The notes beneath the pieces are model-generated. The model was not told where the DNA came from, made no database searches, and saw nothing but the letters and a program-made list of their open reading frames with translations. DNA of 64,000 bases, from positions 19,725-83,724 of the forward strand of contig JAWLCD010000004.1 in the NCBI GenBank assembly GCA_041687355.1, written 5' to 3'. The DNA is from Clostridia bacterium (GTDB lineage: Bacteria > Bacillota > Clostridia > Acetivibrionales > UBA4821). Positions 1-64,000 of the stretch are shown here, in pieces. A program made the translations under genes and the position numbers. Positions within the stretch are counted from its first letter, which is position 1. The number at the start of each line of letters is the position of its first letter.

Positions 1-1
1 A

Positions 2-937
2 TTTGCTGTTAGTGGAGATATTACCTTAGAATATTTAGGGCTGGAACAAAATGAATACATGCAGCTGCAGTATAAGATTGATTCTGCTATTCATGCAGGT
101 GCTTTGGTTAATTATTATGGAGATTATTCTAATTTTGAAGAAATAAATATCAGGGGAACTGAAAAAGTAGTTAAGTTTTGTATGGAAGCTAATAAGGCAT
201 TGCTGTATATTTCTACAATGGGTATCTCGGGCCAGTATCTAGTTACCAATAAGAATGAAAATAAAATAAATGTATTTACAGAAAATGATTTATATATAGG
301 TCAGAATTACTTTGATAATCCTTATGTAAGAAGCAAATACGAAGCAGAGCTGTTAGTGAATAAGTATATAAAAACAGGAGCTAAAATAGCCATATTAAGA
401 GTGGGCAACTTAACCGGCAGATTTACAGATGGTCATTTCCAGAGAAATATTACTCAAAATGCATTCTATAATATTATTAAATCTATAATTTTTATAGGAG
501 CTGTCTCGAAAAATATTCTTAATGAGGCTTTTGATTTTACTCCTGTAGATTATTGCAGTCGGGCGATAGTAAAGTTACTTGCGAGAGAAGAATCTATAGG
601 CAGAACATTCCATTTATATAATGATAATAGGCTTAATGTATCGCAAATTATAGAATTACTCGGAGATATAGGCATTAATATTAAATGTTTGGATAAATAT
701 GAATTTAAACAATTAATTAAGGCAATATCATCTGACAAATCAAGCAAAAGCAATCTAAGTGGAATTGTTAATGATTTTGATGAAGAAACTCAGCTGAATT
801 TTAATACAAGTGTAAAACTGGATTCTGAAATTACTGCTTCATATCTAAAACAACTTGGTTTTGAGTGGCCTTCAATAGATGCAGAATATATACGGAAAAT
901 TATCAATTATATGAAGGAAGTAAAATATATTCCATAA
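2..937 (+). CDS. C-terminal thioester-reductase (SDR-type) domain of a larger NRPS/PKS-like or carboxylate-reductase protein; 5' end outside window
   Basis: Frame open from nt 2 (FAVSGDITLEYLGLEQNEYMQL...); IHAGALVNYYGDY, NIRGT and Y-x3-K (YVRSK) motifs typical of terminal reductase domains. Confidence 0.65.
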   Translation, partial: FAVSGDITLEYLGLEQNEYMQLQYKIDSAIHAGALVNYYGDYSNFEEINIRGTEKVVKFCMEANKALLYISTMGISGQYLVTNKNENKINVFTENDLYIGQNYFDNPYVRSKYEAELLVNKYIKTGAKIAILRVGNLTGRFTDGHFQRNITQNAFYNIIKSIIFIGAVSKNILNEAFDFTPVDYCSRAIVKLLAREESIGRTFHLYNDNRLNVSQIIELLGDIGINIKCLDKYEFKQLIKAISSDKSSKSNLSGIVNDFDEETQLNFNTSVKLDSEITASYLKQLGFEWPSIDAEYIRKIINYMKEVKYIP

Positions 938-977
938 AAATATACGGTTGAATTTTAATGTTAAGCAGGTGATTATT

Positions 978-2798
978 ATGAAATTAGATATTTGGTTTGT
1001 ATTATTATGTATCTCTATAATATTGATAACAGGATTAGGTATTTACATATTAAGAATACGGAATAAAAGGCAGATTCATTATGTTTTTTTAGGCTTAATA
1101 ATTTCAATATTTATATGGGGTTTTAGTCTTTTCCTTGCATCATTAGATAACTTTTCCAATATGTTATTTGTATATTCATATTTTGTTGGCGTATGTTTTG
1201 TTCCTGTTTCAATTACTTTCCTGGGATTAGTATTTTCACATACAAAAATTGATTTTAATTGGAAACACACACTTTTATTTATATTCCCTGTAATAGATTT
1301 AATAATTATACTTACAAACCCATATCATCATCTGTTTTTTGTAAAATATCATCCTATCAACACTTTAATGGAATATGGAATGTTTTTTAGAGTTCATACT
1401 ATTGTTTCGTATATTTATATATTGGTAGGAATATGGTACTTGCTATATTATTCAATAAAGAATTCAAGTTTCTTTTCGAGACAATCACTGTTAATAATTT
1501 TGGGTGTATTTGTTCCTCTTGTGTTAAATGCACTTGAAAATCTTAATATTATCAAATTATCAACTTATACTACACCTGTAGCTTTTTCATTTGCTATCGT
1601 TTGTTTTACATTCGCTATACTCAAATTCCAATTTCTAAACGTAGTCCCCGTAGCAATGCAGAAAATTGTCGACCTCATATCTGACAGCTTTGTCGTCATC
1701 AATGAAGATTATAAAATAGTAGATTTCAACCAGACATTGATAAGCACCTTCGGCAGTCTCTTCAATTTTAAAAGAAACCAGAATCTTATTGCGGTGCTTT
1801 CCTCAAATAGCGATATTGATATGGATACTATTCAGTTGATGGAATATATTAAAAGGGCCAGATATGAGAAGAAAACTATTTCCTATGAGAAGCATATTGA
1901 ATCCGGGGAATTTATAAAACATTTCGCTATTGAGATTACGCCGCTGATTTACAATAATCAGAATTTGGGTACAATAATACTTTTCAAGGATATAACTGAG
2001 TTGAAAGAAAGCATAGAAAAAATCAAACGGGCTCAAAATCAGCTTGTCGAGCGGGAGCGTCTTGCATCCTTGGGAGAGCTTATCGGCGGAATAGCGCACG
2101 ACATAAACAGCCCGCTCTCTTCCCTGCAGTGCCATGTCAAGGAAATACACAATCTCTCCAGGGAATATGAGGAAAGCATCGAAGACCCTGAAGTTACTCC
2201 TGATGACCATAGAGAAATTGCTCATGAAATTCAGGACAATCTGAACAAAATAGAGAAAATCTGCGGACGCATTGCCAATATAATCAACAGCGTAAGAAAC
2301 AATACAAGAAATCTCAGCGCCGAAACCTATACGCTTATAGACCTGAGTTATGTAATTGAGGATTTGAAGATACTGCTGGGTCATGAGCTCAGGCATGGGA
2401 ATTGTGAGATAGTCTACAAAGAGGACAAGCATACCATGCTTATGGGCGACCCCGGAAAGCTGGGGCAGGTGCTTACCAATCTTATTACAAATGCAATCCA
2501 GGCATACGAAGGAAAACCAGGGACTGTAACTGTTGAGGCCAGGAATACCGAAAAAGAGGTCATAATTTCGGTGAGTGACCAGGGCGAAGGTATAAGGCCG
2601 GAGATAAGGGAAGGAGTATTTAAAAAAATACTTTCCACAAAGGGTACCAAGGGAACCGGTATGGGACTGTATATCTCATACTCCATAATAACCGGTCATT
2701 TCGGAGGCAGAATGTGGCTTGAATCGGAGACCGGTAAAGGAACCACCTTCTTTATTGCACTGCCCAAAGATTTTGGGAAGAAGGAGCATGCAAGCTAA
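978..2798 (+). CDS. Sensor histidine kinase with polytopic N-terminal membrane domain, PAS-like linker, HisKA H-box and HATPase_c
   Basis: About 7 hydrophobic segments, H-box GGIAHDINSPL, N/G boxes (NLITNAIQA, DQGEGI, GTGMGL); ATG 978 preferred over track start 948 because AGGTGA lies 6 nt upstream. Confidence 0.85.
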   Translation: MKLDIWFVLLCISIILITGLGIYILRIRNKRQIHYVFLGLIISIFIWGFSLFLASLDNFSNMLFVYSYFVGVCFVPVSITFLGLVFSHTKIDFNWKHTLLFIFPVIDLIIILTNPYHHLFFVKYHPINTLMEYGMFFRVHTIVSYIYILVGIWYLLYYSIKNSSFFSRQSLLIILGVFVPLVLNALENLNIIKLSTYTTPVAFSFAIVCFTFAILKFQFLNVVPVAMQKIVDLISDSFVVINEDYKIVDFNQTLISTFGSLFNFKRNQNLIAVLSSNSDIDMDTIQLMEYIKRARYEKKTISYEKHIESGEFIKHFAIEITPLIYNNQNLGTIILFKDITELKESIEKIKRAQNQLVERERLASLGELIGGIAHDINSPLSSLQCHVKEIHNLSREYEESIEDPEVTPDDHREIAHEIQDNLNKIEKICGRIANIINSVRNNTRNLSAETYTLIDLSYVIEDLKILLGHELRHGNCEIVYKEDKHTMLMGDPGKLGQVLTNLITNAIQAYEGKPGTVTVEARNTEKEVIISVSDQGEGIRPEIREGVFKKILSTKGTKGTGMGLYISYSIITGHFGGRMWLESETGKGTTFFIALPKDFGKKEHAS

Positions 2799-2959
2799 AT
2801 GCCGGAAAATAAGCATTGTATTGGTAATTGAGTTCCTTTATAATAAATATTAAGTATAACTATATAGTATAAAACTAAACAGGATGGATTGTGTTATACC
2901 TGAGAATTGAAATATTAAATGCACTAATCAAATGCTGTTTACTCTGAGGTGAATTAATA

Positions 2960-4555
2960 ATGGCGAGAAAAAGGCTTGAGTTACCCGGAGAGGACTATAC
3001 CATCCTAGTTGTGGACGATCAGAATGAGGTCCTTGAGTCAGTCTCACCCCTCTTGAGAAGAGAAGGGTATAATGTAGTTTGTACCCAGAGCGGCGTAGAG
3101 GCTGTAGAAGCGGTCAGGAATAAGGACATAGATGTTATGCTGCTTGACTACTTCATGCCCGGAATGACAGGTGAGGATGTTGTCAGGGAAATAAGAAAGT
3201 TTGACAGGGAGCTGTTTATTCTCCTTCAGACAGGCTATTCAGGGGAGAAGCCGCCTCTGGAAATGCTCAGATTGCTCGATATTCAGGGTTACCACGACAA
3301 GACCGAAGGGCCGGACAAGCTTCTGCTTTGGGTTGCAGCAGCTATAAGGTCGTGTGCGCAGATGAGGGTAAACAAGCATATGCGTGAAGGGCTTACCTGT
3401 ATACTAAATTCGGTGCCGCACATATTCAGGATGCAGGCATTTATTGAACTGCTAAGGGATATTCTTAACCATCTCACCGGGCTTACTGACTATGAAAATG
3501 GATTTATAACTATAGAGAATCTAAATAGTAAAGGTATATACGTATGCGGCAAGGGAAGGTTCGAAGGCCTGACCGACCGGCAGATTATGGAGAATTCCAT
3601 ACGCACCGATTTTATTGACCATGCACGGGAAAATAATGAAATTGTCAGAGCAGATAATATACTTGTATTACCTGTTCTTAATAACAATGAATGGATAGGA
3701 ATAATATACCTTGAAAATTGTCTGCTGGACAAAGAAGAGTACATTGACCTGATAAAGATTTATGTAAATCAAGCTGTTGAAGCAATAATAAACATTCAGC
3801 TTCACGAGCAGGTGGTGACTGCAAAGGAAAAGATAAAAGATTCATATCTTCAGTTGAAAAAAACATACTTTGAACTCATTGAGTCACTCACAAAGGCAGT
3901 TGATGCCAAAGATTCATACACAGCCGGTCATTCTACCAGGGTTTCACTTTATTCAAGGGTAATAGGGAAATCACTGGGTTTATCCAAAAAGGAACTTACC
4001 AGGCTAAAGGTTGCAGCCTTATTCCATGATATAGGCAAGATAGGTATACCGGATAGTGTTCTTCTCAAGGAGGGGCGTCTGACTGATGAGGAATTCGCAA
4101 CAATTAAGACACATACTGTGACCGGAAGCAAGATATTGTCTCCAGTGACATTGCTTAGCGACATTGTTCCAGGTGTAAAACATCATCATGAAAAATTTGA
4201 TGGAAGCGGTTATCCTGATGGCCTATCCGGAGAAGATATTCCGCTTGATGCCAGAATTCTGGCTATTGCAGATTCATTTGATGCAATGACTTCCGACCGT
4301 TCTTACAGAAGAAAGATGAGTTATGAAGCAGCGCTGTCTGAGCTTGAAAAATGCTCAGGTTCACAATTTGACCCGAAGCTTGCAAGGCTCTTTGTAGATA
4401 AGTTCAAAAACCATGGCAGGTATCTGGACAGGCTGGTTTCATTCTGGAGTCATATTCATGATTTTGACCATGTTAAGGAGTTTAAAGAATCATATGGTTT
4501 TATGCCGTTTGAATCTTCTCATAAGTATTCTGCAGCAGCGGATGAAGAAGAATAA
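2960..4555 (+). CDS. Response regulator: receiver domain + GAF-like middle region + HD-GYP phosphodiesterase domain
   Basis: Receiver motifs (VVDDQ, MLLDYFMPGMTG); HD-GYP signature HDIGKIGIP ... HHHEKFDGSGYPDGL. Confidence 0.85.
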   Translation: MARKRLELPGEDYTILVVDDQNEVLESVSPLLRREGYNVVCTQSGVEAVEAVRNKDIDVMLLDYFMPGMTGEDVVREIRKFDRELFILLQTGYSGEKPPLEMLRLLDIQGYHDKTEGPDKLLLWVAAAIRSCAQMRVNKHMREGLTCILNSVPHIFRMQAFIELLRDILNHLTGLTDYENGFITIENLNSKGIYVCGKGRFEGLTDRQIMENSIRTDFIDHARENNEIVRADNILVLPVLNNNEWIGIIYLENCLLDKEEYIDLIKIYVNQAVEAIINIQLHEQVVTAKEKIKDSYLQLKKTYFELIESLTKAVDAKDSYTAGHSTRVSLYSRVIGKSLGLSKKELTRLKVAALFHDIGKIGIPDSVLLKEGRLTDEEFATIKTHTVTGSKILSPVTLLSDIVPGVKHHHEKFDGSGYPDGLSGEDIPLDARILAIADSFDAMTSDRSYRRKMSYEAALSELEKCSGSQFDPKLARLFVDKFKNHGRYLDRLVSFWSHIHDFDHVKEFKESYGFMPFESSHKYSAAADEEE

Positions 4556-4792
4556 GATACATTTCTGACATATCTATCTTTCTTACCATTTAGTTGTATT
4601 ATATAGAAGAATATTCTTGTTGCTTTTGGGCAAAATATACCATTATAATATCTATATAGTGACTATATATAAGCTAATACTATCTGGTTATTCAAGAGGT
4701 CTCTTTTCTATTTAATTTCTTTCATAATGATTTGTTCCATAACTGTCGCTTGAGGTTCTATTAATTTTCAATAATATCCTGGAGGAATGAGT

Positions 4793-6259
4793 ATGCTATT
4801 CAGAAGAAACAATCAAAAAATTGAGAAGTACTTGCAAAAATTGGCTAACGGAGAGCAGTTATCAGAATCTGAGATACGGGCCATGAAAGAAGGCTATAAT
4901 ACCATGGCCAAGCAGGTTGCATCACTAACCGAGAAGCTTAATGAAGGCAAAAAGGATATTGCCGATGTGGTTGATGGTGTGATTGAGATTTCGACTCAGG
5001 TGAGCAGTTTTGACCTGAAGCTCATGCATTATGGTACAGGAATAAAGGAATCAACTGAAAAAATCAACAAGATTACTGAGGCGGTTTTTACAACCTCACA
5101 GGAGACTACTGCCAGTGCAACTCTCGTCTCCCAGGCCAATGCAGACTCTACCAGCTCACTTAACGAGATTACTGATGAGGCACATACAATAAATGATAAT
5201 ACAAAAAAGAATAATCTGCTTCTGGAGAAAATGAAGGCTGAGAATACAGAAGTTTTAAGGTATGCCCAGGGGATGAAGGTTGATGTTGATAACCTGGTAA
5301 ATACCCTGAGCAATGTTGAAGAGGCACTTAATGGCATTAACCTGATTGCCGAACAGACCAACCTTTTGGCTTTAAACGCATCGATAGAGGCGGCAAGAGC
5401 AGGCGAGGCCGGAAAAGGCTTTGCAGTTGTCGCAGATGAGATAAGGAAACTGTCGGATGAAACAAAGGATATGCTGGGCTCAATGAAGAACCTGGTAGGA
5501 AATATAAGGGATGCTTCAACCACAACCATTGAGAGCGTGGATAAAACAGTTGAATCGGTTGGCAAGGTTGACGAATCAATCATAGAGATTGTTGAGCTGG
5601 CTGAGCAAAACCTGAGTTCTATTGACCATATGACAAGTAATATGACTGAAATTGCATCACATAATCAGGAACTCAGCGCATCAATGGAAGAAGTAACTGC
5701 AGCAATGCATTCACTTAACTCGGATGCGGAGAATGCCAGTAAGCTGTGTGGTGAACTTGAGGGAGTGGGACAAGCAGTTTATAATGTCGCGGCAGGTATG
5801 GAAGAGATAGATAAAGTAGTCAGCGAAGTTGCCAGGAAGTGCGGAAGATTGGCAGTTAACCGGCTCTTTAGGCTTGAAAACCGCAGGTTCGAGCAGTATA
5901 TTGAACTGGCAATATCGGCACACAAGGGGTGGGTAGACAGCCTTGCAGGTATGGTAAGAAGCATGGAACTAAAACCTATACAGACAAATGATAGAAAATG
6001 CGGATTTGGACATGTTTACCATTCAATAGACCCCACACACCCAGCTGTTTTGCCTCTCTGGAAGGAGATAGAATCTCATCATCATGAACTCCACCAAAAG
6101 GGAGAAGATGTAATAGCCTGTATTAAAGGTGGGAAGAAGAAGGAGGCTGAACTGTACCTTCAGGAAGCTGAGCAGCTGTCGCAGAAGGTAATAGGTATAC
6201 TTGAAGAAATTCTGGGTACGTCCGAACAGCTTACTTCTGAGAATCAGTCGGTATTATAG
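4793..6259 (+). CDS. Soluble methyl-accepting chemotaxis protein with C-terminal CZB (zinc-binding) domain
   Basis: MCP signalling hairpin ([34 protein letters not shown]); no TM segment; C-terminal H/C motif CGFGHVYH...HHHELH. ATG 4793 has GGAGG 7 nt upstream; the track start 4787 is only 1 nt from it. Confidence 0.8.
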
Positions 6260-6283
6260 CCGTGTCTTTCTGGATAATAGTTC

Positions 6284-6312
6284 TTGTAAAAGTTTAATTT
6301 ATATGTTACTAT
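6284..6312 (+). promoter_or_regulatory. Putative sigma-A promoter for the pheS T-box leader
   Basis: TTGTAA - 17 nt - TACTAT read directly; position fits the leader start. Confidence 0.35.
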
Positions 6313-6334
6313 GTAAAAAATCAATATGGTAAAG

Positions 6335-6576
6335 ACGATGAACGGGAGAGTAGGCAGAGGGATTTGCATAGAGAGGGAATGCCAGCGTCTGGGAGCATTC
6401 CTGCGGGGAAGCCTGTCGAAGTTCACCCGGGAGTTCTGCTGTTGAAAGCTTAAGTAGGCAGCAGCGGAGAAATCCGTTAAATTGTTCAAGTGTCCGGCTG
6501 GGAGTATGGCTGGGAATTTGGGTGGTACCGCGAGAGTTTTGACCCTCGTCCCTTTTGCAAGGGATGAGGGTTTTCT
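6335..6576 (+). promoter_or_regulatory. T-box leader (Phe specifier) with intrinsic terminator
   Basis: GAGAGTA and AGAGA elements; specifier-loop GAAG-UUC-A (UUC at 6422-6424); conserved T-box AATTTGGGTGGTACCGCG at 6515-6532; terminator ACCCTCGTCCC/GGGATGAGGGT + TTTT at 6542-6575; directly upstream of pheS. Confidence 0.9.
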
Positions 6577-6619
6577 AGTGCATTCAAACAAGTGATTCAG
6601 ATTTAAGGAAGGTGATTTA

Positions 6620-7639
6620 ATGAAACAGCAGTTGGAAAATATCAAAACAAATGCTGAAAAAGAGATATCGGAGGCTGCGTCTACACAGCAGCTGGAAGGC
6701 TTGAGAGTAAAGTACCTTGGCAAGAAGGGTGAACTCACTGCAGTATTAAGAGGTATGGGCAGTCTTAGTGCGGAAGAAAGGCCTGTCATAGGCCAGCTGG
6801 CCAATACAGTCAGAGAAGCAATTGAGGAGAGGCTGGAGAAGGCCGGAGAGGAATTATCCAAAAAGGAAACTCATGAGAAACTTAAAACCGAGTATATTGA
6901 TATAACCATGCCTGGAAAGGCACATAGGATTGGGCACAGGCATCCTCTTACGCAGGTTATTGATGAAATCAAGGATATTTTTCTGGGGATGGGTTATGAA
7001 GTTGCTGAAGGACCCGAGGTAGAGTATTCCTACTACAACTTCGATGCCCTTAATATCCCTGAGACACACCCGGCACGAGACCTTCAGGATACGTTTTATA
7101 TAAACGACAAGGTTATATTAAGAACCCAGACTTCACCAGTCCAGATTCGGGTTATGGAGAATAAAAAGCCCCCGATAAAGGTTATTTGCCCGGGAAGGGT
7201 TTACAGGTCGGATGCGGTTGATGCTACCCATTCACCCGTGTTTCACCAGATTGAGGGTCTTGTTGTCGACAAAGGAGTGACTATGGGAGACCTGAAAGGC
7301 TCTCTTGAAATTTTCTGCAAAGCTGTATTCGGTAAGGATACAAAAATAAGATTGAGACCTCATCACTTCCCGTTTACCGAACCCAGTGCAGAGGTTGATG
7401 TTTCATGTTTTGTATGCTCCGGTAAGGGCTGCAGGGTCTGCAAGGGTGAGGGCTGGATTGAGATAGTAGGTGCAGGTATGGTTCATCCCGGAGTGCTGTC
7501 AAACTGTGGTATTGACCCCGAGGTATACAGCGGGTTTGCATTCGGAATGGGAGTGGAAAGGATGGCCATGGCCAGGTTTGATATAGATGATATGAGACTG
7601 TTGTGGGAGAATGATATCCGATTCCTCAAACAGTTCTAA
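6620..7639 (+). CDS. pheS: Phenylalanine--tRNA ligase alpha subunit
   Basis: 339 aa, class II aaRS motifs (FRxE-like [25 protein letters not shown]); T-box upstream; pheT downstream. Confidence 0.95.
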
Positions 7640-7685
7640 CCAGGTGGAAAGATTCGTAATTTTGAAAGAAAGGTGGAGTTGATAT

Positions 7686-10091
7686 ATGAAAGTGCCATTG
7701 AGTTGGTTGAAGGAATACGTAAATATTGATATAACTCCCAAGGAGCTGGCGGAAGCCCTTACCATGTCAGGCTCAAAGGTTGAGGGAATTGAGGAACTTG
7801 GGAGCGGCATTTCCAACGTAGCTGCCGGAAAGATAATTTCCCTTGAAAAGCATCCTGATGCAGATAAACTACAGGTTGCAAAGGTCGATGCCGGCAGCGG
7901 GGTATTGCAGATTGTGACAGGAGCGGACAATATCAAAGAAGGAGATATAATTCCTGTCGCTAAAGAAGGGGCAGCACTGCCGGGAGGGAAAACAATTGGC
8001 AGAGGTGTGCTCAGAGGAGTGGAGTCGGTTGGAATGATGTGTTCAATTCAGGAGCTCGGACTTACAAGGTATGATTATCCGGAAGCGCCTGAACACGGGA
8101 TATTTATTCTGGATCCTGGTGTAGAACCGGGAACTGATATTAAAGAAGTTCTGGGGCTTGATGATGTTGTTATAGAATTTGAGATTACTCCTAATCGTCC
8201 CGACTGCCTTTCAATTATAGGCATTGCCCGTGAGACAGCAGTTACACTCAGAAGGGAACTCAAAGCAGAGAATATTATGCAGGCTGATAAATGTAGGTCA
8301 TCCCTTGCCGGCCGGACGCAGGGATCAGGGGTATCAATTGAGATAAAGAATCCCGAACTCTGTCCAAGGTATATCGGCAGGGTAGTAAGGAATATCAGGA
8401 TTGAACCATCGCCGGAGTGGATGAGAAAGAGGCTCAGGGCAGCTGGGATAAGGCCAATCAACAACCTCGTTGACGTTACAAACTACGTTATGCTTGAACT
8501 GGGCCAGCCTATGCATGCTTTTGACTTCGACAGGATTGAAGGAAAGAAAATTATTGTAAGAACGGCAAAAGAAGGGGAGAAGATAACTACACTTGATGAA
8601 CAGGAAAGAAAGCTTAACCCTGAAATGCTTGTAATTGCCGATGCGGTTAAACCGGTAGCCGTAGCAGGTGTCATGGGAGGCGCTAACTCTGAAGTTTCGC
8701 GAGATACAAAAAACATATTGCTTGAAGCAGCAAACTTTAATGGCGGTTCAGTTAGACTGACTGCAAAGGCCATGGGCTTCAGGACGGAATCTTCGTCAAG
8801 GTTTGAAAAAGGTCTTGATATTGAGAATGTTTCAAGAGCTATGGACAGGGCAGTGGAACTGCTTGAAGCCATGGGGGCCGGAGAGGCTGAAAAGGATGAT
8901 GTCGATTGCTGCCCGGTAAAATGGGAGCCCAGGGTGCTGAAGTTCAGGCCGGATAGGATTAATGCACTGCTTGGAACCAGGATAGACAAGGAATACATGG
9001 TGAAGGTCATGAGGGAGCTTGGCTTGTTGGTTGACGAAAAAGGCATGACTGTAACAATACCTTCATACAGGATGGATATTGAGGGAGAGGCTGACCTTGC
9101 CGAGGAGGTTGCAAGGTTCTATGGATATAATAATATTGAATCAAGCCTGTTTTCCGGAGAGACCACGCAAGGAGGAAAAACCCTGAAACAGAAGGTTGAA
9201 GATATGTGTAAATACGCAATGAATGCCCAGGGTCTTTCCGAGGCTTACACCTATTCATTCGTAAGTCCGAAAACTCTCGATATGATTAATATTGCTGAGT
9301 CTGACAGCCTGAGGAATTCAGTTAAGGTGATGAACCCTCTAAGTGAGGAACAGTCAATGATGAGGACTACCACAATACCCAGCATGCTTGAAGTTCTTGC
9401 AAGAAATTACTCCCGGAGGATTGAAGAAGTAAGACTATTCGAGCTGGGATATGTGTATACTCCCAAGGCCCTTCCCATTACTGAGCTGCCGGAGGAGAAA
9501 GAGGTTATTACCTTGGGGATGTACGGAAGCGGCGAGGACTTCTACACACTTAAAGGGGTTGTAGATGAGTTGTTCCGATACCTTGGGATACGAAACTATG
9601 AGATGAAAAGGGCTAGTGACCCGGTATTTCACCCTGGACGCAGTGCGCAGATTTACATCTCCGGCCGGAAAGCCGGGATAATCGGAGAGATTCATCCAGA
9701 TGTCCTGGAGAACTATAATATTGACTGCAGGGCCTATATAGGGGTGGTTGAGTTCAGACCGATTCTTGAAAACGTGAACCTAGTGCACAAATATAAGCAT
9801 CTGCCGAAATTCCCTGCTGTTGACAGGGATATTGCAATGGTTGTCAAGGATGAGATTACAGTCGGGGAGATTGAGTCTGTTATAAAGTCCTGTGCCGGAG
9901 ATATCCTTGAAGAACTAACCATGTTTGATGTCTACAAGGGAGGTCAGATACCGCAGGGAAGCAAGAGCGTGGCATATTCCATGAGTTTCAGGGCGGCAGA
10001 CAGGACCCTTACCGATGAAGAGGTAAACCAGATTATGCATGAAGTTATTAAGGAACTCAAGGGTAGGATTAATGCCGAGCTGAGAGGATAG
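7686..10091 (+). CDS. pheT: Phenylalanine--tRNA ligase beta subunit
   Basis: 801 aa; N-terminal tRNA-binding domain (MKVPLSWLKEYV), B3/4, B5 and FDX-ACB regions in the usual order. Confidence 0.95.
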   Translation: MKVPLSWLKEYVNIDITPKELAEALTMSGSKVEGIEELGSGISNVAAGKIISLEKHPDADKLQVAKVDAGSGVLQIVTGADNIKEGDIIPVAKEGAALPGGKTIGRGVLRGVESVGMMCSIQELGLTRYDYPEAPEHGIFILDPGVEPGTDIKEVLGLDDVVIEFEITPNRPDCLSIIGIARETAVTLRRELKAENIMQADKCRSSLAGRTQGSGVSIEIKNPELCPRYIGRVVRNIRIEPSPEWMRKRLRAAGIRPINNLVDVTNYVMLELGQPMHAFDFDRIEGKKIIVRTAKEGEKITTLDEQERKLNPEMLVIADAVKPVAVAGVMGGANSEVSRDTKNILLEAANFNGGSVRLTAKAMGFRTESSSRFEKGLDIENVSRAMDRAVELLEAMGAGEAEKDDVDCCPVKWEPRVLKFRPDRINALLGTRIDKEYMVKVMRELGLLVDEKGMTVTIPSYRMDIEGEADLAEEVARFYGYNNIESSLFSGETTQGGKTLKQKVEDMCKYAMNAQGLSEAYTYSFVSPKTLDMINIAESDSLRNSVKVMNPLSEEQSMMRTTTIPSMLEVLARNYSRRIEEVRLFELGYVYTPKALPITELPEEKEVITLGMYGSGEDFYTLKGVVDELFRYLGIRNYEMKRASDPVFHPGRSAQIYISGRKAGIIGEIHPDVLENYNIDCRAYIGVVEFRPILENVNLVHKYKHLPKFPAVDRDIAMVVKDEITVGEIESVIKSCAGDILEELTMFDVYKGGQIPQGSKSVAYSMSFRAADRTLTDEEVNQIMHEVIKELKGRINAELRG

Positions 10092-10097
10092 AAAGAG

Positions 10098-11375
10098 ATG
10101 AAAAATTCCTTTTACGAAGTTAAACCGGTTGAAGGCTTCAGGTGCAGTATATCAGTACCTGGCTCAAAATCCATAACAAACAGGGCATTGATTGCAGGAG
10201 CGCTTGCCAGAGGTAAGACCCTGGTTAAGAACGTGCTTTTCAGTGATGACACCATATACATGATTGAAGCACTAACAACCCTCGGCATACCCATAACAGT
10301 AGATAAAGGACGGGGAACGGTGGAGATTGAGGGAAAAGAAAACACCGAGTTAATGGGAAAATGTTTTGTGGGAAATGCCGGGACAGTTATGAGGTTTCTG
10401 CCATCTTTCATTGCAGTAAAAGGTGGAGAGGTGGAACTACACGGCGAGGAGCGGATGAAAGAAAGACCCATTGGGGAGCTTGTAGATGTATTGAGACAGC
10501 TGGGGGCGGATATATCCTATCCGGAGAGGGAGGGATACCCGCCTATTAGGGTAAAAGCATCGGGGCTTAAGGGCGGTAAAATCAGCATGAAAGGAAGTAC
10601 CAGCAGCCAGTTCATTAGTTCGGTACTGCTGTGCGCCCCCTATTGTAAAGCCGATGTTTACCTGAATATTGAAGAAGAGCCGGTGTCCAGACCCTATATT
10701 GATATAACTATGGGGGTTATGCAGGATTTTGGGGTCGAGGTTGAAAACTGCTTATACAGAAGCTTTTTTATAAGGGCAGGTCAGAAATACATGGGCCGGG
10801 AATATACTGTGGAATCGGATTGTTCTTCTGCATCATACTTCTTCGCAGCAGCAGCAATAGCCGGTGGGGATGTAACAGTAGAAAATATAAATCCTGATAG
10901 TCTCCAGGGAGATATCAGGTTTGTGGACATAATAGAGAAAATGGGGGCAAAAGTGGAGAGGGGCAGAGATTTTATAAGGGTGTCAGCCGGTAAACTGAAG
11001 GGAATAAGTATAGATATGAATGATATTCCAGATATGGCTCAGACTCTGGCTGTTATTTCTCTATTTGCAGACGGGCCTACAGAAATCAGGAATGTCTTTA
11101 ATCTGAGACTGAAGGAAACAGACAGACTCAGGGCGCTTACCAACGAGCTGGCCAAGCTTGGAGCTGAAGTTGAAGAAAAGGAGGACGGACTGGCAATTTA
11201 TCCGTCCTCAGACTATAAAGCTGCTGATATAGATACCTATAACGACCATAGGATGGCTATGAGTTTTGCTATTGCTGGACTGAAGATATCCGGAGTCAGG
11301 ATATCAAATCCGGGATGTGTGTCCAAAACCTTTCCCGGCTTTTTTCAGGAGCTTGAGAAGCTGTACGACTTCTAG
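10098..11375 (+). CDS. aroA: 3-phosphoshikimate 1-carboxyvinyltransferase (EPSP synthase)
   Basis: 425 aa; PGSKSITNRAL, GNAGTVMRF, DHRMAMSFAIAG motifs. Confidence 0.9.
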   Translation: MKNSFYEVKPVEGFRCSISVPGSKSITNRALIAGALARGKTLVKNVLFSDDTIYMIEALTTLGIPITVDKGRGTVEIEGKENTELMGKCFVGNAGTVMRFLPSFIAVKGGEVELHGEERMKERPIGELVDVLRQLGADISYPEREGYPPIRVKASGLKGGKISMKGSTSSQFISSVLLCAPYCKADVYLNIEEEPVSRPYIDITMGVMQDFGVEVENCLYRSFFIRAGQKYMGREYTVESDCSSASYFFAAAAIAGGDVTVENINPDSLQGDIRFVDIIEKMGAKVERGRDFIRVSAGKLKGISIDMNDIPDMAQTLAVISLFADGPTEIRNVFNLRLKETDRLRALTNELAKLGAEVEEKEDGLAIYPSSDYKAADIDTYNDHRMAMSFAIAGLKISGVRISNPGCVSKTFPGFFQELEKLYDF

Positions 11376-11418
11376 CAAGCTGCATGATATAAGATATAAA
11401 CTGCATGAATTAATTTGG

Positions 11419-11448
11419 TTGTGACTGAAAGCCAGGCTGTGTTATAAT
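11419..11448 (+). promoter_or_regulatory. Putative promoter (extended -10)
   Basis: TTGTGA - 18 nt - TGTTATAAT read directly, upstream of the micro-ORF and the AmmeMemoRadiSam-type operon. Confidence 0.4.
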
Positions 11449-11501
11449 ATGCTTGATAAATAAAAACCATTTGGGAATATTAAATTTGGGAAGGTGAAAA
11501 A

Positions 11502-11600
11502 ATGTCCAGGAAAACCTTACGTTTGATTGCGATAATAGTAGCGGTAATTTTTGTTGTTACAACCGTTGCGCTGGCTGGGGTTCCTATGTTCTTTTACTAA
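11502..11600 (+). CDS. 32-aa hydrophobic micro-protein (not in the ORF track)
   Basis: ATG 11502 preceded by GAAGGTGA; translation MSRKTLRLIAIIVAVIFVVTTVALAGVPMFFY* = basic N-terminus plus one TM helix. Confidence 0.4.
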   Translation: MSRKTLRLIAIIVAVIFVVTTVALAGVPMFFY

Positions 11601-11644
11601 ACCTTAGTGATATTTATTAATGATGAATCCTATGGGAGAGTAGT

Positions 11645-12508
11645 ATGCATACTTTATTATCAGGGTATATCTTTCCCCACCCTCCGATAATTGTACCTGA
11701 AGTCGGAAGAGGGGAGGAAAACAAGGCATCAAAAACCATAGAAGGATGTATCAAGGCTTCTGAAGAAATTAAGTCCCTGGAGCCCGAGACCATTATTGTT
11801 ATTACGCCACATGGTCCGGTATTCAGGGATGCAGTAGGCATCTCCGTAGAGAAACAGCTTGCGGGCAGCTTCCGTAATTTCAGGTGTCCGGAGCTCAGGC
11901 TGACTTTTGAAAATGATATCCAGCTTGTTCAAAGTATATTGGAAGAGTCAGCCAACATCGGTATACCGGCTGCACAGCTGAAGCCGGAGCTGCTTGAAGG
12001 CTTTGGTATGCAATCCGGACTGGATCACGGTGCAATGGTTCCGTTGTACTATATTTCAAAGCAGCTCAATGATTTTAAATTAGTCCATGTATGCATGGGC
12101 TTTTTGAGTTTTAACCAGCTGTTCGAATTCGGCTCAGCCATCGGGAGAGCTGTAGACAAATCGGGAAAAAGGGTGGTTGTGATTGGCAGCGGGGACCTTT
12201 CGCACAGACTGACACCGGATGCTCCCTGTGGTTATAATAAGAGGGGCAGGGAATTTGATGAGCTTTTTGTTCGGCTTCTTGGAGAAGGAAGATTTAGTGA
12301 TGTTATGGCTCTGGAGGAAGACCTGATTGAGGATGCCGGAGAATGCGGCCTGAGGCCTTTTACCATATTGTTCGGATGCCTGAAGGACTATAGTGTTGAA
12401 CCGGAGGTTTTTTCCTATGAAGGTCCATTTGGCGTCGGATATTGTGTTGCCAGACTGGCAGCCGGGGACCGCAAGCTTGGTGAAGGAGGTGGCGAGGGAA
12501 ATGAGTGA
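11645..12508 (+). CDS. Class III extradiol dioxygenase subunit B-like (LigB/Memo superfamily) protein, first gene of an AmmeMemoRadiSam-type triad
   Basis: [18 protein letters not shown] and GSGDLSHRL motifs; stop overlaps the next start by 8 nt. Confidence 0.65.
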
Positions 12509-13049
12509 TACGGTACAGGATAATATGCAAAATGAAGACTGGTATGTCAGGCTTGCAAGGATGACCCTTGAAAGCTACGTTGAGCACGGCAGGGAGATTG
12601 GTATTCCCGGAGAACTTCCGGAGGAAATGCTCAACCGTAAGGCAGGGGTCTTTGTTTCTTTGAAGAGGAATGGTGAATTAAGAGGGTGTATTGGCACAAT
12701 AATGCCCACTACAAGCTGTATAGCAGAAGAGATAATTCAGAATGCCGTCAGCGCGGGCACACAGGACCCGAGGTTTTATCCTGTTCAGGTTAATGAGCTG
12801 CCGGAGATAGTCTACAGCGTTGATGTCCTGTCCGAGGCCGAACCTATAGATTCTTTAGACAAGCTTGACGTCAAGAGGTACGGGGTTATCGTTAGGTCAG
12901 GAAGACGCTCGGGCTTGCTGCTGCCCGACCTTGAAGGTGTAGACACACCTGAACAGCAGGTCATGATTGCGCTGCAGAAGGCTGGGATTGGCAAGGATGA
13001 AAGGTTCTCACTTGAGAGATTCGAAGTGGTGCGGCACGGAGCAAAGTAG
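12501..13049 (+). CDS. AMMECR1-domain protein (AmmeMemoRadiSam system protein A-like)
   Basis: [17 protein letters not shown] and DPRF motifs; ATG 12501 with GGAGG 11 nt upstream preferred over the track start 12393, which lies inside the upstream gene. Confidence 0.75.
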
Positions 13050-13061
13050 AAGAGGTGCAGG

Positions 13062-13919
13062 ATGAAAGAAGCATTATATTGGGACAAGGTAGATGGAGAC
13101 AAGGTGGAATGCAAGCTGTGTCCCCACAACTGCAGGATTGCCCGGGATAATACAGGAATCTGCAGAGCCAGAAGGAATGTTGAGGGCAGGCTTCATTCAT
13201 TGAATTACGGCATGGTATCTTCAATTGCTCTTGACCCTATAGAGAAAAAGCCGCTTTATCATTTCCATCCCGGCAGCAAGATTCTTTCGGCAGGGACTTT
13301 CGGGTGCAACTTCAAGTGCTCTTTCTGCCAGAACTGGACAATAGCCCATGATAATCCGGGAGTAATGGAGATGACTCCGGATGAACTTGTCCGGAAGGCT
13401 CTGGAACTTAAGGAAAGAGGCAATATAGGTATTGCATTTACCTACAACGAACCAAGCATATGGTTTGAGTTTATATTGGATACGTCCGGGAAGTCAAAGG
13501 AAGCCGGACTTAAAAACGTGCTGGTAACCAACGGGTTCATAAGCAGGGAGCCGCTGGCTGAGCTCTTGCCTTATATTGATGCTATGAATATTGATGTCAA
13601 GGCTTTTACCGATAAATTCTACAGGGAAATCTGCAAGGGTGCGCTTGAGGATGTAAAGGGGACTGTGGAGTTATCGTCGGCACACTGCCATGTTGAGGTC
13701 ACTACTCTGGTTGTCCCTGGACTGAACGACAGCGAAGTGGAAATTAAAGAATTGGCATCATGGCTTGCCTCTGTCGATGAGACCATTCCGCTGCATCTAT
13801 CAAGGTATTTTCCCAACTATACAATGCGGGATATACCTCCCACTTCAAAAGAGACGCTTTTCAAATTAAAGAAAGCGGCGGAGAAGCATCTGAACAATGT
13901 TCACCTTGGCAATGTCTGA
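13062..13919 (+). CDS. AmmeMemoRadiSam-system radical SAM enzyme (PFL-activase-like)
   Basis: CNFKCSFCQNW (CxxxCxxC); N-terminal extra Cys pair (CKLCPHNC); adjacent to the AMMECR1 gene. Confidence 0.8.
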   Translation: MKEALYWDKVDGDKVECKLCPHNCRIARDNTGICRARRNVEGRLHSLNYGMVSSIALDPIEKKPLYHFHPGSKILSAGTFGCNFKCSFCQNWTIAHDNPGVMEMTPDELVRKALELKERGNIGIAFTYNEPSIWFEFILDTSGKSKEAGLKNVLVTNGFISREPLAELLPYIDAMNIDVKAFTDKFYREICKGALEDVKGTVELSSAHCHVEVTTLVVPGLNDSEVEIKELASWLASVDETIPLHLSRYFPNYTMRDIPPTSKETLFKLKKAAEKHLNNVHLGNV

Positions 13920-13953
13920 CCTCAAAAATTTTGCCCAATTTGATAAAAAAATG

Positions 13954-13982
13954 CTGACAAGCTGTTAAGTTAAACATATAAT
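13954..13982 (+). promoter_or_regulatory. Putative sigma-A promoter for cdaA-cdaR
   Basis: CTGACA - 17 nt - TATAAT read directly. Confidence 0.45.
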
Positions 13983-14014
13983 TAGATTGATGAATTTTTC
14001 TCAGGGGTGTCGCT

Positions 14015-14890
14015 TTGGAGATGGTGGTTGACTACATCAGGCAGTTCATTAATTATATGGGAATCTACAATATATTTGATGTGATCAGGGTGACCATAGA
14101 TATATCTGTCGTTTCCTATGTTATCTACTGGCTTATTATCCTTGTGCGAGACACCCGGGCATACCAGCTTATTAAAGGTATTATCGTTCTTATTGTTGCT
14201 ACCCAACTCAGTGAATGGTTTGAATTAAGGACAATCAACTATATACTTAAAAACACCATGACCTATGGTGTTCTTGCTTTATTAGTGGTCTTCCAGCCTG
14301 AACTGAGAAGGGCTCTCGAGCAGATAGGCAGGAGCAAGTTTAAGGACCTGTTTACAGTAGATGAAGAGAACAGGGAGGACAAGCTAAAAAATACAATTGA
14401 TGAAGTGCTCAGAGCAGTAGAGATGTTGTCAAAAACCTTTACGGGGGCGTTAATTGTATTTCAAAAGACCACCGGAATGGGTGATATAGTAAGAAACGGC
14501 ATACCGATTAATGCAAATGTGACGGCTGAATTAATACTAAATATCTTCACACCTAACACACCTCTTCATGACGGTGCGGTTATAATCAGGGAAGACAAAG
14601 TAAGGGCTGCTGCATGTTTCCTGCCGCTGACCGAGAACTACGAGCTCAGCAAAGAGCTTGGGACAAGGCATCGGGCAGCATTGGGAATGAGTGAGAATTC
14701 GGACTCAATAGCCATTGTTGTATCGGAGGAGAGCGGAAAGATTTCCATGGCGGTAAATGGGGGCCTGACAAGGAATCTGAGCGTTGATACCTTAAGGATG
14801 GCACTGACCAAACTTCTCATTGAGAAGAAAACCAATTCCAGGAAACTAACGCTTTGGAAGGTGAAAAAAGATGAAGATGTTGGGCGATAA
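14015..14890 (+). CDS. cdaA: Diadenylate cyclase CdaA (membrane-anchored DAC domain)
   Basis: Three N-terminal TM helices; DAC motifs PLHDGAVII and GTRHRAALG; start is TTG 14015 or ATG 14021. Confidence 0.9.
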   Translation: MEMVVDYIRQFINYMGIYNIFDVIRVTIDISVVSYVIYWLIILVRDTRAYQLIKGIIVLIVATQLSEWFELRTINYILKNTMTYGVLALLVVFQPELRRALEQIGRSKFKDLFTVDEENREDKLKNTIDEVLRAVEMLSKTFTGALIVFQKTTGMGDIVRNGIPINANVTAELILNIFTPNTPLHDGAVIIREDKVRAAACFLPLTENYELSKELGTRHRAALGMSENSDSIAIVVSEESGKISMAVNGGLTRNLSVDTLRMALTKLLIEKKTNSRKLTLWKVKKDEDVGR

Positions 14891-16088
14891 CCTCAAACTG
14901 AGACTCCTGTCACTATTTGTAGCCGTAATTTTATGGATATACGTAATCAATGTTCAGAATCCCGAAATTAAGAGGGAGTTTGAATATGTTCCTGTTAATA
15001 TAATCAATGCCGATACTCTGGCAGGTTCAGGGCTGGTAATGGCCGGAGACCAGAGCTTTACCACTACTGTAAAGGTTGAAGGAAAGCAGGAAGTTGTTAA
15101 TAGACTGACCAGAAACGATATAGAAGCTGTAGTCGACTTAAAGGATTATAACACGGCCGGAAAATTTTCTATTCCCATAAAGTTTAGTATTCCTGGAGTC
15201 CAGGGAGTGGAAGTATCTGAAGGTAAACCTCACAAGATAGAATTAAGGATAGAAAAACTCATCCAGGCTCAGAAAGCGGTTGTGGTAGAGATTAAAGGTA
15301 ATATAAAAGAATATTCCAAATATCAGGTGAAATCGGTCAGACCCAATACTGTATCAATTAGCGGGCCGCAAAGTCTGGTTGAGAGTATCGGCTCTGTCAA
15401 GGTACCTGTAGATGTAACCAATCACGAAAATGATATTTCGGTAACCAAAAGATATAGAATCTTTAATAAAGGTAACGTGGATATTACAGAAAGCAGAGAG
15501 TTTATAATAGACAGCCCATCTGTACAGGTGGATATTGATTATTTGAAGACCAGAGATGTTCCTGTAGTTCCGAAACTGACAGGCAGGGCAGCAAGGGATT
15601 ATTACATTTCCGGCACAAGCGTCAAGCCTGATAAGGTGAATATCTATGGCCATCCCGAAAAGCTTGAAGGTGTCAAGAATATATACAGCAGTGCAATAGA
15701 TATATTAGGTCTTGATAAAGACATAGTAACGCATGTTTCTCTTGTTGTTCCAACTGAAGTAAATACCGACTTCAATGGAAAGGTTCAGGTAAGTATTTTT
15801 GTCCGGAAGAAAGAAACAAGAACTGTAAAAGTACCGGGCGAGAATATTGAACTGATTAACAAATCGGAAAATTACTCATATAAGGTACTGAATTCCGAAG
15901 TGGAACTGAAACTTCTTGCCCAGAACCAGGGATTGAACTCTATGGACGTCGAAAGTCTTAAGTTCCGAATAGATGTTGAAGGCCTGAACCCCGGTGAACA
16001 CGAGCTGCCTGTCAGCATTGAGCCAAGCGGCACTATTGAGGTGGATCAGGAAAGCCCGGGAGTGAAGTTAAGGGTTACTCAAAAGTAA
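14871..16088 (+). CDS. cdaR: YbbR-domain protein, CdaA regulator CdaR
   Basis: N-terminal TM then repeated YbbR-like beta segments; overlaps the cdaA stop by 20 nt, as is typical for cdaA-cdaR. Confidence 0.75.
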   Translation: MKMLGDNLKLRLLSLFVAVILWIYVINVQNPEIKREFEYVPVNIINADTLAGSGLVMAGDQSFTTTVKVEGKQEVVNRLTRNDIEAVVDLKDYNTAGKFSIPIKFSIPGVQGVEVSEGKPHKIELRIEKLIQAQKAVVVEIKGNIKEYSKYQVKSVRPNTVSISGPQSLVESIGSVKVPVDVTNHENDISVTKRYRIFNKGNVDITESREFIIDSPSVQVDIDYLKTRDVPVVPKLTGRAARDYYISGTSVKPDKVNIYGHPEKLEGVKNIYSSAIDILGLDKDIVTHVSLVVPTEVNTDFNGKVQVSIFVRKKETRTVKVPGENIELINKSENYSYKVLNSEVELKLLAQNQGLNSMDVESLKFRIDVEGLNPGEHELPVSIEPSGTIEVDQESPGVKLRVTQK

Positions 16089-16161
16089 AATAGTGTGAAC
16101 TGAGTAAGCAAGGTAGTATCTTATTATATAAGTTGCAGCCCGGGCTACCCGATGGCATTTG

Positions 16162-16290
16162 GATTTTTCCGCAAACTTATTCGTCAGTTAATTCATTTTC
16201 CCCTGAAGCTAGAAGCAAGATAGTTTCTTTAAAGAACTACTTAAATTCCAGTGTCTAGGCTTCAGTATCCTGTCTCCATCTAGTCGTGTC
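16162..16290 (+). repeat. Copy 1 of an intergenic repeat family (core GATTTYTCC...AGTTAATTCATTTTCCCC plus distal CGYGTCCCCCTACC)
   Basis: The 42-nt core at 16162-16203 matches 21281-21319 and the reverse complement of 30891-30930. Distal CGTGTCCCCCTACC (16276-16289) matches the reverse complement of 30784-30797. An internal hairpin CTGAAGC.TAGA / TCTAGGCTTCAG is present. Confidence 0.6.
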
Positions 16291-16303
16291 CCCCTACCTA
16301 ATA

Positions 16304-17656
16304 CTATTTATCAAGAGATTTCTGAATCTCCGATTTTATTTCTTCTAGTCCCTCAGGAGTCTTTGACTCACAACGTACAATCAACTCAGGTCCTGTGTTG
16401 GAGGCCCTCACCAGACCCCAGCCGTGGCCGAAGAGCGCTCTGACACCGTCAATCTCAATCATGGATACCTGCTTGCTTTTGAAATACCTTCGTACTTTTT
16501 CTACCTCTTCAAATTTTCCCTTGTCGCATGAATGAATGCGCAGTTCAGGTGTTGAGTAGTACCTGTTTACGTCAGACAGGAGCGAAGATAAGGGTTGATC
16601 GCTGCTGGACAGAATTCTGAGCAGCCGCGCAGCAGCATACAGAGCATCATCGTAACCGTAATATTCATCTGCAAAGAACATGTGCCCGGACATTTCACCG
16701 GTGAATATTGCATCTAGTTCCTTCATCTTGGCTTTTATCAAAGAATGTCCTGTCTTATAGAATAATACTTCTCCTCCAAGCTTTTCAACCTCATCCACCA
16801 GAGCCTGGGAGCACTTAACTTCAATTATTACCTTGGATTTGGGATGCTTGGGCATTATCTCACGCCAGAAGAGAATCATTAGCTGGTCGCCCCAGATAAT
16901 ATTTCCCTTGTCATCCACAACTCCAAGCCTGTCTCCATCGCCGTCAAAACCGATGCCTACATCGGCATTATTTCTTTTCACGGCTTCAACCAAATCCTTA
17001 AGATTTTCGGTCTTGACAGGGTCGGGAAAATGATTTGGGAAGGTTGGATCTGAGTCGCAGAATATTGGAATTACATCACAGCCCATCTTTCTCAACAACT
17101 CTTCTGCGAAAAGAGATGCCGTACCGTTGGCACAGTCAACTGCCACTTTGAGTTTTCTTTTGCCCAGCTGAACCTTTTCGGCAATCATGCTTATGTAGCT
17201 TTGTTTCACTTCTGTCTTTTCAGCTTTTCCTTTGCCGGAGATGAAGTCATTAATTTCTATCATCTTTCTGAGGTTTTGAATCTGTTCTCCATACATGGTT
17301 CCTCCGTCGGCAGTACATATCTTGAAGCCGTTATACTGCGGAGGATTATGGCTGGCAGTTACCATCACGCCGGCATCTGTACCCAGGAGTACTCTGGAAA
17401 AGTAAAGCGCCGGGGTAATAAGTGTGCCGCAGTCCAGAACATTAAGTCCTGTTGAAACCATCCCTCTGATTAATGCGTTTTTCAAAGGCTCGGACGATAA
17501 TCTGTTGTCATACCCTACTACGGCTTTTTTTTCACCGCTGCGTATGGTTAAGGTTCCAAAGGCTTTGCCAATTGCTTCAGCCGTTTCTTCAGTCAGTTCT
17601 TCTCCGGCTATACCACGGATATCGTACTGCCTGAACATTTCTGATTTAACCTGCAT
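16304..17656 (-). CDS. Phosphoglucomutase/phosphomannomutase family protein
   Basis: 450 aa; active-site TASHNPPQYNGFK, metal loop GFDGDGDR, sugar loop GEMSGH. Confidence 0.85.
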   Translation of the reverse strand: MQVKSEMFRQYDIRGIAGEELTEETAEAIGKAFGTLTIRSGEKKAVVGYDNRLSSEPLKNALIRGMVSTGLNVLDCGTLITPALYFSRVLLGTDAGVMVTASHNPPQYNGFKICTADGGTMYGEQIQNLRKMIEINDFISGKGKAEKTEVKQSYISMIAEKVQLGKRKLKVAVDCANGTASLFAEELLRKMGCDVIPIFCDSDPTFPNHFPDPVKTENLKDLVEAVKRNNADVGIGFDGDGDRLGVVDDKGNIIWGDQLMILFWREIMPKHPKSKVIIEVKCSQALVDEVEKLGGEVLFYKTGHSLIKAKMKELDAIFTGEMSGHMFFADEYYGYDDALYAAARLLRILSSSDQPLSSLLSDVNRYYSTPELRIHSCDKGKFEEVEKVRRYFKSKQVSMIEIDGVRALFGHGWGLVRASNTGPELIVRCESKTPEGLEEIKSEIQKSLDK

Positions 17657-17835
17657 TTTTCAACCACCTTTCAGAAATCAACTTTGTAGTTTGTGGAATA
17701 GCATACACGTCTGTCCTTAGTATATTATATCCACAGAATAGGTGTTGCAACAAATTGTTTTCTATCGGTATTTGTTTCTTTTACTTGTCTAATTTATGTG
17801 GTATACTTCTTTCAGTAAATGATTCGGAGGAAAAT

Positions 17836-18507
17836 ATGGAGATACTTTTGAGATTCTCAAACCAGATTGCACTTCTGGGAATAAGCTTTGTGGCTGCAGT
17901 ACTAATAGTTGCAGTTCATGAGTATGCCCATGCCTTGACTTCCTGGAAACTGGGAGACAGGCTTCCGAAGTTTAACAGGAGGCTAACGCTCAATCCCTTG
18001 GCACATATAGATATACCGGGCATATTGTTTTTTATATACACAGGCTTCGGATGGAGTAATCCTACTGAGACAAGTCCGAGGAATTATAAGGATAAGAAAA
18101 AAGGAAGTATGCTGGTGGGTTTTGCTGGACCGCTGGCCAGTCTCGCGCTGGCGGCTGTTGGCTGCCTAGCCTGGAAATACATAGAAGTCAGCACCATACT
18201 GGGAGGTTTTCCGTTAAGCGGATATGCAGGTGCTTATGTAGAGCAGTTTGTGAGTGATGTTTATCACTTCAGCTTCAACCTTGCATTACTGAGCCTCCTG
18301 CCGCTGCCGATTTTTGACGGATTCCTCATATGGAGCAAGGTGATTTCGCCAAAGAACCAGTTTTATATTTATCAGTACCAGAATTTTGTACTAACAATGC
18401 TGCTGCTGGTCTTTCTGATTCTGCCTGAAAGCCTGGAAATGCTTATTTCACCAATCAGGGCAATCTTTGAATTGTCAGCATACGGCATTGTCAGACTGTT
18501 TTTATAG
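17836..18507 (+). CDS. Site-2 protease family (peptidase M50) membrane metalloprotease
   Basis: HEYAHAL (HExxH) within a TM helix, polytopic; ATG 17836 with GGAGG upstream preferred over track start 17755. Confidence 0.7.
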   Translation: MEILLRFSNQIALLGISFVAAVLIVAVHEYAHALTSWKLGDRLPKFNRRLTLNPLAHIDIPGILFFIYTGFGWSNPTETSPRNYKDKKKGSMLVGFAGPLASLALAAVGCLAWKYIEVSTILGGFPLSGYAGAYVEQFVSDVYHFSFNLALLSLLPLPIFDGFLIWSKVISPKNQFYIYQYQNFVLTMLLLVFLILPESLEMLISPIRAIFELSAYGIVRLFL

Positions 18508-18537
18508 CTGCTGCATAGATTAAAGGGGTGTTGTTTT

Positions 18538-19518
18538 ATGAAAAAGAAAAGAATCCTTAGCGGAATGAGACCGACTGGTGACCTGCATCTGGGGAATTAT
18601 TTCGGCGCATTAGAAAACTGGGTTAAATTGCAGGACGACTATGAATGCTTTTATTTTGTAGCTGACTGGCATGCCCTTACAACAGGCTATGAAGATACCT
18701 CCCAAATACGTGAAAATACCAGAAAAGTTGTTATAGACTGGCTTTCTGCCGGGCTTGACCCGGAGAAGTGCGTAATTTTCAAGCAATCTGATGTTAAGGA
18801 GCATGCTGAGCTTAATCTTCTTCTGGGTATGATTACGCCGCTTTCATGGTTGTTAAGATGCCCAACATACAAGGACCAGATGAAGGAACTCAAGGAAAAG
18901 GATATTGCTACCTTTGGTTTTCTGGGCTACCCATGCCTCCAGGCAGCAGATATCTTAATCTACAATGCTGATGCCGTGCCGGTGGGAGAGGACCAGCTTC
19001 CACATCTCGAGCTTACACGGGAAATCGGCAGAAGATTCAATTTCCTGTACGGAGAAGTGTTCACTGAGCCTCAGGCCAAGCTGACCCAGACCAAGGTACT
19101 GCCGGGGCTTGATGGCAGGAAGATGAGTAAAAGCTATGGTAACACCATACTACTTTCCGAGCGGCCTGATGAGTTGAGGAAGAAAGTAAATACAATGATA
19201 ACCGACCCGGCAAGGATAAGAAGGGATGACCCTGGTCACCCTGATGTTTGCTCGGTTTACGCATACAAGAAGATATTTGATATTGACAGCATTGCAGAGA
19301 TTGAAGAAGGATGTAAAGGCGGCAGAATAGGATGCGTTCAGTGCAAGAAAGCGCTGGCTGAGAAATTGGAAGAATACCTCAGACCTATGCTTGAGAGAAG
19401 GGAGAAACTGCTCGAATCCCCTGATGTGATAGAAAGAATCCTTGAAGAGGGAGCTGAAAGGGCAAGGAAAGCTGCGGCAGAAACAATGAAACAGGTTAGA
19501 GAGGCAATGAGGATATAA
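18538..19518 (+). CDS. trpS: Tryptophan--tRNA ligase
   Basis: 326 aa; class I motifs (GDLHLGNY as HIGH-like, KMSKS). Confidence 0.9.
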   Translation: MKKKRILSGMRPTGDLHLGNYFGALENWVKLQDDYECFYFVADWHALTTGYEDTSQIRENTRKVVIDWLSAGLDPEKCVIFKQSDVKEHAELNLLLGMITPLSWLLRCPTYKDQMKELKEKDIATFGFLGYPCLQAADILIYNADAVPVGEDQLPHLELTREIGRRFNFLYGEVFTEPQAKLTQTKVLPGLDGRKMSKSYGNTILLSERPDELRKKVNTMITDPARIRRDDPGHPDVCSVYAYKKIFDIDSIAEIEEGCKGGRIGCVQCKKALAEKLEEYLRPMLERREKLLESPDVIERILEEGAERARKAAAETMKQVREAMRI

Positions 19519-19655
19519 CTTGAAAAATGTACAATTAACAATTTACAATTAAGAAGAATAAAAGCAAATAGTTATGAATTGCAGTTAACTGTACATTGTC
19601 AATTGTCAATTCAATATTATAACTTGAGCACAGCAGCAAGGAAAGTGATGTTAGT

Positions 19656-20435
19656 ATGAAAGTGAACAATATCGAGCAGAGCGCTTCTTATACAATCAAG
19701 GTTGAGAACTTTGAAGGTCCTTTTGATTTACTGTTTCATCTGATAGAGAAGAACAGAATGGATATCTATGATATCCAGATAGCAGAGATTACAGACCAGT
19801 ATATAAGTTATCTCAAGAAGATGGAGGAACTTGACCTTGAGGTAACCAGTGAGTTTTTAGTGATGGCCTCAACCTTGCTCCTTATCAAGTCCAGGATGCT
19901 CCTGCCTGAGGCCGGTAAGGGAGAAGAGGAATCTGAGGATTTAAAGGATGACCTTGTTAACAGGCTGATAGAGTATAAGAGGTATAAGGAGTTTACAGCA
20001 GAGTTAAGAGACAGGGAGGTTTACTATTCAAGGATTTTCTACAAACCTCACGAGATATTCAGAATAGAACCTGCCAAGGTGGTTAATGCAAGCTGCTCTC
20101 CGGAGCTGATACCTGCAATTTATGAAAGTATTTGCGATAGAAACAGGCGAAAAATGAACCCTGAAGTAAGTCCGTTCAAGGAAATTATGGCCAGGGACAA
20201 AATAACTGTGAGAAGCAAGATACGAGAAGTAGTGCGTAAATTGATTACCAAGGCCAGGTTTAAATTCTCCGAGCTTTTTACAGGGGAGAAGAATACCAGA
20301 CTGGACATTGCTACTGCGTTTATGGCTCTGCTTGAGCTGGCCAAGGTAAGAAGAGTGACACTGGAGCAGAAGAAGTCTTTTGGTGAAATAGTAGTAAAGA
20401 AGAAGGGGAAAGAAAGGCTGAATCAGGAAAATTAA
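19656..20435 (+). CDS. scpA: Segregation and condensation protein A
   Basis: FEGPFDLLFHLIEKNRMDIYDIQIAEITDQY N-terminus typical of ScpA; followed by scpB. Confidence 0.9.
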   Translation: MKVNNIEQSASYTIKVENFEGPFDLLFHLIEKNRMDIYDIQIAEITDQYISYLKKMEELDLEVTSEFLVMASTLLLIKSRMLLPEAGKGEEESEDLKDDLVNRLIEYKRYKEFTAELRDREVYYSRIFYKPHEIFRIEPAKVVNASCSPELIPAIYESICDRNRRKMNPEVSPFKEIMARDKITVRSKIREVVRKLITKARFKFSELFTGEKNTRLDIATAFMALLELAKVRRVTLEQKKSFGEIVVKKKGKERLNQEN

Positions 20436-20447
20436 CTGTAGTATGAG

Positions 20448-20981
20448 GTGATTAAACTGGAAATACAAAAAATTGAGGCAATAGTAGAGGCAATGCTCTT
20501 CGCATCAGGTGACCCTGTCACCCTTGAGACCCTCTCGGAGGTTACAGAAGTTGACAGGAAAACCCTGAGCCTGCTGATTAGCCGTATGATGGACAGGTAT
20601 ATGGAGGAGAACCGTGGGATACAAATCCGTGAGATTGATGGAAGCTACCAGCTTTGTTCAAAGCCTGATTATTTTGATTATGTAAAGAGGCTTTTCGAGC
20701 CTCGGCAGAAGCAGGGACTGTCTCAGGCAGCTCTTGAAGTACTGGCAATAGCTGCGTACAACCAGCCTGTTACAAGGGCTGAGATAGAGAAAATAAGGGG
20801 AGTTAGTTCTGATAGCGCAATAAATTCCCTGGTGGAGAGGAATCTGCTCGTGGAAGCCGGAAGAATGGATGCTCCGGGTAGGCCAATTCTGTATGAAACG
20901 TCGCAGGAATTCCTGAGAGCTTTTGGTTACAAGTCGTTGGTCGATTTGCCGCAGTCAGAAGATTTTCTCAAAATTGAATAG
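20448..20981 (+). CDS. scpB: Segregation and condensation protein B
   Basis: EAMLFASGDPV, LEVLAIAAYNQPVTRAEIEKIRGV, GRPILYETS motifs; GTG start. Confidence 0.9.
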   Translation: MIKLEIQKIEAIVEAMLFASGDPVTLETLSEVTEVDRKTLSLLISRMMDRYMEENRGIQIREIDGSYQLCSKPDYFDYVKRLFEPRQKQGLSQAALEVLAIAAYNQPVTRAEIEKIRGVSSDSAINSLVERNLLVEAGRMDAPGRPILYETSQEFLRAFGYKSLVDLPQSEDFLKIE

Positions 20982-20997
20982 ATTTTTAGTACATAAC

Positions 20998-21028
20998 AAA
21001 CCGCTCTATATGGGCGGCTTTATTTTTT
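20998..21028 (+). terminator. Rho-independent terminator after scpB
   Basis: CCGCTC..(ATAT)..GGGCGG stem including G-U pairs, followed by CTTTATTTTTT. Confidence 0.55.
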
Positions 21029-21127
21029 GGCAATGTATTTATTTCCTGGAAACGGAGAATATAAGATTAGATTATATAGCTTATGTTGTATAGTATTTCA
21101 GAATAATAAGGAAAAATAAATTAACAG

Positions 21128-21319
21128 CTCATAAGGACTACGAAATCGAGATAAACTAGATGCTTGTTATACTAAATTTCAGACCGGAATTAATTCGCCA
21201 TCCTGGCTTAATAATTACTAGAATTGACGTCCTGTCAATTCTTCCTGAAATTTGAGCATAACATAGCATAGTTTATCTAAGATTTCTCCATTACTTATTC
21301 GCCAGTTAATTCATTTTCC
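21128..21319 (+). repeat. Copy 2 (long form) of the intergenic repeat family, with a nested about 133-nt palindromic insert
   Basis: The ends CTCATAAGGACTACGAAATC (21128-21147) and GATTTCTCCATTACTTATTCGCCAGTTAATTCATTTTCC (21281-21319) are contiguous in the short copy at 30891-30954. The insert 21148-21280 has inverted arms GAGATAAACTAGATGCTTGTTATACTAAATTTCAG / CTGAAATTTGAGCATAACATAGCATAGTTTATCTAA. Confidence 0.65.
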
Positions 21320-21352
21320 TTATATACTTTACAAGCTAAATAGCGTAAAAAA

Positions 21353-22024
21353 GTGGGAATATATATGGTTTACTGGTATCTAATGATTGTACTGCTGTTT
21401 TTGGCAGGGATTTTATTGTTTTTTATTTTCAGCAGAATAACGGTTAACTTGGAGTATTACAGAAGTCCGGAACTCCATAAGGTGGGTATACATATTTATC
21501 TGCTGAAAAGGCTGAAGGTCTACAGAAAGGTAATTATAGTTGACAGGGGCCGAGCCGAAGAGAATGGGGAGTATAAAAAGAGGTTGATGAAGAGGATTGA
21601 AAAGGTAGTTGATATATTATTCAGGTCGGTAGATGCCATAAGGGACTATAATGATATGCTTAACAGCATTACAAGAAAAGCGCGAAGGGGTTTTGAATAC
21701 GGAAAGCTCAGCCTGCGGACCAGAATTGGTACCGGAGATGCTGCATTGACTGGAATAACATGCGGATTGGTATGGTCTGTGCTGGGTATTTTAAGAATGC
21801 AGAAGGAGTATGGGGAAGCTTTCAAAGATATGGATTTTCTTGTATGCCCTGATTTCAAAAAAAAGATATTTACTGTTGATGTTAACTGCATATTTACCAT
21901 TAAAACTGTTCATATTATTAGTGTAATCAGGTCGTCCAGAAAGATTTTCGAGCTTGAACGGACAAGAGAACAATATTCCGGAGAAGATAATAAAAAAAAC
22001 CAAGAATTTTTGGAAACGGGGTAG
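21353..22024 (+). CDS. DUF2953-like (YtfI-like) sporulation membrane protein
   Basis: N-terminal TM helix, about 220 aa, immediately upstream of ytfJ as in Bacillus ytfI-ytfJ; alternative ATG at 21365. Confidence 0.45.
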   Translation: MGIYMVYWYLMIVLLFLAGILLFFIFSRITVNLEYYRSPELHKVGIHIYLLKRLKVYRKVIIVDRGRAEENGEYKKRLMKRIEKVVDILFRSVDAIRDYNDMLNSITRKARRGFEYGKLSLRTRIGTGDAALTGITCGLVWSVLGILRMQKEYGEAFKDMDFLVCPDFKKKIFTVDVNCIFTIKTVHIISVIRSSRKIFELERTREQYSGEDNKKNQEFLETG

Positions 22025-22031
22025 ATAGGAA

Positions 22032-22511
22032 ATGAGCGAACATCCCATACAGGGTTTGATGAGTACTGCGATGCAAAGCATAAAGGATATGGTAGATGTG
22101 AATACTATCGTTGGTGATGCCGTCCAGTCTCCCGATGGTGCGGTTATTATTCCCATATCCAGGGTAACTTTCGGATTTGCGGCAGGTGGAAGCGAGTTTA
22201 GTGGGAATATCGAAGAACAGCAGGACAACTCAAAGGAAAACCAGGATGAAAATCAGGGAGGACGGATGCCCTTCGGAGGAGGAAGCGGGGCAGGAGTGAG
22301 TATTAATCCTATTGCCTTTCTTGTAGTCAGTAAGGAGAATATAAAACTGCTTCCGGTCAGCTATAATACATCTCTTGAGAAGGTGCTGGATTTTATACCG
22401 GAAGTGATAGATAAACTGGATGAGTCTATAAAGCAGAAGATTTCTGTAAGAAAAGAAGCAAAACATAATGGAGCCTCAGAAGTCAAAAAGAAAGAAATAC
22501 TAACAGAATAA
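22032..22511 (+). CDS. ytfJ: Sporulation protein YtfJ (GerW family)
   Basis: HPIQGLMSTAMQSIKDMVDVNTIVGD...VIIPISRVTFGFAAGGSEF...FGGGSGAGVSINPIAFLVV is the characteristic YtfJ pattern. Confidence 0.8.
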   Translation: MSEHPIQGLMSTAMQSIKDMVDVNTIVGDAVQSPDGAVIIPISRVTFGFAAGGSEFSGNIEEQQDNSKENQDENQGGRMPFGGGSGAGVSINPIAFLVVSKENIKLLPVSYNTSLEKVLDFIPEVIDKLDESIKQKISVRKEAKHNGASEVKKKEILTE

Positions 22512-22522
22512 TTGCCCGTAGT

Positions 22523-22562
22523 GACAAGGGGACGGGGTTGTTGACAACCCCGTCCCCTTGTC
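22523..22562. repeat. REP-like palindrome A (perfect 18-bp stem, 4-nt loop)
   Basis: GACAAGGGGACGGGGTTG-TTGA-CAACCCCGTCCCCTTGTC; same motif as 26262-26287, 27092-27114 and 50096-50159; lies 12 nt after the ytfJ stop. Confidence 0.85.
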
Positions 22563-22611
22563 TATTATCTATTTCTCTTCCACCTTTATAACATACTTAT
22601 TATTCACAATA

Positions 22612-22640
22612 TTGACATAAAATGTATTGTATGCTAGATT
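22612..22640 (+). promoter_or_regulatory. Putative promoter of the toxin gene (long leader)
   Basis: TTGACA - 17 nt - (TGC)TAGATT read directly; about 260 nt upstream of ATG 22900. Confidence 0.4.
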
Positions 22641-22899
22641 TAAAAAGTTATTTAAACATAATATAGATTCAACAGGTTTGAGCCTGAAATACGTTAAACA
22701 ATTGTTCAACGTAGGATGTTGAAGAAGGAGGAGGTGATTACAAGTAAATATTAGCGGTAACCCACTAGGCTATAGTTTAATAGGATTTAAAGCAAGGGCA
22801 GGTGAGAAAGAGTAGGAGAACTTAGTTTCTATCCAGGACGAATAGATACTCTAGAAGGCTTATTACTAAGGATGATACTAAGAAAGGACGGACGTTGAA

Positions 22900-25740
22900 A
22901 TGATTAGAAAAAGACGGAGAAAATTGAATATAGGAAGATTTATAATTTTTCTATGTGTGGTCACCGCACTTTTAGCTGGAACAGTCTTCGTAGGCATCAA
23001 GGCATGGAACCATTTTACCGGAGACAATATCAACATCAGCCAATGGTTCGATAGGTTCACAAACAAGGAAGAAGCAAGAGAACCTGTTTTGCAAGAGGTT
23101 TTGAGAACTGACTTGAATGTCTCGGTTTCGTTTGAGTCAGCTGATGACCTGGCGAAGACAACCACTATTGATCCAGTTCCGGAGTTAAAAACTGCAATTG
23201 GCCAGAAGGGTATTATCGGTGAGCCGGTTAGTATAAGAACAACATCAGAATTTGAAGAGGCAAAAATTACATTTAAATATGACCCGTCTGAACTAGGTGC
23301 TGCAAAGGTACAGAATCTCCGGATATTTTATTACGATGATGAGAATAGAAATCTGGAGCTTGTAGAAGAGCAGTCCATAGACACTTCAACCAATACGGTA
23401 ACGGCAAATGTGAGCCACTTCTCCATATACCTGCTTGCAGACATGAGTGAATGGTCAAAAACCTGGAAGGACAACTTAACAAAAGCTTTACCCAGGGCAC
23501 CTGACGGAAAGGCTATCCGAAAACCGCTTGACATGGTCTACGTTATTGACAGCTCAGGCAGCATGGGGCCTACACCGTATGGGCATTCACGCTATGACTA
23601 TGAAAGCGACATGAACAATGACAGAATAAAACAGACCCAAGCATCCATAAGGCTTATGGCAAACGATGACAGGGCTGCAGTAATAAGCTTTGACAGCAGC
23701 GCATACCTTCTGCAGGAGTTGACCGGTAACAAAGATGCTCTTATTGCTGCTGCCGATAGAATAGGGGCTAGTGGAAAAACAAACATTCCATGCGGTATTG
23801 AGCAAGCACTTGAACAGCTGTCATCCTATGGACGAAAAGATGCAAATAAATATATTGTCTTCTTGACAGACGGTAAGAATACCGAGGGCAGCGATGATGT
23901 TGACTGGCTCATTAATACAGCCAAGCAGCTTCAGGTCAAGATTTTCACAGTCGCCCTTGGGAAAAATGCCGACAGGCGTTTGCTTGAGATAATTGCCGAG
24001 GCAACCGGAGGAGACTTCTACTACGCCGATTACGCAAAGCAGTTAAAAGATAAGTTCATGCTCATTGGCGAAAAAGTGGATCTGGATATCGATGTTGATA
24101 CCGACAAGGATGGTATTCCCGATTGGGCTGAGAAGAAAGGCTATATACTGCAGGGAACACTAATGAAGGTTATTGCTCCAACAGACCCCAACAACAAGGA
24201 CACTGATAATGACGGTGTGCCAGACAACATCGAATTGGGTACTGTATACTATGACCCCGATACACGGCTTGCTTATGTCAGTGCTGAACCGCTGGTATAT
24301 GGAAAACCTCATGAACCCTACCGCAGTGACCCCACCAAGAAGGATAGAAGGTATGAACTTGATGCCAACTGGCAGGTAGACATTATAAATGCCGCAATGC
24401 TAAAATATCAACAGGGAGAAATAACAACCGAGGCATATAATGCAATCTTCAAAGAAGCATCAGACAGACTTTCGGCATATTACATGGCATCCAAAGGTGA
24501 TATTTTACAAGCGTTCATCGAGACTGAACAGTATAAATTTGCAACTGAGCATATGATGGACATTGAGCTGGTTCAAGAAATAATCCGGGATGCATTTCAG
24601 TTTGAAGAACAGCAAACAACAGGTATAATGGATGCTGAAACATGCAGCAATGTTGCTATGATTCAGATACTCTATAAATCGCAGTATCCGGAAATTCAAG
24701 TAACGGGCTACTTTGACCCGGCAACCAGGCAGCTTTTTGAAGCCATAATTGACCCGAATGACAGCGAGGTTGTCCAGAAAAAGCGTATACTCTCACGCGA
24801 TGAAAAACTTGCAGCAAACGTATTCGGTATTCCTTTAGGTGCCGGTCAAACAGTAATTGGAGCGTTGCAAGGGCTTGGTGAGCTAGGAGCAGAAGCAGCA
24901 ATTTATACAGTCTTTAGTCCTCTTACACGTGGTATCTGTGAAGTCTCACACAGTTCAGGATGGATGAGCGACCGTAGGTATAACAACATGGTGGATTATC
25001 TGGACCGGGACCAGCAGCAAAGGGAGCAGATGTTTGCCAGTATTCCTGCCAATATGTGGGAAGGTATAAGGAATGATGTAGCAAACACTATACAACTGCC
25101 TGCAAACATGTTAGACCCGACGAAGGATATACATGATATGGCCTCGTCCTATCAAAGCGCCCTTAATACAGCACTATTGGCTTACGGCGGTTCCAAAAGC
25201 GTAAAATTTACAGCCACAAAAACCTTTAAAGGGCTGGTTAAAGCAAAGAATGGAACAATCAAGCTGCTTGAATCGGATGCTATAAAGGCCCTCAGGGTTA
25301 GATTCAAGGACAATAGGGGAGCCTTAATGCCTGGGGCTAAGGATAGGGTTGTTGTAAGGAAAGTGGATAATGCTGCTGAGGGAGCAGCTGACGCGAGTAA
25401 GAGGCTAGAATACTTAGGAGCAACACCAGGGAAAGCCTCGAAAACAGGTCAGGAAGTAATTAAAAGAATGGAACAGGAAGGAAAAATAAGAAAGGATCCA
25501 TTTGGGAAGACAGAATTTCAAGCTAGTGATGGGAAATGGTACGATATAAAAGAAGCTGATATGGCTCATAAATATGATGCTGTTACATGGTGGAATGAAA
25601 CAGGAAGGTACTACGGTGCCAAATCCCCTGAAGTAAGAAAGTGGATGTTAGATCCTAATAATTACTACTTAGACCATTTTAGTATTAATCGTTCTCAGGG
25701 AGCGCAACTTAATGAGAATTATTTGCCTCCAATAAAATAG
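22900..25740 (+). CDS. Membrane-anchored polymorphic-toxin-like protein: N-terminal TM, vWA domain, thrombospondin type-3-like Ca-binding repeats, long helical region, C-terminal HNH/EndoVII-fold (GH-E-like) toxin domain
   Basis: TM FIIFLCVVTALLAGTVFVGI; MIDAS VYVIDSSGSMG...TDG; DTDKDGIPDWAE and DTDNDGVPDN; C-terminus GATPGKASKTGQEVIKRM...ADMAHKYDAV...DPNNYYLDHFSINRSQG resembles the GH-E nuclease family as I recall it. Confidence 0.6.
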   Translation: MIRKRRRKLNIGRFIIFLCVVTALLAGTVFVGIKAWNHFTGDNINISQWFDRFTNKEEAREPVLQEVLRTDLNVSVSFESADDLAKTTTIDPVPELKTAIGQKGIIGEPVSIRTTSEFEEAKITFKYDPSELGAAKVQNLRIFYYDDENRNLELVEEQSIDTSTNTVTANVSHFSIYLLADMSEWSKTWKDNLTKALPRAPDGKAIRKPLDMVYVIDSSGSMGPTPYGHSRYDYESDMNNDRIKQTQASIRLMANDDRAAVISFDSSAYLLQELTGNKDALIAAADRIGASGKTNIPCGIEQALEQLSSYGRKDANKYIVFLTDGKNTEGSDDVDWLINTAKQLQVKIFTVALGKNADRRLLEIIAEATGGDFYYADYAKQLKDKFMLIGEKVDLDIDVDTDKDGIPDWAEKKGYILQGTLMKVIAPTDPNNKDTDNDGVPDNIELGTVYYDPDTRLAYVSAEPLVYGKPHEPYRSDPTKKDRRYELDANWQVDIINAAMLKYQQGEITTEAYNAIFKEASDRLSAYYMASKGDILQAFIETEQYKFATEHMMDIELVQEIIRDAFQFEEQQTTGIMDAETCSNVAMIQILYKSQYPEIQVTGYFDPATRQLFEAIIDPNDSEVVQKKRILSRDEKLAANVFGIPLGAGQTVIGALQGLGELGAEAAIYTVFSPLTRGICEVSHSSGWMSDRRYNNMVDYLDRDQQQREQMFASIPANMWEGIRNDVANTIQLPANMLDPTKDIHDMASSYQSALNTALLAYGGSKSVKFTATKTFKGLVKAKNGTIKLLESDAIKALRVRFKDNRGALMPGAKDRVVVRKVDNAAEGAADASKRLEYLGATPGKASKTGQEVIKRMEQEGKIRKDPFGKTEFQASDGKWYDIKEADMAHKYDAVTWWNETGRYYGAKSPEVRKWMLDPNNYYLDHFSINRSQGAQLNENYLPPIK

Positions 25741-25776
25741 CTTGGTATTTAAAAATAATATTTAAGGAGAAGGAAT

Positions 25777-26193
25777 ATGGCAACATTAAATTCAGATATT
25801 CAAAGACATATAGAGGAGTTAATCCAAAAATGTGGAATTGAATATCAAAAAGAAAACTATAATGATGCTATTGCATTATTAGAAAAATCATGGGATATTT
25901 TGCCTTGTCCAAAAGTTATTTATGATGAGAGCTATAGAATTGCAAAATATATTATTCAGTTTTGTCTTTTAGCAAAGGACGTTGATAAAGCTAAAAGATG
26001 GGCTGGTATTATATCAATTTGCGATTTAGAACGAGCTGATAGTGGTGAAAGAGAGTTTTTGGCAGGAAAAGTGGCATATGAGTCAAATGATTTACAAATG
26101 GCAAAAGAGTATTTCTATGTTGCTAACTGGAAATCCGAGGGTAGATGCTTCATAGACGAAGACTCAAAATACTTGAACTTACTAGAAAACTAG
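25777..26193 (+). CDS. Putative cognate immunity protein (small helical/TPR-like)
   Basis: 138 aa, cytoplasmic, AT-rich gene 36 nt downstream of the toxin stop with its own RBS (AAGGAGAAGG); position typical of immunity genes. Confidence 0.45.
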   Translation: MATLNSDIQRHIEELIQKCGIEYQKENYNDAIALLEKSWDILPCPKVIYDESYRIAKYIIQFCLLAKDVDKAKRWAGIISICDLERADSGEREFLAGKVAYESNDLQMAKEYFYVANWKSEGRCFIDEDSKYLNLLEN

Positions 26194-26208
26194 TATTGGC
26201 TAATTCTC

Positions 26209-26249
26209 AGAGTCAGTAGGATATTTCATTTCCTATTGACTCTTTTTTT
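26209..26249 (+). terminator. Rho-independent terminator after the immunity gene
   Basis: GAGTCAGTAGGA / TCCTATTGACTC stem followed by T7. Confidence 0.75.
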
Positions 26250-26261
26250 AATGATACATGT

Positions 26262-27124
26262 GACAAGGGGACGGGGTTGTTGACAACACCTCTGATACAT
26301 AGTACTATATATCAGAGGTGAATATTATGTCAAGAGTTCCAAGAAATAGAAGCAAGAGCGGAGTATACCATATAATTATGAGAGGAATAAACCGACAAAG
26401 CATATTCGAAGATGAGGAAGATTGTGATAAATTCATCCAAACCATCCAAAAGTATAAAGAAATTTGTGAATATAAGTTATATGCATACTGTCTTATGGGA
26501 AATCATCTGCATTTGCTGTTAATGGAAGGTAAAGAACCGTTGGAGCAGGTTATGAGAAGGATATGTGGCAGTTATGTCTACTGGTATAACCGTAAGTATG
26601 ACAGGGTAGGTTATTTATTTCAAGATAGATATAAAAGTGAGCCGGTAGAGGATGATGCATATTTTCTTACAGTATTAAGATATATATATCAAAACCCTGT
26701 AAAGGCTGGCATGGTAACAAGTGTTGAAAAACATACATGGAGTAATTATGACGAATATATAGGAAGAAATACAATGGCTGAAACAAACTTTGTTCTTGAC
26801 ATGTTTAGTAAAGAAAGAGAAAAAGCGATTAAGAGTTTCATTAAATATATTAACGAACCAAATGATGATGTTTGCCTGGAAATATCGGAAAACCAGCAGA
26901 TTAAGGATGAAGATGCAAGAGTTATTATCAAGAACCTATGTAAAGTAAATAATGCAATAGACCTACAAAAACTTAACGCAGATAAAAGAAATGCATGCTT
27001 AAAAGAATTAAAAGAAAAGCATGGCTTATCTATCAGACAGATTGAGAGATTGACCGGAATAAACAGGGGAATTATTCAGAGAGTAGAGGGTGACAACAAC
27101 CCCGTCCCCTTGTCACCCTCTACT
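26262..27124 (+). mobile_element. RAYT unit: REP-associated tyrosine transposase gene flanked by inverted REP copies
   Basis: The left REP is GACAAGGGGACGGGGTTGTTGACAAC (26262-26287). The right REP is inverted, GACAACAACCCCGTCCCCTTGTC (27092-27114), and sits inside a 15-bp-stem hairpin (27082-27124). Confidence 0.75.
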
Positions 27125-27133
27125 GGAGATTAA
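26327..27133 (+). CDS. IS200/IS605-type Y1 (HUH) transposase-like protein, REP-associated (RAYT), with C-terminal HTH region
   Basis: YHIIMRGINRQSIF, HUH motif GNHLHLLL, catalytic-Tyr region LFQDRYKSEPV...LRYIYQNPVKAG; C-terminal LSIRQIERLTGINRGIIQRV; ATG 26327 has GAGGTG 6 nt upstream. Confidence 0.8.
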   Translation: MSRVPRNRSKSGVYHIIMRGINRQSIFEDEEDCDKFIQTIQKYKEICEYKLYAYCLMGNHLHLLLMEGKEPLEQVMRRICGSYVYWYNRKYDRVGYLFQDRYKSEPVEDDAYFLTVLRYIYQNPVKAGMVTSVEKHTWSNYDEYIGRNTMAETNFVLDMFSKEREKAIKSFIKYINEPNDDVCLEISENQQIKDEDARVIIKNLCKVNNAIDLQKLNADKRNACLKELKEKHGLSIRQIERLTGINRGIIQRVEGDNNPVPLSPSTGD

Positions 27134-27620
27134 ACTCTGTCTTTATCGATTCGACTGCCCTTACTTCGTCTTTGCCTGAAACCAGATAGGAGATATCGGT
27201 TTCTGAGGTGCTTACCAGTTTTATATCTATTCCTCTTTCAGCTAAAAGGGCAAAAAGGTTGGCTGCAACGCCAGGAATGTTTCTCATGCCTTCACCATAT
27301 ACCGATATTTTTGAGTTGTTTGAATCAATATCCAGTCTCAGCTGGGGTATATCCTTCTTGAACACTGCAAGAGCTTCAATTACTTTAGACACATCACTCA
27401 GTGGTATACTGAACGACACATTGACCACTCCACTGTATGAGGGTGTCTGGGTTATCATATCAACGTTAATATTTTCTCTTGCAACTGCATTGAAAATATC
27501 AGACATTGTTTTAATATTGTTGGGAACCTTATCAAGGGTTATAAGGGCAACATCACTTAGTACTGTATAGCCGGTTATAATATCGTCATCTATCAATAAT
27601 TCCACCTCCGTAAGTTTCAT
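27120..27620 (-). CDS. Stand-alone tandem-ACT-domain protein (aspartokinase regulatory-subunit-like)
   Basis: Two ACT-like repeats (ITLDKVPNNIKTMSDIFNAVARENINVDMI; VYGEGMRNIPGVAANLFALLAERGIDIKLV); ATG for MKLTEV chosen because the track start 27692 lies inside dapB; no clear SD. Confidence 0.55.
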   Translation of the reverse strand: MKLTEVELLIDDDIITGYTVLSDVALITLDKVPNNIKTMSDIFNAVARENINVDMITQTPSYSGVVNVSFSIPLSDVSKVIEALAVFKKDIPQLRLDIDSNNSKISVYGEGMRNIPGVAANLFALLAERGIDIKLVSTSETDISYLVSGKDEVRAVESIKTEFNLQ

Positions 27621-27627
27621 GCACAGA

Positions 27628-28398
27628 TTAGGTCTGTTCCTGGGTCTGGTTAATAATATTTGACATTCTATACATCCCGGCAGGTTTTCCAATTATAAAC
27701 CTTGCGGCTTTAAGTGCCCCTCTGCCGAAGATGTTTCTTGACATAGCGGTATGCTTGATTTCAACTATTTCATCGTCACCTGCAAAGATTACCGAATGTT
27801 CTCCAACAATAGTTCCTCCCCTGATAGAATGTATACCTATCTCATTTGCGCTCCTTTTTTCACGTTTTGAATGCCTGTTGTATACATATTCATACTTATC
27901 AGGAAGGGTTGAATTAATTGAATCGGCGAACATAAGGGCTGTACCGCTGGGTGCATCAATTTTCTGGTTGTGATGCTTGTCGATAATTTCAATATCAAAG
28001 CCCTCATGCAGAATTCTGGCAGCTTTCGAAATCAAATCTGCAACCAGGTTGGTACCGATTGACATATTTGCCGACTGGAAGATGGGTATTGATTTTGATA
28101 CTCGTACCATCCGGCTTTTCTGGGTCTGGGTGTGGCCTGTTGTAGCGATAACCAATGGTATTTTCCTGAACAGAGCATATTCCAGCAGGGGTTCCAGGGA
28201 GTCGGGGGTGGAGAAATCAATGATAACATCAGCTTTTTCCCTGCAGTCTCTTGGCCTCACATATACAGGATATGCATTCTTCTGAATGCCGCTGGTGTCG
28301 AATCCTGCTGCGACTTTCATATCAGGTTCTTTCTCAATCAAACCGGATATTACCTGGCCCATCTTTCCATTGCATCCGCTTATTATAACATTTATCAC
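27628..28398 (-). CDS. dapB: 4-hydroxy-tetrahydrodipicolinate reductase
   Basis: GCNGKMGQ N-terminus; EIIDKHHNQKIDAPSGTA signature. Confidence 0.9.
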   Translation of the reverse strand: MINVIISGCNGKMGQVISGLIEKEPDMKVAAGFDTSGIQKNAYPVYVRPRDCREKADVIIDFSTPDSLEPLLEYALFRKIPLVIATTGHTQTQKSRMVRVSKSIPIFQSANMSIGTNLVADLISKAARILHEGFDIEIIDKHHNQKIDAPSGTALMFADSINSTLPDKYEYVYNRHSKREKRSANEIGIHSIRGGTIVGEHSVIFAGDDEIVEIKHTAMSRNIFGRGALKAARFIIGKPAGMYRMSNIINQTQEQT

Positions 28399-28496
28399 TC
28401 GTCCCAGCTCCTTTACAAAACAATACTTGAATTCCCTGGTGCAAAAGCGAAGTTTTAATTCTAATATTTAACTTTACAAGAGTCCAGCATGCAGCT

Positions 28497-29381
28497 TTAT
28501 ATTAATCCGTAATTCATCAATGCATCCTTTAATATAGAGGCATTATTTTCGGACATTCCGGTAAGCGGAAGCCTGCACGATCCTACATCAAATCCCATCA
28601 TGTTCATTGCTTCCTTGACAGGTATTGGGTTGACTTCAATGAACAAGGATTTAATCAGGTCTATCATCTTGAGCTGTAATTCCATACTCTTTTTAATATT
28701 ACCTTCGAGATAAGATATAACCATATCGTGTGTATCTTTTGGAGCAATGTTTGCAACCACGGATATGACACCCTTTCCTCCGACAGATAGGACAGGGACA
28801 ATATGGTCATCATTACCGGAATATATATAAATGTCATCCCCACATAATGCAGCCATTTCACATATCTGACTGATATTTCCGCTTGCTTCTTTGATACCTG
28901 TGATGTTATCTATCCTGGATAGCTCCTTTAGTGTACCAGGAGTAACGTTCAACCCGGTTCTTGAAGGTACGTTGTAGACTATTATAGGTAGCTTTACACT
29001 TTTTGCAATAAGAGAATAGTGTTCAACCAACCCTTTCTGGGTGGTTTTATTATAATAGGGTGTAACAATCAGAAGCCCGTCTGCACCTATTTCCTCAGCA
29101 TATCTCGAGAGCTCAAGGCAGTGCATGGTATTGTTGCTTCCGGTACCCGCTATGACCGGTATTCTGCCGGCAGTTTTTTCAACTGCGTACTTAATAGCCG
29201 ATTTTTGTTCTTCATCAGACATAGTAGAGCTTTCACCGGTAGTTCCGCATACTATTATGGCATCGGTGTGTTCACTGATATGATATTCAATCAACGCACC
29301 AAGCTTAGAGAAATTAATACCTTCTTCCGTAAAGGGTGTTACGATTGCAACACCTGAACCGACAAATGGTAAAGTCTTCAT
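28497..29381 (-). CDS. dapA: 4-hydroxy-tetrahydrodipicolinate synthase
   Basis: [18 protein letters not shown], active-site GIKEASG. Confidence 0.9.
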
Positions 29382-29432
29382 TGTGCATACCCCTTTCCAA
29401 GGTTCTTGTAATACTTATAGGGAAAGCTGAAG

Positions 29433-30431
29433 TTATTCCGAATTTCTGATTAGTTCTTCAGCAATCTGCACTGCATTTGTTGCAGCACCTTTTCTGATGT
29501 TATCTGCAACCACCCAAAGGTTTACGCCATTTTCGACGCTCTCATCCCTTCTTATCCTGCCAACATAAACCTCATCCTTTCCGGATACTTCTATCGGCAG
29601 GGGGTAGATGTTATTATTGACGTCATCCTGGACAACTATTCCGGGAGCCCGTGCCAGAACCTGCTTAAGTTCTTCAAGGTCAAATTGCTTTTTGAATTCA
29701 ACGTTTATTGATTCGCTGTGGCAATTAAAAACAGGCACCCTAACTGTGGTTGCTGTTATCCTAAGGGATGGTTCACCTAATATCTTTCTGGTTTCGTTGA
29801 CCATCTTCATTTCCTCTTTAGTATATCCATTTTTTTCAAATACATCAATATGAGGTAGAACATTGCCTGCTATAGGATGGATAAATTTTTTCGGAGGCTC
29901 ACCCTTCAAGCCGTTCTCCAAATCCAGATAGCCCTGCAGGCCTGCGCCGGATACTGCCTGATAGGTTGAGTAAACTACCCTTTTAATATTATATTTGTCA
30001 TGCATGGGTTTTAATGCAACAACTGCCTGAATAGTTGAGCAATTGGGGTTTGCAATTATCCCATTATGATTAAGTACATCCTGAGGGTTCACTTCGGGGA
30101 CTACAAGCGGAACTGAAGGGTCCATTCGCCAGGCGCTGCTGTTGTCAATAACTACACACCCCTTTGAAGCTGCAATGGGTGAAAATCTCAGGCTGGTACC
30201 TGAGCCTGCAGAGAAGAGGGCTATATCAATTTTATGCTGGTCAAAGGAGTTTTCGGTTAGTTCCTCTATCTGGTATTCTTTTTCCATGAATGCTATAGTG
30301 CTTCCAGCACTTCTGGATGATGCAAAAAGGTAATAATTATTTATCGGAAGATTTCTTTCTTCAAGAACTTTCAAAAAGGTACGCCCTACCATACCGGTTG
30401 CACCTACAATTGCAAGATTGATATTTCTCAT
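29433..30431 (-). CDS. asd: Aspartate-semialdehyde dehydrogenase
   Basis: AIVGATGMVGR, NPNCSTI active site; ATG for MRNINL has GGGGGGAG upstream (track start 30449 is 6 codons longer). Confidence 0.9.
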   Translation of the reverse strand: MRNINLAIVGATGMVGRTFLKVLEERNLPINNYYLFASSRSAGSTIAFMEKEYQIEELTENSFDQHKIDIALFSAGSGTSLRFSPIAASKGCVVIDNSSAWRMDPSVPLVVPEVNPQDVLNHNGIIANPNCSTIQAVVALKPMHDKYNIKRVVYSTYQAVSGAGLQGYLDLENGLKGEPPKKFIHPIAGNVLPHIDVFEKNGYTKEEMKMVNETRKILGEPSLRITATTVRVPVFNCHSESINVEFKKQFDLEELKQVLARAPGIVVQDDVNNNIYPLPIEVSGKDEVYVGRIRRDESVENGVNLWVVADNIRKGAATNAVQIAEELIRNSE

Positions 30432-30526
30432 GATATTATCTCCCCCCACAGTTTGTAAAATATAGTATGCTGTAATTAGCCTTGTGTGTCATACCCAGTC
30501 CAACATGCTGAGGATTGGGGTAAATT

Positions 30527-30775
30527 AAAAGCCGGTCGTGTGGACCAGCTATATGTGACCACAACAAGACAAGCCTAACGCAAGCCTTGCTGCGACCTGA
30601 ACACCTTTAAGATAGCTCTCCACCAGCGTTTGATGACAGTCATGCCGCTGTTAGCGTCATAACCAGGATGTATGCAACCGGGTACATATTCCTTCGGCAC
30701 TTATACCTTTCTCCGGCATCATTGAAACCCTGTTTTCTCAAACCGGATACTGATTAGAAGTGCACCTCTACCTGA
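30527..30775 (-). promoter_or_regulatory. Lysine riboswitch (L-box) with terminator, leader of asd-dapA-dapB-ACT
   Basis: The minus strand reads AGAGGTGC...GCCGGAGAAAGG...GTGCCGAAGG...ACTGTCA...TGGAGAGCTATC, the conserved L-box blocks. The terminator GCTGGTC-CACAC-GACCGGC + TTTTAATTT is at 30527-30555. Confidence 0.85.
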
Positions 30776-30854
30776 AATAATATGGTAGGGGGACGCGACC
30801 ATTCGCTTCGCTCAAGGAACGTCCCCCTTTGATTTAGTTTTAAATCTTTAGCTA

Positions 30855-30883
30855 ATGATACCATTCAGTATTGTGTATGTCAA
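30855..30883 (-). promoter_or_regulatory. Putative sigma-A promoter for the L-box/asd operon
   Basis: Minus strand TTGACA - 17 nt - TATCAT. Confidence 0.5.
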
Positions 30884-30890
30884 ATAGTAA

Positions 30891-30954
30891 GGGGAAATGA
30901 ATTAACTAGTGAGTAAGTTATGGAGAAATCTGATTTCGCAGTCCTTATGAGTGG
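30891..30954 (-). repeat. Copy 3 (short form) of the intergenic repeat family
   Basis: The reverse complement reads CCACTCATAAGGACTGCGAAATCAGATTTCTCCATAACTTACTCACTAGTTAATTCATTTCCCC. It matches the two ends of 21128-21319 joined without the insert. Confidence 0.65.
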
Positions 30955-30992
30955 CTAATTTATCTTTCCCTGTAACCAGCTTACCCCTTTGT

Positions 30993-32216
30993 TTATACTG
31001 GATTTTCCCCAACTACTTTATAAGTATCGCGTGCTATCATAAGTTCTTCATTGGTATGGATTACAAATACCCTGGTCCTTGAATCCCTGTGAGTTATTTC
31101 AATTTCTTTGTGCTCAAGAGTTCTATCTACTGCGTTCTTGTTCTGTTCCTCATCGACTATTATACCCATACAGTCGAGGTTCTCCAGAGACTTTTGACGT
31201 ACCCTCCAGTCGTGTTCACCTATACCAGCAGTGAATATAATTGCATCTGCTCCATCAAGCACGGCCATATACTCACCTATGAACTTCTTTATTCTGTAGC
31301 AGAACATATCAATAGTGAGTTTGGCTCTTTCGTTATCCTGATAAGCAGCTTTCTGGATGTCTCTAAAATCACTGCTGACACCCGATACACCTAGAATTCC
31401 CGACTTCTTGTTGAGAATATTATTTATTTCCTTAATTCCCAACTGTTCGTTTTCCATTAGATATGGTATTATTGCAGGGTCTATTGTGCCGCTGCGTGTG
31501 CCCATCATAAGCCCTTCCAGAGGAGTAAATCCCATTGATGTATCTACCGATTTTCCCTTATTAATTGCGCAGATGCTGGCGCCCCCTCCTAGGTGGCAGG
31601 AAATTATCTTTAGCTGTTCAAGGGGTGCCTGCATAATCTCAGATGTCTTGGCAGCTATATACCTGTGCGATATACCATGAAAGCCGTACTTTCTGATTTT
31701 ATGTTTTCCATACATCTCGTACGGAATAGGATAAATGTAGGCATAATCAGGCATGGTTTGGTGGAAGGCGGTATCGAATACCGCGACCATTGGGGCTGAA
31801 GGTAATAATTCCCTGCAGGCCTTTATGCCAATAATATTCGAAGGATTATGAAGGGGAGCAAGCCTGGAGCATTGTTCTATGGCGTCAAGAACTTTATGGT
31901 CAATAAGTACCGAGTCATGGAAGAACTCTCCACCATGCACAACCCTGTGTCCGACGGCCGAGATTTCGTCCAGGGATTTTATTATCATATTCCGGGGGTC
32001 GGCTATACATTTGAGGACCAATTGAACAGCCGAGGTATGGTTAGATATTTCCTGATTAATAGTAATCTCATCCTGATTGATATGCTTGCACTTCATGAAC
32101 GAGCCTTCAAGTCCAATGCGGTCACAAATGCCTTTTGACAAAACTTCTTCATTTTCCATATTAATTAACTGAAATCTAAGAGAGCTGCTGCCACAGTTGA
32201 TAACAAGTATTTTCAC
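30993..32216 (-). CDS. ackA: Acetate kinase
   Basis: MKILVINCGSSSLRFQL N-terminus; 407 aa; downstream of pta. Confidence 0.95.
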   Translation of the reverse strand: MKILVINCGSSSLRFQLINMENEEVLSKGICDRIGLEGSFMKCKHINQDEITINQEISNHTSAVQLVLKCIADPRNMIIKSLDEISAVGHRVVHGGEFFHDSVLIDHKVLDAIEQCSRLAPLHNPSNIIGIKACRELLPSAPMVAVFDTAFHQTMPDYAYIYPIPYEMYGKHKIRKYGFHGISHRYIAAKTSEIMQAPLEQLKIISCHLGGGASICAINKGKSVDTSMGFTPLEGLMMGTRSGTIDPAIIPYLMENEQLGIKEINNILNKKSGILGVSGVSSDFRDIQKAAYQDNERAKLTIDMFCYRIKKFIGEYMAVLDGADAIIFTAGIGEHDWRVRQKSLENLDCMGIIVDEEQNKNAVDRTLEHKEIEITHRDSRTRVFVIHTNEELMIARDTYKVVGENPV

Positions 32217-32266
32217 TATTACTTCTCCTTTCCAGCTGCAAATATATAATTCAGACAGGTGAAGGC

Positions 32267-33259
32267 TTAGAGTGCAGCAGCCTGAATAGCTGTAATGGCT
32301 GCTACACCAACTATGTCTTCAGCTTTACACCCCCTGGACAGGTCGTTAACCGGTTTTGCCAGACCCTGGGTAATCGGGCCGTATGCTTCTGCCTTGGCAA
32401 GTCTCTCAGTAAGCTTATAGGCAATATTACCTGAATTGAGGTCCGGGAAAATGAGTACATTTGCCCTGCCGGCAATTCTGCTTCCGGGAGCTTTAAGCTC
32501 TGCTATTCTTGGAATCAGTGCTGAATCAACCTGCATCTCGCCTTCAATCATTATATCCGGTGCTTTTTGCTTTGCCAGTTCAACTGCCCGGATGACCTTC
32601 TCGGTTAATTCACTCCTGGCGCTTCCGAAAGTAGAATACGAAAGCATTGCTACCCTGGGAGTAATCCCAAACATATTTTTCAGTGTACGAGCTGATGATA
32701 CAGCTATTTCGGCAAGCTGAGCCGAATCGGGGTTTTCATTTAAGCCACAGTCTGCATATACCAAAAGTCCGTCTTCACCATACTGCTCATCAGGTGAAAC
32801 CATAAAGAAGAAAGATGAAACCAGTTCAACCCCAGGTGAGGTCTTGATTATCTGAAGAGCAGGTCTCAAGGTGTCGGCAGTAGAATGAATGGCACCAGAT
32901 ACCAGACCATCAGCATGGCCCTGCTTTACCATCATGGTTCCAAAATAGACAGGGTCCTTTAAAAGGTCTCTTGCCTGCTCAATAGAGAGGCCTTTGTTTT
33001 TTCTCAACTCATACAGTGCCTGAACATACGCTTCAAAGCTGTCTGACCTGAGGGGTTCTACGAATTCTACACCCGGGATATCTTCTCCTCCTGCAGACCT
33101 CAATATTTCACCCTTGTTTCCTACCAGTATTACATCCGCAATTCCTTCATTCAGAATCATACCAGCTGCTTTTGCTACTCTGGGGTCGGAGCCTTCGGGG
33201 AGTACAATTCTTTTTCTGTTTAATCTTGCCCTTTGTTTAATGGTTTCTATGAGACTCAT
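32267..33259 (-). CDS. pta: Phosphate acetyltransferase
   Basis: About 330 aa PTA_PTB pattern; ATG for MSLIET has AGGAGG upstream (track start 33298 is 13 codons longer). Confidence 0.9.
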   Translation of the reverse strand: MSLIETIKQRARLNRKRIVLPEGSDPRVAKAAGMILNEGIADVILVGNKGEILRSAGGEDIPGVEFVEPLRSDSFEAYVQALYELRKNKGLSIEQARDLLKDPVYFGTMMVKQGHADGLVSGAIHSTADTLRPALQIIKTSPGVELVSSFFFMVSPDEQYGEDGLLVYADCGLNENPDSAQLAEIAVSSARTLKNMFGITPRVAMLSYSTFGSARSELTEKVIRAVELAKQKAPDIMIEGEMQVDSALIPRIAELKAPGSRIAGRANVLIFPDLNSGNIAYKLTERLAKAEAYGPITQGLAKPVNDLSRGCKAEDIVGVAAITAIQAAAL

Positions 33260-33477
33260 ATTATCCTCCTGCAAAGGGTCGATTTTTATTCGGCCCATAT
33301 ATTATTATTGACTCTGACAGTACAAATTATAGTTTAATTCACACTACATGTCTACTTAAAATCATGATGAGGAATCCTTGCCGTCACTTTTGCCAATTGG
33401 GTTTAATTGTGATATATTTAGATTGTGAATCAATTCATCTATGCATAATACTGCAGAGTATTCCGGGAGGGTGGATA

Positions 33478-35844
33478 GTGAGAACTAAAAAGGCTGACAA
33501 AAGAAAGTCGAAGTCAAGAAAGAATAAACGTGAGAATAATGCTCAGAGCCAGGTACATCCCCATATACATCGTTCTATCGTTGGTATTACAGTCATATTT
33601 GTATCTATACTCCTGATTGCGAGTACAATGTTTACTTCAGAGACAGGACCGTTTGGACAGGTTATTCGTACCGTTCTTCTGGGTACGTTCGGTATAGTAG
33701 GCTTTACTTTGCCATTCATAGTGCTTTATGCAGGCTGGATTATATCCGTAAAGGAGCATCCCCGAATGTATAGAAACAGGCTGCTGTGTATGCTGGGGCT
33801 TGTTATACTGGCCTCATGCTTCTTATACCTGTTGTTTGAGGACGGTCTTTATCAGTCCCAGTCAGTATTTGCTCAAAACCTGGGAAGGTTTTTCGAAGCA
33901 GGTACTCAGGGTGAAGGTGGGGGAGCAGCTGGTGGACTGCTTACGGTTCCTCTGGTCATGACGTTTGGTCCTGCAGGTGCGTTTATAATACTTATGGCTG
34001 CATCAATAATAACCTTTGTTCTTGCAACCAATCTGACATTCAAGGCGTTTCTGGTAAGACTCAAAGGTCTGGTAAGCAGAGTGGGGCAGTTTTGCGTAGG
34101 GATTTTGTCCCGAAAAGGTAAAGGGACTGATGACAAATCTGCAGCTGAATGGGAGGGAATTACCGACCGGACAAGAATAAACGAAGCAAGGGAAAAAGCT
34201 CCTGAAATATTTGATTTTGCCGAGAGAGAAGAGGCAGGTTCCGACCATAAACCTCGAGAAACAGATGAAAAGAGTCAATCCAGAGAAGCCGGTTCTGCTG
34301 AGCAGGTCGCCGGAGAAGGTAAGGAGAACAGAAGGGTCAAAGCCGAACGCGTAAAAAGTGCAGAGGTTGAGGAACTGAACCTTGACCACACAGCGTTGCG
34401 AAAGCTGGATGAAGATTACAAGCATCCATCAACCGAACTCTTGAAGAGTACAGAAGGAACAGGAAAAACGGGTTCAAAGAAAGAACTTCAGGATACGGCA
34501 GTTAAACTTGAGCAGACGCTTTCAAGCTTTGGGGTTAATGCAAAGGTTATTAATGTAAATAGAGGACCTACGGTTACCAGGTACGAGCTTTCACCCGGAG
34601 CAGGAGTCAAGGTGAGCAAAATTGTCGGACTGGCCGACGACCTTGCACTGAACCTGGCAGCTCCGGCTGTGAGGATTGAAGCGCCTATACCGGGTAAGGC
34701 AGCGGTTGGAATTGAGATACCAAACAGGGAAATTTCACCGGTTTGCCTGAGGGATGTGGTAGAGTCGAGGGAATTTAAGAATTTTCCGTCCAACCTGGCT
34801 TTTGCCATAGGTAAAGATATCGCGGGAAGGACGGTCATAGGGGATATTGCCAGGATGCCTCATCTGCTTATAGCAGGCGCAACCGGCTCAGGAAAGAGTG
34901 TATGTATAAATACCCTGATTACCAGTATCCTGTATAAGGCAAGGCCTGACCAGGTTAAGCTCCTTATGGTAGACCCAAAGGTTGTTGAGTTGGGGGTTTA
35001 CAATGGTATTCCACACCTGCTTATTCCGGTTGTTACTGACCCGAGAAAGGCTGCAGGAGCGTTAAACTGGGCAGTCCAGGAAATGGTGAGCAGGTATAAT
35101 CTTTTTGCTGAGAAAGGTGTAAGAGATATTAAGGGATACAATTCGGTGCTTAAGGATGAAGGAGTTGAAGCACTACTGCCGCAGGTAGTGATAATCATTG
35201 ATGAGCTTGCTGACCTGATGATGGTTGCACCCAACGATGTTGAAGATGCCATTTGCAGACTGGCACAGATGGCACGTGCTGCAGGTATGCACCTGGTTGT
35301 TGCAACCCAGAGGCCTTCTGTGGATGTAATAACCGGTGTGATAAAGGCCAATATACCTTCAAGAATTTCTTTTGCAGTATCCTCACAGGTGGATTCCAGA
35401 ACCATACTCGATGTGGCCGGAGCAGAGAAGCTGCTGGGCAAAGGTGATATGCTCTATTATCCTGTAGGCGAACCAAAACCTATAAGGCTGCAGGGAGCCC
35501 TTATATCCGATAAGGAGGTTGAGGCGGTAGTCCAGTATATCAAGAACCAGGCAGAGGCCTCCTATGATGAGGATATAATAGAGAAGCTTGAAAATGAAGG
35601 CGAAAGGGCCGAGAGTGACCCCGGAGACAACGATGTGCTTCTGCCTCAGGCTATTGATATGGTAGTAGAGACCGGACAAGCCTCAATATCCATTATCCAG
35701 AGGAGATTCAAAGTAGGGTATGCAAGGGCTGCCAGGCTTATAGACCAAATGGAAGCACGCGGGATTGTGGGAGGATTTGAAGGAAGCAAGCCGCGAAGGG
35801 TACTGGTATCGAAACTTCAGTGGGAAGAAATGAAGGCAGAATAG
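33478..35844 (+). CDS. ftsK: DNA translocase FtsK/SpoIIIE
   Basis: N-terminal TM helices, charged linker, motor domain with Walker A GATGSGKS and Walker B IIIDELADL, C-terminal gamma wHTH; GTG 33478 with GGGAGGG upstream preferred over the track start. Confidence 0.9.
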   Translation: MRTKKADKRKSKSRKNKRENNAQSQVHPHIHRSIVGITVIFVSILLIASTMFTSETGPFGQVIRTVLLGTFGIVGFTLPFIVLYAGWIISVKEHPRMYRNRLLCMLGLVILASCFLYLLFEDGLYQSQSVFAQNLGRFFEAGTQGEGGGAAGGLLTVPLVMTFGPAGAFIILMAASIITFVLATNLTFKAFLVRLKGLVSRVGQFCVGILSRKGKGTDDKSAAEWEGITDRTRINEAREKAPEIFDFAEREEAGSDHKPRETDEKSQSREAGSAEQVAGEGKENRRVKAERVKSAEVEELNLDHTALRKLDEDYKHPSTELLKSTEGTGKTGSKKELQDTAVKLEQTLSSFGVNAKVINVNRGPTVTRYELSPGAGVKVSKIVGLADDLALNLAAPAVRIEAPIPGKAAVGIEIPNREISPVCLRDVVESREFKNFPSNLAFAIGKDIAGRTVIGDIARMPHLLIAGATGSGKSVCINTLITSILYKARPDQVKLLMVDPKVVELGVYNGIPHLLIPVVTDPRKAAGALNWAVQEMVSRYNLFAEKGVRDIKGYNSVLKDEGVEALLPQVVIIIDELADLMMVAPNDVEDAICRLAQMARAAGMHLVVATQRPSVDVITGVIKANIPSRISFAVSSQVDSRTILDVAGAEKLLGKGDMLYYPVGEPKPIRLQGALISDKEVEAVVQYIKNQAEASYDEDIIEKLENEGERAESDPGDNDVLLPQAIDMVVETGQASISIIQRRFKVGYARAARLIDQMEARGIVGGFEGSKPRRVLVSKLQWEEMKAE

Positions 35845-35892
35845 CAGAAAGTAAAAGGCCGGAGAGAATGTCTCCGGCCTTTTACTTTCTGC
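35844..35892. terminator. Bidirectional terminator hairpin (perfect 22-bp stem) between convergent ftsK and the FapA-like gene
   Basis: GCAGAAAGTAAAAGGCCGGAGA-GAATG-TCTCCGGCCTTTTACTTTCTGC. Confidence 0.8.
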
Positions 35893-35897
35893 TTTAT

Positions 35898-37703
35898 TTA
35901 TCTTAATACCAGTTTCCCATCAACTATTCTTGCATATATATCGGTTTCTGTATCTATAAACCTGTGTGTGAAGGCTCCAACTTTTATAATATTGTCGTTG
36001 TATATTCTTTTTATCTTGATTACTCCGTTGGGTGGTACTGATATGGTAGTAGGCACGCCCATTTCCGAGCCAACCTGATTAACCTCAATCATTTTCTCAG
36101 AGTGAATGACCGAGCCCCTGACTACACCGTTAATGAGGATTTTATCATTTGCCCTAATGTCGCAGTTGAAGCATCCTTTTTCAGTAATCTTAACGCAGCC
36201 TCTGGCATTGATTTCAGAGTTTGCAGCATACATGAGGATTATATCTCCTTCAACTATGGTATCGTCCTGTGTATAGTATGTAAGTCCGTTTAGTATAGCC
36301 TTTACCTTATATAGCTGTTCAATGGTTTTTACGGCGCTGCAGTTTCCGAGGAATATCTTCAAAGCTGAGATGAGCTGGTCTCTTTTTTCAATCAGGCAGT
36401 CATACTGATTGGTTTTGAGCGCCACGATGAAAGCGTATATATCCTGGGGAAGCTTATGGTATTTGGAGTTTAGAAGCTCCTTAACCTTTGGGCCTATTCC
36501 ATCGGGGTATACAGTATTTACAAGCTTATCCTTGCAGGAATTTTCAATTTCCTGAATAATCAGGTCAATTGATTCTGTGATGGGTAGTATGTCCTCGCCG
36601 GGGTCTCTGATTATTATATTCCTATTGCCTGATTCAACCTTGCTCGAGATAACATTGCCGCTTATTGCAACGCTGTTCCCGGATTTAATTTCTGCAAAGT
36701 GGGAATCACCTTTTACATAAATGCTGCCTTTTGCCTGGACTTCCATTGCTTCTTTCACATTGCCGTTTACTATGACGTTGCCTTTGAATTTTATATTACC
36801 GCGCTTGATGTCAACATCGCCGTTTATTTCAAGCTTTTCGTTAATATTGATAGAAACTGCAGTTTCGCTTTTAACAGCTTCAGCCTTGCCGGCCTTTATA
36901 CAGCGAGCAATCTTACCATTCTCTTCAATTATGACTCCATCTCCGTCACAAAGCCGAATATCCTTCGGCATGGGAGTCTTAATGAGCTTCCCGGTTACTG
37001 TAATGCCATCTGCGCCCGGTTTCATGGGATGCTTGACAGCCAGTACATCACCAATGCCAGAACTCTTATAGTCAATAAAGTTCCTGAAGTCAACTCTTCC
37101 GGCTTCATCTTCGTTTAGATTGATTTCGAATTTTTCCTGGCTGAACATGTATTCAATCCAAGCGTCTTCAGGAGGGGTGACCTGTGTGCCGCGAGCAGCG
37201 ATTATATATTTATCTTCATACGTGCTGCATGCTTGTTTGATATTCTCTTCTATTATACCGGTTGTAATACCGTGTTTTTCAAGTGCGCTATATATCTTTT
37301 CTTCAGAGATATATCCGACATTCTCAATTACTTCAAGAGCTTTAAGCTCTAATAGGTTGGAGGGTTCACAATCAAGGACTTCATATCGAGATATTCTGGC
37401 TGGGATTGTATGCAGGACAGCTTCCATTTCGTCTTCAGAAATTTTTATTTCGATAAGCTCTTCACGTATGATAGTTTCAGGCTTGATTTCAATTACATCA
37501 TCCTTACCAGGAACAACCAGATGGCTGCATTCCATACCGTTGATAACCAACTTGACCCCTTCGCAAGGGTTGATTGCCGGTGGAAGGCCAAGACCGCTTT
37601 CGCTGGTGAAGTCAACCTTTCTGTTTTTTATCCAGACCTGACCATCCAGTTTTTCCTGCTTATTTATTTTGGAAGATTCGGAATAGCTTAGCATTTTCAT
37701 CAA
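35898..37703 (-). CDS. FapA-family (DUF342) protein
   Basis: 601 aa; repetitive beta-helix-like segment (GNIKFKGNVIVNGNVKEAMEVQAKGSIYVKGD...ISGNVISSKVESG) typical of DUF342; assignment by pattern only. Confidence 0.45.
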   Translation of the reverse strand: MMKMLSYSESSKINKQEKLDGQVWIKNRKVDFTSESGLGLPPAINPCEGVKLVINGMECSHLVVPGKDDVIEIKPETIIREELIEIKISEDEMEAVLHTIPARISRYEVLDCEPSNLLELKALEVIENVGYISEEKIYSALEKHGITTGIIEENIKQACSTYEDKYIIAARGTQVTPPEDAWIEYMFSQEKFEINLNEDEAGRVDFRNFIDYKSSGIGDVLAVKHPMKPGADGITVTGKLIKTPMPKDIRLCDGDGVIIEENGKIARCIKAGKAEAVKSETAVSININEKLEINGDVDIKRGNIKFKGNVIVNGNVKEAMEVQAKGSIYVKGDSHFAEIKSGNSVAISGNVISSKVESGNRNIIIRDPGEDILPITESIDLIIQEIENSCKDKLVNTVYPDGIGPKVKELLNSKYHKLPQDIYAFIVALKTNQYDCLIEKRDQLISALKIFLGNCSAVKTIEQLYKVKAILNGLTYYTQDDTIVEGDIILMYAANSEINARGCVKITEKGCFNCDIRANDKILINGVVRGSVIHSEKMIEVNQVGSEMGVPTTISVPPNGVIKIKRIYNDNIIKVGAFTHRFIDTETDIYARIVDGKLVLR

Positions 37704-37965
37704 CCTCCATATCTTTGCTCAAGCTATTTTTGTTCTCATAATATATATCGGTATAGCAAATAAATTGAATAAGATCTTTTTATGTGAACGTTGGAAATAT
37801 AGGATGACGATTGAAATAATACCATCTAAAAAATGTTTATAAAGGAAGGAAAAAAACTCAATTTGTCGAATATATATATATATAATTTTCTTATGGATTA
37901 GAAGATGATGAAAGGCTCTTTTGAGTTAAGAAACAATAAGTTGATTGAAAAGGAGAGAGTTTCAA

Positions 37966-39768
37966 GTGAGAATAGTAAGAAGAGGAACTATGGTTATAAT
38001 TCTTGTACTGGTACTAATGCTTGCCTCAGTAATTTCTAATGCAAATGCACAAAACAGCCCGGATTTAGAGGAAGAAATAGCAGTTCTGCTGACAGAGATA
38101 GGTTTGTTAAAAGGAGACCAGGACGGCAATCTGATGCTGGATAATAAGCTGACCAGGGAACAGATGGTAGTTATTATAAGCCGTTTAAAAAACGTTGAAG
38201 ATGAGGCAAGAGTATATCCGGTTGACGGCATAAAGTTTAAAGATGTGCCTGAACAGGGTGAGTATAAACATTATATAGCATGGGCCCAAGGAAATAAAAT
38301 TATTTTGGGTTACAGCAGTGAAAGATTTGGCTTTAAAGACTACTTAACCGGGTGGCAGGCAAAGGCTATACTTGTCAGAACATTGGGATACACAGAGACA
38401 TCCGATGAAGACATGAATAATAAAGCTGATGAACTGGGTATTACCACTGGCGTGCATTTTGATGACGATACTCCTATTATGCGGAGAACTATGGCGGTTT
38501 TGATGTATAATTCTTTATTTGCAAAAACCAGTGAAGGTAAAATACTTGGTGAAGAGTTGGGCATAGGAGAGGAAATACTGAAAAACAGAAAAACAGGAAA
38601 GGTTGTTGAAAGAGAAGCATCTGTAAGGCAGGACGGCTGGGTTTACTATAAGAACACGGAGGATGGAAATAAGCTGTATAAGGCAAGAGAAGATGGCAGC
38701 ACCGTCACTAAGCTTGATGATGGCGAGGTTAATTGTCTGGATGTTTCAGAAGGATGGGTTTATTTCAGCAGTAAGTCAGACCAGGATAAGCTGTATAAGA
38801 TAAGTATAAATGGGGTAGGCAAGGTCAAGCTTGGAGATTATGCATGTGACTATATTGATGTATATGGTGACTGGATATACTTCATAAACAAGTCGGATTA
38901 CAGCAAGATATACAGAATGAAGCTGGATGGAACAGGCGGAGCCGTAATCAGCCAGGACTCCGGATTATACTTACGGGTTCAGGGAGACTGGGTTTACTAT
39001 AGAAATGTTTTAGACAGCGGTAAGCTGTATAGGATAAATGTCAATGGAAGCGGAAGAATGAAGATAGTTGACGACCAGGCTTTATATATAACCGTCTCGG
39101 GAGATTGGATTCAATATACTGCTGCAGATGAGGGAAGCCTGACAAGGTATATGGTCAGAACTGACGGTACAGGTAAGAAGAAGATAAGTAAAAATCCGAT
39201 GTCAATAGTAACTGAAAACTATGATGAAGACATAAAAGAGCAGGCAGCCGCCAAGGCCGGCCTGGAAGAGTATACTGTTGAGAATCTGGATATTGAGGGC
39301 GATTGGATTTACTACAGCAATGCAGATGATGGCGGCAAGTTATACAAGGTAAAAACGGACGGAACCGGTAATGCCAAGGTAGATGACGATGAATGCAGTT
39401 TTATAGATGCAGACCAAGAGTGGATATATTTTGTCAGCAAATCGGATTACGGAAGGATATACAGGATAAGACCGGACGGCACGGATAAGGATTCTTTAAA
39501 CAGGGACTATAGTGCCTTCATGTGCTTGCACGACGGTTGGATTTATTACAGGAACCTGATGGACGAGCAGAGGGTATACAGGATGGGAGCAGACGGTGAA
39601 AACAGAGCAATGTTTATTGATGAACAGGCACTGTTTGTTAATATAATAGATGATTGGGTTTATTATAATGTTTCTGAGGGAAACAGCCTAACTGCATATA
39701 AAATGAAGCTTGACGGCACCGGTAGAGTCAGAATAACCCAAGATCCGCTTCTAATAAATGTGGATTGA
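37966..39768 (+). CDS. Secreted SLH-like domain protein with nine DUF5050-type beta-propeller repeats (5 + 4)
   Basis: Signal peptide (VRIVRRGTMVIILVLVLMLASVISNANA, GTG start with AAAGGAGAG 8 nt upstream); SLH-like segments; repeated [DG]W[VI]Y[YF]-x6-9-[LI]Y[KR]-x4-DG[ST]. Confidence 0.6.
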   Translation: MRIVRRGTMVIILVLVLMLASVISNANAQNSPDLEEEIAVLLTEIGLLKGDQDGNLMLDNKLTREQMVVIISRLKNVEDEARVYPVDGIKFKDVPEQGEYKHYIAWAQGNKIILGYSSERFGFKDYLTGWQAKAILVRTLGYTETSDEDMNNKADELGITTGVHFDDDTPIMRRTMAVLMYNSLFAKTSEGKILGEELGIGEEILKNRKTGKVVEREASVRQDGWVYYKNTEDGNKLYKAREDGSTVTKLDDGEVNCLDVSEGWVYFSSKSDQDKLYKISINGVGKVKLGDYACDYIDVYGDWIYFINKSDYSKIYRMKLDGTGGAVISQDSGLYLRVQGDWVYYRNVLDSGKLYRINVNGSGRMKIVDDQALYITVSGDWIQYTAADEGSLTRYMVRTDGTGKKKISKNPMSIVTENYDEDIKEQAAAKAGLEEYTVENLDIEGDWIYYSNADDGGKLYKVKTDGTGNAKVDDDECSFIDADQEWIYFVSKSDYGRIYRIRPDGTDKDSLNRDYSAFMCLHDGWIYYRNLMDEQRVYRMGADGENRAMFIDEQALFVNIIDDWVYYNVSEGNSLTAYKMKLDGTGRVRITQDPLLINVD

Positions 39769-39823
39769 GTTGGAATTTGTTTAATTAGGCTTCTATGAGA
39801 AATAATGAAGAAGATATAGGGGG

Positions 39824-41227
39824 ATGCAGATGGCTGGTTTGGAAGAACTAATATGGAGTCTACGCGCCAAGTCCATAAGGATTCATTCTTACGACCAAGG
39901 CACTGAAGGCAGAGAATGCATTATAAACATGTTTATTAATAGTTCGGATATTCCTGGATGGGAGAACCTTATAGAACGTTTGAATGCAGTCTTCGGGAAC
40001 CCCTATCGGTTTGTTGCGCAGAAAGTAAATTCTTCGGATGAGGCATTATGCACCCTGGCACTGGGGGCAAGTTCCGATTCCCAAAAGACAGAAAGAGAAG
40101 TGGAAATCCTGGCTCAGGCTGTTATAAATAATGAATTTAAACTTTACCCCGCCTGCAGCAATAAGGTGTTTGACATCAAACTAGGTATCAGCTGCAACAA
40201 TAACTGCACTCACTGTGTAATCAAGCCTAATGTCCGCAATATTAAGAAGCAGTATCCCGAGAGTGTAATACTGGATTCAGGGACAGGCATGCAGTGTTCT
40301 CGTGACCTCAGTTTTCCCGGGGTAATTGATATACTTGGAAAAACTTCTGATGTGGGTACCTTTGTCTTAACGGGAGGAGAGCCAACCATAAGAAAGGATT
40401 TTCCGAACATCATCAAGTGGATATACTTTAACAGGCCACATGCAGAAATTACGTTGCAAACAAATGGGAGAAACCTTTCCGACAAAGGGCTGGTAAGAGC
40501 CATAAGAAGGTATACAAGGAATCCCTCGTTTGCGGTAGCAATACACGGACTGGAGGAAACGCATAACAGCATAGTCAATAACAGAAAAGAGGCCGGAAAT
40601 CCTTTTAAGGAGACTGCCGAGGGAATCAGGAATCTTATCGAAGTATTCGACAGTACCAAATCCGTAAGGACGGAGATGGTCCTGACAAATCAAAACATAA
40701 ATGATGCTGTCGATGCGTTAAAATTTCAATATGAAAAGTTAGGAGTAAGGCTTGCAGGAGTATCATATCCTCACTTTTCAGGATTCCCCCGTAAAGATAT
40801 TAAGAAACTGGCTCCGGACTTGTCTAAGGTTCTAGGCATCTTGGATGAACTCAATAAGTACGCCGCAAGCTGCGGCGACTTATCGATATTTATTGAAGAG
40901 GTTCCTTTCTGCGTATTTAATCAATTGGAGGGTGAGATAGTTCTCAGGAGCTTTGAGAACAGGAACCGGAGGGGTTCGATTCTTAATTTTATGGGCAGCC
41001 AGAATGATGATTTTCATACGTGCTGGGTCAGGGAACATGCAAAATTCAGAGTGTGTAAGGATTGTGTAATAAACAATGAATGCCTTGGCATATGGCAGGA
41101 AAGCCGGGACGGTAACGAAAAGCATGTTGTACCCATATCAAATATAACGCCCAATATGGGAAGGTTCTTGAAGGTAAACTGGGGATGCGAATACCGTCAA
41201 AATGATTGTAGCATCGGAGGAGAGTAA
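39824..41227 (+). CDS. Radical SAM enzyme 1 with about 120-aa N-terminal extension and Cys-rich (degenerate SPASM/twitch-like) C-terminus
   Basis: CNNNCTHC (nt 40193-40216), LTGGEPT; C-terminal CKDCVINNEC (Cx2Cx5C) plus further Cys; alternative ATG 39830. Confidence 0.8.
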   Translation: MQMAGLEELIWSLRAKSIRIHSYDQGTEGRECIINMFINSSDIPGWENLIERLNAVFGNPYRFVAQKVNSSDEALCTLALGASSDSQKTEREVEILAQAVINNEFKLYPACSNKVFDIKLGISCNNNCTHCVIKPNVRNIKKQYPESVILDSGTGMQCSRDLSFPGVIDILGKTSDVGTFVLTGGEPTIRKDFPNIIKWIYFNRPHAEITLQTNGRNLSDKGLVRAIRRYTRNPSFAVAIHGLEETHNSIVNNRKEAGNPFKETAEGIRNLIEVFDSTKSVRTEMVLTNQNINDAVDALKFQYEKLGVRLAGVSYPHFSGFPRKDIKKLAPDLSKVLGILDELNKYAASCGDLSIFIEEVPFCVFNQLEGEIVLRSFENRNRRGSILNFMGSQNDDFHTCWVREHAKFRVCKDCVINNECLGIWQESRDGNEKHVVPISNITPNMGRFLKVNWGCEYRQNDCSIGGE

Positions 41228-41229
41228 AG

Positions 41230-42999
41230 ATGAAAGATATAAAAACTAAGATTTTAGCCTTCTTAAAAAAAGAGAGAATTCCGGTTCTATACTTCAAGGA
41301 TGCTCAGCTCAAGGACCTGATTTTCGAGCAAAAGGCGGAGCTTGCCTTAAAAGTGGATGAGGAAGATATGCCTAAGTGGAGGTGCTTTACAGAAAAACTC
41401 AACTGCAGCGGCAAGGCAGCCGGTATGGCTTATTTTGACGGTATTCTGAAGTTCGTATTCGAGGGGACGGATGATGAATGTGAAGAGGGATTGCTGGACC
41501 GCAGCCTGGAAAGCTTCCATAATGCTCTTCAGAAGAGATATTTTACTGTTTGCCCAAAGGTTAAGTCATTCTCAGTTCTTATAAAACCGACTCACAGGTG
41601 CAATCTCGACTGCAAGTATTGTTATGATAAGCCCTATAGAGACAGAATAAAGGAAGATATGTCCATGGAAGTCCTGGACAGGACCTTGAAGCTTCTTTCT
41701 CAATACGCCGAGGAGGTTAATATTATTTGGCATGGCGGAGAGCCGACAATGGTTGAGACTGAGTGGTATAAGAATGCCTATGATAATATATTTACAAAGT
41801 ATCCAATGACCTCTTTTAAATCTAATTTGATGTCAAATGGGGTTAATTTTAATGATGAGTGGTTGGATTTATTTAAAAAATATAATATAGAAGCAGGAGT
41901 CAGCTACAATTCTTTATACCAATCCCAATTAAGGTGTTCAAATCAAAAGGCAAAAAGCAGGAGTAAGGATTTCAAAATCATGCAAAAAATTGAAAATACT
42001 TTGATTAAAGCAAATAAAAAAAAATTTAAGATTGGAGTAATTGATGTTATTACCTCGCTGAATTATAAAGACCAGATTCAGATATACGAGTACTATAAAA
42101 ACCTTGGCCTCCATGCTTGCATGAACCATATTTTTCATACACCGCAGACAGAAAGGAATAAACTTGAGATTTCTGCCCAAGAGTATGCGGAGGAATTTCT
42201 AAAGTACTTTAAATATTGGCTGTTTGATAAGAATGGTGTACCTGAAAGGTCTGCAGAGGAAGCGCTGGCAACTGTTATTGGCTCAGGAAAGATAACCTGC
42301 AAGCATAACGACTGCAGGTACAAGTGGCTGGGAATTAATCCTTTGGGAGAAATATACCCCTGTGACAGGTATTATCCTGAAAAATATAGAACCGGTACGG
42401 TTTTTGACTTTGATTGTATTGAAGATGTCTTCAACAGCCAGGCTTATAAAACATATGCGGATGAGGTGCAGAAACGGTTTGACACCAAGTGCAGGGAATG
42501 CGGCTATTGGTTTGCGTGCAAGGGAGGCTGCAACGGCTCTGCATATGAATCATCAGGGAGCATGGAAGGGGTTGAGGAATTCGCCTGTCAATCATTCAGA
42601 CTGAAATATAACGGAATATATGATATTCTTAGAGACTTGGACTGGATTGACAATAAAGAATTGAATCCTGCAGCGCGAAGAATGTTTATTGAAAAGCCGT
42701 TTTACAGTGTGAAGGAAATAAGGCAGTTCATGGAAGAGGCGGGAAAGCAGTTTGAACTTACTTATGACAAGGATAATCTTTTGGGGTGTTCAGAACATCA
42801 GGTTTTCAGAGGCGTGAACTATATGTACGATAACCAGAAATTTGGGATGCATGTAGATTTTATCGATTCTTTTGATGATGATACTGTGAGTATAAATAAA
42901 GAAAAAAGGAGAAATAACCTGGCTAGTTATTTGAAGAAGGTGGCTGTTTATACCTTGAAATCCGGTATAGACAGTTGCCGGGAGGTGAAGGGATGCTGA
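41230..42999 (+). CDS. Radical SAM / SPASM-domain enzyme 2 with about 120-aa N-terminal extension
   Basis: CNLDCKYC (41599-41622), WHGGEPT, GINPLGEIYPC, canonical SPASM CRECGYWFACKGGC (42490-42531); start 2 nt after the upstream stop with GGAGGA RBS. Confidence 0.85.
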   Translation: MKDIKTKILAFLKKERIPVLYFKDAQLKDLIFEQKAELALKVDEEDMPKWRCFTEKLNCSGKAAGMAYFDGILKFVFEGTDDECEEGLLDRSLESFHNALQKRYFTVCPKVKSFSVLIKPTHRCNLDCKYCYDKPYRDRIKEDMSMEVLDRTLKLLSQYAEEVNIIWHGGEPTMVETEWYKNAYDNIFTKYPMTSFKSNLMSNGVNFNDEWLDLFKKYNIEAGVSYNSLYQSQLRCSNQKAKSRSKDFKIMQKIENTLIKANKKKFKIGVIDVITSLNYKDQIQIYEYYKNLGLHACMNHIFHTPQTERNKLEISAQEYAEEFLKYFKYWLFDKNGVPERSAEEALATVIGSGKITCKHNDCRYKWLGINPLGEIYPCDRYYPEKYRTGTVFDFDCIEDVFNSQAYKTYADEVQKRFDTKCRECGYWFACKGGCNGSAYESSGSMEGVEEFACQSFRLKYNGIYDILRDLDWIDNKELNPAARRMFIEKPFYSVKEIRQFMEEAGKQFELTYDKDNLLGCSEHQVFRGVNYMYDNQKFGMHVDFIDSFDDDTVSINKEKRRNNLASYLKKVAVYTLKSGIDSCREVKGC

Positions 43000-45050
43000 C
43001 ATATAATAATTCATTCATGTTTGACAGCTTTGCTCTAATGACTGCAGTTAATATGGACATATTTCAGAACTTCGCTGTGGTAGCTTCGTTTGATACCCAG
43101 GCGTGGCAGGATTTTATTGACGAGACAAGGGAATATGAGCGTACACAGCCGCAAACGCTTATTATTAATACTCATGTGAATGTGGACAACCACGTCAACC
43201 ATATACAGCATGAGAATACCAGCAGTCATTCAAATACCGGTGGCGTACATACAAACGCTACACCTCACACGGATAATATCGTGCATAACAACAACTTTGA
43301 TACGCATTCAAACTATACAATACCGCATTTTAATCTTCCTGCATCGCATTTGAATATGCACTTTAATTCTGGCTTCTCGTGGATGGGGAATCACTCAAAC
43401 ACACATTACGATACCGTATTTTCCCCTCACCAAAATGTACCCAGAGACCATGCAAACGGTCCTATACATACAGACAAACCTAACCACAACAATGAAACGC
43501 CACATACAAATAATACTACTCCGCATTCAAATACTACCCCTCATAACAATAGTTCTCCACACGACAATACCGGAGCGCATAACGATACAGGATTCGACCA
43601 TCAGAACTATGTTCCGTCCAAACCGGCCTTATTTGACATGAGTCCTGATAAAAGGTTGTCGGGAACGGTAACTATAGGTATGTACAGCTATGACAGGAAT
43701 GCCGATGGCAGCGGCTCGCAGAGCCAGGCAAGCAAGGAGGTAAGGTATGATTTATTCATACGGAAAACCAAGAAATCAGACGGTACGGCTGATGTATCCG
43801 GTTGGAGAACCCTTCTCAATAACAGCCTGCAGGATGCAAATGCAGGAAAAACATATGACCTTAATACTATAGACCCTCTAGGGACAGGCAATACAAATCC
43901 GGCAGCCACGGAAGGATACTATGAATTGAAGGCTGTAGCAAGGAATATACCTATAAACGGCGTTACATTCAACAGCCAGGAGCAAGTTCTGCAGGTAATA
44001 ATACAGCAGAATCAAGAGCCTGAGGTATCTGTAAGTAACGGGGACGAGGTTATAAGCTTTACTTTCAGTAAACTTGGCCGGCTTTCCCCAGACGGAATGA
44101 CATACAGTGATTACAGCCCTTCCCTGTATTCAGACCCGTACTCTGCGCAGCAGAACAAATACAGCGGCATATTTGTAGTTGTAAGAATGAAGGATGCAGA
44201 TATGGCCAATTGGCAAAAGGGGAAGGCATACCTTAAGGATTCGGGTGGAAATGTGATTGCAGAAACTGATATCATGTGGTCCGAATTACCAAGTGATGCA
44301 GGTTCGGTTATAACTGCTTCAGATAACATTGAGAAAAAAGGATATGTATTTTTAAGTAAGGACTCTTTGCCGGATGATACAATAATTCAGGATGCAGTTA
44401 TCCGGATTGAGGTTGCCGATTATTATGATGCAGCCTGCACACAACCAACCGGTGATGTGACCGTAAGGGAAACAATTTCTAAGACCGACAGCACCATTTT
44501 GTATGTTGACATTGATACAGAAGCAAAAGCAGAAATACAGCATTTTACAGACCGCGTAACGGGTGCAAATAATTGGCTGGACGCCGATATTGCTGCGGGC
44601 AAATTGACCGAAGAAGAGGCCAACGAACTAAATACATATTTCCCTAATTCAGAGGTGGTATGCAAGTTTGAGATTAATCCTTCAGGCAGTACTTACCAAA
44701 AATATAAGGTAAACTTTAATGCAAATATAGACAATACAAGTGAAATAGGAATAGATTATATAAAATTAGTAAAGGTTGATATTGGAAGTAATTCGACACA
44801 TTCGGAGAATCCTCCGATAAATCAATCTCTAAACTCTTACACATTGGATTTTGAAATATCAAATCCTCAGGATAAAACGGTAACGGCATATATCAAGTAT
44901 AAATTCAGGAATAATGTAAGCGACTCAGTAATCAAGCAGTTTACAAGCAGAATAGCAGTTACGCCGGTTAGAAGTGACGGAACAGATGATACAACAGTAA
45001 ACAGCACAAATATAATCCGCTTCAGAAATACTGATGTCCAATATCGCTAG
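42993..45050 (+). CDS. 685-aa protein with an N-terminal His-x-Asn/Asp repeat region (putative radical-SAM substrate) and a large beta-rich C-terminal part; no signal peptide, no Cys in the repeat region
   Basis: ATG 42993 (GGAGG 7 nt upstream) overlaps the upstream stop (ATGCTGA). In 43173-43607 there are 24 His: 19 H-x-N, 4 H-x-D and 1 H-x-Q. The distal part is hexapeptide-periodic (TPHTNN TTPHSN TTPHNN SSPHDN TGAHND). Confidence 0.75.
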   Translation: MLTYNNSFMFDSFALMTAVNMDIFQNFAVVASFDTQAWQDFIDETREYERTQPQTLIINTHVNVDNHVNHIQHENTSSHSNTGGVHTNATPHTDNIVHNNNFDTHSNYTIPHFNLPASHLNMHFNSGFSWMGNHSNTHYDTVFSPHQNVPRDHANGPIHTDKPNHNNETPHTNNTTPHSNTTPHNNSSPHDNTGAHNDTGFDHQNYVPSKPALFDMSPDKRLSGTVTIGMYSYDRNADGSGSQSQASKEVRYDLFIRKTKKSDGTADVSGWRTLLNNSLQDANAGKTYDLNTIDPLGTGNTNPAATEGYYELKAVARNIPINGVTFNSQEQVLQVIIQQNQEPEVSVSNGDEVISFTFSKLGRLSPDGMTYSDYSPSLYSDPYSAQQNKYSGIFVVVRMKDADMANWQKGKAYLKDSGGNVIAETDIMWSELPSDAGSVITASDNIEKKGYVFLSKDSLPDDTIIQDAVIRIEVADYYDAACTQPTGDVTVRETISKTDSTILYVDIDTEAKAEIQHFTDRVTGANNWLDADIAAGKLTEEEANELNTYFPNSEVVCKFEINPSGSTYQKYKVNFNANIDNTSEIGIDYIKLVKVDIGSNSTHSENPPINQSLNSYTLDFEISNPQDKTVTAYIKYKFRNNVSDSVIKQFTSRIAVTPVRSDGTDDTTVNSTNIIRFRNTDVQYR

Positions 45051-45089
45051 AGTATCAAGAATACATAGATTGAAAGGGCAAGAACATAG

Positions 45090-47381
45090 GTGGGGATGAA
45101 TAAAAGGTTCTCAAATACAATATTCAAGTTTTGCAACAGTGTGAGGGTAGCAAAGCTTGGAAAAATGGTCAGCAGAATCAGCCTATATGAAGCTAAGGCT
45201 GCCAAGCTTTCAAATCAGCAGATAAGGGAGGAATTTAAACGGCTGAAAGCCGGAGAGTATAATAAGGAACGAATCAATGACAAAATACTGTCGTATCTAT
45301 TGGCAATGATAGGTGAAGCTTTCTTCAGAATATATAGAATAAGGCCATATAAGGAGCAGTATATATGTGCACTGGCCATGTACCTGGGTTATATTGCTGA
45401 AATGAAATCGGGTGAGGGTAAGTCAACAGTGGCAGTAATTACAGCCATATTATATTCTCTGGACAAGAAAGTCCACATCGTGACTGTGAATGATTATCTG
45501 GCTCAGAGAGACTATGACAGAATGATTTATATATATAGTTTATTTGGTCTCAGCGTAGGGATTAATTCTCGTGGAAGAGCAGACAAGCCGGAACTGTATT
45601 CTTCAGATATAGTTTATACTTCCAGCTCGGAACTGATTTTTGATTACTTGAGAAATGAACTGCTGCCCGAAGCTGATAGAATACAGTTTCCTTTGGAAGC
45701 GGTAATTATTGATGAAATTGACTTTGTGCTCCTTGATAATGCAAATTCAACCTTCTCAGTATCAACGGGGATAGGATATGTTCCTGATGATGAACCTTTT
45801 ATAGTTGCAAAAGAGATATGCTTACTTCTTAAAGGTGTAGAAATATTGAAGCATGAAGAAATACGGGACGATATTGAAGCTAAAGAAGCTCACTATGTTT
45901 ACTGTGCTGCAGACCGTATGGTTTATTTGACCAGATATGGTGTCGTTTTTTTGGAAAACTTCTTCAAACTGAAGTATGCAAGACAAAAGAATCTGGGCCT
46001 TTATAAAAATATTATTGCTATGCTTGAGGCAAACCTGTTTTTTAAAAATGGAAGGGACTATATTGTGAAAGAGGGCAAAGTTGTCCTGATAAACAGGGAA
46101 AACGGACGGTTGATGCCTGATAGCCAGCTAGAAGCAGATTTACATACTGCAATAGAAGTTAAGGAGGAAGTAAGGGTAACTGAAAAAGCGCTGTTGTGCA
46201 GTAGTTTATCATACCAGATTTTTTTTACCAAATACCGAAGTATGGTTGGTATGAGTGGTACAATATATGATGCTATAGAAGAACTTGAGAAAATTTTTAA
46301 TACTCCGATCATAATTATTCCTTTACATAAGGAAGAAAAAAGGGTAGACCATCCAGACCTGTTTTTTTGGAACAACAAAGAGAAGTACGATTATCTTACA
46401 GAATACCTTAAGAATCGCAGCAGTCAGGACCAGCCGGTCCTGGTCATAACAGGTTCCGAGAAACAATCCTATGAGGTGCAGAAACTTTTGGACGATGAGG
46501 GTATTAGCTCCAATCTGCTTAATAATGAAAGCACGTATGAAGAAGCAAGCCTTGTTAAACAAGCAGGAATACACGGAACTATAACGGTTTCAACCAATAT
46601 ATCGGGACGAGGTACGGATATTATCCTTGATGAGAGGGCAAGAGATGCGGGTGGACTTCTGGTGATTGCACTGAACCGCTACACAAGCAGGAGAGTAGAC
46701 AACCAGGTAAGGGGAAGGGCAGGAAGACATGGCGATACAGGTGAATGTATATTTTATGTATCGATGGAGGATGAACTGTTAGGTCATTTGAGTGGCAGGC
46801 ATAAGAAAAAGATGATGGGATTGACAGGCGGAAGATTTGGCAATATAGATGACTATACGGTAAGGGTTAGACTTTCACGTCTGCTGGATAGTATACAGGA
46901 TGATATTCAGGCTGACTTGTTTAGAAACAGGCAGTTGAACTACTACCTTGATGTAGTGCTTGAGAAGCAGAGAAAGATTATATCTGACTGGAAGGAGAAA
47001 CTCAGGGGCAACCACATTAATATTATAACCAGATATTTAAAAGGTAAGGAATTTGACTTAAACAGATTTAAAAAGGTGTTTTCTTACACAGATCACCTTG
47101 ATGTTTCCAAAGAGTTTAATTCCCAGTGTGAAAGGTTAGGCAGGGATTTGTCCGATGGTCTATTAAATAAACTTATTGATTCTCTGGTTAATAGGGAATG
47201 GTTGATATACAGAAAGAATATGGAGGATATAAAAGCTTATCTTCCTTTGTATCGCTTTACTGAGCCCAATCTGTCGGCAGAATATGTTAGAATATGTTTC
47301 AGTCAGCTTAAGGATATGCAGAACACAGTTATGAACTACATAATTGCATACTTTATATCCGCAGAGATTAAAAAGGAGTGA
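45090..47381 (+). CDS. Divergent SecA paralog (accessory SecA2-like ATPase)
   Basis: SecA N-terminus pattern, Walker A MKSGEGKST, VTVNDYLAQRDY, DEIDFVLLD (the canonical DEARTPLIIS is degenerate: DNANSTFSVS), TNISGRGTDI, RGRAGRHGDTGE; start is GTG 45090 or ATG 45096. Confidence 0.75.
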   Translation: MGMNKRFSNTIFKFCNSVRVAKLGKMVSRISLYEAKAAKLSNQQIREEFKRLKAGEYNKERINDKILSYLLAMIGEAFFRIYRIRPYKEQYICALAMYLGYIAEMKSGEGKSTVAVITAILYSLDKKVHIVTVNDYLAQRDYDRMIYIYSLFGLSVGINSRGRADKPELYSSDIVYTSSSELIFDYLRNELLPEADRIQFPLEAVIIDEIDFVLLDNANSTFSVSTGIGYVPDDEPFIVAKEICLLLKGVEILKHEEIRDDIEAKEAHYVYCAADRMVYLTRYGVVFLENFFKLKYARQKNLGLYKNIIAMLEANLFFKNGRDYIVKEGKVVLINRENGRLMPDSQLEADLHTAIEVKEEVRVTEKALLCSSLSYQIFFTKYRSMVGMSGTIYDAIEELEKIFNTPIIIIPLHKEEKRVDHPDLFFWNNKEKYDYLTEYLKNRSSQDQPVLVITGSEKQSYEVQKLLDDEGISSNLLNNESTYEEASLVKQAGIHGTITVSTNISGRGTDIILDERARDAGGLLVIALNRYTSRRVDNQVRGRAGRHGDTGECIFYVSMEDELLGHLSGRHKKKMMGLTGGRFGNIDDYTVRVRLSRLLDSIQDDIQADLFRNRQLNYYLDVVLEKQRKIISDWKEKLRGNHINIITRYLKGKEFDLNRFKKVFSYTDHLDVSKEFNSQCERLGRDLSDGLLNKLIDSLVNREWLIYRKNMEDIKAYLPLYRFTEPNLSAEYVRICFSQLKDMQNTVMNYIIAYFISAEIKKE

Positions 47382-47385
47382 TTTT

Positions 47386-49017
47386 ATGAAACTAACCTTT
47401 CTAGGGGCAGCAAGAACAGTTACCGGCTCCTGTTTTCTACTTGAGACCAAAGCAAGGAAAATACTTATTGACTGCGGTCTGTTTCAGGGGCATATAAAGG
47501 AGACCACCCTGAATTGTGAGGACTTTCCCTTCAATCCTTCAGACATTGATTATGTCCTCCTTACCCATGCACATATTGACCACAGTGGCAGGATTCCCAA
47601 ACTTTATGTAGACGGCTTCCAAGGAGAGGTAATTGCGACCAAGGCAGCGGTTGAACTGTGTTCAGTCATGCTTCCGGACAGCGGGCATATCCAGGAGACT
47701 GAGGTTGAATGGATAAATAAAAGGAGGGCAAGGGAGAATAAACATTCCATCAGACCCTTATATACAATGCAGGATGCAGTTGACTGCATAAAGCTATTCA
47801 GAAAGGTCAAGTGCGACCAAGAGATTATATTGGATGAGGGTATTCGTGTAATATACAGGGATTCAGGTCATATGCTTGGCTCTGCAATAATAGAAGTCTG
47901 GGTAAAGGAAGGCAAGAAGGAGACCAAGCTGGTATTTACCGGCGACCTTGGAAACAAAGGGCTTCCAATACTCAAGGATCCAAGTATAGTCAAGGATGCT
48001 GATTATCTCATTATGGAGTCTACATACGGCGACAGGTTGCACGGTGACAATATTGGTAAGGCTGAGAAGTTTTTAAACGCCATTATTGAAACCATAAACA
48101 ACGGGGGCAATGTAATAATACCCTCTTTTGCAGTTGGCAGAACACAGGAGATACTTTATGAACTGCACAAGGATAAGGAAAAGTATGGAGACAGGCTGGA
48201 TGCTTTGAAAAATATACCGGTATTTGTTGACAGTCCCCTGGCTGTGTCTGCTACTGAAATTTTCAGGTCGAATGAGGACTGCTTCGACGAGGAGACCAGA
48301 AACTATATAAGAAATGGGGATAATCCCCTTGACTTCCCGGGACTCAGGTTTACGCGCTCTGCAGATGAGTCCAAAGCACTGAATGACCTTATGGAGAGTG
48401 TGGTCATAATTTCGGCCAGTGGGATGTGTGAAGCCGGAAGAATCAAGCATCACCTGAAGCATAATCTGTGGAAACCGGAGAACACAATTTTATTTGTGGG
48501 ATATCAGGCTCAGGGTACTCTTGGCAGAAGGATACTGGACGGAGCAAAAAAGGTCAGGATTTTTGGCGAGGATATCTCGGTAAATGCCAGAATTGTATCT
48601 ATAGACGGTTTCTCAGGCCATGCCGACCAGCAGGGCCTGATTGAATGGCTCGGATATTTCCGGAAGGGACCTAAGAAGGTATTTCTTGTTCACGGTGAAC
48701 CAGAAGCTCAGAAGTCACTTTCCCGTGAAGTTGAAGAGAAGTACAATATTGAATGTATAATACCTGATAGAGGGGAATCGTTTGATATTGAAGGGGAATC
48801 ATTAGTCAGGAGTGAATTTGAAGCCCTGAAGCAGTCCAAAGAGAAATTTATCAGGCTTTCGGTTGTTGAACAGCTTCATACGCTGAGAGATGAACTTGAT
48901 GAATTGATAGAAATACTCAAAATGGAGTTGAAGGAAGAGAAGGACGACAAGGAGATTTTAGCACTCAACGAGAAACTCCGGAATCTTGAAAGAACAATGG
49001 CTGATGTGTTAAAATAA
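47386..49017 (+). CDS. MBL-fold beta-CASP family nuclease (CPSF73/RNase J-like)
   Basis: THAHIDHSG, beta-CASP and C-terminal GFSGHAD motifs; ATG 47386 with AAGGAG upstream, 4 nt after the SecA-like stop. Confidence 0.75.
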   Translation: MKLTFLGAARTVTGSCFLLETKARKILIDCGLFQGHIKETTLNCEDFPFNPSDIDYVLLTHAHIDHSGRIPKLYVDGFQGEVIATKAAVELCSVMLPDSGHIQETEVEWINKRRARENKHSIRPLYTMQDAVDCIKLFRKVKCDQEIILDEGIRVIYRDSGHMLGSAIIEVWVKEGKKETKLVFTGDLGNKGLPILKDPSIVKDADYLIMESTYGDRLHGDNIGKAEKFLNAIIETINNGGNVIIPSFAVGRTQEILYELHKDKEKYGDRLDALKNIPVFVDSPLAVSATEIFRSNEDCFDEETRNYIRNGDNPLDFPGLRFTRSADESKALNDLMESVVIISASGMCEAGRIKHHLKHNLWKPENTILFVGYQAQGTLGRRILDGAKKVRIFGEDISVNARIVSIDGFSGHADQQGLIEWLGYFRKGPKKVFLVHGEPEAQKSLSREVEEKYNIECIIPDRGESFDIEGESLVRSEFEALKQSKEKFIRLSVVEQLHTLRDELDELIEILKMELKEEKDDKEILALNEKLRNLERTMADVLK

Positions 49018-49041
49018 CAGAAGCAGGGTAAGACATAAGGG

Positions 49042-49653
49042 GTGGTCAATTTGAAACAGAATATAGATAGAAAGAAAAAGAAAATTTCCAAAGAGGAATA
49101 TGCAAAGAGGGTTAATATGATTATAGGAAGCATTGTAGTTTTAATAAGCATTATTCTAATACTGGTAATTTTTTTGAGTTACAGCTCGGGCGGAAACAAA
49201 GCCAATCCACTGACTGACTTTGGCGAAACATCGGTTGTAAGTATAAAGACTGATAAGGGAGATATACTGCTTGCGGTGTATCCTGAATTAATGCCTAAGA
49301 CTGTTGATAATTTCCTTGGATTGGTTGATAAGGGGTTTTATAACAACTTGACCTTTCACAGGGTTGAGGATTGGGTGATTCAAGGTGGAGACCCTAAAGG
49401 GGATGGCACAGGAGGTTCAGAAAAGACCATAGAGCTTGAAACAAACCTCAAGCTGAAAAATACACGAGGCATGGTTGCAATGGCAAGGACTGACGCCCCC
49501 AACTCTGCCACTTCGCAGTTCTATATACTTAAGAAAGATGCTCCGAGCCTTGATGGAAAGTATGCAGTTTTTGGGAAAGTGCTTGCCGGTATGGAGGTAG
49601 TTGACCAAATCCAGCCGGGCAGTGTCATGACCGAGGTCAAGAAGTTAAATTAA
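49042..49653 (+). CDS. Membrane-anchored cyclophilin-type peptidyl-prolyl isomerase
   Basis: N-terminal TM (IIGSIVVLISIILILVIFL) then FHRVEDWVIQGGDPKGDGTGG, SQFYI. Confidence 0.85.
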   Translation: MVNLKQNIDRKKKKISKEEYAKRVNMIIGSIVVLISIILILVIFLSYSSGGNKANPLTDFGETSVVSIKTDKGDILLAVYPELMPKTVDNFLGLVDKGFYNNLTFHRVEDWVIQGGDPKGDGTGGSEKTIELETNLKLKNTRGMVAMARTDAPNSATSQFYILKKDAPSLDGKYAVFGKVLAGMEVVDQIQPGSVMTEVKKLN

Positions 49654-49674
49654 GGCTTTTGCAGGACTATATAC

Positions 49675-49707
49675 AATGAAGCTGGGAGACGAACTCCCAG
49701 CTTCATT
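49675..49707 (+). terminator. Terminator hairpin after the PPIase gene (perfect 14-bp stem)
   Basis: AATGAAGCTGGGAG-ACGAA-CTCCCAGCTTCATT followed by TGG (weak T tract). Confidence 0.6.
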
Positions 49708-49771
49708 TGGCTGTTGACTTTTTGGGTAGTATGTTTTAAAATAATATGTGCGCCTTTTAAGAGGCAGATAC

Positions 49772-49849
49772 GGTGGGTATAGCTCAGGTGGTTAGAGCGC
49801 CAGGTTGTGGCCCTGGAGGCCAAGGGTTCGAGTCCCTTTATTCACCCCA
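49772..49849 (+). tRNA. tRNA-His (GTG), with G-1 and encoded CCA
   Basis: Cloverleaf folded by hand: acceptor GTGGGTA/TATTCAC (two G-U pairs), anticodon arm CCAGG-TTGTGGC-CCTGG, T-arm AAGGG-TTCGAGT-CCCTT. Confidence 0.9.
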
Positions 49850-49928
49850 ACTTCAGAAACTGGATAAGTGGAACATGGAGCCTGGATTTTAGTTCAGTTT
49901 CCATGTTCTAGTTTCCAGGTTCCATTAT

Positions 49929-50004
49929 TGGGATGTAGCCAAGCGGTAAGGCACCAGACTTTGACTCTGGCATTTCGTTGGTTCGAATCCAGCCATCCCA
50001 GCCA
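49929..50004 (+). tRNA. tRNA-Gln (TTG)
   Basis: Acceptor TGGGATG/CATCCCA, anticodon arm CCAGA-CTTTGAC-TCTGG, T-loop GGTTCGAATCC, CCA encoded. Confidence 0.9.
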
Positions 50005-50009
50005 TATTT

Positions 50010-50093
50010 GCGGGCGTGGCGGAATTGGCAGACGCGCTAGACTTAGGATCTAGTATCTCCGATGTGAAGGTTCAAGTCCTTTCGCCCGCACCA
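50010..50093 (+). tRNA. tRNA-Leu (TAG), long variable arm
   Basis: Acceptor GCGGGCG/CGCCCGC, anticodon arm CTAGA-CTTAGGA-TCTAG, variable arm, T-loop GGTTCAAGTCC, CCA encoded. Confidence 0.9.
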
Positions 50094-50095
50094 AC

Positions 50096-50159
50096 ATGAC
50101 AAGGGGACGGGGTTAGTGACAACACCCAGGTGTTGTCACTAACCCCGTCCCCTTGTCAT
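50096..50159. repeat. REP-like palindrome D (about 29-bp perfect stem)
   Basis: ATGACAAGGGGACGGGGTTAGTGACAACA-CCCAGG-TGTTGTCACTAACCCCGTCCCCTTGTCAT; lies between tRNA-Leu and the 3' end of a convergent gene. Confidence 0.85.
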
Positions 50160-50165
50160 GCGGAA

Positions 50166-51038
50166 TTACTTCCAGTAACAGCCGAAGCGGCCCTTTTTCA
50201 TCTCTGCTCCATTTGCAAAGCCGTTTTCCTTACAGCGCTTCAGCATATCGTCAATCCTTTCAACGGCAGCATTACCTTGTTCCTTGGTCATTGAACCATT
50301 GGCAACCATCTTGTTGACCAGTTCCTTCTGAAGATTGGCCATATTCTGAGCGAAATCCGTCAAATCGATTTTCTGCTGGTCAGTAAGCTCTGAAGTGCCA
50401 ATTCCGGGAATGCCCAAAAGGCCAAAGTTATACAAGCCGCCTCTTCCTATTCCCATGTAGTTTCTTGCGCCGCTGTTTTCAAGATTCTCAACCATGGCGT
50501 CGATTTTTTTTGCTGCAGCATCACCCTGAGCTTTGGTTATTAGCCCATTGGCAACCATCTTACTACTAAAATTCTTGTGCAAATCGGTTATTTTTCTGAA
50601 GGTATTATTCAAGTCAGCCTTCTGTTGGTCGGTGAGCTTTGAGGCGTCAATTCTGTTTATACCGAAATCACCCTGCTTTCCATACCCACCCCGATGGCCT
50701 TTTCTCATGCCCATACCGCCTATGGAACCATTTTCTTCCCGGTTTGCAAGTATGTCATCAACCCTTTTGACGGCGGCATCACCTTGTTCCTTGGTCATTG
50801 AACCGTTGGCAACCATCTCGTTAATAAATTCCTTTTTAAGGTCAGCCATCTTTTTGGAGTAATCTTCTACGGCAGCTTTCTGCTTATCAGTAAGCTTTGA
50901 AGTGTCAATCCCCAGGAATCCTTTTACAGTTCTAGCTGCAGTAGTATCAGATGTGGCTGCATAAACTGAAAAAGGAACTGCAATGCCGACGATAATGGTC
51001 AAAAGTATAAGTAGTTTGCTTCTCTTCACTGTATTCAC
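50166..51038 (-). CDS. Secreted protein with three DUF2680 (YckD-like) repeats
   Basis: Signal peptide; three copies of LTD[KQ]QK-x-[DA]-...-KMVANG[SL][MI]TK[EA]QG[DN]AA separated by Gly-rich linkers. Confidence 0.6.
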   Translation of the reverse strand: MNTVKRSKLLILLTIIVGIAVPFSVYAATSDTTAARTVKGFLGIDTSKLTDKQKAAVEDYSKKMADLKKEFINEMVANGSMTKEQGDAAVKRVDDILANREENGSIGGMGMRKGHRGGYGKQGDFGINRIDASKLTDQQKADLNNTFRKITDLHKNFSSKMVANGLITKAQGDAAAKKIDAMVENLENSGARNYMGIGRGGLYNFGLLGIPGIGTSELTDQQKIDLTDFAQNMANLQKELVNKMVANGSMTKEQGNAAVERIDDMLKRCKENGFANGAEMKKGRFGCYWK

Positions 51039-51165
51039 CTCCTTCCGTATTGGATATCTTTATTGTAACCAGAAAATGTATCTAATGTATGTCATAAGTA
51101 TTAAAATACTGTGAACATGTAATTCTTGGATTTAAGCAATAGAATTGGATAAAAAAAGCCGGTGA

Positions 51166-51393
51166 TTAATTATCACCGGATGGATGTATAGATTCAAAGT
51201 CATAAACGTCCGCTTCATCTTCCCTTCTGAAGTAGTAGACGCATCCACAGATCAAAGCAAGAATTCCAACTATTATGAGGAAAATCGAGTACTCGCATAC
51301 TAATGGATGGATAAAATGCATATGCGTGTCTGCAGATGTTTTCCAAACGACCTTCAAAGGTATCACAAAAAGAATAATCAGAAGAGTCTTCAT
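51166..51393 (-). CDS. 75-aa membrane protein, unknown function
   Basis: RBS AAGGGGGAA upstream of the ATG; two hydrophobic helices; stop embedded in terminator CCGGTGAT-AATTA-ATCACCGG + T7 (minus strand, about 51150-51182). Confidence 0.5.
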   Translation of the reverse strand: MKTLLIILFVIPLKVVWKTSADTHMHFIHPLVCEYSIFLIIVGILALICGCVYYFRREDEADVYDFESIHPSGDN

Positions 51394-51637
51394 TACTATT
51401 CCCCCTTTTTACGTCCCGATTGACAAATAAGCCAGTCTGATAAAATATTAAAAAAGATACTATTATCACTAATTTATCACAGAACGCAGTACGAGTCAAG
51501 TCCATACATTATTTGCAAAATGTAACAAAAAACTCTACAGGTAGACAGAACATGACCAAGTGTTATATACTAATAATATCAGGATGGAAATTCTTATAGT
51601 CACTTGATTCCAGATTATATTATTAGGGTGAAACAAT

Positions 51638-52162
51638 ATGACTACCGGTATGATTCTCGGTTATCTTTTCATTTTCTTTGCAAGAATATTGGACATGTCG
51701 CTTGATACGCTAAGGATAATCCTTATTGTCAAGGGTAAACGTTTGATAGGAGCCATGCTGGGCTTTGTAACGGCAATGATATGGCTGATTGTAATCAGAT
51801 TAATTTTTACCGAACTTGATAATATAGGTAACATGATTGCCTATGCGGCAGGATTTGCAACTGGAAATTATATAGGAAGCGTATTTGAAGAGATGATAGG
51901 ACTGGGTGATATATCGGTCCAGGTAATCCTGAACAGATGCGATGACGAAGTTACAAACATGATAAGGGAGTCAGGATTCGGAGTATCAGCCATTGAGTGT
52001 AAGGGCAAGCAGGGGCTGAAGACACTATTGATAATCCAGATTCACAGAAAGCAGTTGAAGAAGTTGAACAGATTGATAAAGCAGATTGACCCTTGCGCAT
52101 TTATAACCATTATGGATACCAGAAAGATTGTAAATGGTTATTTTCAGTCCTGCAAAAAGTAG
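51638..52162 (+). CDS. UPF0316/DUF2179-family membrane protein
   Basis: 174 aa; N-terminal TM helices (ILDMSLDTLRII pattern) and C-terminal DUF2179-like domain; pattern recognition only. Confidence 0.55.
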   Translation: MTTGMILGYLFIFFARILDMSLDTLRIILIVKGKRLIGAMLGFVTAMIWLIVIRLIFTELDNIGNMIAYAAGFATGNYIGSVFEEMIGLGDISVQVILNRCDDEVTNMIRESGFGVSAIECKGKQGLKTLLIIQIHRKQLKKLNRLIKQIDPCAFITIMDTRKIVNGYFQSCKK

Positions 52163-52286
52163 ATTGGATAATATTTTGCTCATTTTGTCATAATTACATA
52201 TCAAACAGCCGAGCGGGCTGTCATAATTCAGGATAAGACCAACCGAATAATCTATTTTAAATTTAACTCCGGCTTAATACAATCAT

Positions 52287-52319
52287 AAAAAAAAGGCTGT
52301 ACACTTGTGGAATACAGCC
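52287..52319 (-). terminator. Rho-independent terminator after tRNA-Trp
   Basis: Minus strand GGCTGTA-TTCCACAAGTG-TACAGCC followed by T8. Confidence 0.75.
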
Positions 52320-52329
52320 CGGCAAAATA

Positions 52330-52404
52330 TGGCAGGGGAGACAGGATTCGAACCTGCAGCCGACGGTTTTGGAGACCGCTACGCTACCGTTGCGCCACTC
52401 CCCT
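52330..52404 (-). tRNA. tRNA-Trp (CCA)
   Basis: The reverse complement AGGGGAGTGGCGCAACGGTAGCGTAGCGGTCTCCAAAACCGTCGGCTGCAGGTTCGAATCCTGTCTCCCCTGCCA folds as a cloverleaf with anticodon loop CTCCAAA. Confidence 0.9.
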
Positions 52405-52418
52405 ATAATGACTAAATC

Positions 52419-52447
52419 ATTATAAATCATACTGCAGGCTGTGTCAA
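52419..52447 (-). promoter_or_regulatory. Consensus sigma-A promoter for tRNA-Trp
   Basis: Minus strand TTGACA - 17 nt - TATAAT, both hexamers perfect, about 14 nt upstream of the tRNA 5' end. Confidence 0.7.
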
Positions 52448-52477
52448 GGTGGATGAACGGGTATTTGAGTGGTCTGC

Positions 52478-52498
52478 ATTTGTGCAAGTTGCACAAAT
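52478..52498. promoter_or_regulatory. Perfect 21-bp palindrome, candidate operator
   Basis: ATTTGTGCAA-G-TTGCACAAAT; lies between the tRNA-Trp promoter and the first pilin-like gene. Confidence 0.3.
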
Positions 52499-52665
52499 TC
52501 CAAGCAGTATTTTTAGTAAAGATGACAGCAGTGAAATGCTTGTTTTTAGGCAGGACATGTTATAAAATATAATTAGACAGAAAATTAAGGAAGGGGAGGA
52601 AGGATTAAAGAATAAAGGTTTAGTCTAGTATATCTTTATTATTTTATTAAGGGAGGAATGTATAT

Positions 52666-53052
52666 ATGAGGTTAATTGGAAGAATAGTCTTATTAATGTT
52701 TGTATTCACAATTCTATTTACCTTTGTGTCAGGAGCAACTGTCCTTGCGGCTGGAGACAATGGTATAGCAAATCCAGGTATGGTTAAGGAAAAGGAGATA
52801 GAAGGTTCAGCCCAAACGGGAATTGAGGGTATTTCCGGGAGTCTGCTCAGGTACCTTCAGGTAATTGGAAGTATAGTTGCCGTAATTATACTGGCTGTAT
52901 ATGGAGTGCAGTGGTTTCTTGCATCCCCGCAGGAGAAAGCTGTTCTCAAGGAAAAGGCATGGTCTTATGTCATTGGTGCTGTGCTTGTGTTTGGAGGAGC
53001 AACACTAATGGTTTGGCTTGCCACCACATTTCAGGATGCTTTCAGTGGTTAA
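52666..53052 (+). CDS. VirB2/TrbC-like T4SS pilin paralog 1
   Basis: Signal peptide ending VLAAG; two TM helices separated by a conserved loop: YLQVIGSIVAVIILAVYGVQWFLASPQEKAVLKEKAWSYVIGAVLVFGGA. Confidence 0.6.
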   Translation: MRLIGRIVLLMFVFTILFTFVSGATVLAAGDNGIANPGMVKEKEIEGSAQTGIEGISGSLLRYLQVIGSIVAVIILAVYGVQWFLASPQEKAVLKEKAWSYVIGAVLVFGGATLMVWLATTFQDAFSG

Positions 53053-53087
53053 AAGTAATCAGCTTTACTTGAGAGGAGCTGTTTTGG

Positions 53088-53471
53088 GTGATAAGAGTTG
53101 CTAAGGCTACAGCATTGATTATACCACTGATACTTGTGCTTACGTTGGTGATGGGTACAGCATCACTGGCAGAGGAAAATGTTGAACTTCCTGAAGAGTT
53201 GAATAAGGCAGCAGGCGAAGGATATAGGTACATACAGGTAATAGGCAGCGTCATTGCAGTTGCAATACTGGTGTTTTATGGGGTAAGCTGGATTATTGCC
53301 ACCCCCGACCAGAAAGCAGCCCTTAAGGAGAAAGTTGGTGTCTATATTATTGGAGCCATACTACTTTACGCAGGGGCTTCAATAACTGTATGGTTTATTG
53401 ATATGCTGGCTGGAGCTTTTGGACATGACTTATCCCCGTTTGCGCCTTCATCAGGGCCTCCTTCACCATAG
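53088..53471 (+). CDS. VirB2/TrbC-like T4SS pilin paralog 2
   Basis: GTG start; YIQVIGSVIAVAILVFYGVSWIIATPDQKAALKEKVGVYIIGAILLYAGA aligns position by position with paralog 1. Confidence 0.6.
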   Translation: MIRVAKATALIIPLILVLTLVMGTASLAEENVELPEELNKAAGEGYRYIQVIGSVIAVAILVFYGVSWIIATPDQKAALKEKVGVYIIGAILLYAGASITVWFIDMLAGAFGHDLSPFAPSSGPPSP

Positions 53472-53514
53472 TGTTACTAAAGTATAATGAAATTCTAATG
53501 CTTATTAAAAGGAG

Positions 53515-53916
53515 TTGATGGTTGTGTTTAATAAAAAGAGAGTACTGTCATTAGTCTTGGTTATGATTTTTATGTCAGTTTTTCTAACCGGTTTTATATC
53601 ATCGGCCGACTTTGATCCTACTGGTATTAAAGACAATATAGAGTCAAATGCAAAGGATATGGATGTCTCTGGAGAAGATGGAATCTATACTTTTGGCGGA
53701 ACTTTGCTGTATGGCGTAAAACTCATCGGTATGGTTTTGGCTATCCTGCTGGTCATATGGTACGGTATTAAATGGATGACTGCAGGTCCACAACAGAGGG
53801 CTGCACTAAAGGAGCAGGCATGGAACTACATAATAGGTGCCGCGCTGCTTTTTGGTTCAGGCCATATTGCGCAGTGGATATACGATATTGTAGTTACGGG
53901 TGTAGGGAACTCTTAA
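53515..53916 (+). CDS. VirB2/TrbC-like T4SS pilin paralog 3 (more divergent)
   Basis: VKLIGMVLAILLVIWYGIKWMTAGPQQRAALKEQAWNYIIGAALLFGSG; exact start uncertain (TTG 53515, ATG 53518 or GTG 53524). Confidence 0.55.
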   Translation: MMVVFNKKRVLSLVLVMIFMSVFLTGFISSADFDPTGIKDNIESNAKDMDVSGEDGIYTFGGTLLYGVKLIGMVLAILLVIWYGIKWMTAGPQQRAALKEQAWNYIIGAALLFGSGHIAQWIYDIVVTGVGNS

Positions 53917-53987
53917 TAGAACTTGCTGCAAAATGATTAGGGAGGGGATGAGGAAGACCCCTCCCGTTAACATAGGGGGTAACGGCA

Positions 53988-54350
53988 GTGAGAAGTTATT
54001 TGATTCCAAGGGATGTAAAGGGTGAGACCCGTATACTGACCTTTTTTACGCCAAAGTCCTTTCTTTTTACAGTTGTAGGCGTACTAATCGGTACGGCAAT
54101 ATTCTTTGTGTTTAATCTATTATCACTTAAAATAACTGGTATTGTCATTCTGGTTTTTTTTTCACTCATATCATTTGCCGTGGGCACTCTTAAAATTCCC
54201 GAGACTAATGCATTTGCGTTCTTCAAGGATACTGGCGGGGAGCAGATAGATGATATCATATGGAGATATATCAAGTTCAACGGAATAAAGCTTTTCGGTA
54301 TACGCGGAACCAGAAGAATCTACATATACGGAAGGCGGGATAATAAATGA
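53988..54350 (+). CDS. PrgI-family (VirB3-like) small membrane protein
   Basis: 120 aa; N-terminus YLIPRDVKGETRILTFFTPKSFLF followed by two TM helices; GTG start with AGGGGG 8 nt upstream; precedes the VirB4-like ATPase region. Confidence 0.5.
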   Translation: MRSYLIPRDVKGETRILTFFTPKSFLFTVVGVLIGTAIFFVFNLLSLKITGIVILVFFSLISFAVGTLKIPETNAFAFFKDTGGEQIDDIIWRYIKFNGIKLFGIRGTRRIYIYGRRDNK

Positions 54351-55366
54351 GCGGCATCTTTAACTTTCTGAATTATATTGTACTGGTTATTCTTTTGGTT
54401 GTTGCAGGAGTAGTAGGTTTTCAGCATTTTAGGAAAAAAAAGGATGTCAGGAAGTTATCTGATAAAGGAGAAAGCTCAAAAAATCCTTTCTATGAGACAG
54501 AATATGTACAGGATTTCTTAGATTTCGATAAGATTGCCCACAATATGATAATTAGGGAAAATGGTGCGAAATTTACAATGGTAATTAACTGTTCCGGAAT
54601 TAACTTTGATTTAATGTCTGAACACGAAAGGGTAATGGTAGAAGAAGCATTTATTGAGCTGTTGAATTTTATCCAATTTCCAATACAGATATATGTTCAG
54701 ACCAGGAAGGTGGACCTAAAAGACAGCTTGAAAGCATATGCTGAGAAAGTCAATGCAATTGAGAACGAAATGAGACTGATAATGGATGAATATAACAGTC
54801 TTAAAGCGCAAGGCGTAGAAGACCCTGAACAGTTGGGAATACTCGAATATGAGATTCAAAGAAAACAAAACCTGTATGAGTATGCACAGGACTTGAGAAA
54901 GCATATAGAAAGACTTAGCATAAACAGCAACGTACTGCAGTACAAATACTACATAGTTATTACATATCACATAGAAGAACTTGGACTGATGACAAATTTC
55001 AGTGAGTCTGAAATTCTTGAGATGGCGTATAACGAGTTATACACAAGGTGTCACAGTATAATTGGTGCACTTATGGGGTGTGACATTGACGCAAGTATTC
55101 TTGACTCAAACGGTCTTGCAGAACTTCTTTACATGGCATTTAACCGGGATGATGCTGAATTGTATAGGCTAAAGGATAATATGGAGGCAGGGTTTTACAG
55201 ACTGTATTCTACTACTGAAAATGTTTTGAACATTCAGCACAATCTATCAGATTATATAGAAAATGATTCTGAAAAGCCACTTGTATTATTGACAGACAAT
55301 TATGAACTTGACGAGTTAAGTAAAGAGTACCTGATGGAAAGCGTAAGAGAAAGTTCTAATGTATAG
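54347..55366 (+). CDS. TM-anchored protein of unknown function, T4SS-associated (possible VirB4 N-domain-like)
   Basis: N-terminal TM; start overlaps the upstream stop (ATGA); segment FTMVINCSGINFDLMSEHERVMVEEAFIELLNFIQFPIQIYVQTRKVDL resembles the N-terminal region pattern of Gram-positive VirB4 proteins. Confidence 0.35.
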   Translation: MSGIFNFLNYIVLVILLVVAGVVGFQHFRKKKDVRKLSDKGESSKNPFYETEYVQDFLDFDKIAHNMIIRENGAKFTMVINCSGINFDLMSEHERVMVEEAFIELLNFIQFPIQIYVQTRKVDLKDSLKAYAEKVNAIENEMRLIMDEYNSLKAQGVEDPEQLGILEYEIQRKQNLYEYAQDLRKHIERLSINSNVLQYKYYIVITYHIEELGLMTNFSESEILEMAYNELYTRCHSIIGALMGCDIDASILDSNGLAELLYMAFNRDDAELYRLKDNMEAGFYRLYSTTENVLNIQHNLSDYIENDSEKPLVLLTDNYELDELSKEYLMESVRESSNV

Positions 55367-55380
55367 CGGGGGTTGATAGG

Positions 55381-64000: not shown

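Follow-up and report, generated by a model that had tools for sequence, protein, structure and literature searches.

The islet of about 4.6 kb that separates ytfJ from the asd-dapA-dapB-ACT operon is a lineage-specific insertion, and we consider it probable (roughly 0.6) that it is a mosaic joining two unrelated selfish modules, a polymorphic toxin operon and a REP-RAYT-REP unit, rather than a dedicated system of RAYT-driven toxin delivery. The features identified in the window, that is the whole 64-kb stretch of DNA analysed, are collected in Table 1.

Table 1. Features of the islet, its flanks and related repeats (window positions).
Feature	Position	Strand	Basis or remark
ytfJ, left core flank, coding end intact	22032..22511	+	Pfam Spore_YtfJ, E = 2e-29
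Lineage-specific insertion, about 4.6 kb	22512..27118	.	Alignment with L001 empty site
REP A, solo palindrome: 28 nt equal to RAYT left end, plus complementary arm	22521..22562	.	Terminator-like flag; DNA fold
Promoter-like site, toxin operon	22541..22568	+	Consensus scan, 11/12 positions
Polymorphic toxin, 946 aa	22900..25740	+	Pfam VWA, E = 4e-18; Binary_toxB Ca-binding domain, E = 2.5e-6
C-terminal toxin tip (aa 828-946), GH-E-like HNH/EndoVII nuclease domain	25381..25737	+	Domain search and homologues
Immunity gene, 138 aa, weakly TPR-like	25777..26193	+	Homologues beside the same tip domain
Intrinsic terminator of toxin-immunity operon, hairpin then seven-T run	26210..26249	+	Read from sequence
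REP B, left terminal inverted repeat of RAYT unit	26260..26287	+	Half-site just upstream of RAYT
Hairpin, 3' arm holding RAYT ribosome-binding site (AGAGGTG)	26287..26320	+	DNA fold
RAYT, Y1 HUH transposase with C-terminal HTH domain	26327..27133	+	Pfam Y1_Tnp, E = 2.7e-15
REP C, right terminal inverted repeat of RAYT unit	27090..27116	-	Inside hairpin 27082-27124
ACT-domain gene (aspartokinase regulatory-domain-like), right core flank	27120..27620	-	Pfam ACT_9, E = 1.4e-29; NCBIfam aspartate-kinase C-terminal matches
Lysine riboswitch	30605-30778		Controls asd-dapA-dapB-ACT operon
Second solo REP palindrome, 32-bp arms, outside islet, after tRNA-Leu	50095..50160	.	-40.6 kcal/mol, z = -12.7

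A Lineage-Specific Insertion Between Core Genes

The islet lies between ytfI and ytfJ on its left and ACT, dapB, dapA, and asd on its right, the ACT gene being the last gene of its operon and convergent with ytfJ. This synteny is kept in seven relatives (L001, L002, L003, L059, L081, L082, and L083; YtfJ identity 68-96%), where the ACT gene follows ytfJ within about 50-175 nt on the other strand, and in none of them was a toxin gene, immunity gene or RAYT found between the two. Since ytfJ abuts the ACT-dapB-dapA-asd operon in all seven, the segment 22512-27118 is an insertion specific to this lineage. Alignment with the closest relative, L001, whose flanking genes share 93-96% amino acid identity with those of the window (96% for ytfJ), showed that homology continues up to the ytfJ stop codon, stops within about 10 nt 3' of it and restarts at TCTACTGGAGATTAAACTC, which contains the ACT stop codon. 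Both junctions are clean, leaving the coding ends of ytfJ and ACT untouched, and the insertion replaces a roughly 48-nt intergenic bidirectional terminator, which in the empty site of L001 is an ordinary hairpin with a 21-bp stem.

These results bear out the outline given in an earlier note on this DNA, which had described an accessory island between conserved housekeeping or sporulation genes, delimited by REP A at 22523-22562 and an inverted REP inside hairpin 27082-27124, holding a toxin gene, a putative immunity gene and a RAYT, and AT-richer than its surroundings from about 25.4 to 27.1 kb. Both boundaries were recovered by DNA folding and a 19-mer scan, the gene content by Pfam (VWA, Y1_Tnp) and immunity homologues, the flanks by Pfam and synteny, and the AT-rich part by windowed GC (31-36% against 41.7% for the whole window) and low GC3; the relatives do not share the gene content and the composition is discontinuous. 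The earlier note had also asked for empty sites carrying a single REP, and here the outcome is divided: the empty site of L002 does hold a palindrome, but of a different, GGGACGGTTCTT-type (GGGACGG-type) repeat family with two copies in 15 kb, so that the ytfJ-ACT gap has been colonised independently by such repeats. Intermediate states with only a RAYT, only a toxin or only a REP of the same family were not found at the ytfJ-ACT site.

The same comparison makes it very unlikely that the common ancestor had the toxin, immunity gene and RAYT and that the sampled relatives later lost them by deletion. The REP direct repeats could mediate deletions and the toxin scaffold is host-like in composition, but the seven compact gaps, with their ordinary or unrelated hairpins and no scar, would demand several independent precise losses, and the tip, immunity gene and RAYT are foreign in composition. 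Even more improbable is a chimera, the islet having been brought to this site by a false join at the repeated REPs during metagenome assembly. Palindromic repeats are classic points of mis-assembly and the source is apparently a 118-kb contig represented by a single record; however, the segment is flanked by the two sides of one intergenic gap, which is not normal for a chimera, the stretch from the immunity gene through REP B to the RAYT is identical in L070, an independent read-assembly contig, and the read-through tail of the RAYT is continuous into the end of the ACT gene.

The Toxin Operon and Its Exchanged Tip

The toxin consists of an N-terminal membrane or signal anchor, a VWA domain (aa 211-383), TSP3-type Ca-binding repeats (about aa 397-455) and a variable tip. 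Polymorphic toxin systems such as Rhs, CdiA, and LXG combine swappable C-terminal tips with adjacent immunity genes (Pfam families GH-E, WHH, Toxin-deaminase, Imm3, and SUKH), and their tip-plus-immunity cassettes are classically swapped at the scaffold/tip junction. The window toxin resembles them in its conserved delivery scaffold, in a variable tip common to unrelated scaffolds, in an immunity gene directly downstream that travels with the tip, and in a break of composition at the scaffold/tip junction. Unlike Rhs, CdiA, and LXG proteins, its scaffold is built from VWA and TSP3 repeats with an N-terminal anchor only, and no T6SS, T7SS, CDI or RHS machinery was recognisable near the gene. 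It also departs from typical polymorphic toxins in that its tip is marginal to Pfam GH-E (17 bits, below the 25-bit cut-off) and its immunity family has no Pfam model.

The scaffold is conserved up to aa 804 in P0122, which, like the homologues P0123 and P0124, carries another tip (deaminase or WHH/colicin-DNase) followed by Imm3 or SUKH genes. A search for the tip domain gave 563 representative proteins, with PAAR-like, DUF4280, eCIS, and SpvB/TcdB/RHS scaffolds; of the 150 best matches, 129 have it at most six residues from the C-terminus, and Pfam GH-E matches 13 of 22 members of the tip family (best E = 4.7e-6). Moreover, the tip and the immunity gene recur as a pair behind an unrelated giant toxin of at least 3,730 aa (L128-L133), with 81% identity for the tip and with immunity homologues, 66% and 51% identical, directly downstream of the same tip domain. 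Another immunity homologue (L134) lies among arrayed immunity genes of the SUKH, Imm47, and Syd kinds.

GC3 falls at the scaffold/tip junction, from a host-like 0.43 in the scaffold to 0.310 in the tip and 0.239 in the immunity gene, and is 0.300 in the RAYT (background 0.422 +/- 0.050); the last three are foreign in composition. AT-rich sequence sets in within the toxin gene, at about 25.3-25.4 kb, where the scaffold gives way to the tip (aa 805-828), and no REP was found at this boundary. As judged from these comparisons, ordinary tip/immunity swapping explains the AT-rich end of the toxin gene. In all hosts examined (37-46% GC), the RAYT family is AT-rich, with 33-36.5% GC, indicating that low GC is a family trait. 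The AT-richness had been taken as a sign of cassette shuffling by REP/RAYT, a reading that the REP-free boundary within the toxin gene and the family-wide AT-richness of the RAYT do not support.

The REP-RAYT-REP Unit

The 19-nt REP core GACAAGGGGACGGGGTT occurs in six copies at three sites of the 64-kb window, the part of the source genome to which the REP and RAYT copy counts for this bacterium refer, against 0.02 expected by chance, and none of 100 shuffled windows reached six copies. REP A is a perfect palindrome (22523-22562; 18-bp stem, 4-nt loop, -23.6 kcal/mol, z = -9.3) 10 nt after the ytfJ stop codon and probably now terminates ytfJ. Its loop is the -35 box TTGACA of the promoter-like site, with TATTAT 16 nt further on, suggesting a promoter role for this putative site; the consensus scan also gave a second candidate promoter for the toxin operon at 22612-22640. 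At the other edge, the hairpin containing REP C has a 15-bp stem (-14.8 kcal/mol, z = -3.7), with the reverse-complement REP arm at 27096-27114. A further REP palindrome outside the islet shows that the repeat is dispersed in the genome. This palindrome (50095-50160) and the REP B half-site were missing from the list of copies in the earlier note.

The REP-RAYT-REP unit measures about 860 bp. REP B holds the -35 box of a putative RAYT promoter (TTGACA-17 nt-TACTAT, consensus scan), and its architecture is also seen in L071, L075, L076, and L118. L071 and L075 share the complete layout of terminal inverted repeat (TIR), -35 box, RBS hairpin, stop and TIR, and L076 shares the flanking TIRs. The three closest units retain the RBS hairpin and show one compensatory pair in it, but it is not conserved in L076 or L118. 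The canonical reading of the RAYT comprises 253 codons, to 27085; the family stop TAG is GAG here (27086-27088), so that the frame reads on for 15 codons, across REP C and over 14 nt of the ACT gene convergent with it, and the family alignment showed this C-terminal tail to be unique to the window protein. The family-invariant residues H60, H62, and Y119 are present, so that the HUH motif and catalytic tyrosine are intact. The family is Clostridia-wide (5,062 members at E <= 1e-10; canonical length 253 aa) and under purifying selection (dN/dS 0.09-0.16). One homologue occupies a single fixed locus over many samples (L118-L127), where it behaves as non-mobile, and in L118 it lies among 10 REP copies in 8.7 kb, arranged as doublets.

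Comparison With Known REP/RAYT and Related Systems

The unit resembles REP/RAYT systems of Proteobacteria, namely E. coli TnpArep with REP/BIME (PDB 4er8, the best solved relative of the window RAYT) and the Pseudomonas REPIN-RAYT systems (PMC2817692, PMC3116915, PMC5581495), in having a Y1 HUH enzyme with a YI-x-NP-VK-G tyrosine motif encoded between inverted copies of a short GC-rich repeat, which is also found scattered 3' of genes in the form of palindromes or doublets, and in occupying a single fixed locus (L118-L127) under purifying selection. In contrast, the window family includes in its 253 aa a further HTH domain, about 100 aa long and C-terminal, and falls just under the NCBIfam equivalog cut-off (REP_Tyr_transpos; 75.7 bits for the window protein, 80 bits needed). 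Its repeats lack the conserved GTAG tag, and a single repeat forms no hairpin, a palindrome arising only from a head-to-head pair with a 2-4-nt spacer. Furthermore, Pseudomonas REPs mark old, stable regions (PMC3390384), whereas the window RAYT gene lies in a lineage-specific insertion.

Another comparable group is the TIRYT/TIRtron class described by Di Nocera et al. (2013; PMC3733652), in which RAYT-like genes have long terminal inverted repeats and moderately abundant solo-TIR families and for which that survey contains no Firmicute or Clostridial example (0 text matches). As in this class, the window RAYT lies between 26-28-nt inverted repeats instead of GTAG-tagged hairpins, with solo copies elsewhere in the genome; it differs in that the left repeat carries the -35 box of the gene and the solo copies are perfect, terminator-like palindromes. 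IS200, of the IS200/IS605 family, controls transposase expression through a hairpin that hides the ribosome-binding site. By analogy, the window hairpin immediately 5' of the Y1 transposase start, which pairs the Shine-Dalgarno sequence, would block translation of read-in transcripts. Unlike in IS200, this hairpin is kept only in the three closest units, the ends are inverted repeats and not distinct left-end and right-end hairpins, and no multi-copy behaviour was seen.

Are the Two Modules Linked?

No REP or RAYT was found at 11 loci with toxin or immunity homologues (scaffold, L077-L079; tip/immunity, L128-L135), and a toxin-like neighbour was present in only one of four independent contexts of RAYT homologues. 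This is L071, the closest homologue (79% amino acid identity), which lies beside an RHS/YD-like toxin fragment and has an extra upstream REP. Taking five contexts together, a weak real association of RAYT and toxin may exist; the sampled loci nevertheless point to no conserved linkage between the modules, and the suggestion that REP/RAYT recombination delivers or shuffles toxin cassettes finds no backing in them.

Both edges of the islet are REPs, and since REP A equals the RAYT left end in 28/28 nt, the toxin operon lies between two perfect direct repeats, at 22521-22548 and 26260-26287. Such an arrangement could have formed if the RAYT unit was in place between ytfJ and ACT first and a DNA circle with the toxin-immunity operon and a single REP palindrome later entered through one crossover in the 28-nt left end, homologous or RAYT-catalysed, with REPs as attachment sites. 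REP A (left end plus opposite arm) and REP B (left end plus RAYT leader) are the expected products of that crossover, and, in a related system, the 1.2 kb lying between two REP doublets has opposite orientations in L118 and in one assembly, L126. We nevertheless regard this course of events as unlikely: direct repeats of this kind arise automatically wherever a palindromic REP lies beside a RAYT end, neither a circle nor another junction was seen, the 11 homologue loci lack REPs, and palindromic repeats could have produced the L126 inversion as an assembly artefact.

Alternatively, REP A to REP C could be one composite transposon with REP A as its outer left end, moving by peel-and-paste like IS200/IS605 with the toxin-immunity operon as cargo. 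The islet termini match those of the RAYT unit (28/28 nt on the left, the same right end), the catalytic residues are intact, and a target-site duplication is absent, as expected for Y1 transposases. This possibility is decidedly unlikely, however, because the composite was found nowhere else, the toxin and immunity proteins occurring on a single long contig and one short read-assembly contig of the same organism; because the toxin scaffold is host-like in composition and the RAYT is not, which argues against one shared history; and because the RAYT at its fixed locus in L118-L127 behaves as non-mobile.

We therefore favour the mosaic, in which both modules would have landed in a permissive gap between convergent genes, replacing the bidirectional terminator between ytfJ and the riboswitch-controlled operon. 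The first module is the toxin operon, with a membrane- or Sec-anchored VWA/TSP3 scaffold, a GH-E-like HNH tip in the last ~120 residues and an immunity gene cognate to it; these last two entered together as a cassette of lower-GC origin, through the usual recombination where scaffold and tip meet. The second is the REP-RAYT-REP unit, with 27-nt terminal inverted repeats of which the left carries the predicted RAYT -35 box. A solo REP palindrome built from the RAYT left end lies at the left edge of the islet, where REP A may serve both as ytfJ terminator and as -35 box for the toxin operon, while the REP C hairpin may stand in for the lost dap-operon terminator; the TAG-to-GAG change would have lengthened the REP C stem and also removed the RAYT stop. 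The RAYT is predicted to bind and cleave single-stranded REP hairpins, and REPs would spread in this way. The perfect direct repeats around the toxin operon speak against this reading, being the expected trace of REP-mediated integration or of a composite element. REP-by-REP recombination, which seems the most plausible route for stitching the two modules together, may have joined them locally.

An islet absent from the relatives

The islet of ~4.6 kb at 22512-27118 lies between ytfJ and a convergent operon whose nearest gene carries an ACT domain, and it holds a toxin gene, its putative immunity gene and a RAYT gene between REPs, a gene content as described in the earlier note. With YtfJ as the query, 69 loci were obtained from genomes and 37 from metagenomes; the dap operon comes after ytfJ in only seven of them (L001, L002, L003, L059, L081, L082, and L083). 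Each of these has the ACT gene ~50-175 nt past ytfJ and lacks the toxin, the immunity gene and the RAYT, and this comparison of the ytfJ-to-dapB interval supports the earlier interpretation of the stretch as an island. The flanking proteins of L001 are 86-96% identical to those of the window, and its gap consists of an ordinary hairpin with a 21-bp stem, the right arm of which takes in the ACT stop codon. When the window was aligned with L001, homology was lost within ~10 nt past the ytfJ stop and regained at TCTACTGGAGATTAAACTC, indicating that the islet took the place of ~48 nt and left both coding ends intact. No intermediate state (RAYT only, toxin only, or a single islet-family REP) was found among the seven ytfJ-dap loci, all of which are empty, and ancestral presence of the islet followed by its loss in these relatives is, in our view, very unlikely.

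Features of the islet, its flanks and the copies of the RAYT flanking repeat
Feature	Position	Strand	Remarks
Left flank			ytfI, ytfJ
REP A	22523-22562		Perfect palindrome, both arms are repeat copies
Toxin gene	22900-25740		946-aa VWA protein
Immunity gene	25777-26193		138-aa ORF
Repeat copy near RAYT start	26262-26280	plus
RAYT gene	26327-27133		Y1_Tnp protein
Repeat copy near RAYT end	27096-27114	minus
Right flank		opposite strand	ACT-domain gene, dapB, dapA, asd, behind a lysine riboswitch
Larger solo palindrome	50095-50160		Both arms are repeat copies; directly after tRNA-Leu

The earlier note had also advised looking for empty sites with a single REP. The gap of L002 does hold one palindrome, but of a different, GGGACGGTTCTT-type, and no islet-family REP was present in the seven ytfJ-dap loci. 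L002 has a palindromic repeat family of its own with the core GGGACGGTTCTT, similar to the GGGGACGGGG core of the REP in the window, and its two copies (5427-5460 and 14606-14655) are 9 kb apart, the first filling exactly the gap between ytfJ and the ACT gene. Palindromic repeats have thus settled in this convergent gap on more than one occasion.

The composition of the islet is uneven. Its right part is AT-rich as previously noted, with a windowed GC of 31-36% at 25.5-27.2 kb compared to 41.7% for the whole window, and GC3 in the right 1.7 kb is 2.2-3.7 SD below background (0.422 +/- 0.050), while the left 2.4 kb is host-like. The islet thus shows both presence/absence variation among relatives and atypical composition, as expected of a genomic island. 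On the other hand, no integrase, no tRNA at the site and no target-site duplication were found, and the only repeats are the REPs. We conclude that the islet is a cleanly bounded case of a convergent terminator between core genes overwritten by two selfish modules; termination now seems to be provided by the REP hairpins, which may also serve as a promoter.

Repeat copies and their folding

The repeat GACAAGGGGACGGGGTTGT was found in six copies at three mismatches or fewer in the 64-kb window, where 0.02 were expected, and none of 100 shuffles reached six. Within these 64 kb the RAYT flanking repeat forms two solo palindromes, REP A and a larger one near 50 kb. As single-stranded DNA, REP A folds with -23.6 kcal/mol (z = -9.3), the hairpin at 27082-27124 with -14.8 kcal/mol (z = -3.7), and the 50-kb palindrome with -40.6 kcal/mol (z = -12.7). 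The repeat scan and the folding together confirmed the two REPs that had been proposed to delimit the island, namely the left palindrome and an inverted REP inside the 27082-27124 hairpin.

The larger palindrome has perfect arms of 32 bp and is situated one base past tRNA-Leu; a convergent DUF2680 gene (50166-51038) has its 3' end ~5 nt away. Since each arm resembles the left end of the RAYT unit, the ACACC extension included, we interpret this palindrome as a head-to-head dimer of that end. A 116-nt repeat is present three times in the adjoining region (50242-50864), with copies ~250 nt apart and 62-78% identical to the reference copy; these repeats correspond to the three DUF2680 domains of a 290-aa protein encoded on the minus strand.

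Tagged REPs are imperfect hairpins with a conserved unpaired 5' GTAG or CGTC. Here GTAG stands before REP A only, where it looks like a remnant of the old terminator, and CATG, AACA or TAAG is found ahead of the other copies. CGTC lies within the REP stem and is not an unpaired tag. On these two grounds the GTAG- and CGTC-tagged REP superfamilies (PMC3733652) were ruled out, and the unit in the window resembles the TIR-flanked 'TIRYT' class described in the same study, which is a better fit.

The RAYT protein and its family

The RAYT product matches Pfam Y1_Tnp (E = 2.7e-15) and has all the residues that do not vary among 15 family members, including H60-L-H62 of the HUH metal-binding motif and R118-Y119-I120...N123-P124 with the catalytic tyrosine. 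A search for solved-structure relatives with the single RAYT sequence returned none; the family profile alone reached E. coli TnpArep (4er8) with E = 5.6e-4 across both motifs. Against the curated equivalog family NF047646 of NCBIfam (REP_Tyr_transpos) the protein scored 75.7 bits (E = 3.3e-21), below the cut-off of 80, and it is thus a relative of this family and a near miss rather than a member. Judged from its sequence, the unit in the window would share with the proteobacterial REP/RAYT systems their defining chemistry and flanking arrangement; unlike them, it has no GTAG-tagged hairpin REP and falls below the equivalog cut-off.

The RAYT family comprises 5,062 proteins at E <= 1e-10 with a canonical length of 253 aa, and dN/dS among the units is 0.09-0.16. 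In five hosts of 37-46% GC the RAYT genes have a GC of only 33-36.5%, so the low GC is a family trait, and we rejected it as a sign of recent transfer into the host of the window. No close match to the RAYT or its REPs was found on plasmids (identity at most 40%), in phages or in viral contigs. Neither RAYT product, from a GTG or an ATG start (26318-27133), is in the protein collection, where the neighbouring toxin, immunity and YtfJ proteins are present; perhaps the gene was called in another way, or set aside as a pseudogene, when the source was annotated.

The stretches 26260-26285 and 27091-27116 are 96% complementary over 26 nt, showing that the RAYT gene is bracketed by inverted repeats, and such repeats also flank the homologues in L071, L075, and L076. 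In L071 and L075 the unit consists of GTGACAnGGGGACGGGGTTnTTGACA, a hairpin with the ribosome-binding site as its 3' arm, an ATG followed by 253 codons, a TAG stop and GTGnCAnnAACCCCGTCCCCnnGTCA; L076 has the flanking repeats and a shorter leader without the hairpin. In the window the left repeat of the RAYT contains TTGACA, which together with a TAnnAT box 17 nt further on makes up a promoter-like site (26280-26308). The same spacing was read by eye from the sequences of L071 and L075, and this recurrence in three homologues makes it the probable promoter of the RAYT gene. The perfect -35 hexamer TTGACA belongs to the loop and inner part of the REP, and in the solo REP A (22541-22568) it is followed after 16 nt by TATTAT, pointing at the toxin operon.

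In the window the TAG stop of the family is replaced by GAG (27086-27088), which adds 15 codons through REP C, the right repeat of the unit, and creates a 14-nt overlap with the ACT gene. The same T-to-G change supplies a G-C pair with which the hairpin at 27082-27124 attains its full 15-bp stem, and so it may have been kept for the hairpin and not for the protein.

Neighbourhoods of RAYT homologues

The closest RAYT homologue, in L071, is 79% identical and adjoins an RHS/YD-like fragment. There the RAYT (2838-3650) directly follows ORF fragments resembling RHS/YD repeats (…YRYDAFGG…), whose frame runs out in a stutter of incomplete REPs. A further REP is found ~620 nt upstream; the neighbours are an adjacent IS66 element and, downstream, prfB.

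A Natronincolaceae genome carries a RAYT homologue (L118) whose position, after recR, was the same in many samples, with 10 REP copies, mostly inverted doublets, in the surrounding 8.7 kb. Relative to L118 (~4800-6214), a 1.2-kb segment of L126 that is framed by two ~98-nt REP doublets is inverted, and the breakpoints fall inside the doublets. This segment consists of a NERD fragment and a DSBA gene, and the L126 orientation was seen in one metagenome assembly against at least nine others; the inversion is either REP-mediated or an assembly artefact. The genes abutting the RAYT units of L075 (9608-9937) and L118 (5178-5360) are truncated: a PD-(D/E)XK transposase covering profile positions 107-211 of 229 and a 60-aa NERD fragment, respectively. 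Decayed regions may thus be where these units settle, or what they give rise to.

The toxin and its immunity gene

The scaffold of the toxin is shared with proteins that end differently. P0122 matches it over aa 64-804 with 55% identity and continues into a Toxin-deaminase tip followed by Imm3, while the matches of P0123 and P0124 extend to aa 479 and 555, respectively, ahead of WHH/Colicin-DNase tips and then one or two SUKH genes. Conversely, the family of the tip, comprising the last ~120 residues (828-946), counts 563 representative proteins of 107-5,956 aa, in which the N-terminal partners include DUF4280, Tox-PAAR-like, eCIS_core and SpvB/TcdB/RHS, and among the 150 best matches there are 129 whose domain stops no more than six residues short of the C-terminus. 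In six loci (L128-L133) a tip of 81% identity stands behind an unrelated toxin of at least 3,730 aa and is followed by paralogues of the immunity gene (66% and 51% identity); a further immunity homologue is part of an array of SUKH, Imm47 and Syd genes in L134. In the window the immunity gene starts 36 nt past the toxin stop. All three marks of a polymorphic toxin were thus found: a scaffold with differing tips, a tip on unrelated scaffolds, and an adjacent, co-varying immunity gene.

The Pfam GH-E profile (HNH/EndoVII nuclease toxin domain, PF14410) scores only 16-17 bits against the tip in the window (E ~0.01; gathering threshold 25 bits) and matches 13 of 22 members of the tip family, the best with E = 4.7e-6. 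Sequence search gave no solved-structure relative of the tip. Invariant positions of the tip family include the His of a D-M-x-H motif and the Asn of N-R-S. An RNA element in the 337-nt toxin leader was considered and rejected, since Rfam returned only noise-level matches to the palindrome, no plausible small ORFs were present, and at the nucleotide level the leader does not resemble the upstream regions of toxin homologues.

GC3 falls from 0.433 in the scaffold (codons 1-804) to 0.310 in the tip and 0.239 in the immunity gene, which places the compositional break at the scaffold/tip junction, and a break at this junction is the expected signature of tip-plus-immunity cassette replacement. The earlier note had suggested that REP/RAYT-associated recombination delivers or shuffles toxin cassettes. 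This was not demonstrated, and it is largely unneeded to explain the composition, since the break falls at a junction where there is no REP.

Other features in the window

A TwoAYGGAY RNA (Rfam, 70.7 bits) is encoded at 21135-21293 on the minus strand, within a repeat copy at 21110-21342 (-), where it separates two segments that join directly in a 101-nt copy at 30869-30969 (+). The two copies face opposite ways on either side of the ytfI-to-asd stretch, and a 29-nt piece of the repeat recurs at 16174-16202. A second TwoAYGGAY RNA at 30.9 kb was dismissed, as Rfam does not call the short copy. At 59-937, where the window starts, there is a strongly AT-rich gene fragment with an NAD_binding_4/epimerase domain (GC 29.7%, GC3 0.22), adjoining a 7TM histidine kinase gene of 35.8% GC, and this region is possibly a further foreign segment. 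Upstream of the gene at 6620-7639 there is a T-box leader at 6329-6556 (123.8 bits), which is unrelated to the islet.

Are the toxin and RAYT modules linked?

REP A and the left end of the RAYT unit are the same over 28 nt without differences, which puts the toxin operon between perfect direct repeats. Integration of a toxin cassette at REP sites would also agree with REPs at both edges of the islet and with the RAYT of L071, which has an RHS/YD-like fragment beside it and an extra REP upstream. No REP or RAYT, however, was found in the three loci of scaffold homologues or in the eight tip/immunity loci, and no toxin was found near the RAYT in three of the four other RAYT contexts; we regard such integration as doubtful. 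Mobilisation of the whole islet by the RAYT would make the segment from REP A to REP C a composite of the IS200/IS605 type. These same edges speak for it, but the composite was found nowhere else (proteins were searched, and sampling is limited) and the same bounded unit did not recur at a second locus or genome, and we consider this explanation unlikely. The toxin and immunity proteins are each found on one long contig only, the immunity protein also on a 1.3-kb contig of the same sequence. We hold it most improbable that the islet is an assembly chimera.

In composition, the toxin scaffold and the RAYT point to separate histories. Together with the homologue loci free of REP and RAYT, the RAYT contexts free of toxin, and the lack of a second composite, this favours co-location. 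We therefore prefer, with a probability of roughly 0.6, the reading that two selfish modules became co-located in a permissive convergent gap, possibly stitched by REP-by-REP recombination. The REPs of Pseudomonas are a mark of regions that are old and stable, and few are found in DNA of recent acquisition (PMC3390384); a RAYT with REPs in a lineage-specific insertion is therefore mildly atypical.

Clostridial RAYTs have received only passing mention in a RAYT survey, as part of Group 1 (PMC5581495). Our analysis brings to light a very large, Clostridia-wide RAYT family of more than 5,000 members with 253 aa and an added HTH domain, in which the terminal repeats are conserved across distant hosts and carry the probable promoter of the gene itself. 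A more far-reaching proposal, to which we give little credence at present, is that the REPs of this family serve as recombination or attachment sites capturing and releasing cassettes, the toxin-immunity operon being one such REP-flanked cassette, potentially excisable via RAYT/REP. If true, this would be a cargo-moving system and not just a spreader of non-coding palindromes. RAYTs whose REPs bracket and move cassettes would be more than domesticated palindrome spreaders, and they would offer a new exchange route for competition genes.

What the first reader, a model, noticed from the sequence alone, without database searches (positions are those of the whole stretch)
39824..47381. Candidate undescribed protein-maturation/export system: two radical-SAM enzymes + His-x-Asn repeat protein + dedicated SecA paralog
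The four genes are tightly packed: a 2-nt gap, a 7-nt overlap (ATGCTGA), then a 39-nt gap.

(1) The first is a radical-SAM enzyme with a Cys-rich, SPASM/twitch-like tail. (2) The second is a radical-SAM enzyme with a textbook SPASM motif (Cx2Cx5Cx3C). (3) The third is a 685-aa protein with no signal peptide whose N-terminal third is an extreme H-x-N/D repeat. (4) The fourth is a divergent SecA-like ATPase.

The closest described paradigm I know is Haft's His-Xaa-Ser system, in which repeat protein HxsA is paired with two radical-SAM maturases, HxsB and HxsC. Here the repeat chemistry is His-x-Asn, not His-x-Ser. The substrate is a large protein rather than a short peptide. A SecA paralog replaces any ABC or peptidase export module.

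My inference is that the rSAM pair modifies the His/Asn repeat, for example by cross-linking or epimerisation. The SecA paralog would then export the signal-less product, possibly as a metal-binding surface protein.
Basis: partly seen in the sequence, partly recalled or inferred. Interest (0 to 1): 0.9.

Follow-up and report, generated by a model that had tools for sequence, protein, structure and literature searches.

The report
Radical-SAM-matured surface protein with dedicated SecA
A rare, conserved gene module in anaerobic Clostridia pairs radical-SAM enzymes and a private SecA motor with a large surface protein that has no signal peptide and about 22 His-x-Asn/Asp triplets, so it probably cross-links that protein in the cytoplasm and then exports it, a combination I found no description of.

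Summary
Four tightly packed genes encode an HxsC-like radical-SAM enzyme, an anSME/ChlB-like radical-SAM/SPASM enzyme, a 685-aa protein and a SecA paralog. In the 685-aa protein, 22 of 24 repeat-region His sit in H-x-[N/D] (chance 6.1±1.9).

The linkage is not chance. All six loci found through the repeat protein carry the SecA paralog and the SPASM enzyme. Six of seven loci found through the SecA paralog carry adjacent radical-SAM genes. A syntenic relative keeps the module with the gene order shuffled.

The repeat protein belongs to a family of only 67 representatives among 1.84 billion proteins. Members share a conserved ~55-residue leader, then aromatic-x-polar triplets, then Ig-like domains. 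Some members use Tyr instead of His, and one ends in SLH cell-wall anchors. Only one of 74 has a classical signal peptide.

The triplet grammar matches triceptide cyclophane substrates, so I infer many His–Cβ cross-links followed by SecA-paralog export. That chemistry and the export are not shown.

- Only the SPASM enzyme is universal.
- A DUF5050 gene (37945-39768) travels with the module.
- Most relatives lie inside Tad/Flp pilus islands.

It fails every HXS, triceptide and SecA2 membership cutoff. I rate it a new variant of a known kind.

The parts
37945..39768 (+). Probable fifth, accessory component. It is a secreted 607-aa DUF5050 beta-propeller protein with a classical signal peptide and an SLH-like N-terminal segment.
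   Evidence: Pfam DUF5050, E 5.5e-74. The N-terminal hydropathy is 3.7. DUF5050 and/or Cu_amine_oxidN1 proteins lie inside or beside the module in L005 (three copies), L012, L009, L001, L003, L013 and L008.
39824..41227 (+). Radical-SAM enzyme 1. It is distantly HxsC-like, with a 110-aa N-terminal domain, a CX3CX2C core and a 4-Cys auxiliary-cluster tail. It is optional across the family. The start may be at 39830.
   Evidence: Radical_SAM E 9.6e-12. The best NCBIfam hit is TIGR03977 HxsC at 52.8 bits (cutoff 267.9). Invariant residues are C124/C128/C131 and C363/C411/C414/C420. Homologs are present in L005 (two copies), L007, L008, L009, L010 and L012, and absent in L001, L003 and L013.
41230..42999 (+). 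Radical-SAM/SPASM enzyme 2, the universal maturase of the module. It has an anSME/ChlB-like core (residues ~110-470) plus family-specific N-terminal (1-105) and C-terminal (470-589) domains. Its stop overlaps the start of the substrate gene.
   Evidence: Pfam Radical_SAM plus SPASM. NCBIfam scores: anSME 144.7, DynA 142.3, YhhB 97.1, all below cutoff. The AF2 model has pLDDT 92.4. Foldseek gives anSME TM 0.76-0.78 and ChlB TM 0.73-0.77. It is present in every locus that has an ORF3 homolog. About 92 database clusters, none specifically named.
42993..43154 (+). Leader-like N-terminal region of the substrate protein (residues 1-54). It is conserved across the family and is not a signal peptide.
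   Evidence: In 65 family members the consensus is phi-A-phi-x-A-x-F-[DN]...[FW]-x-x-[WF]-[KR]...[EQ]-[RK]...Q-x-L, with Q in 56 of 64. AF2 gives a helix at 35-50 with pLDDT 78-93. Hydropathy is 1.55.
43155..43601 (+). Repeat core (residues 55-203). It holds 22 H-x-[N/D] triplets spaced 6-7 residues apart and is the inferred substrate of the radical-SAM enzymes.
   Evidence: 22 of 24 His in H-x-[N/D] against 6.1±1.9 in shuffles. The same grammar appears in all family members, with His replaced by Tyr in some. AF2 predicts disorder.
43602..45050 (+). Body of the substrate protein: tandem Ig-like beta-sandwich domains. The family-defining domain pair is at residues ~200-520.
   Evidence: AF2 pLDDT is 78-96 for residues 200-350. 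Foldseek finds only generic Ig/FN3/MG-domain matches. There are 67 representatives among 1.84e9 proteins. Homologs carry SLH, Big_2, fn3, Big_7 and GBS_Bsp-like domains.
45090..47381 (+). SecA paralog of a distinct short subfamily. The likely start is the ATG at 45096, giving 761 aa. It is the inferred export motor for the signal-less, modified protein.
   Evidence: SecA_DEAD, SecA_PP_bind and P-loop_SecA are present. There is no SecA_SW or SEC-C hit, and scores are below all SecA/SecA2 cutoffs. It aligns to B. subtilis SecA residues 52-614, with a weak IRA1-like match. About 26 clusters of 679-783 aa are separated from canonical SecA by score, by architecture and in an NJ tree.

Best explanation
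This is a maturation-and-export module for a cell-surface protein.

1. ORF3 is made in the cytoplasm. It has a conserved ~55-residue leader, then ~22 His-x-Asn/Asp triplets, then Ig-like domains.
2. ORF2 is an anSME/ChlB-class radical-SAM/SPASM enzyme. It is translationally coupled to ORF3 and always present. I propose that it recognises the leader and abstracts the C-beta hydrogen of the third residue of each triplet. It would then join that carbon to the imidazole (or phenol) of the first residue. The result would be a string of three-residue cyclophanes, as in triceptides, costing -2 Da per triplet.
3. ORF1 is a distant HxsC relative and is present only in some lineages. I propose that it adds a second modification.
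4. The SecA paralog would then recognise the signal-less, still unfolded product and drive it through the general SecYEG channel.
5. Outside the cell, the Ig-like body is displayed on the wall. It is SLH-anchored in some homologs and possibly partners the DUF5050 protein. In most relatives it sits together with a Tad/Flp pilus.

Shown here: the gene linkage, the repeat grammar, the enzyme class, the lack of a signal peptide and the extracellular-type domains.
Inferred: the identity of the substrate, the cross-link chemistry, the role of ORF1 and export by the SecA paralog.
For: Linkage.
- SecA paralog, ORF2-type enzyme and ORF3 homolog occur together in all 6 distinct loci found through ORF3.
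- Adjacent radical-SAM genes occur in 6 of 7 loci found through the SecA paralog.
- L012 is syntenic with the window (Ack-Pta-FtsK-FapA-DUF5050 ... beta-CASP-PPIase) but has the SecA paralog first.
- L005 carries two tandem copies of the module.
- The ORF2 stop overlaps the ORF3 start in the window and in L001, L003, L005, L009 and L013.

Substrate grammar.
- H-x-[N/D] is about 8 sd above the shuffle expectation.
- Across the 67-representative family, 75-100% of His are followed by x-[N/D/Q].
- P0151 has 37 of 38 Tyr in Y-x-[N/D]. P0186 combines H-T-N with Y-x-R.
- H and Y occupy the same alignment columns.
- This is the Omega1-X2-X3 grammar of triceptides. HAA, HNR and HTK motifs are cross-linked from His-C2 to X3-C-beta, and ChlB's native motif is YDR (PMC11499958).

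Enzyme.
- The ORF2 model superposes on ChlB and on anSME about equally well.
- ChlB is the only PDB sequence hit of ORF2 taken alone.
- NCBIfam lists the cross-link-forming peptide maturase DynA and the cyclophane-forming maturases YhhB, AmcB, GrrM and FxsB among its top hits.

Export.
- Only 1 of 74 family members has a classical signal-peptide-like N-terminus.
- P0148 ends in SLH domains. Other members carry Big_2, fn3 and Big_7.
- The SecA paralog has complete motor domains.
- It is the only export-type gene kept in the Tad-less loci: the window, L005 and L012.
Against: - No chemistry is shown.
- A profile of the ORF2 family matches anSME (1e-45) far better than ChlB (4e-16). The fold cannot separate the two. 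So C-beta oxidation or another outcome is as compatible with the enzyme class as cyclophane formation.
- All triceptide-family scores are far below their cutoffs.
- Known triceptide precursors are short peptides, not 700-2000-aa proteins.
- L011 has the SecA paralog in a Tad island with no radical-SAM or repeat gene, so the SecA paralog may serve the pilus island generally.
- No SecY2-like partner was seen.
- I could not verify whether the organism has a canonical SecA.
- Locus sampling is small (13 loci) and partly cut by contig ends.
- AF2 packs the leader helix with high confidence, which might mean it is structural rather than a recognition leader.
Confidence: 0.5

Rival explanations
1. 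This is an HXS-like system with different chemistry. The radical-SAM enzymes would install an HXS-type modification, such as the +8 Da change on a His/Ser motif, or trigger N-terminal processing. They would not form cyclophanes. The exported product would be an envelope-located anti-phage or anti-conjugation effector.
For: - HxsC is the top NCBIfam hit of ORF1 and of its L008 homologs (52.8, 67.5 and 42.1 bits).
- In HXS, HxsB and HxsC mature a His-x-Ser repeat effector that reaches the periplasm by a non-canonical route (PMC13128918).
- Many related loci sit among mobile-element genes: ParB, SSB, ParM-like, topoisomerase/DUF3945 and restriction genes.
Against: - All HXS scores are 5-8-fold below their cutoffs.
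- No HxsD or HxsA match was found, even at E<=1.
- The repeat is acidic (2 K+R against 11 D+E), not basic and DNA-binding as in HxsA.
- There is no peptidoglycan-binding domain.
- PADLOC gives nothing.
- No relatives were found in viral, phage or plasmid collections.
- The HxsC-like enzyme is dispensable in several loci.
- The window's copy lies in a housekeeping chromosomal site.
Confidence: 0.2
2. The SecA paralog is a component of a Clostridial Tad/Flp pilus island. It would export pilus-associated proteins in general. It is only a neighbour of the radical-SAM/repeat-protein pair, which would reach the surface by another route or not at all.
For: - Ten of the thirteen loci have Tad/Flp genes beside the SecA paralog: Flp_Fap, TadE/DUF4320, RcpC, T2SSE, T2SSF and Peptidase_A24.
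- L011 has the SecA paralog with Flp-like pilins but no radical-SAM or repeat gene.
Against: - Three loci without any Tad gene (the window, L005 and L012) keep the SecA paralog tightly packed with the radical-SAM and repeat genes, even after rearrangement and duplication.
- The repeat proteins need some non-classical export route.
- Radical-SAM genes flank the SecA paralog directly in L014, L015 and L016.
Confidence: 0.15
3. The His/Asn-Asp region is simply a disordered metal-binding or spacer segment of an adhesin. The radical-SAM enzymes would act on another substrate, such as a small unannotated peptide, a cofactor or the DUF5050 protein.
For: - His plus Asp/Asn arrays can bind divalent metals (general knowledge).
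- AF2 predicts the region as disordered.
- Small unannotated ORFs exist in some loci, for example the 68-aa ORF between the two radical-SAM genes of L010.
Against: - Replacement of His by Tyr with X3 kept (37 of 38 Y-x-[N/D] in P0151), and the Y-x-R/Q variants, are hard to explain by metal binding.
- A conserved leader lies directly upstream of the repeats in all 65 aligned members.
- Translational coupling of ORF2 to ORF3 recurs across loci.
- No conserved small ORF is shared by the loci.
Confidence: 0.08

Closest known systems
HXS anti-phage system (HxsA-HxsD; TIGR03977/03978/03979/03976; Nat Commun 2026, PMC13128918)
   Same: Both have paired radical-SAM enzymes next to a protein with His-x-X repeats. 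In both, the enzymes are needed to mature a protein that ends up outside the cytoplasm by a non-canonical route. ORF1's best profile hit is HxsC.
   Different: - Scores are far below the HXS cutoffs.
- There is no HxsD.
- The third residue is Asn/Asp (or Gln/Arg/Lys), never Ser.
- There are 22 or more repeats instead of five.
- The repeat region is acidic rather than basic.
- The substrate is a 685-2073-aa Ig-domain protein without a signal peptide or peptidoglycan-binding domain.
- A SecA paralog is present.
- It occurs in Clostridia, whereas 99.7% of HXS systems are in Pseudomonadota.
- Only one enzyme type is universal, and that one is anSME-like rather than HxsB-like.
Triceptide (three-residue cyclophane) RiPP pathways: ChlB, HaaB, YhhB, HtkB, GrrM/OscB, FxsB, XyeB
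   Same: The substrate grammar is aromatic-X-X3, repeated after an N-terminal leader. Both His and Tyr are used as the aromatic residue. The rSAM/SPASM maturase has a ChlB-like fold (TM ~0.75). ChlB is the only PDB sequence hit of ORF2 taken alone.
   Different: - The substrate is a large secreted protein, not a short peptide.
- It has dozens of motifs.
- The maturase carries extra N- and C-terminal domains and scores below all family cutoffs.
- No protease or ABC exporter is present.
- It has a SecA paralog and a Tad-pilus context.
- The cross-link itself is not demonstrated.
Accessory Sec systems (SecA2/SecY2 exporting glycosylated serine-rich-repeat adhesins; SecA2-only systems of Clostridioides difficile, Listeria and Mycobacterium)
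   Same: Both use a shortened SecA paralog encoded next to a large repeat-rich surface protein. That protein is modified in the cytoplasm before export and has an atypical N-terminus.
   Different: - ORF4 fails all four SecA2 equivalog models (306-420 bits against cutoffs of 725-1100).
- The loci have no SecY2, Asp1-3 or glycosyltransferases.
- The modification enzymes are radical-SAM enzymes.
- The paralog forms its own subfamily of about 26 clusters.
Anaerobic sulfatase-maturating enzyme (anSME, PDB 4K36-4K39)
   Same: It is the best profile and structure match for the ORF2 core, with two auxiliary clusters. Its chemistry starts with C-beta hydrogen abstraction on a protein substrate rather than a peptide natural product.
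   Different: - The score is 144.7 bits against a cutoff of 349.
- No sulfatase domain was found among the window proteins scanned or the called genes of the related loci, and ORF3 has no C/S-x-P-x-R motif context.
- ORF2 has 105- and 120-residue terminal extensions conserved only within this module.

Membership tests
HXS system | HxsC equivalog (TIGR03977) at or above 267.9 bits | tested here: not met
   ORF1 scores 52.8 bits. The L008 homologs score 67.5 and 42.1 bits.
HXS system | HxsB equivalog (TIGR03978) at or above 370 bits | tested here: not met
   ORF2 scores 43.5 bits and ranks behind about 18 other SPASM families.
HXS system | HxsA effector with His-Xaa-Ser repeats, a signal peptide and a peptidoglycan-binding domain | tested here: not met
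   ORF3 gives no NCBIfam hit, even for the N-terminal 215 aa at E<=1. X3 is N (18), D (4) and Q (1), never S. There is no signal peptide and no peptidoglycan-binding domain.
HXS system | Small HxsD protein (TIGR03976) | tested here: not met
   No such ORF lies between or beside the four genes. The N-terminal domains of ORF1 and ORF2 give no NCBIfam hit at E<=1.
Triceptide / 3-residue cyclophane RiPP pathway | Precursor with aromatic-X2-X3 motifs downstream of a leader | tested here: met
   H-x-[N/D] accounts for 22 of 24 His. Family members have Y-x-[N/D] and Y-x-R/Q, and a conserved leader. The grammar is as defined in PMC11499958.
Triceptide / 3-residue cyclophane RiPP pathway | Maturase belongs to a characterised cyclophane-synthase family (YhhB 445, AmcB 425, GrrM 310, FxsB 370, XyeB 450 bits) | tested here: not met
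   ORF2 scores 97.1, 86.7, 81.2, 77.4 and 47.5 bits respectively.
Triceptide / 3-residue cyclophane RiPP pathway | Maturase fold like ChlB and distinguishable from other SPASM enzymes | tested here: inconclusive
   ChlB gives TM 0.73-0.77 and anSME gives 0.75-0.78. The profile search favours anSME (1e-45 against 4e-16). The single-sequence search finds only ChlB.
Triceptide / 3-residue cyclophane RiPP pathway | Aromatic-to-C-beta cross-link (-2 Da per motif) | not testable with these tools
   This needs co-expression followed by MS/MS or NMR.
Triceptide / 3-residue cyclophane RiPP pathway | Short ribosomal precursor peptide released as a natural product | tested here: not met
   The substrate is 685 aa (up to 2073 aa in homologs) with folded Ig-like domains and, in one homolog, SLH anchors.
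SecA superfamily | DEAD motor NBD1, preprotein cross-linking domain and NBD2 with ATPase motifs | tested here: met
   SecA_DEAD 1.3e-63, SecA_PP_bind 2.7e-16 and P-loop_SecA 1.2e-44. GEGKS and DEID motifs are present. It aligns to B. subtilis SecA residues 52-614.
Housekeeping SecA (TIGR00963 / NF009538 / NF006630) | Score above the 800-862 bit cutoffs, with a SecA wing/scaffold domain and a SEC-C tail | tested here: not met
   ORF4 scores 430-469 bits. It has no PF07516 or PF02810, unlike the canonical SecAs that follow it in the hit list.
Accessory SecA2 (TIGR03714, TIGR04397, TIGR04221, NF012136) | Equivalog score, and for aSec the neighbouring SecY2, Asp1-3 and glycosyltransferases | tested here: not met
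   ORF4 scores 420, 414, 322 and 306 bits against cutoffs of 930, 1085, 725 and 1100. No SecY-like, Asp or glycosyltransferase genes were seen in the called genes of the loci.
Anaerobic sulfatase maturase | TIGR03942 at or above 349.45 bits, with a sulfatase substrate | tested here: not met
   ORF2 scores 144.7 bits. None of the window proteins scanned, nor the called genes of the related loci, has a sulfatase domain; several window ORFs (for example 11645-16088, 20448-20981, 27120-27692) were not scanned.
Tad/Flp pilus island | Flp pilin, TadE-like pseudopilins, CpaE/TadZ, CpaF/TadA, TadB/C and prepilin peptidase next to the module | tested here: not met
   None was found among the window proteins scanned, which cover the ORFs within 15 kb on each side (22900-37703 and 47386-63808) plus most of 59-11375 and 16304-22511; ORFs at 11645-16088, 20448-20981 and 27120-27692 were not scanned. 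These genes are present in 10 of the 13 related loci.

The most novel reading that the evidence does not exclude
This would be the first protein-scale triceptide. A whole family of Clostridial surface or pilus-associated proteins would have N-terminal arrays of 10-50 His/Tyr-x-Asn/Asp triplets. An anSME/ChlB-class radical-SAM enzyme would convert each triplet into a rigid three-residue cyclophane. The product would then be exported, without a signal peptide, by a third, previously unrecognised class of SecA paralog specialised for radical-SAM-modified cargo.
Probability: 0.3. Interest if true: 0.9.

Novelty: new variant of a known kind. Interest (0 to 1): 0.75.

Why it matters
Radical-SAM side-chain cross-linking is known almost only from small peptide natural products. 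HXS (2026) is the first radical-SAM-matured protein effector.

This module would extend that chemistry to large structural surface proteins. It would also tie the chemistry to a private SecA motor and, in most lineages, to Tad/Flp pili.

It would define a new SecA paralog subfamily and pose a testable question: how is a signal-less, covalently cross-linked chain selected for Sec export?

It also offers a natural scaffold with dozens of enzyme-installed cyclophanes for protein engineering. Finally, it gives a function to about 70-90 currently unnamed gene families in thermophilic and gut or sediment Clostridia.

Tried and rejected
- PADLOC gave only generic viperin-level radical-SAM similarity for the four proteins and both neighbours, so a known defence system is not supported.
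- The ORF3 family was searched in IMG/VR viral contigs, PLSDB plasmids and INPHARED phages. No relatives were found. The mobile-element idea therefore rests only on neighbouring genes in some loci.
- A fold search with the ORF3 model returned only generic tandem Ig/FN3/MG-domain proteins, with no functional lead.
- I asked whether the N-terminal domains of ORF1 and ORF2 are homologous, as a shared leader-binding module. hhalign gave probability 11% and E 0.0027, with a shared D-x-P-[GK]-W...R-x-N motif. This is inconclusive.
- NCBIfam at E<=1 found nothing for the ORF1 and ORF2 N-terminal domains, the ORF3 N-terminus or the 278-286-aa accessory proteins of L008 and L009.
- I considered a pilin-like class III signal in the conserved 'F-[QE]-x-F-A' N-terminus. 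I rejected it because the hydrophobic stretch is only ~8 residues and is followed by a polar helix.
- I considered the beta-CASP nuclease (4 nt downstream) and the cyclophilin as module members. I rejected this because they are syntenic chromosomal neighbours in L012 whatever the order of the module genes, and they are absent from all other loci.
- Exact-sequence lookups for P0003 and P0018 failed, and cluster lookups gave no accession, so the source organism of the window could not be named.
- Literature searches for a SecA paralog together with radical SAM or Tad loci found nothing relevant.
- ORF2-only loci are Asp-rich at X3 and loci with ORF1 are Asn-rich. This covers only about 3 independent lineages, so I treat it as a lead and not a result.

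Full report
**1.

The + strand carries four ORFs at 39824-41227, 41230-42999, 42993-45050 and 45090-47381. The 2-nt gap and the ATGCTGA overlap are exact. The third gap is 39 nt if the GTG at 45090 is the start. That GTG lies within the Shine-Dalgarno-like GGTGGGG that precedes the ATG at 45096. The database copy of the protein (P0018) is 761 aa, so 45 nt is the more likely gap.

Pfam and NCBIfam give the following.
- ORF1: Radical_SAM. The best family is HxsC at 52.8 bits, against a cutoff of 267.9.
- ORF2: Radical_SAM plus SPASM. The best families are anSME at 144.7 bits and DynA at 142.3 bits. The cyclophane-forming maturases YhhB, AmcB, GrrM and FxsB are also in the hit list at 77-97 bits. 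All are below their cutoffs.
- ORF3: no hit at all.
- ORF4: SecA_DEAD, SecA_PP_bind and P-loop_SecA, but only 306-469 bits against SecA and SecA2 models with cutoffs of 725-1100.

In ORF3 residues 55-203, 22 of 24 His are followed by x-[N/D]. Shuffles give 6.1±1.9. The His residues are spaced 6-7 residues apart. The region has no Cys and is acidic. The N-terminus is not a signal peptide. Its maximum 11-residue hydropathy is 1.55. The value is 3.7 for the DUF5050 protein encoded upstream and for the membrane-anchored cyclophilin encoded downstream.

**2. The genes travel together**

The ORF3 family is tiny. A word-indexed search of 5.8 billion proteins found 17 members. An exhaustive HMMER scan of 1.84 billion representatives with the central domain found 67. 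A scan of 185,579 species genomes found 5 loci.

All six distinct loci reached through ORF3 encode an ORF2-type rSAM/SPASM enzyme and a SecA paralog within a few kb.
- L001: Thermoanaerobacterium butyriciformans.
- L003: Thermoanaerobacter sp. RKWS2.
- L005: a Clostridia MAG 83% identical to the window.
- L007: a Clostridiaceae MAG.
- L008: Alkaliphilus transvaalensis.
- L009: a Thermovenabulum MAG.

I then started instead from the SecA paralog, which is blind to the other genes. Six of seven loci have radical-SAM genes adjacent (L010, L012-L016). Where the contig allows, an ORF3 homolog is also present, in L010, L012 and L013. The C-terminus of the truncated 1307-aa protein in L016 resembles that of family member P0011.

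Three details argue for selection rather than shared descent.
- L012 lies in the same chromosomal site as the window (Ack-Pta-FtsK-FapA-DUF5050 ... beta-CASP-cyclophilin), but its order is SecA-rSAM-rSAM-substrate instead of rSAM-rSAM-substrate-SecA.
- L005 has two tandem copies of the rSAM-rSAM-substrate unit around one SecA paralog.
- The ORF2 stop overlaps the ORF3 start in at least six loci.

**3. What varies**

- The HxsC-like ORF1 type is absent from the Thermoanaerobacter and Thermoanaerobacterium loci.
- L008 has four radical-SAM genes, L007 has homologs of at least three of them and L016 also has the HemN-like type.
- A secreted DUF5050 and/or Cu_amine_oxidN1 protein is present in or beside nearly every locus. 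In the window it is the gene at 37945-39768, just outside the reported interval.
- Ten of the thirteen loci are embedded in Tad/Flp pilus gene sets: Flp_Fap pilins, TadE/DUF4320, RcpC, CpaE-like, T2SSE, T2SSF and Peptidase_A24. These are often next to plasmid- or ICE-type genes.
- The window, L005 and L012 have no Tad genes in the sequence examined. For the window, this means the ORFs within 15 kb on each side plus most of the rest; ORFs at 11645-16088, 20448-20981 and 27120-27692 were not scanned.
- L011 is the one exception to the linkage. It has a SecA paralog among Flp-like pilins with no radical-SAM or repeat gene.

**4. The substrate family**

Alignment of 65 N-termini shows a conserved leader. 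Its consensus is ...F-A-phi-x-A-x-F-[DN]...[FW]-x-x-[WF]-[KR]...[EQ]-[RK]...Q-x-L..., with Q present in 56 of 64. The first triplet follows immediately. The repeat region ends at a conserved G-F-D-H-x-N-Y-V-P-S motif.

After that come two well-predicted beta-sandwich domains (pLDDT 78-96) and a variable set of further Ig-like domains. Fold search finds only generic Ig/FN3/MG-domain arrays. Homologs carry Big_2, Big_7, fn3 and GBS_Bsp-like domains. In the 2073-aa A. transvaalensis protein there are C-terminal SLH cell-wall anchors. These are therefore extracellular proteins. Yet only one of 74 members has a classical signal-peptide-like N-terminus.

The most informative result concerns the repeats.
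- Across the family, 75-100% of His are followed by x-[N/D/Q].
- Several members replace His with Tyr in the same alignment columns. P0151 has 37 of 38 Tyr in Y-x-[N/D], against 8.7±2.4 in shuffles.
- P0186 alternates H-T-N with Y-x-R (40 of 60 Tyr).
- P0164 uses Y-x-Q.

The conserved unit is therefore aromatic-X-(N/D/Q/R/K).

**5. The enzymes**

With a 43-sequence alignment, ORF2 models at pLDDT 92.4. Its core superposes about equally on anSME (TM 0.75-0.78) and on the triceptide synthase ChlB (TM 0.73-0.77). SPASM enzymes that carry RRE domains score lower.
- By single-sequence search, ChlB is the only PDB hit.
- By family profile, anSME is much better, at 1e-45 against 4e-16.

As I recall it rather than from a test here, both enzymes start by abstracting a C-beta hydrogen from a residue of a polypeptide. 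ORF2 adds a 105-residue alpha/beta N-terminal domain and a 120-residue helical C-terminal domain. Both are conserved only in this clade, which has about 92 clusters, none specifically named.

ORF1 and its homologs keep CX3CX2C plus four invariant tail cysteines. Their closest solved relative by profile is SkfB, at 2.5e-7.

**6. The SecA paralog**

ORF4 aligns with B. subtilis SecA through NBD1, PPXD, NBD2 and the start of the scaffold. There is also a weak match to the IRA1/two-helix-finger region.

In the database hit list, about 26 clusters score 382-1693 bits. They are 679-783 aa long, and all but one lack Pfam SecA_SW and all lack SEC-C. They precede a plateau of canonical 855-892-aa SecAs at about 350 bits. 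In an NJ tree the canonical SecAs form one clade that excludes every paralog. This tree has no bootstrap support and should be read as consistent, not conclusive.

**7. Mechanism**

Triceptides are defined by an aromatic-to-C-beta cross-link on Omega1-X2-X3 motifs. His-C2 to X3-C-beta links are documented on HAA (HaaB), HNR (YhhB) and HTK (HtkB), and ChlB acts on YDR (PMC11499958).

The ORF3 family shows a leader followed by many Omega-X-X3 triplets, with H and Y interchange. It sits next to an anSME/ChlB-class enzyme. This fits that logic better than it fits metal binding.

I therefore propose the following sequence.
- ORF2 installs three-residue cyclophanes along the repeat.
- ORF1 adds a lineage-specific second modification.
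- The SecA paralog exports the signal-less product.

This logic parallels two known systems. In HXS, HxsB and HxsC mature an exported His-x-Ser effector (PMC13128918). In accessory Sec systems, a SecA2 exports cytoplasmically modified repeat adhesins; this second parallel rests on my own knowledge and paper abstracts.

My confidence differs by claim.
- The genes form one functional module: high, about 0.85.
- The repeat is the radical-SAM substrate: about 0.65.
- The SecA paralog exports ORF3: about 0.55-0.6.
- The chemistry is cyclophane formation: about 0.35.

**8. Comparison and novelty**

The module fails every tested membership criterion for HXS, the named triceptide maturase families, housekeeping SecA, the four SecA2 equivalogs and anSME.
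- PADLOC has nothing.
- Full-text searches for SecA paralogs together with radical SAM or Tad loci returned nothing relevant.
- No relatives were found in viral, phage or plasmid collections.

The module works like known things but is not a member of any. I rate it a new variant of a known kind, namely radical-SAM maturation of an exported His-x-X repeat protein. Its unusual additions are a protein-scale substrate, a private SecA subfamily and a Tad-pilus association.

**9. Caveats**

- Only 13 loci were inspected, and several are cut by contig ends.
- The source organism and its canonical secA could not be identified.
- The enzyme class does not fix the reaction outcome.
- L011 shows that the SecA paralog can exist without the rest of the module.

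Noticed in passing
window 52330-63808: A conjugative T4SS/ICE-like block lies next to tRNA-Trp (52330-52404, - strand). It has three tandem VirB2/TrbC-like pilin paralogs (52666-53052, 53088-53471, 53515-53916) and a VirB3-like ORF (53988-54350). It also has a VirB4/TraG-type ATPase (55381-57357), a 905-aa membrane protein with a T4SS_pilin hit (57358-60075) and a glucosaminidase plus M23 wall hydrolase (60115-62823).
   Followed up: partly
window 47386-49017: A beta-CASP metallo-beta-lactamase nuclease starts 4 nt after the SecA-paralog stop. Its best NCBIfam match is the type VII CRISPR protein Cas14 (458 bits, cutoff 800). It is syntenic in L012 whatever the module's gene order, so it is a chromosomal neighbour and not part of the module.
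   Followed up: partly
window 49042-49653; L003 3918-4766; L013 4084-5004: A membrane-anchored cyclophilin-type PPIase lies 1.6 kb downstream of the module in the window and in L012. A PrsA/SurA-type rotamase lies immediately upstream of the SecA paralog in the Thermoanaerobacter-type loci (L003 and the metagenomic L013). This may point to an extracytoplasmic foldase partner, or it may be coincidence.
   Followed up: no
window 49773-50093: A tRNA-His(GTG), tRNA-Gln(TTG) and tRNA-Leu(TAG) cluster lies just downstream of the His-rich protein's operon. This is probably coincidental.
   Followed up: no
window 26318-27133: An IS200-like Y1 transposase ORF has a C-terminal HTH segment. It sits between a VWA protein and the dapB-dapA-asd genes.
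   Followed up: no
window 22900-25740: A 946-aa protein has a VWA domain and a weak hit to the Ca-binding domain of clostridial binary toxin B / anthrax PA. It follows the sporulation genes YtfJ and DUF2953.
   Followed up: no
L012 15045-16790; L005 15867-16806: These are divergent ORF3 paralogs. Their repeat region is Lys-rich (K-H-S-Q, H-G-N-H-G-N runs) and they lack the first beta-sandwich domain with the G-F-D-H motif. So the repeat chemistry and the architecture drift even within the window's own clade.
   Followed up: partly
L001, L003, L013 versus window, L005, L007, L008: Loci with only the ORF2-type enzyme have Asp-dominant triplets (H-x-D 16-23). Several loci that also have the HxsC-like enzyme (window, L005, L007, L008, L012) are Asn-dominant (H-x-N 10-23), while L009 and L010 are mixed. 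The HxsC-like enzyme may be tied to Asn at X3. The trend is phylogenetically confounded, with about 3 independent lineages.
   Followed up: partly
L007 4526-5599; L008 4497-5564; L016 7515-7967: A HemN/HemZ-like radical-SAM gene (best NCBIfam hit: STM4012 family, 77 bits, for the L008 copy) follows the SecA paralog or its adjacent radical-SAM gene in these loci. It adds a third enzyme class to some versions of the module.
   Followed up: no
L011 8017-8730: Three tandem Flp-like pilin genes (60-82 aa, ...KRGSEIIQVLIVIAIMGAVAV...) lie upstream of a SecA paralog in a Tad island. That island lacks radical-SAM and repeat-protein genes and sits next to a topoisomerase/DUF3945 gene typical of conjugative elements.
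   Followed up: partly
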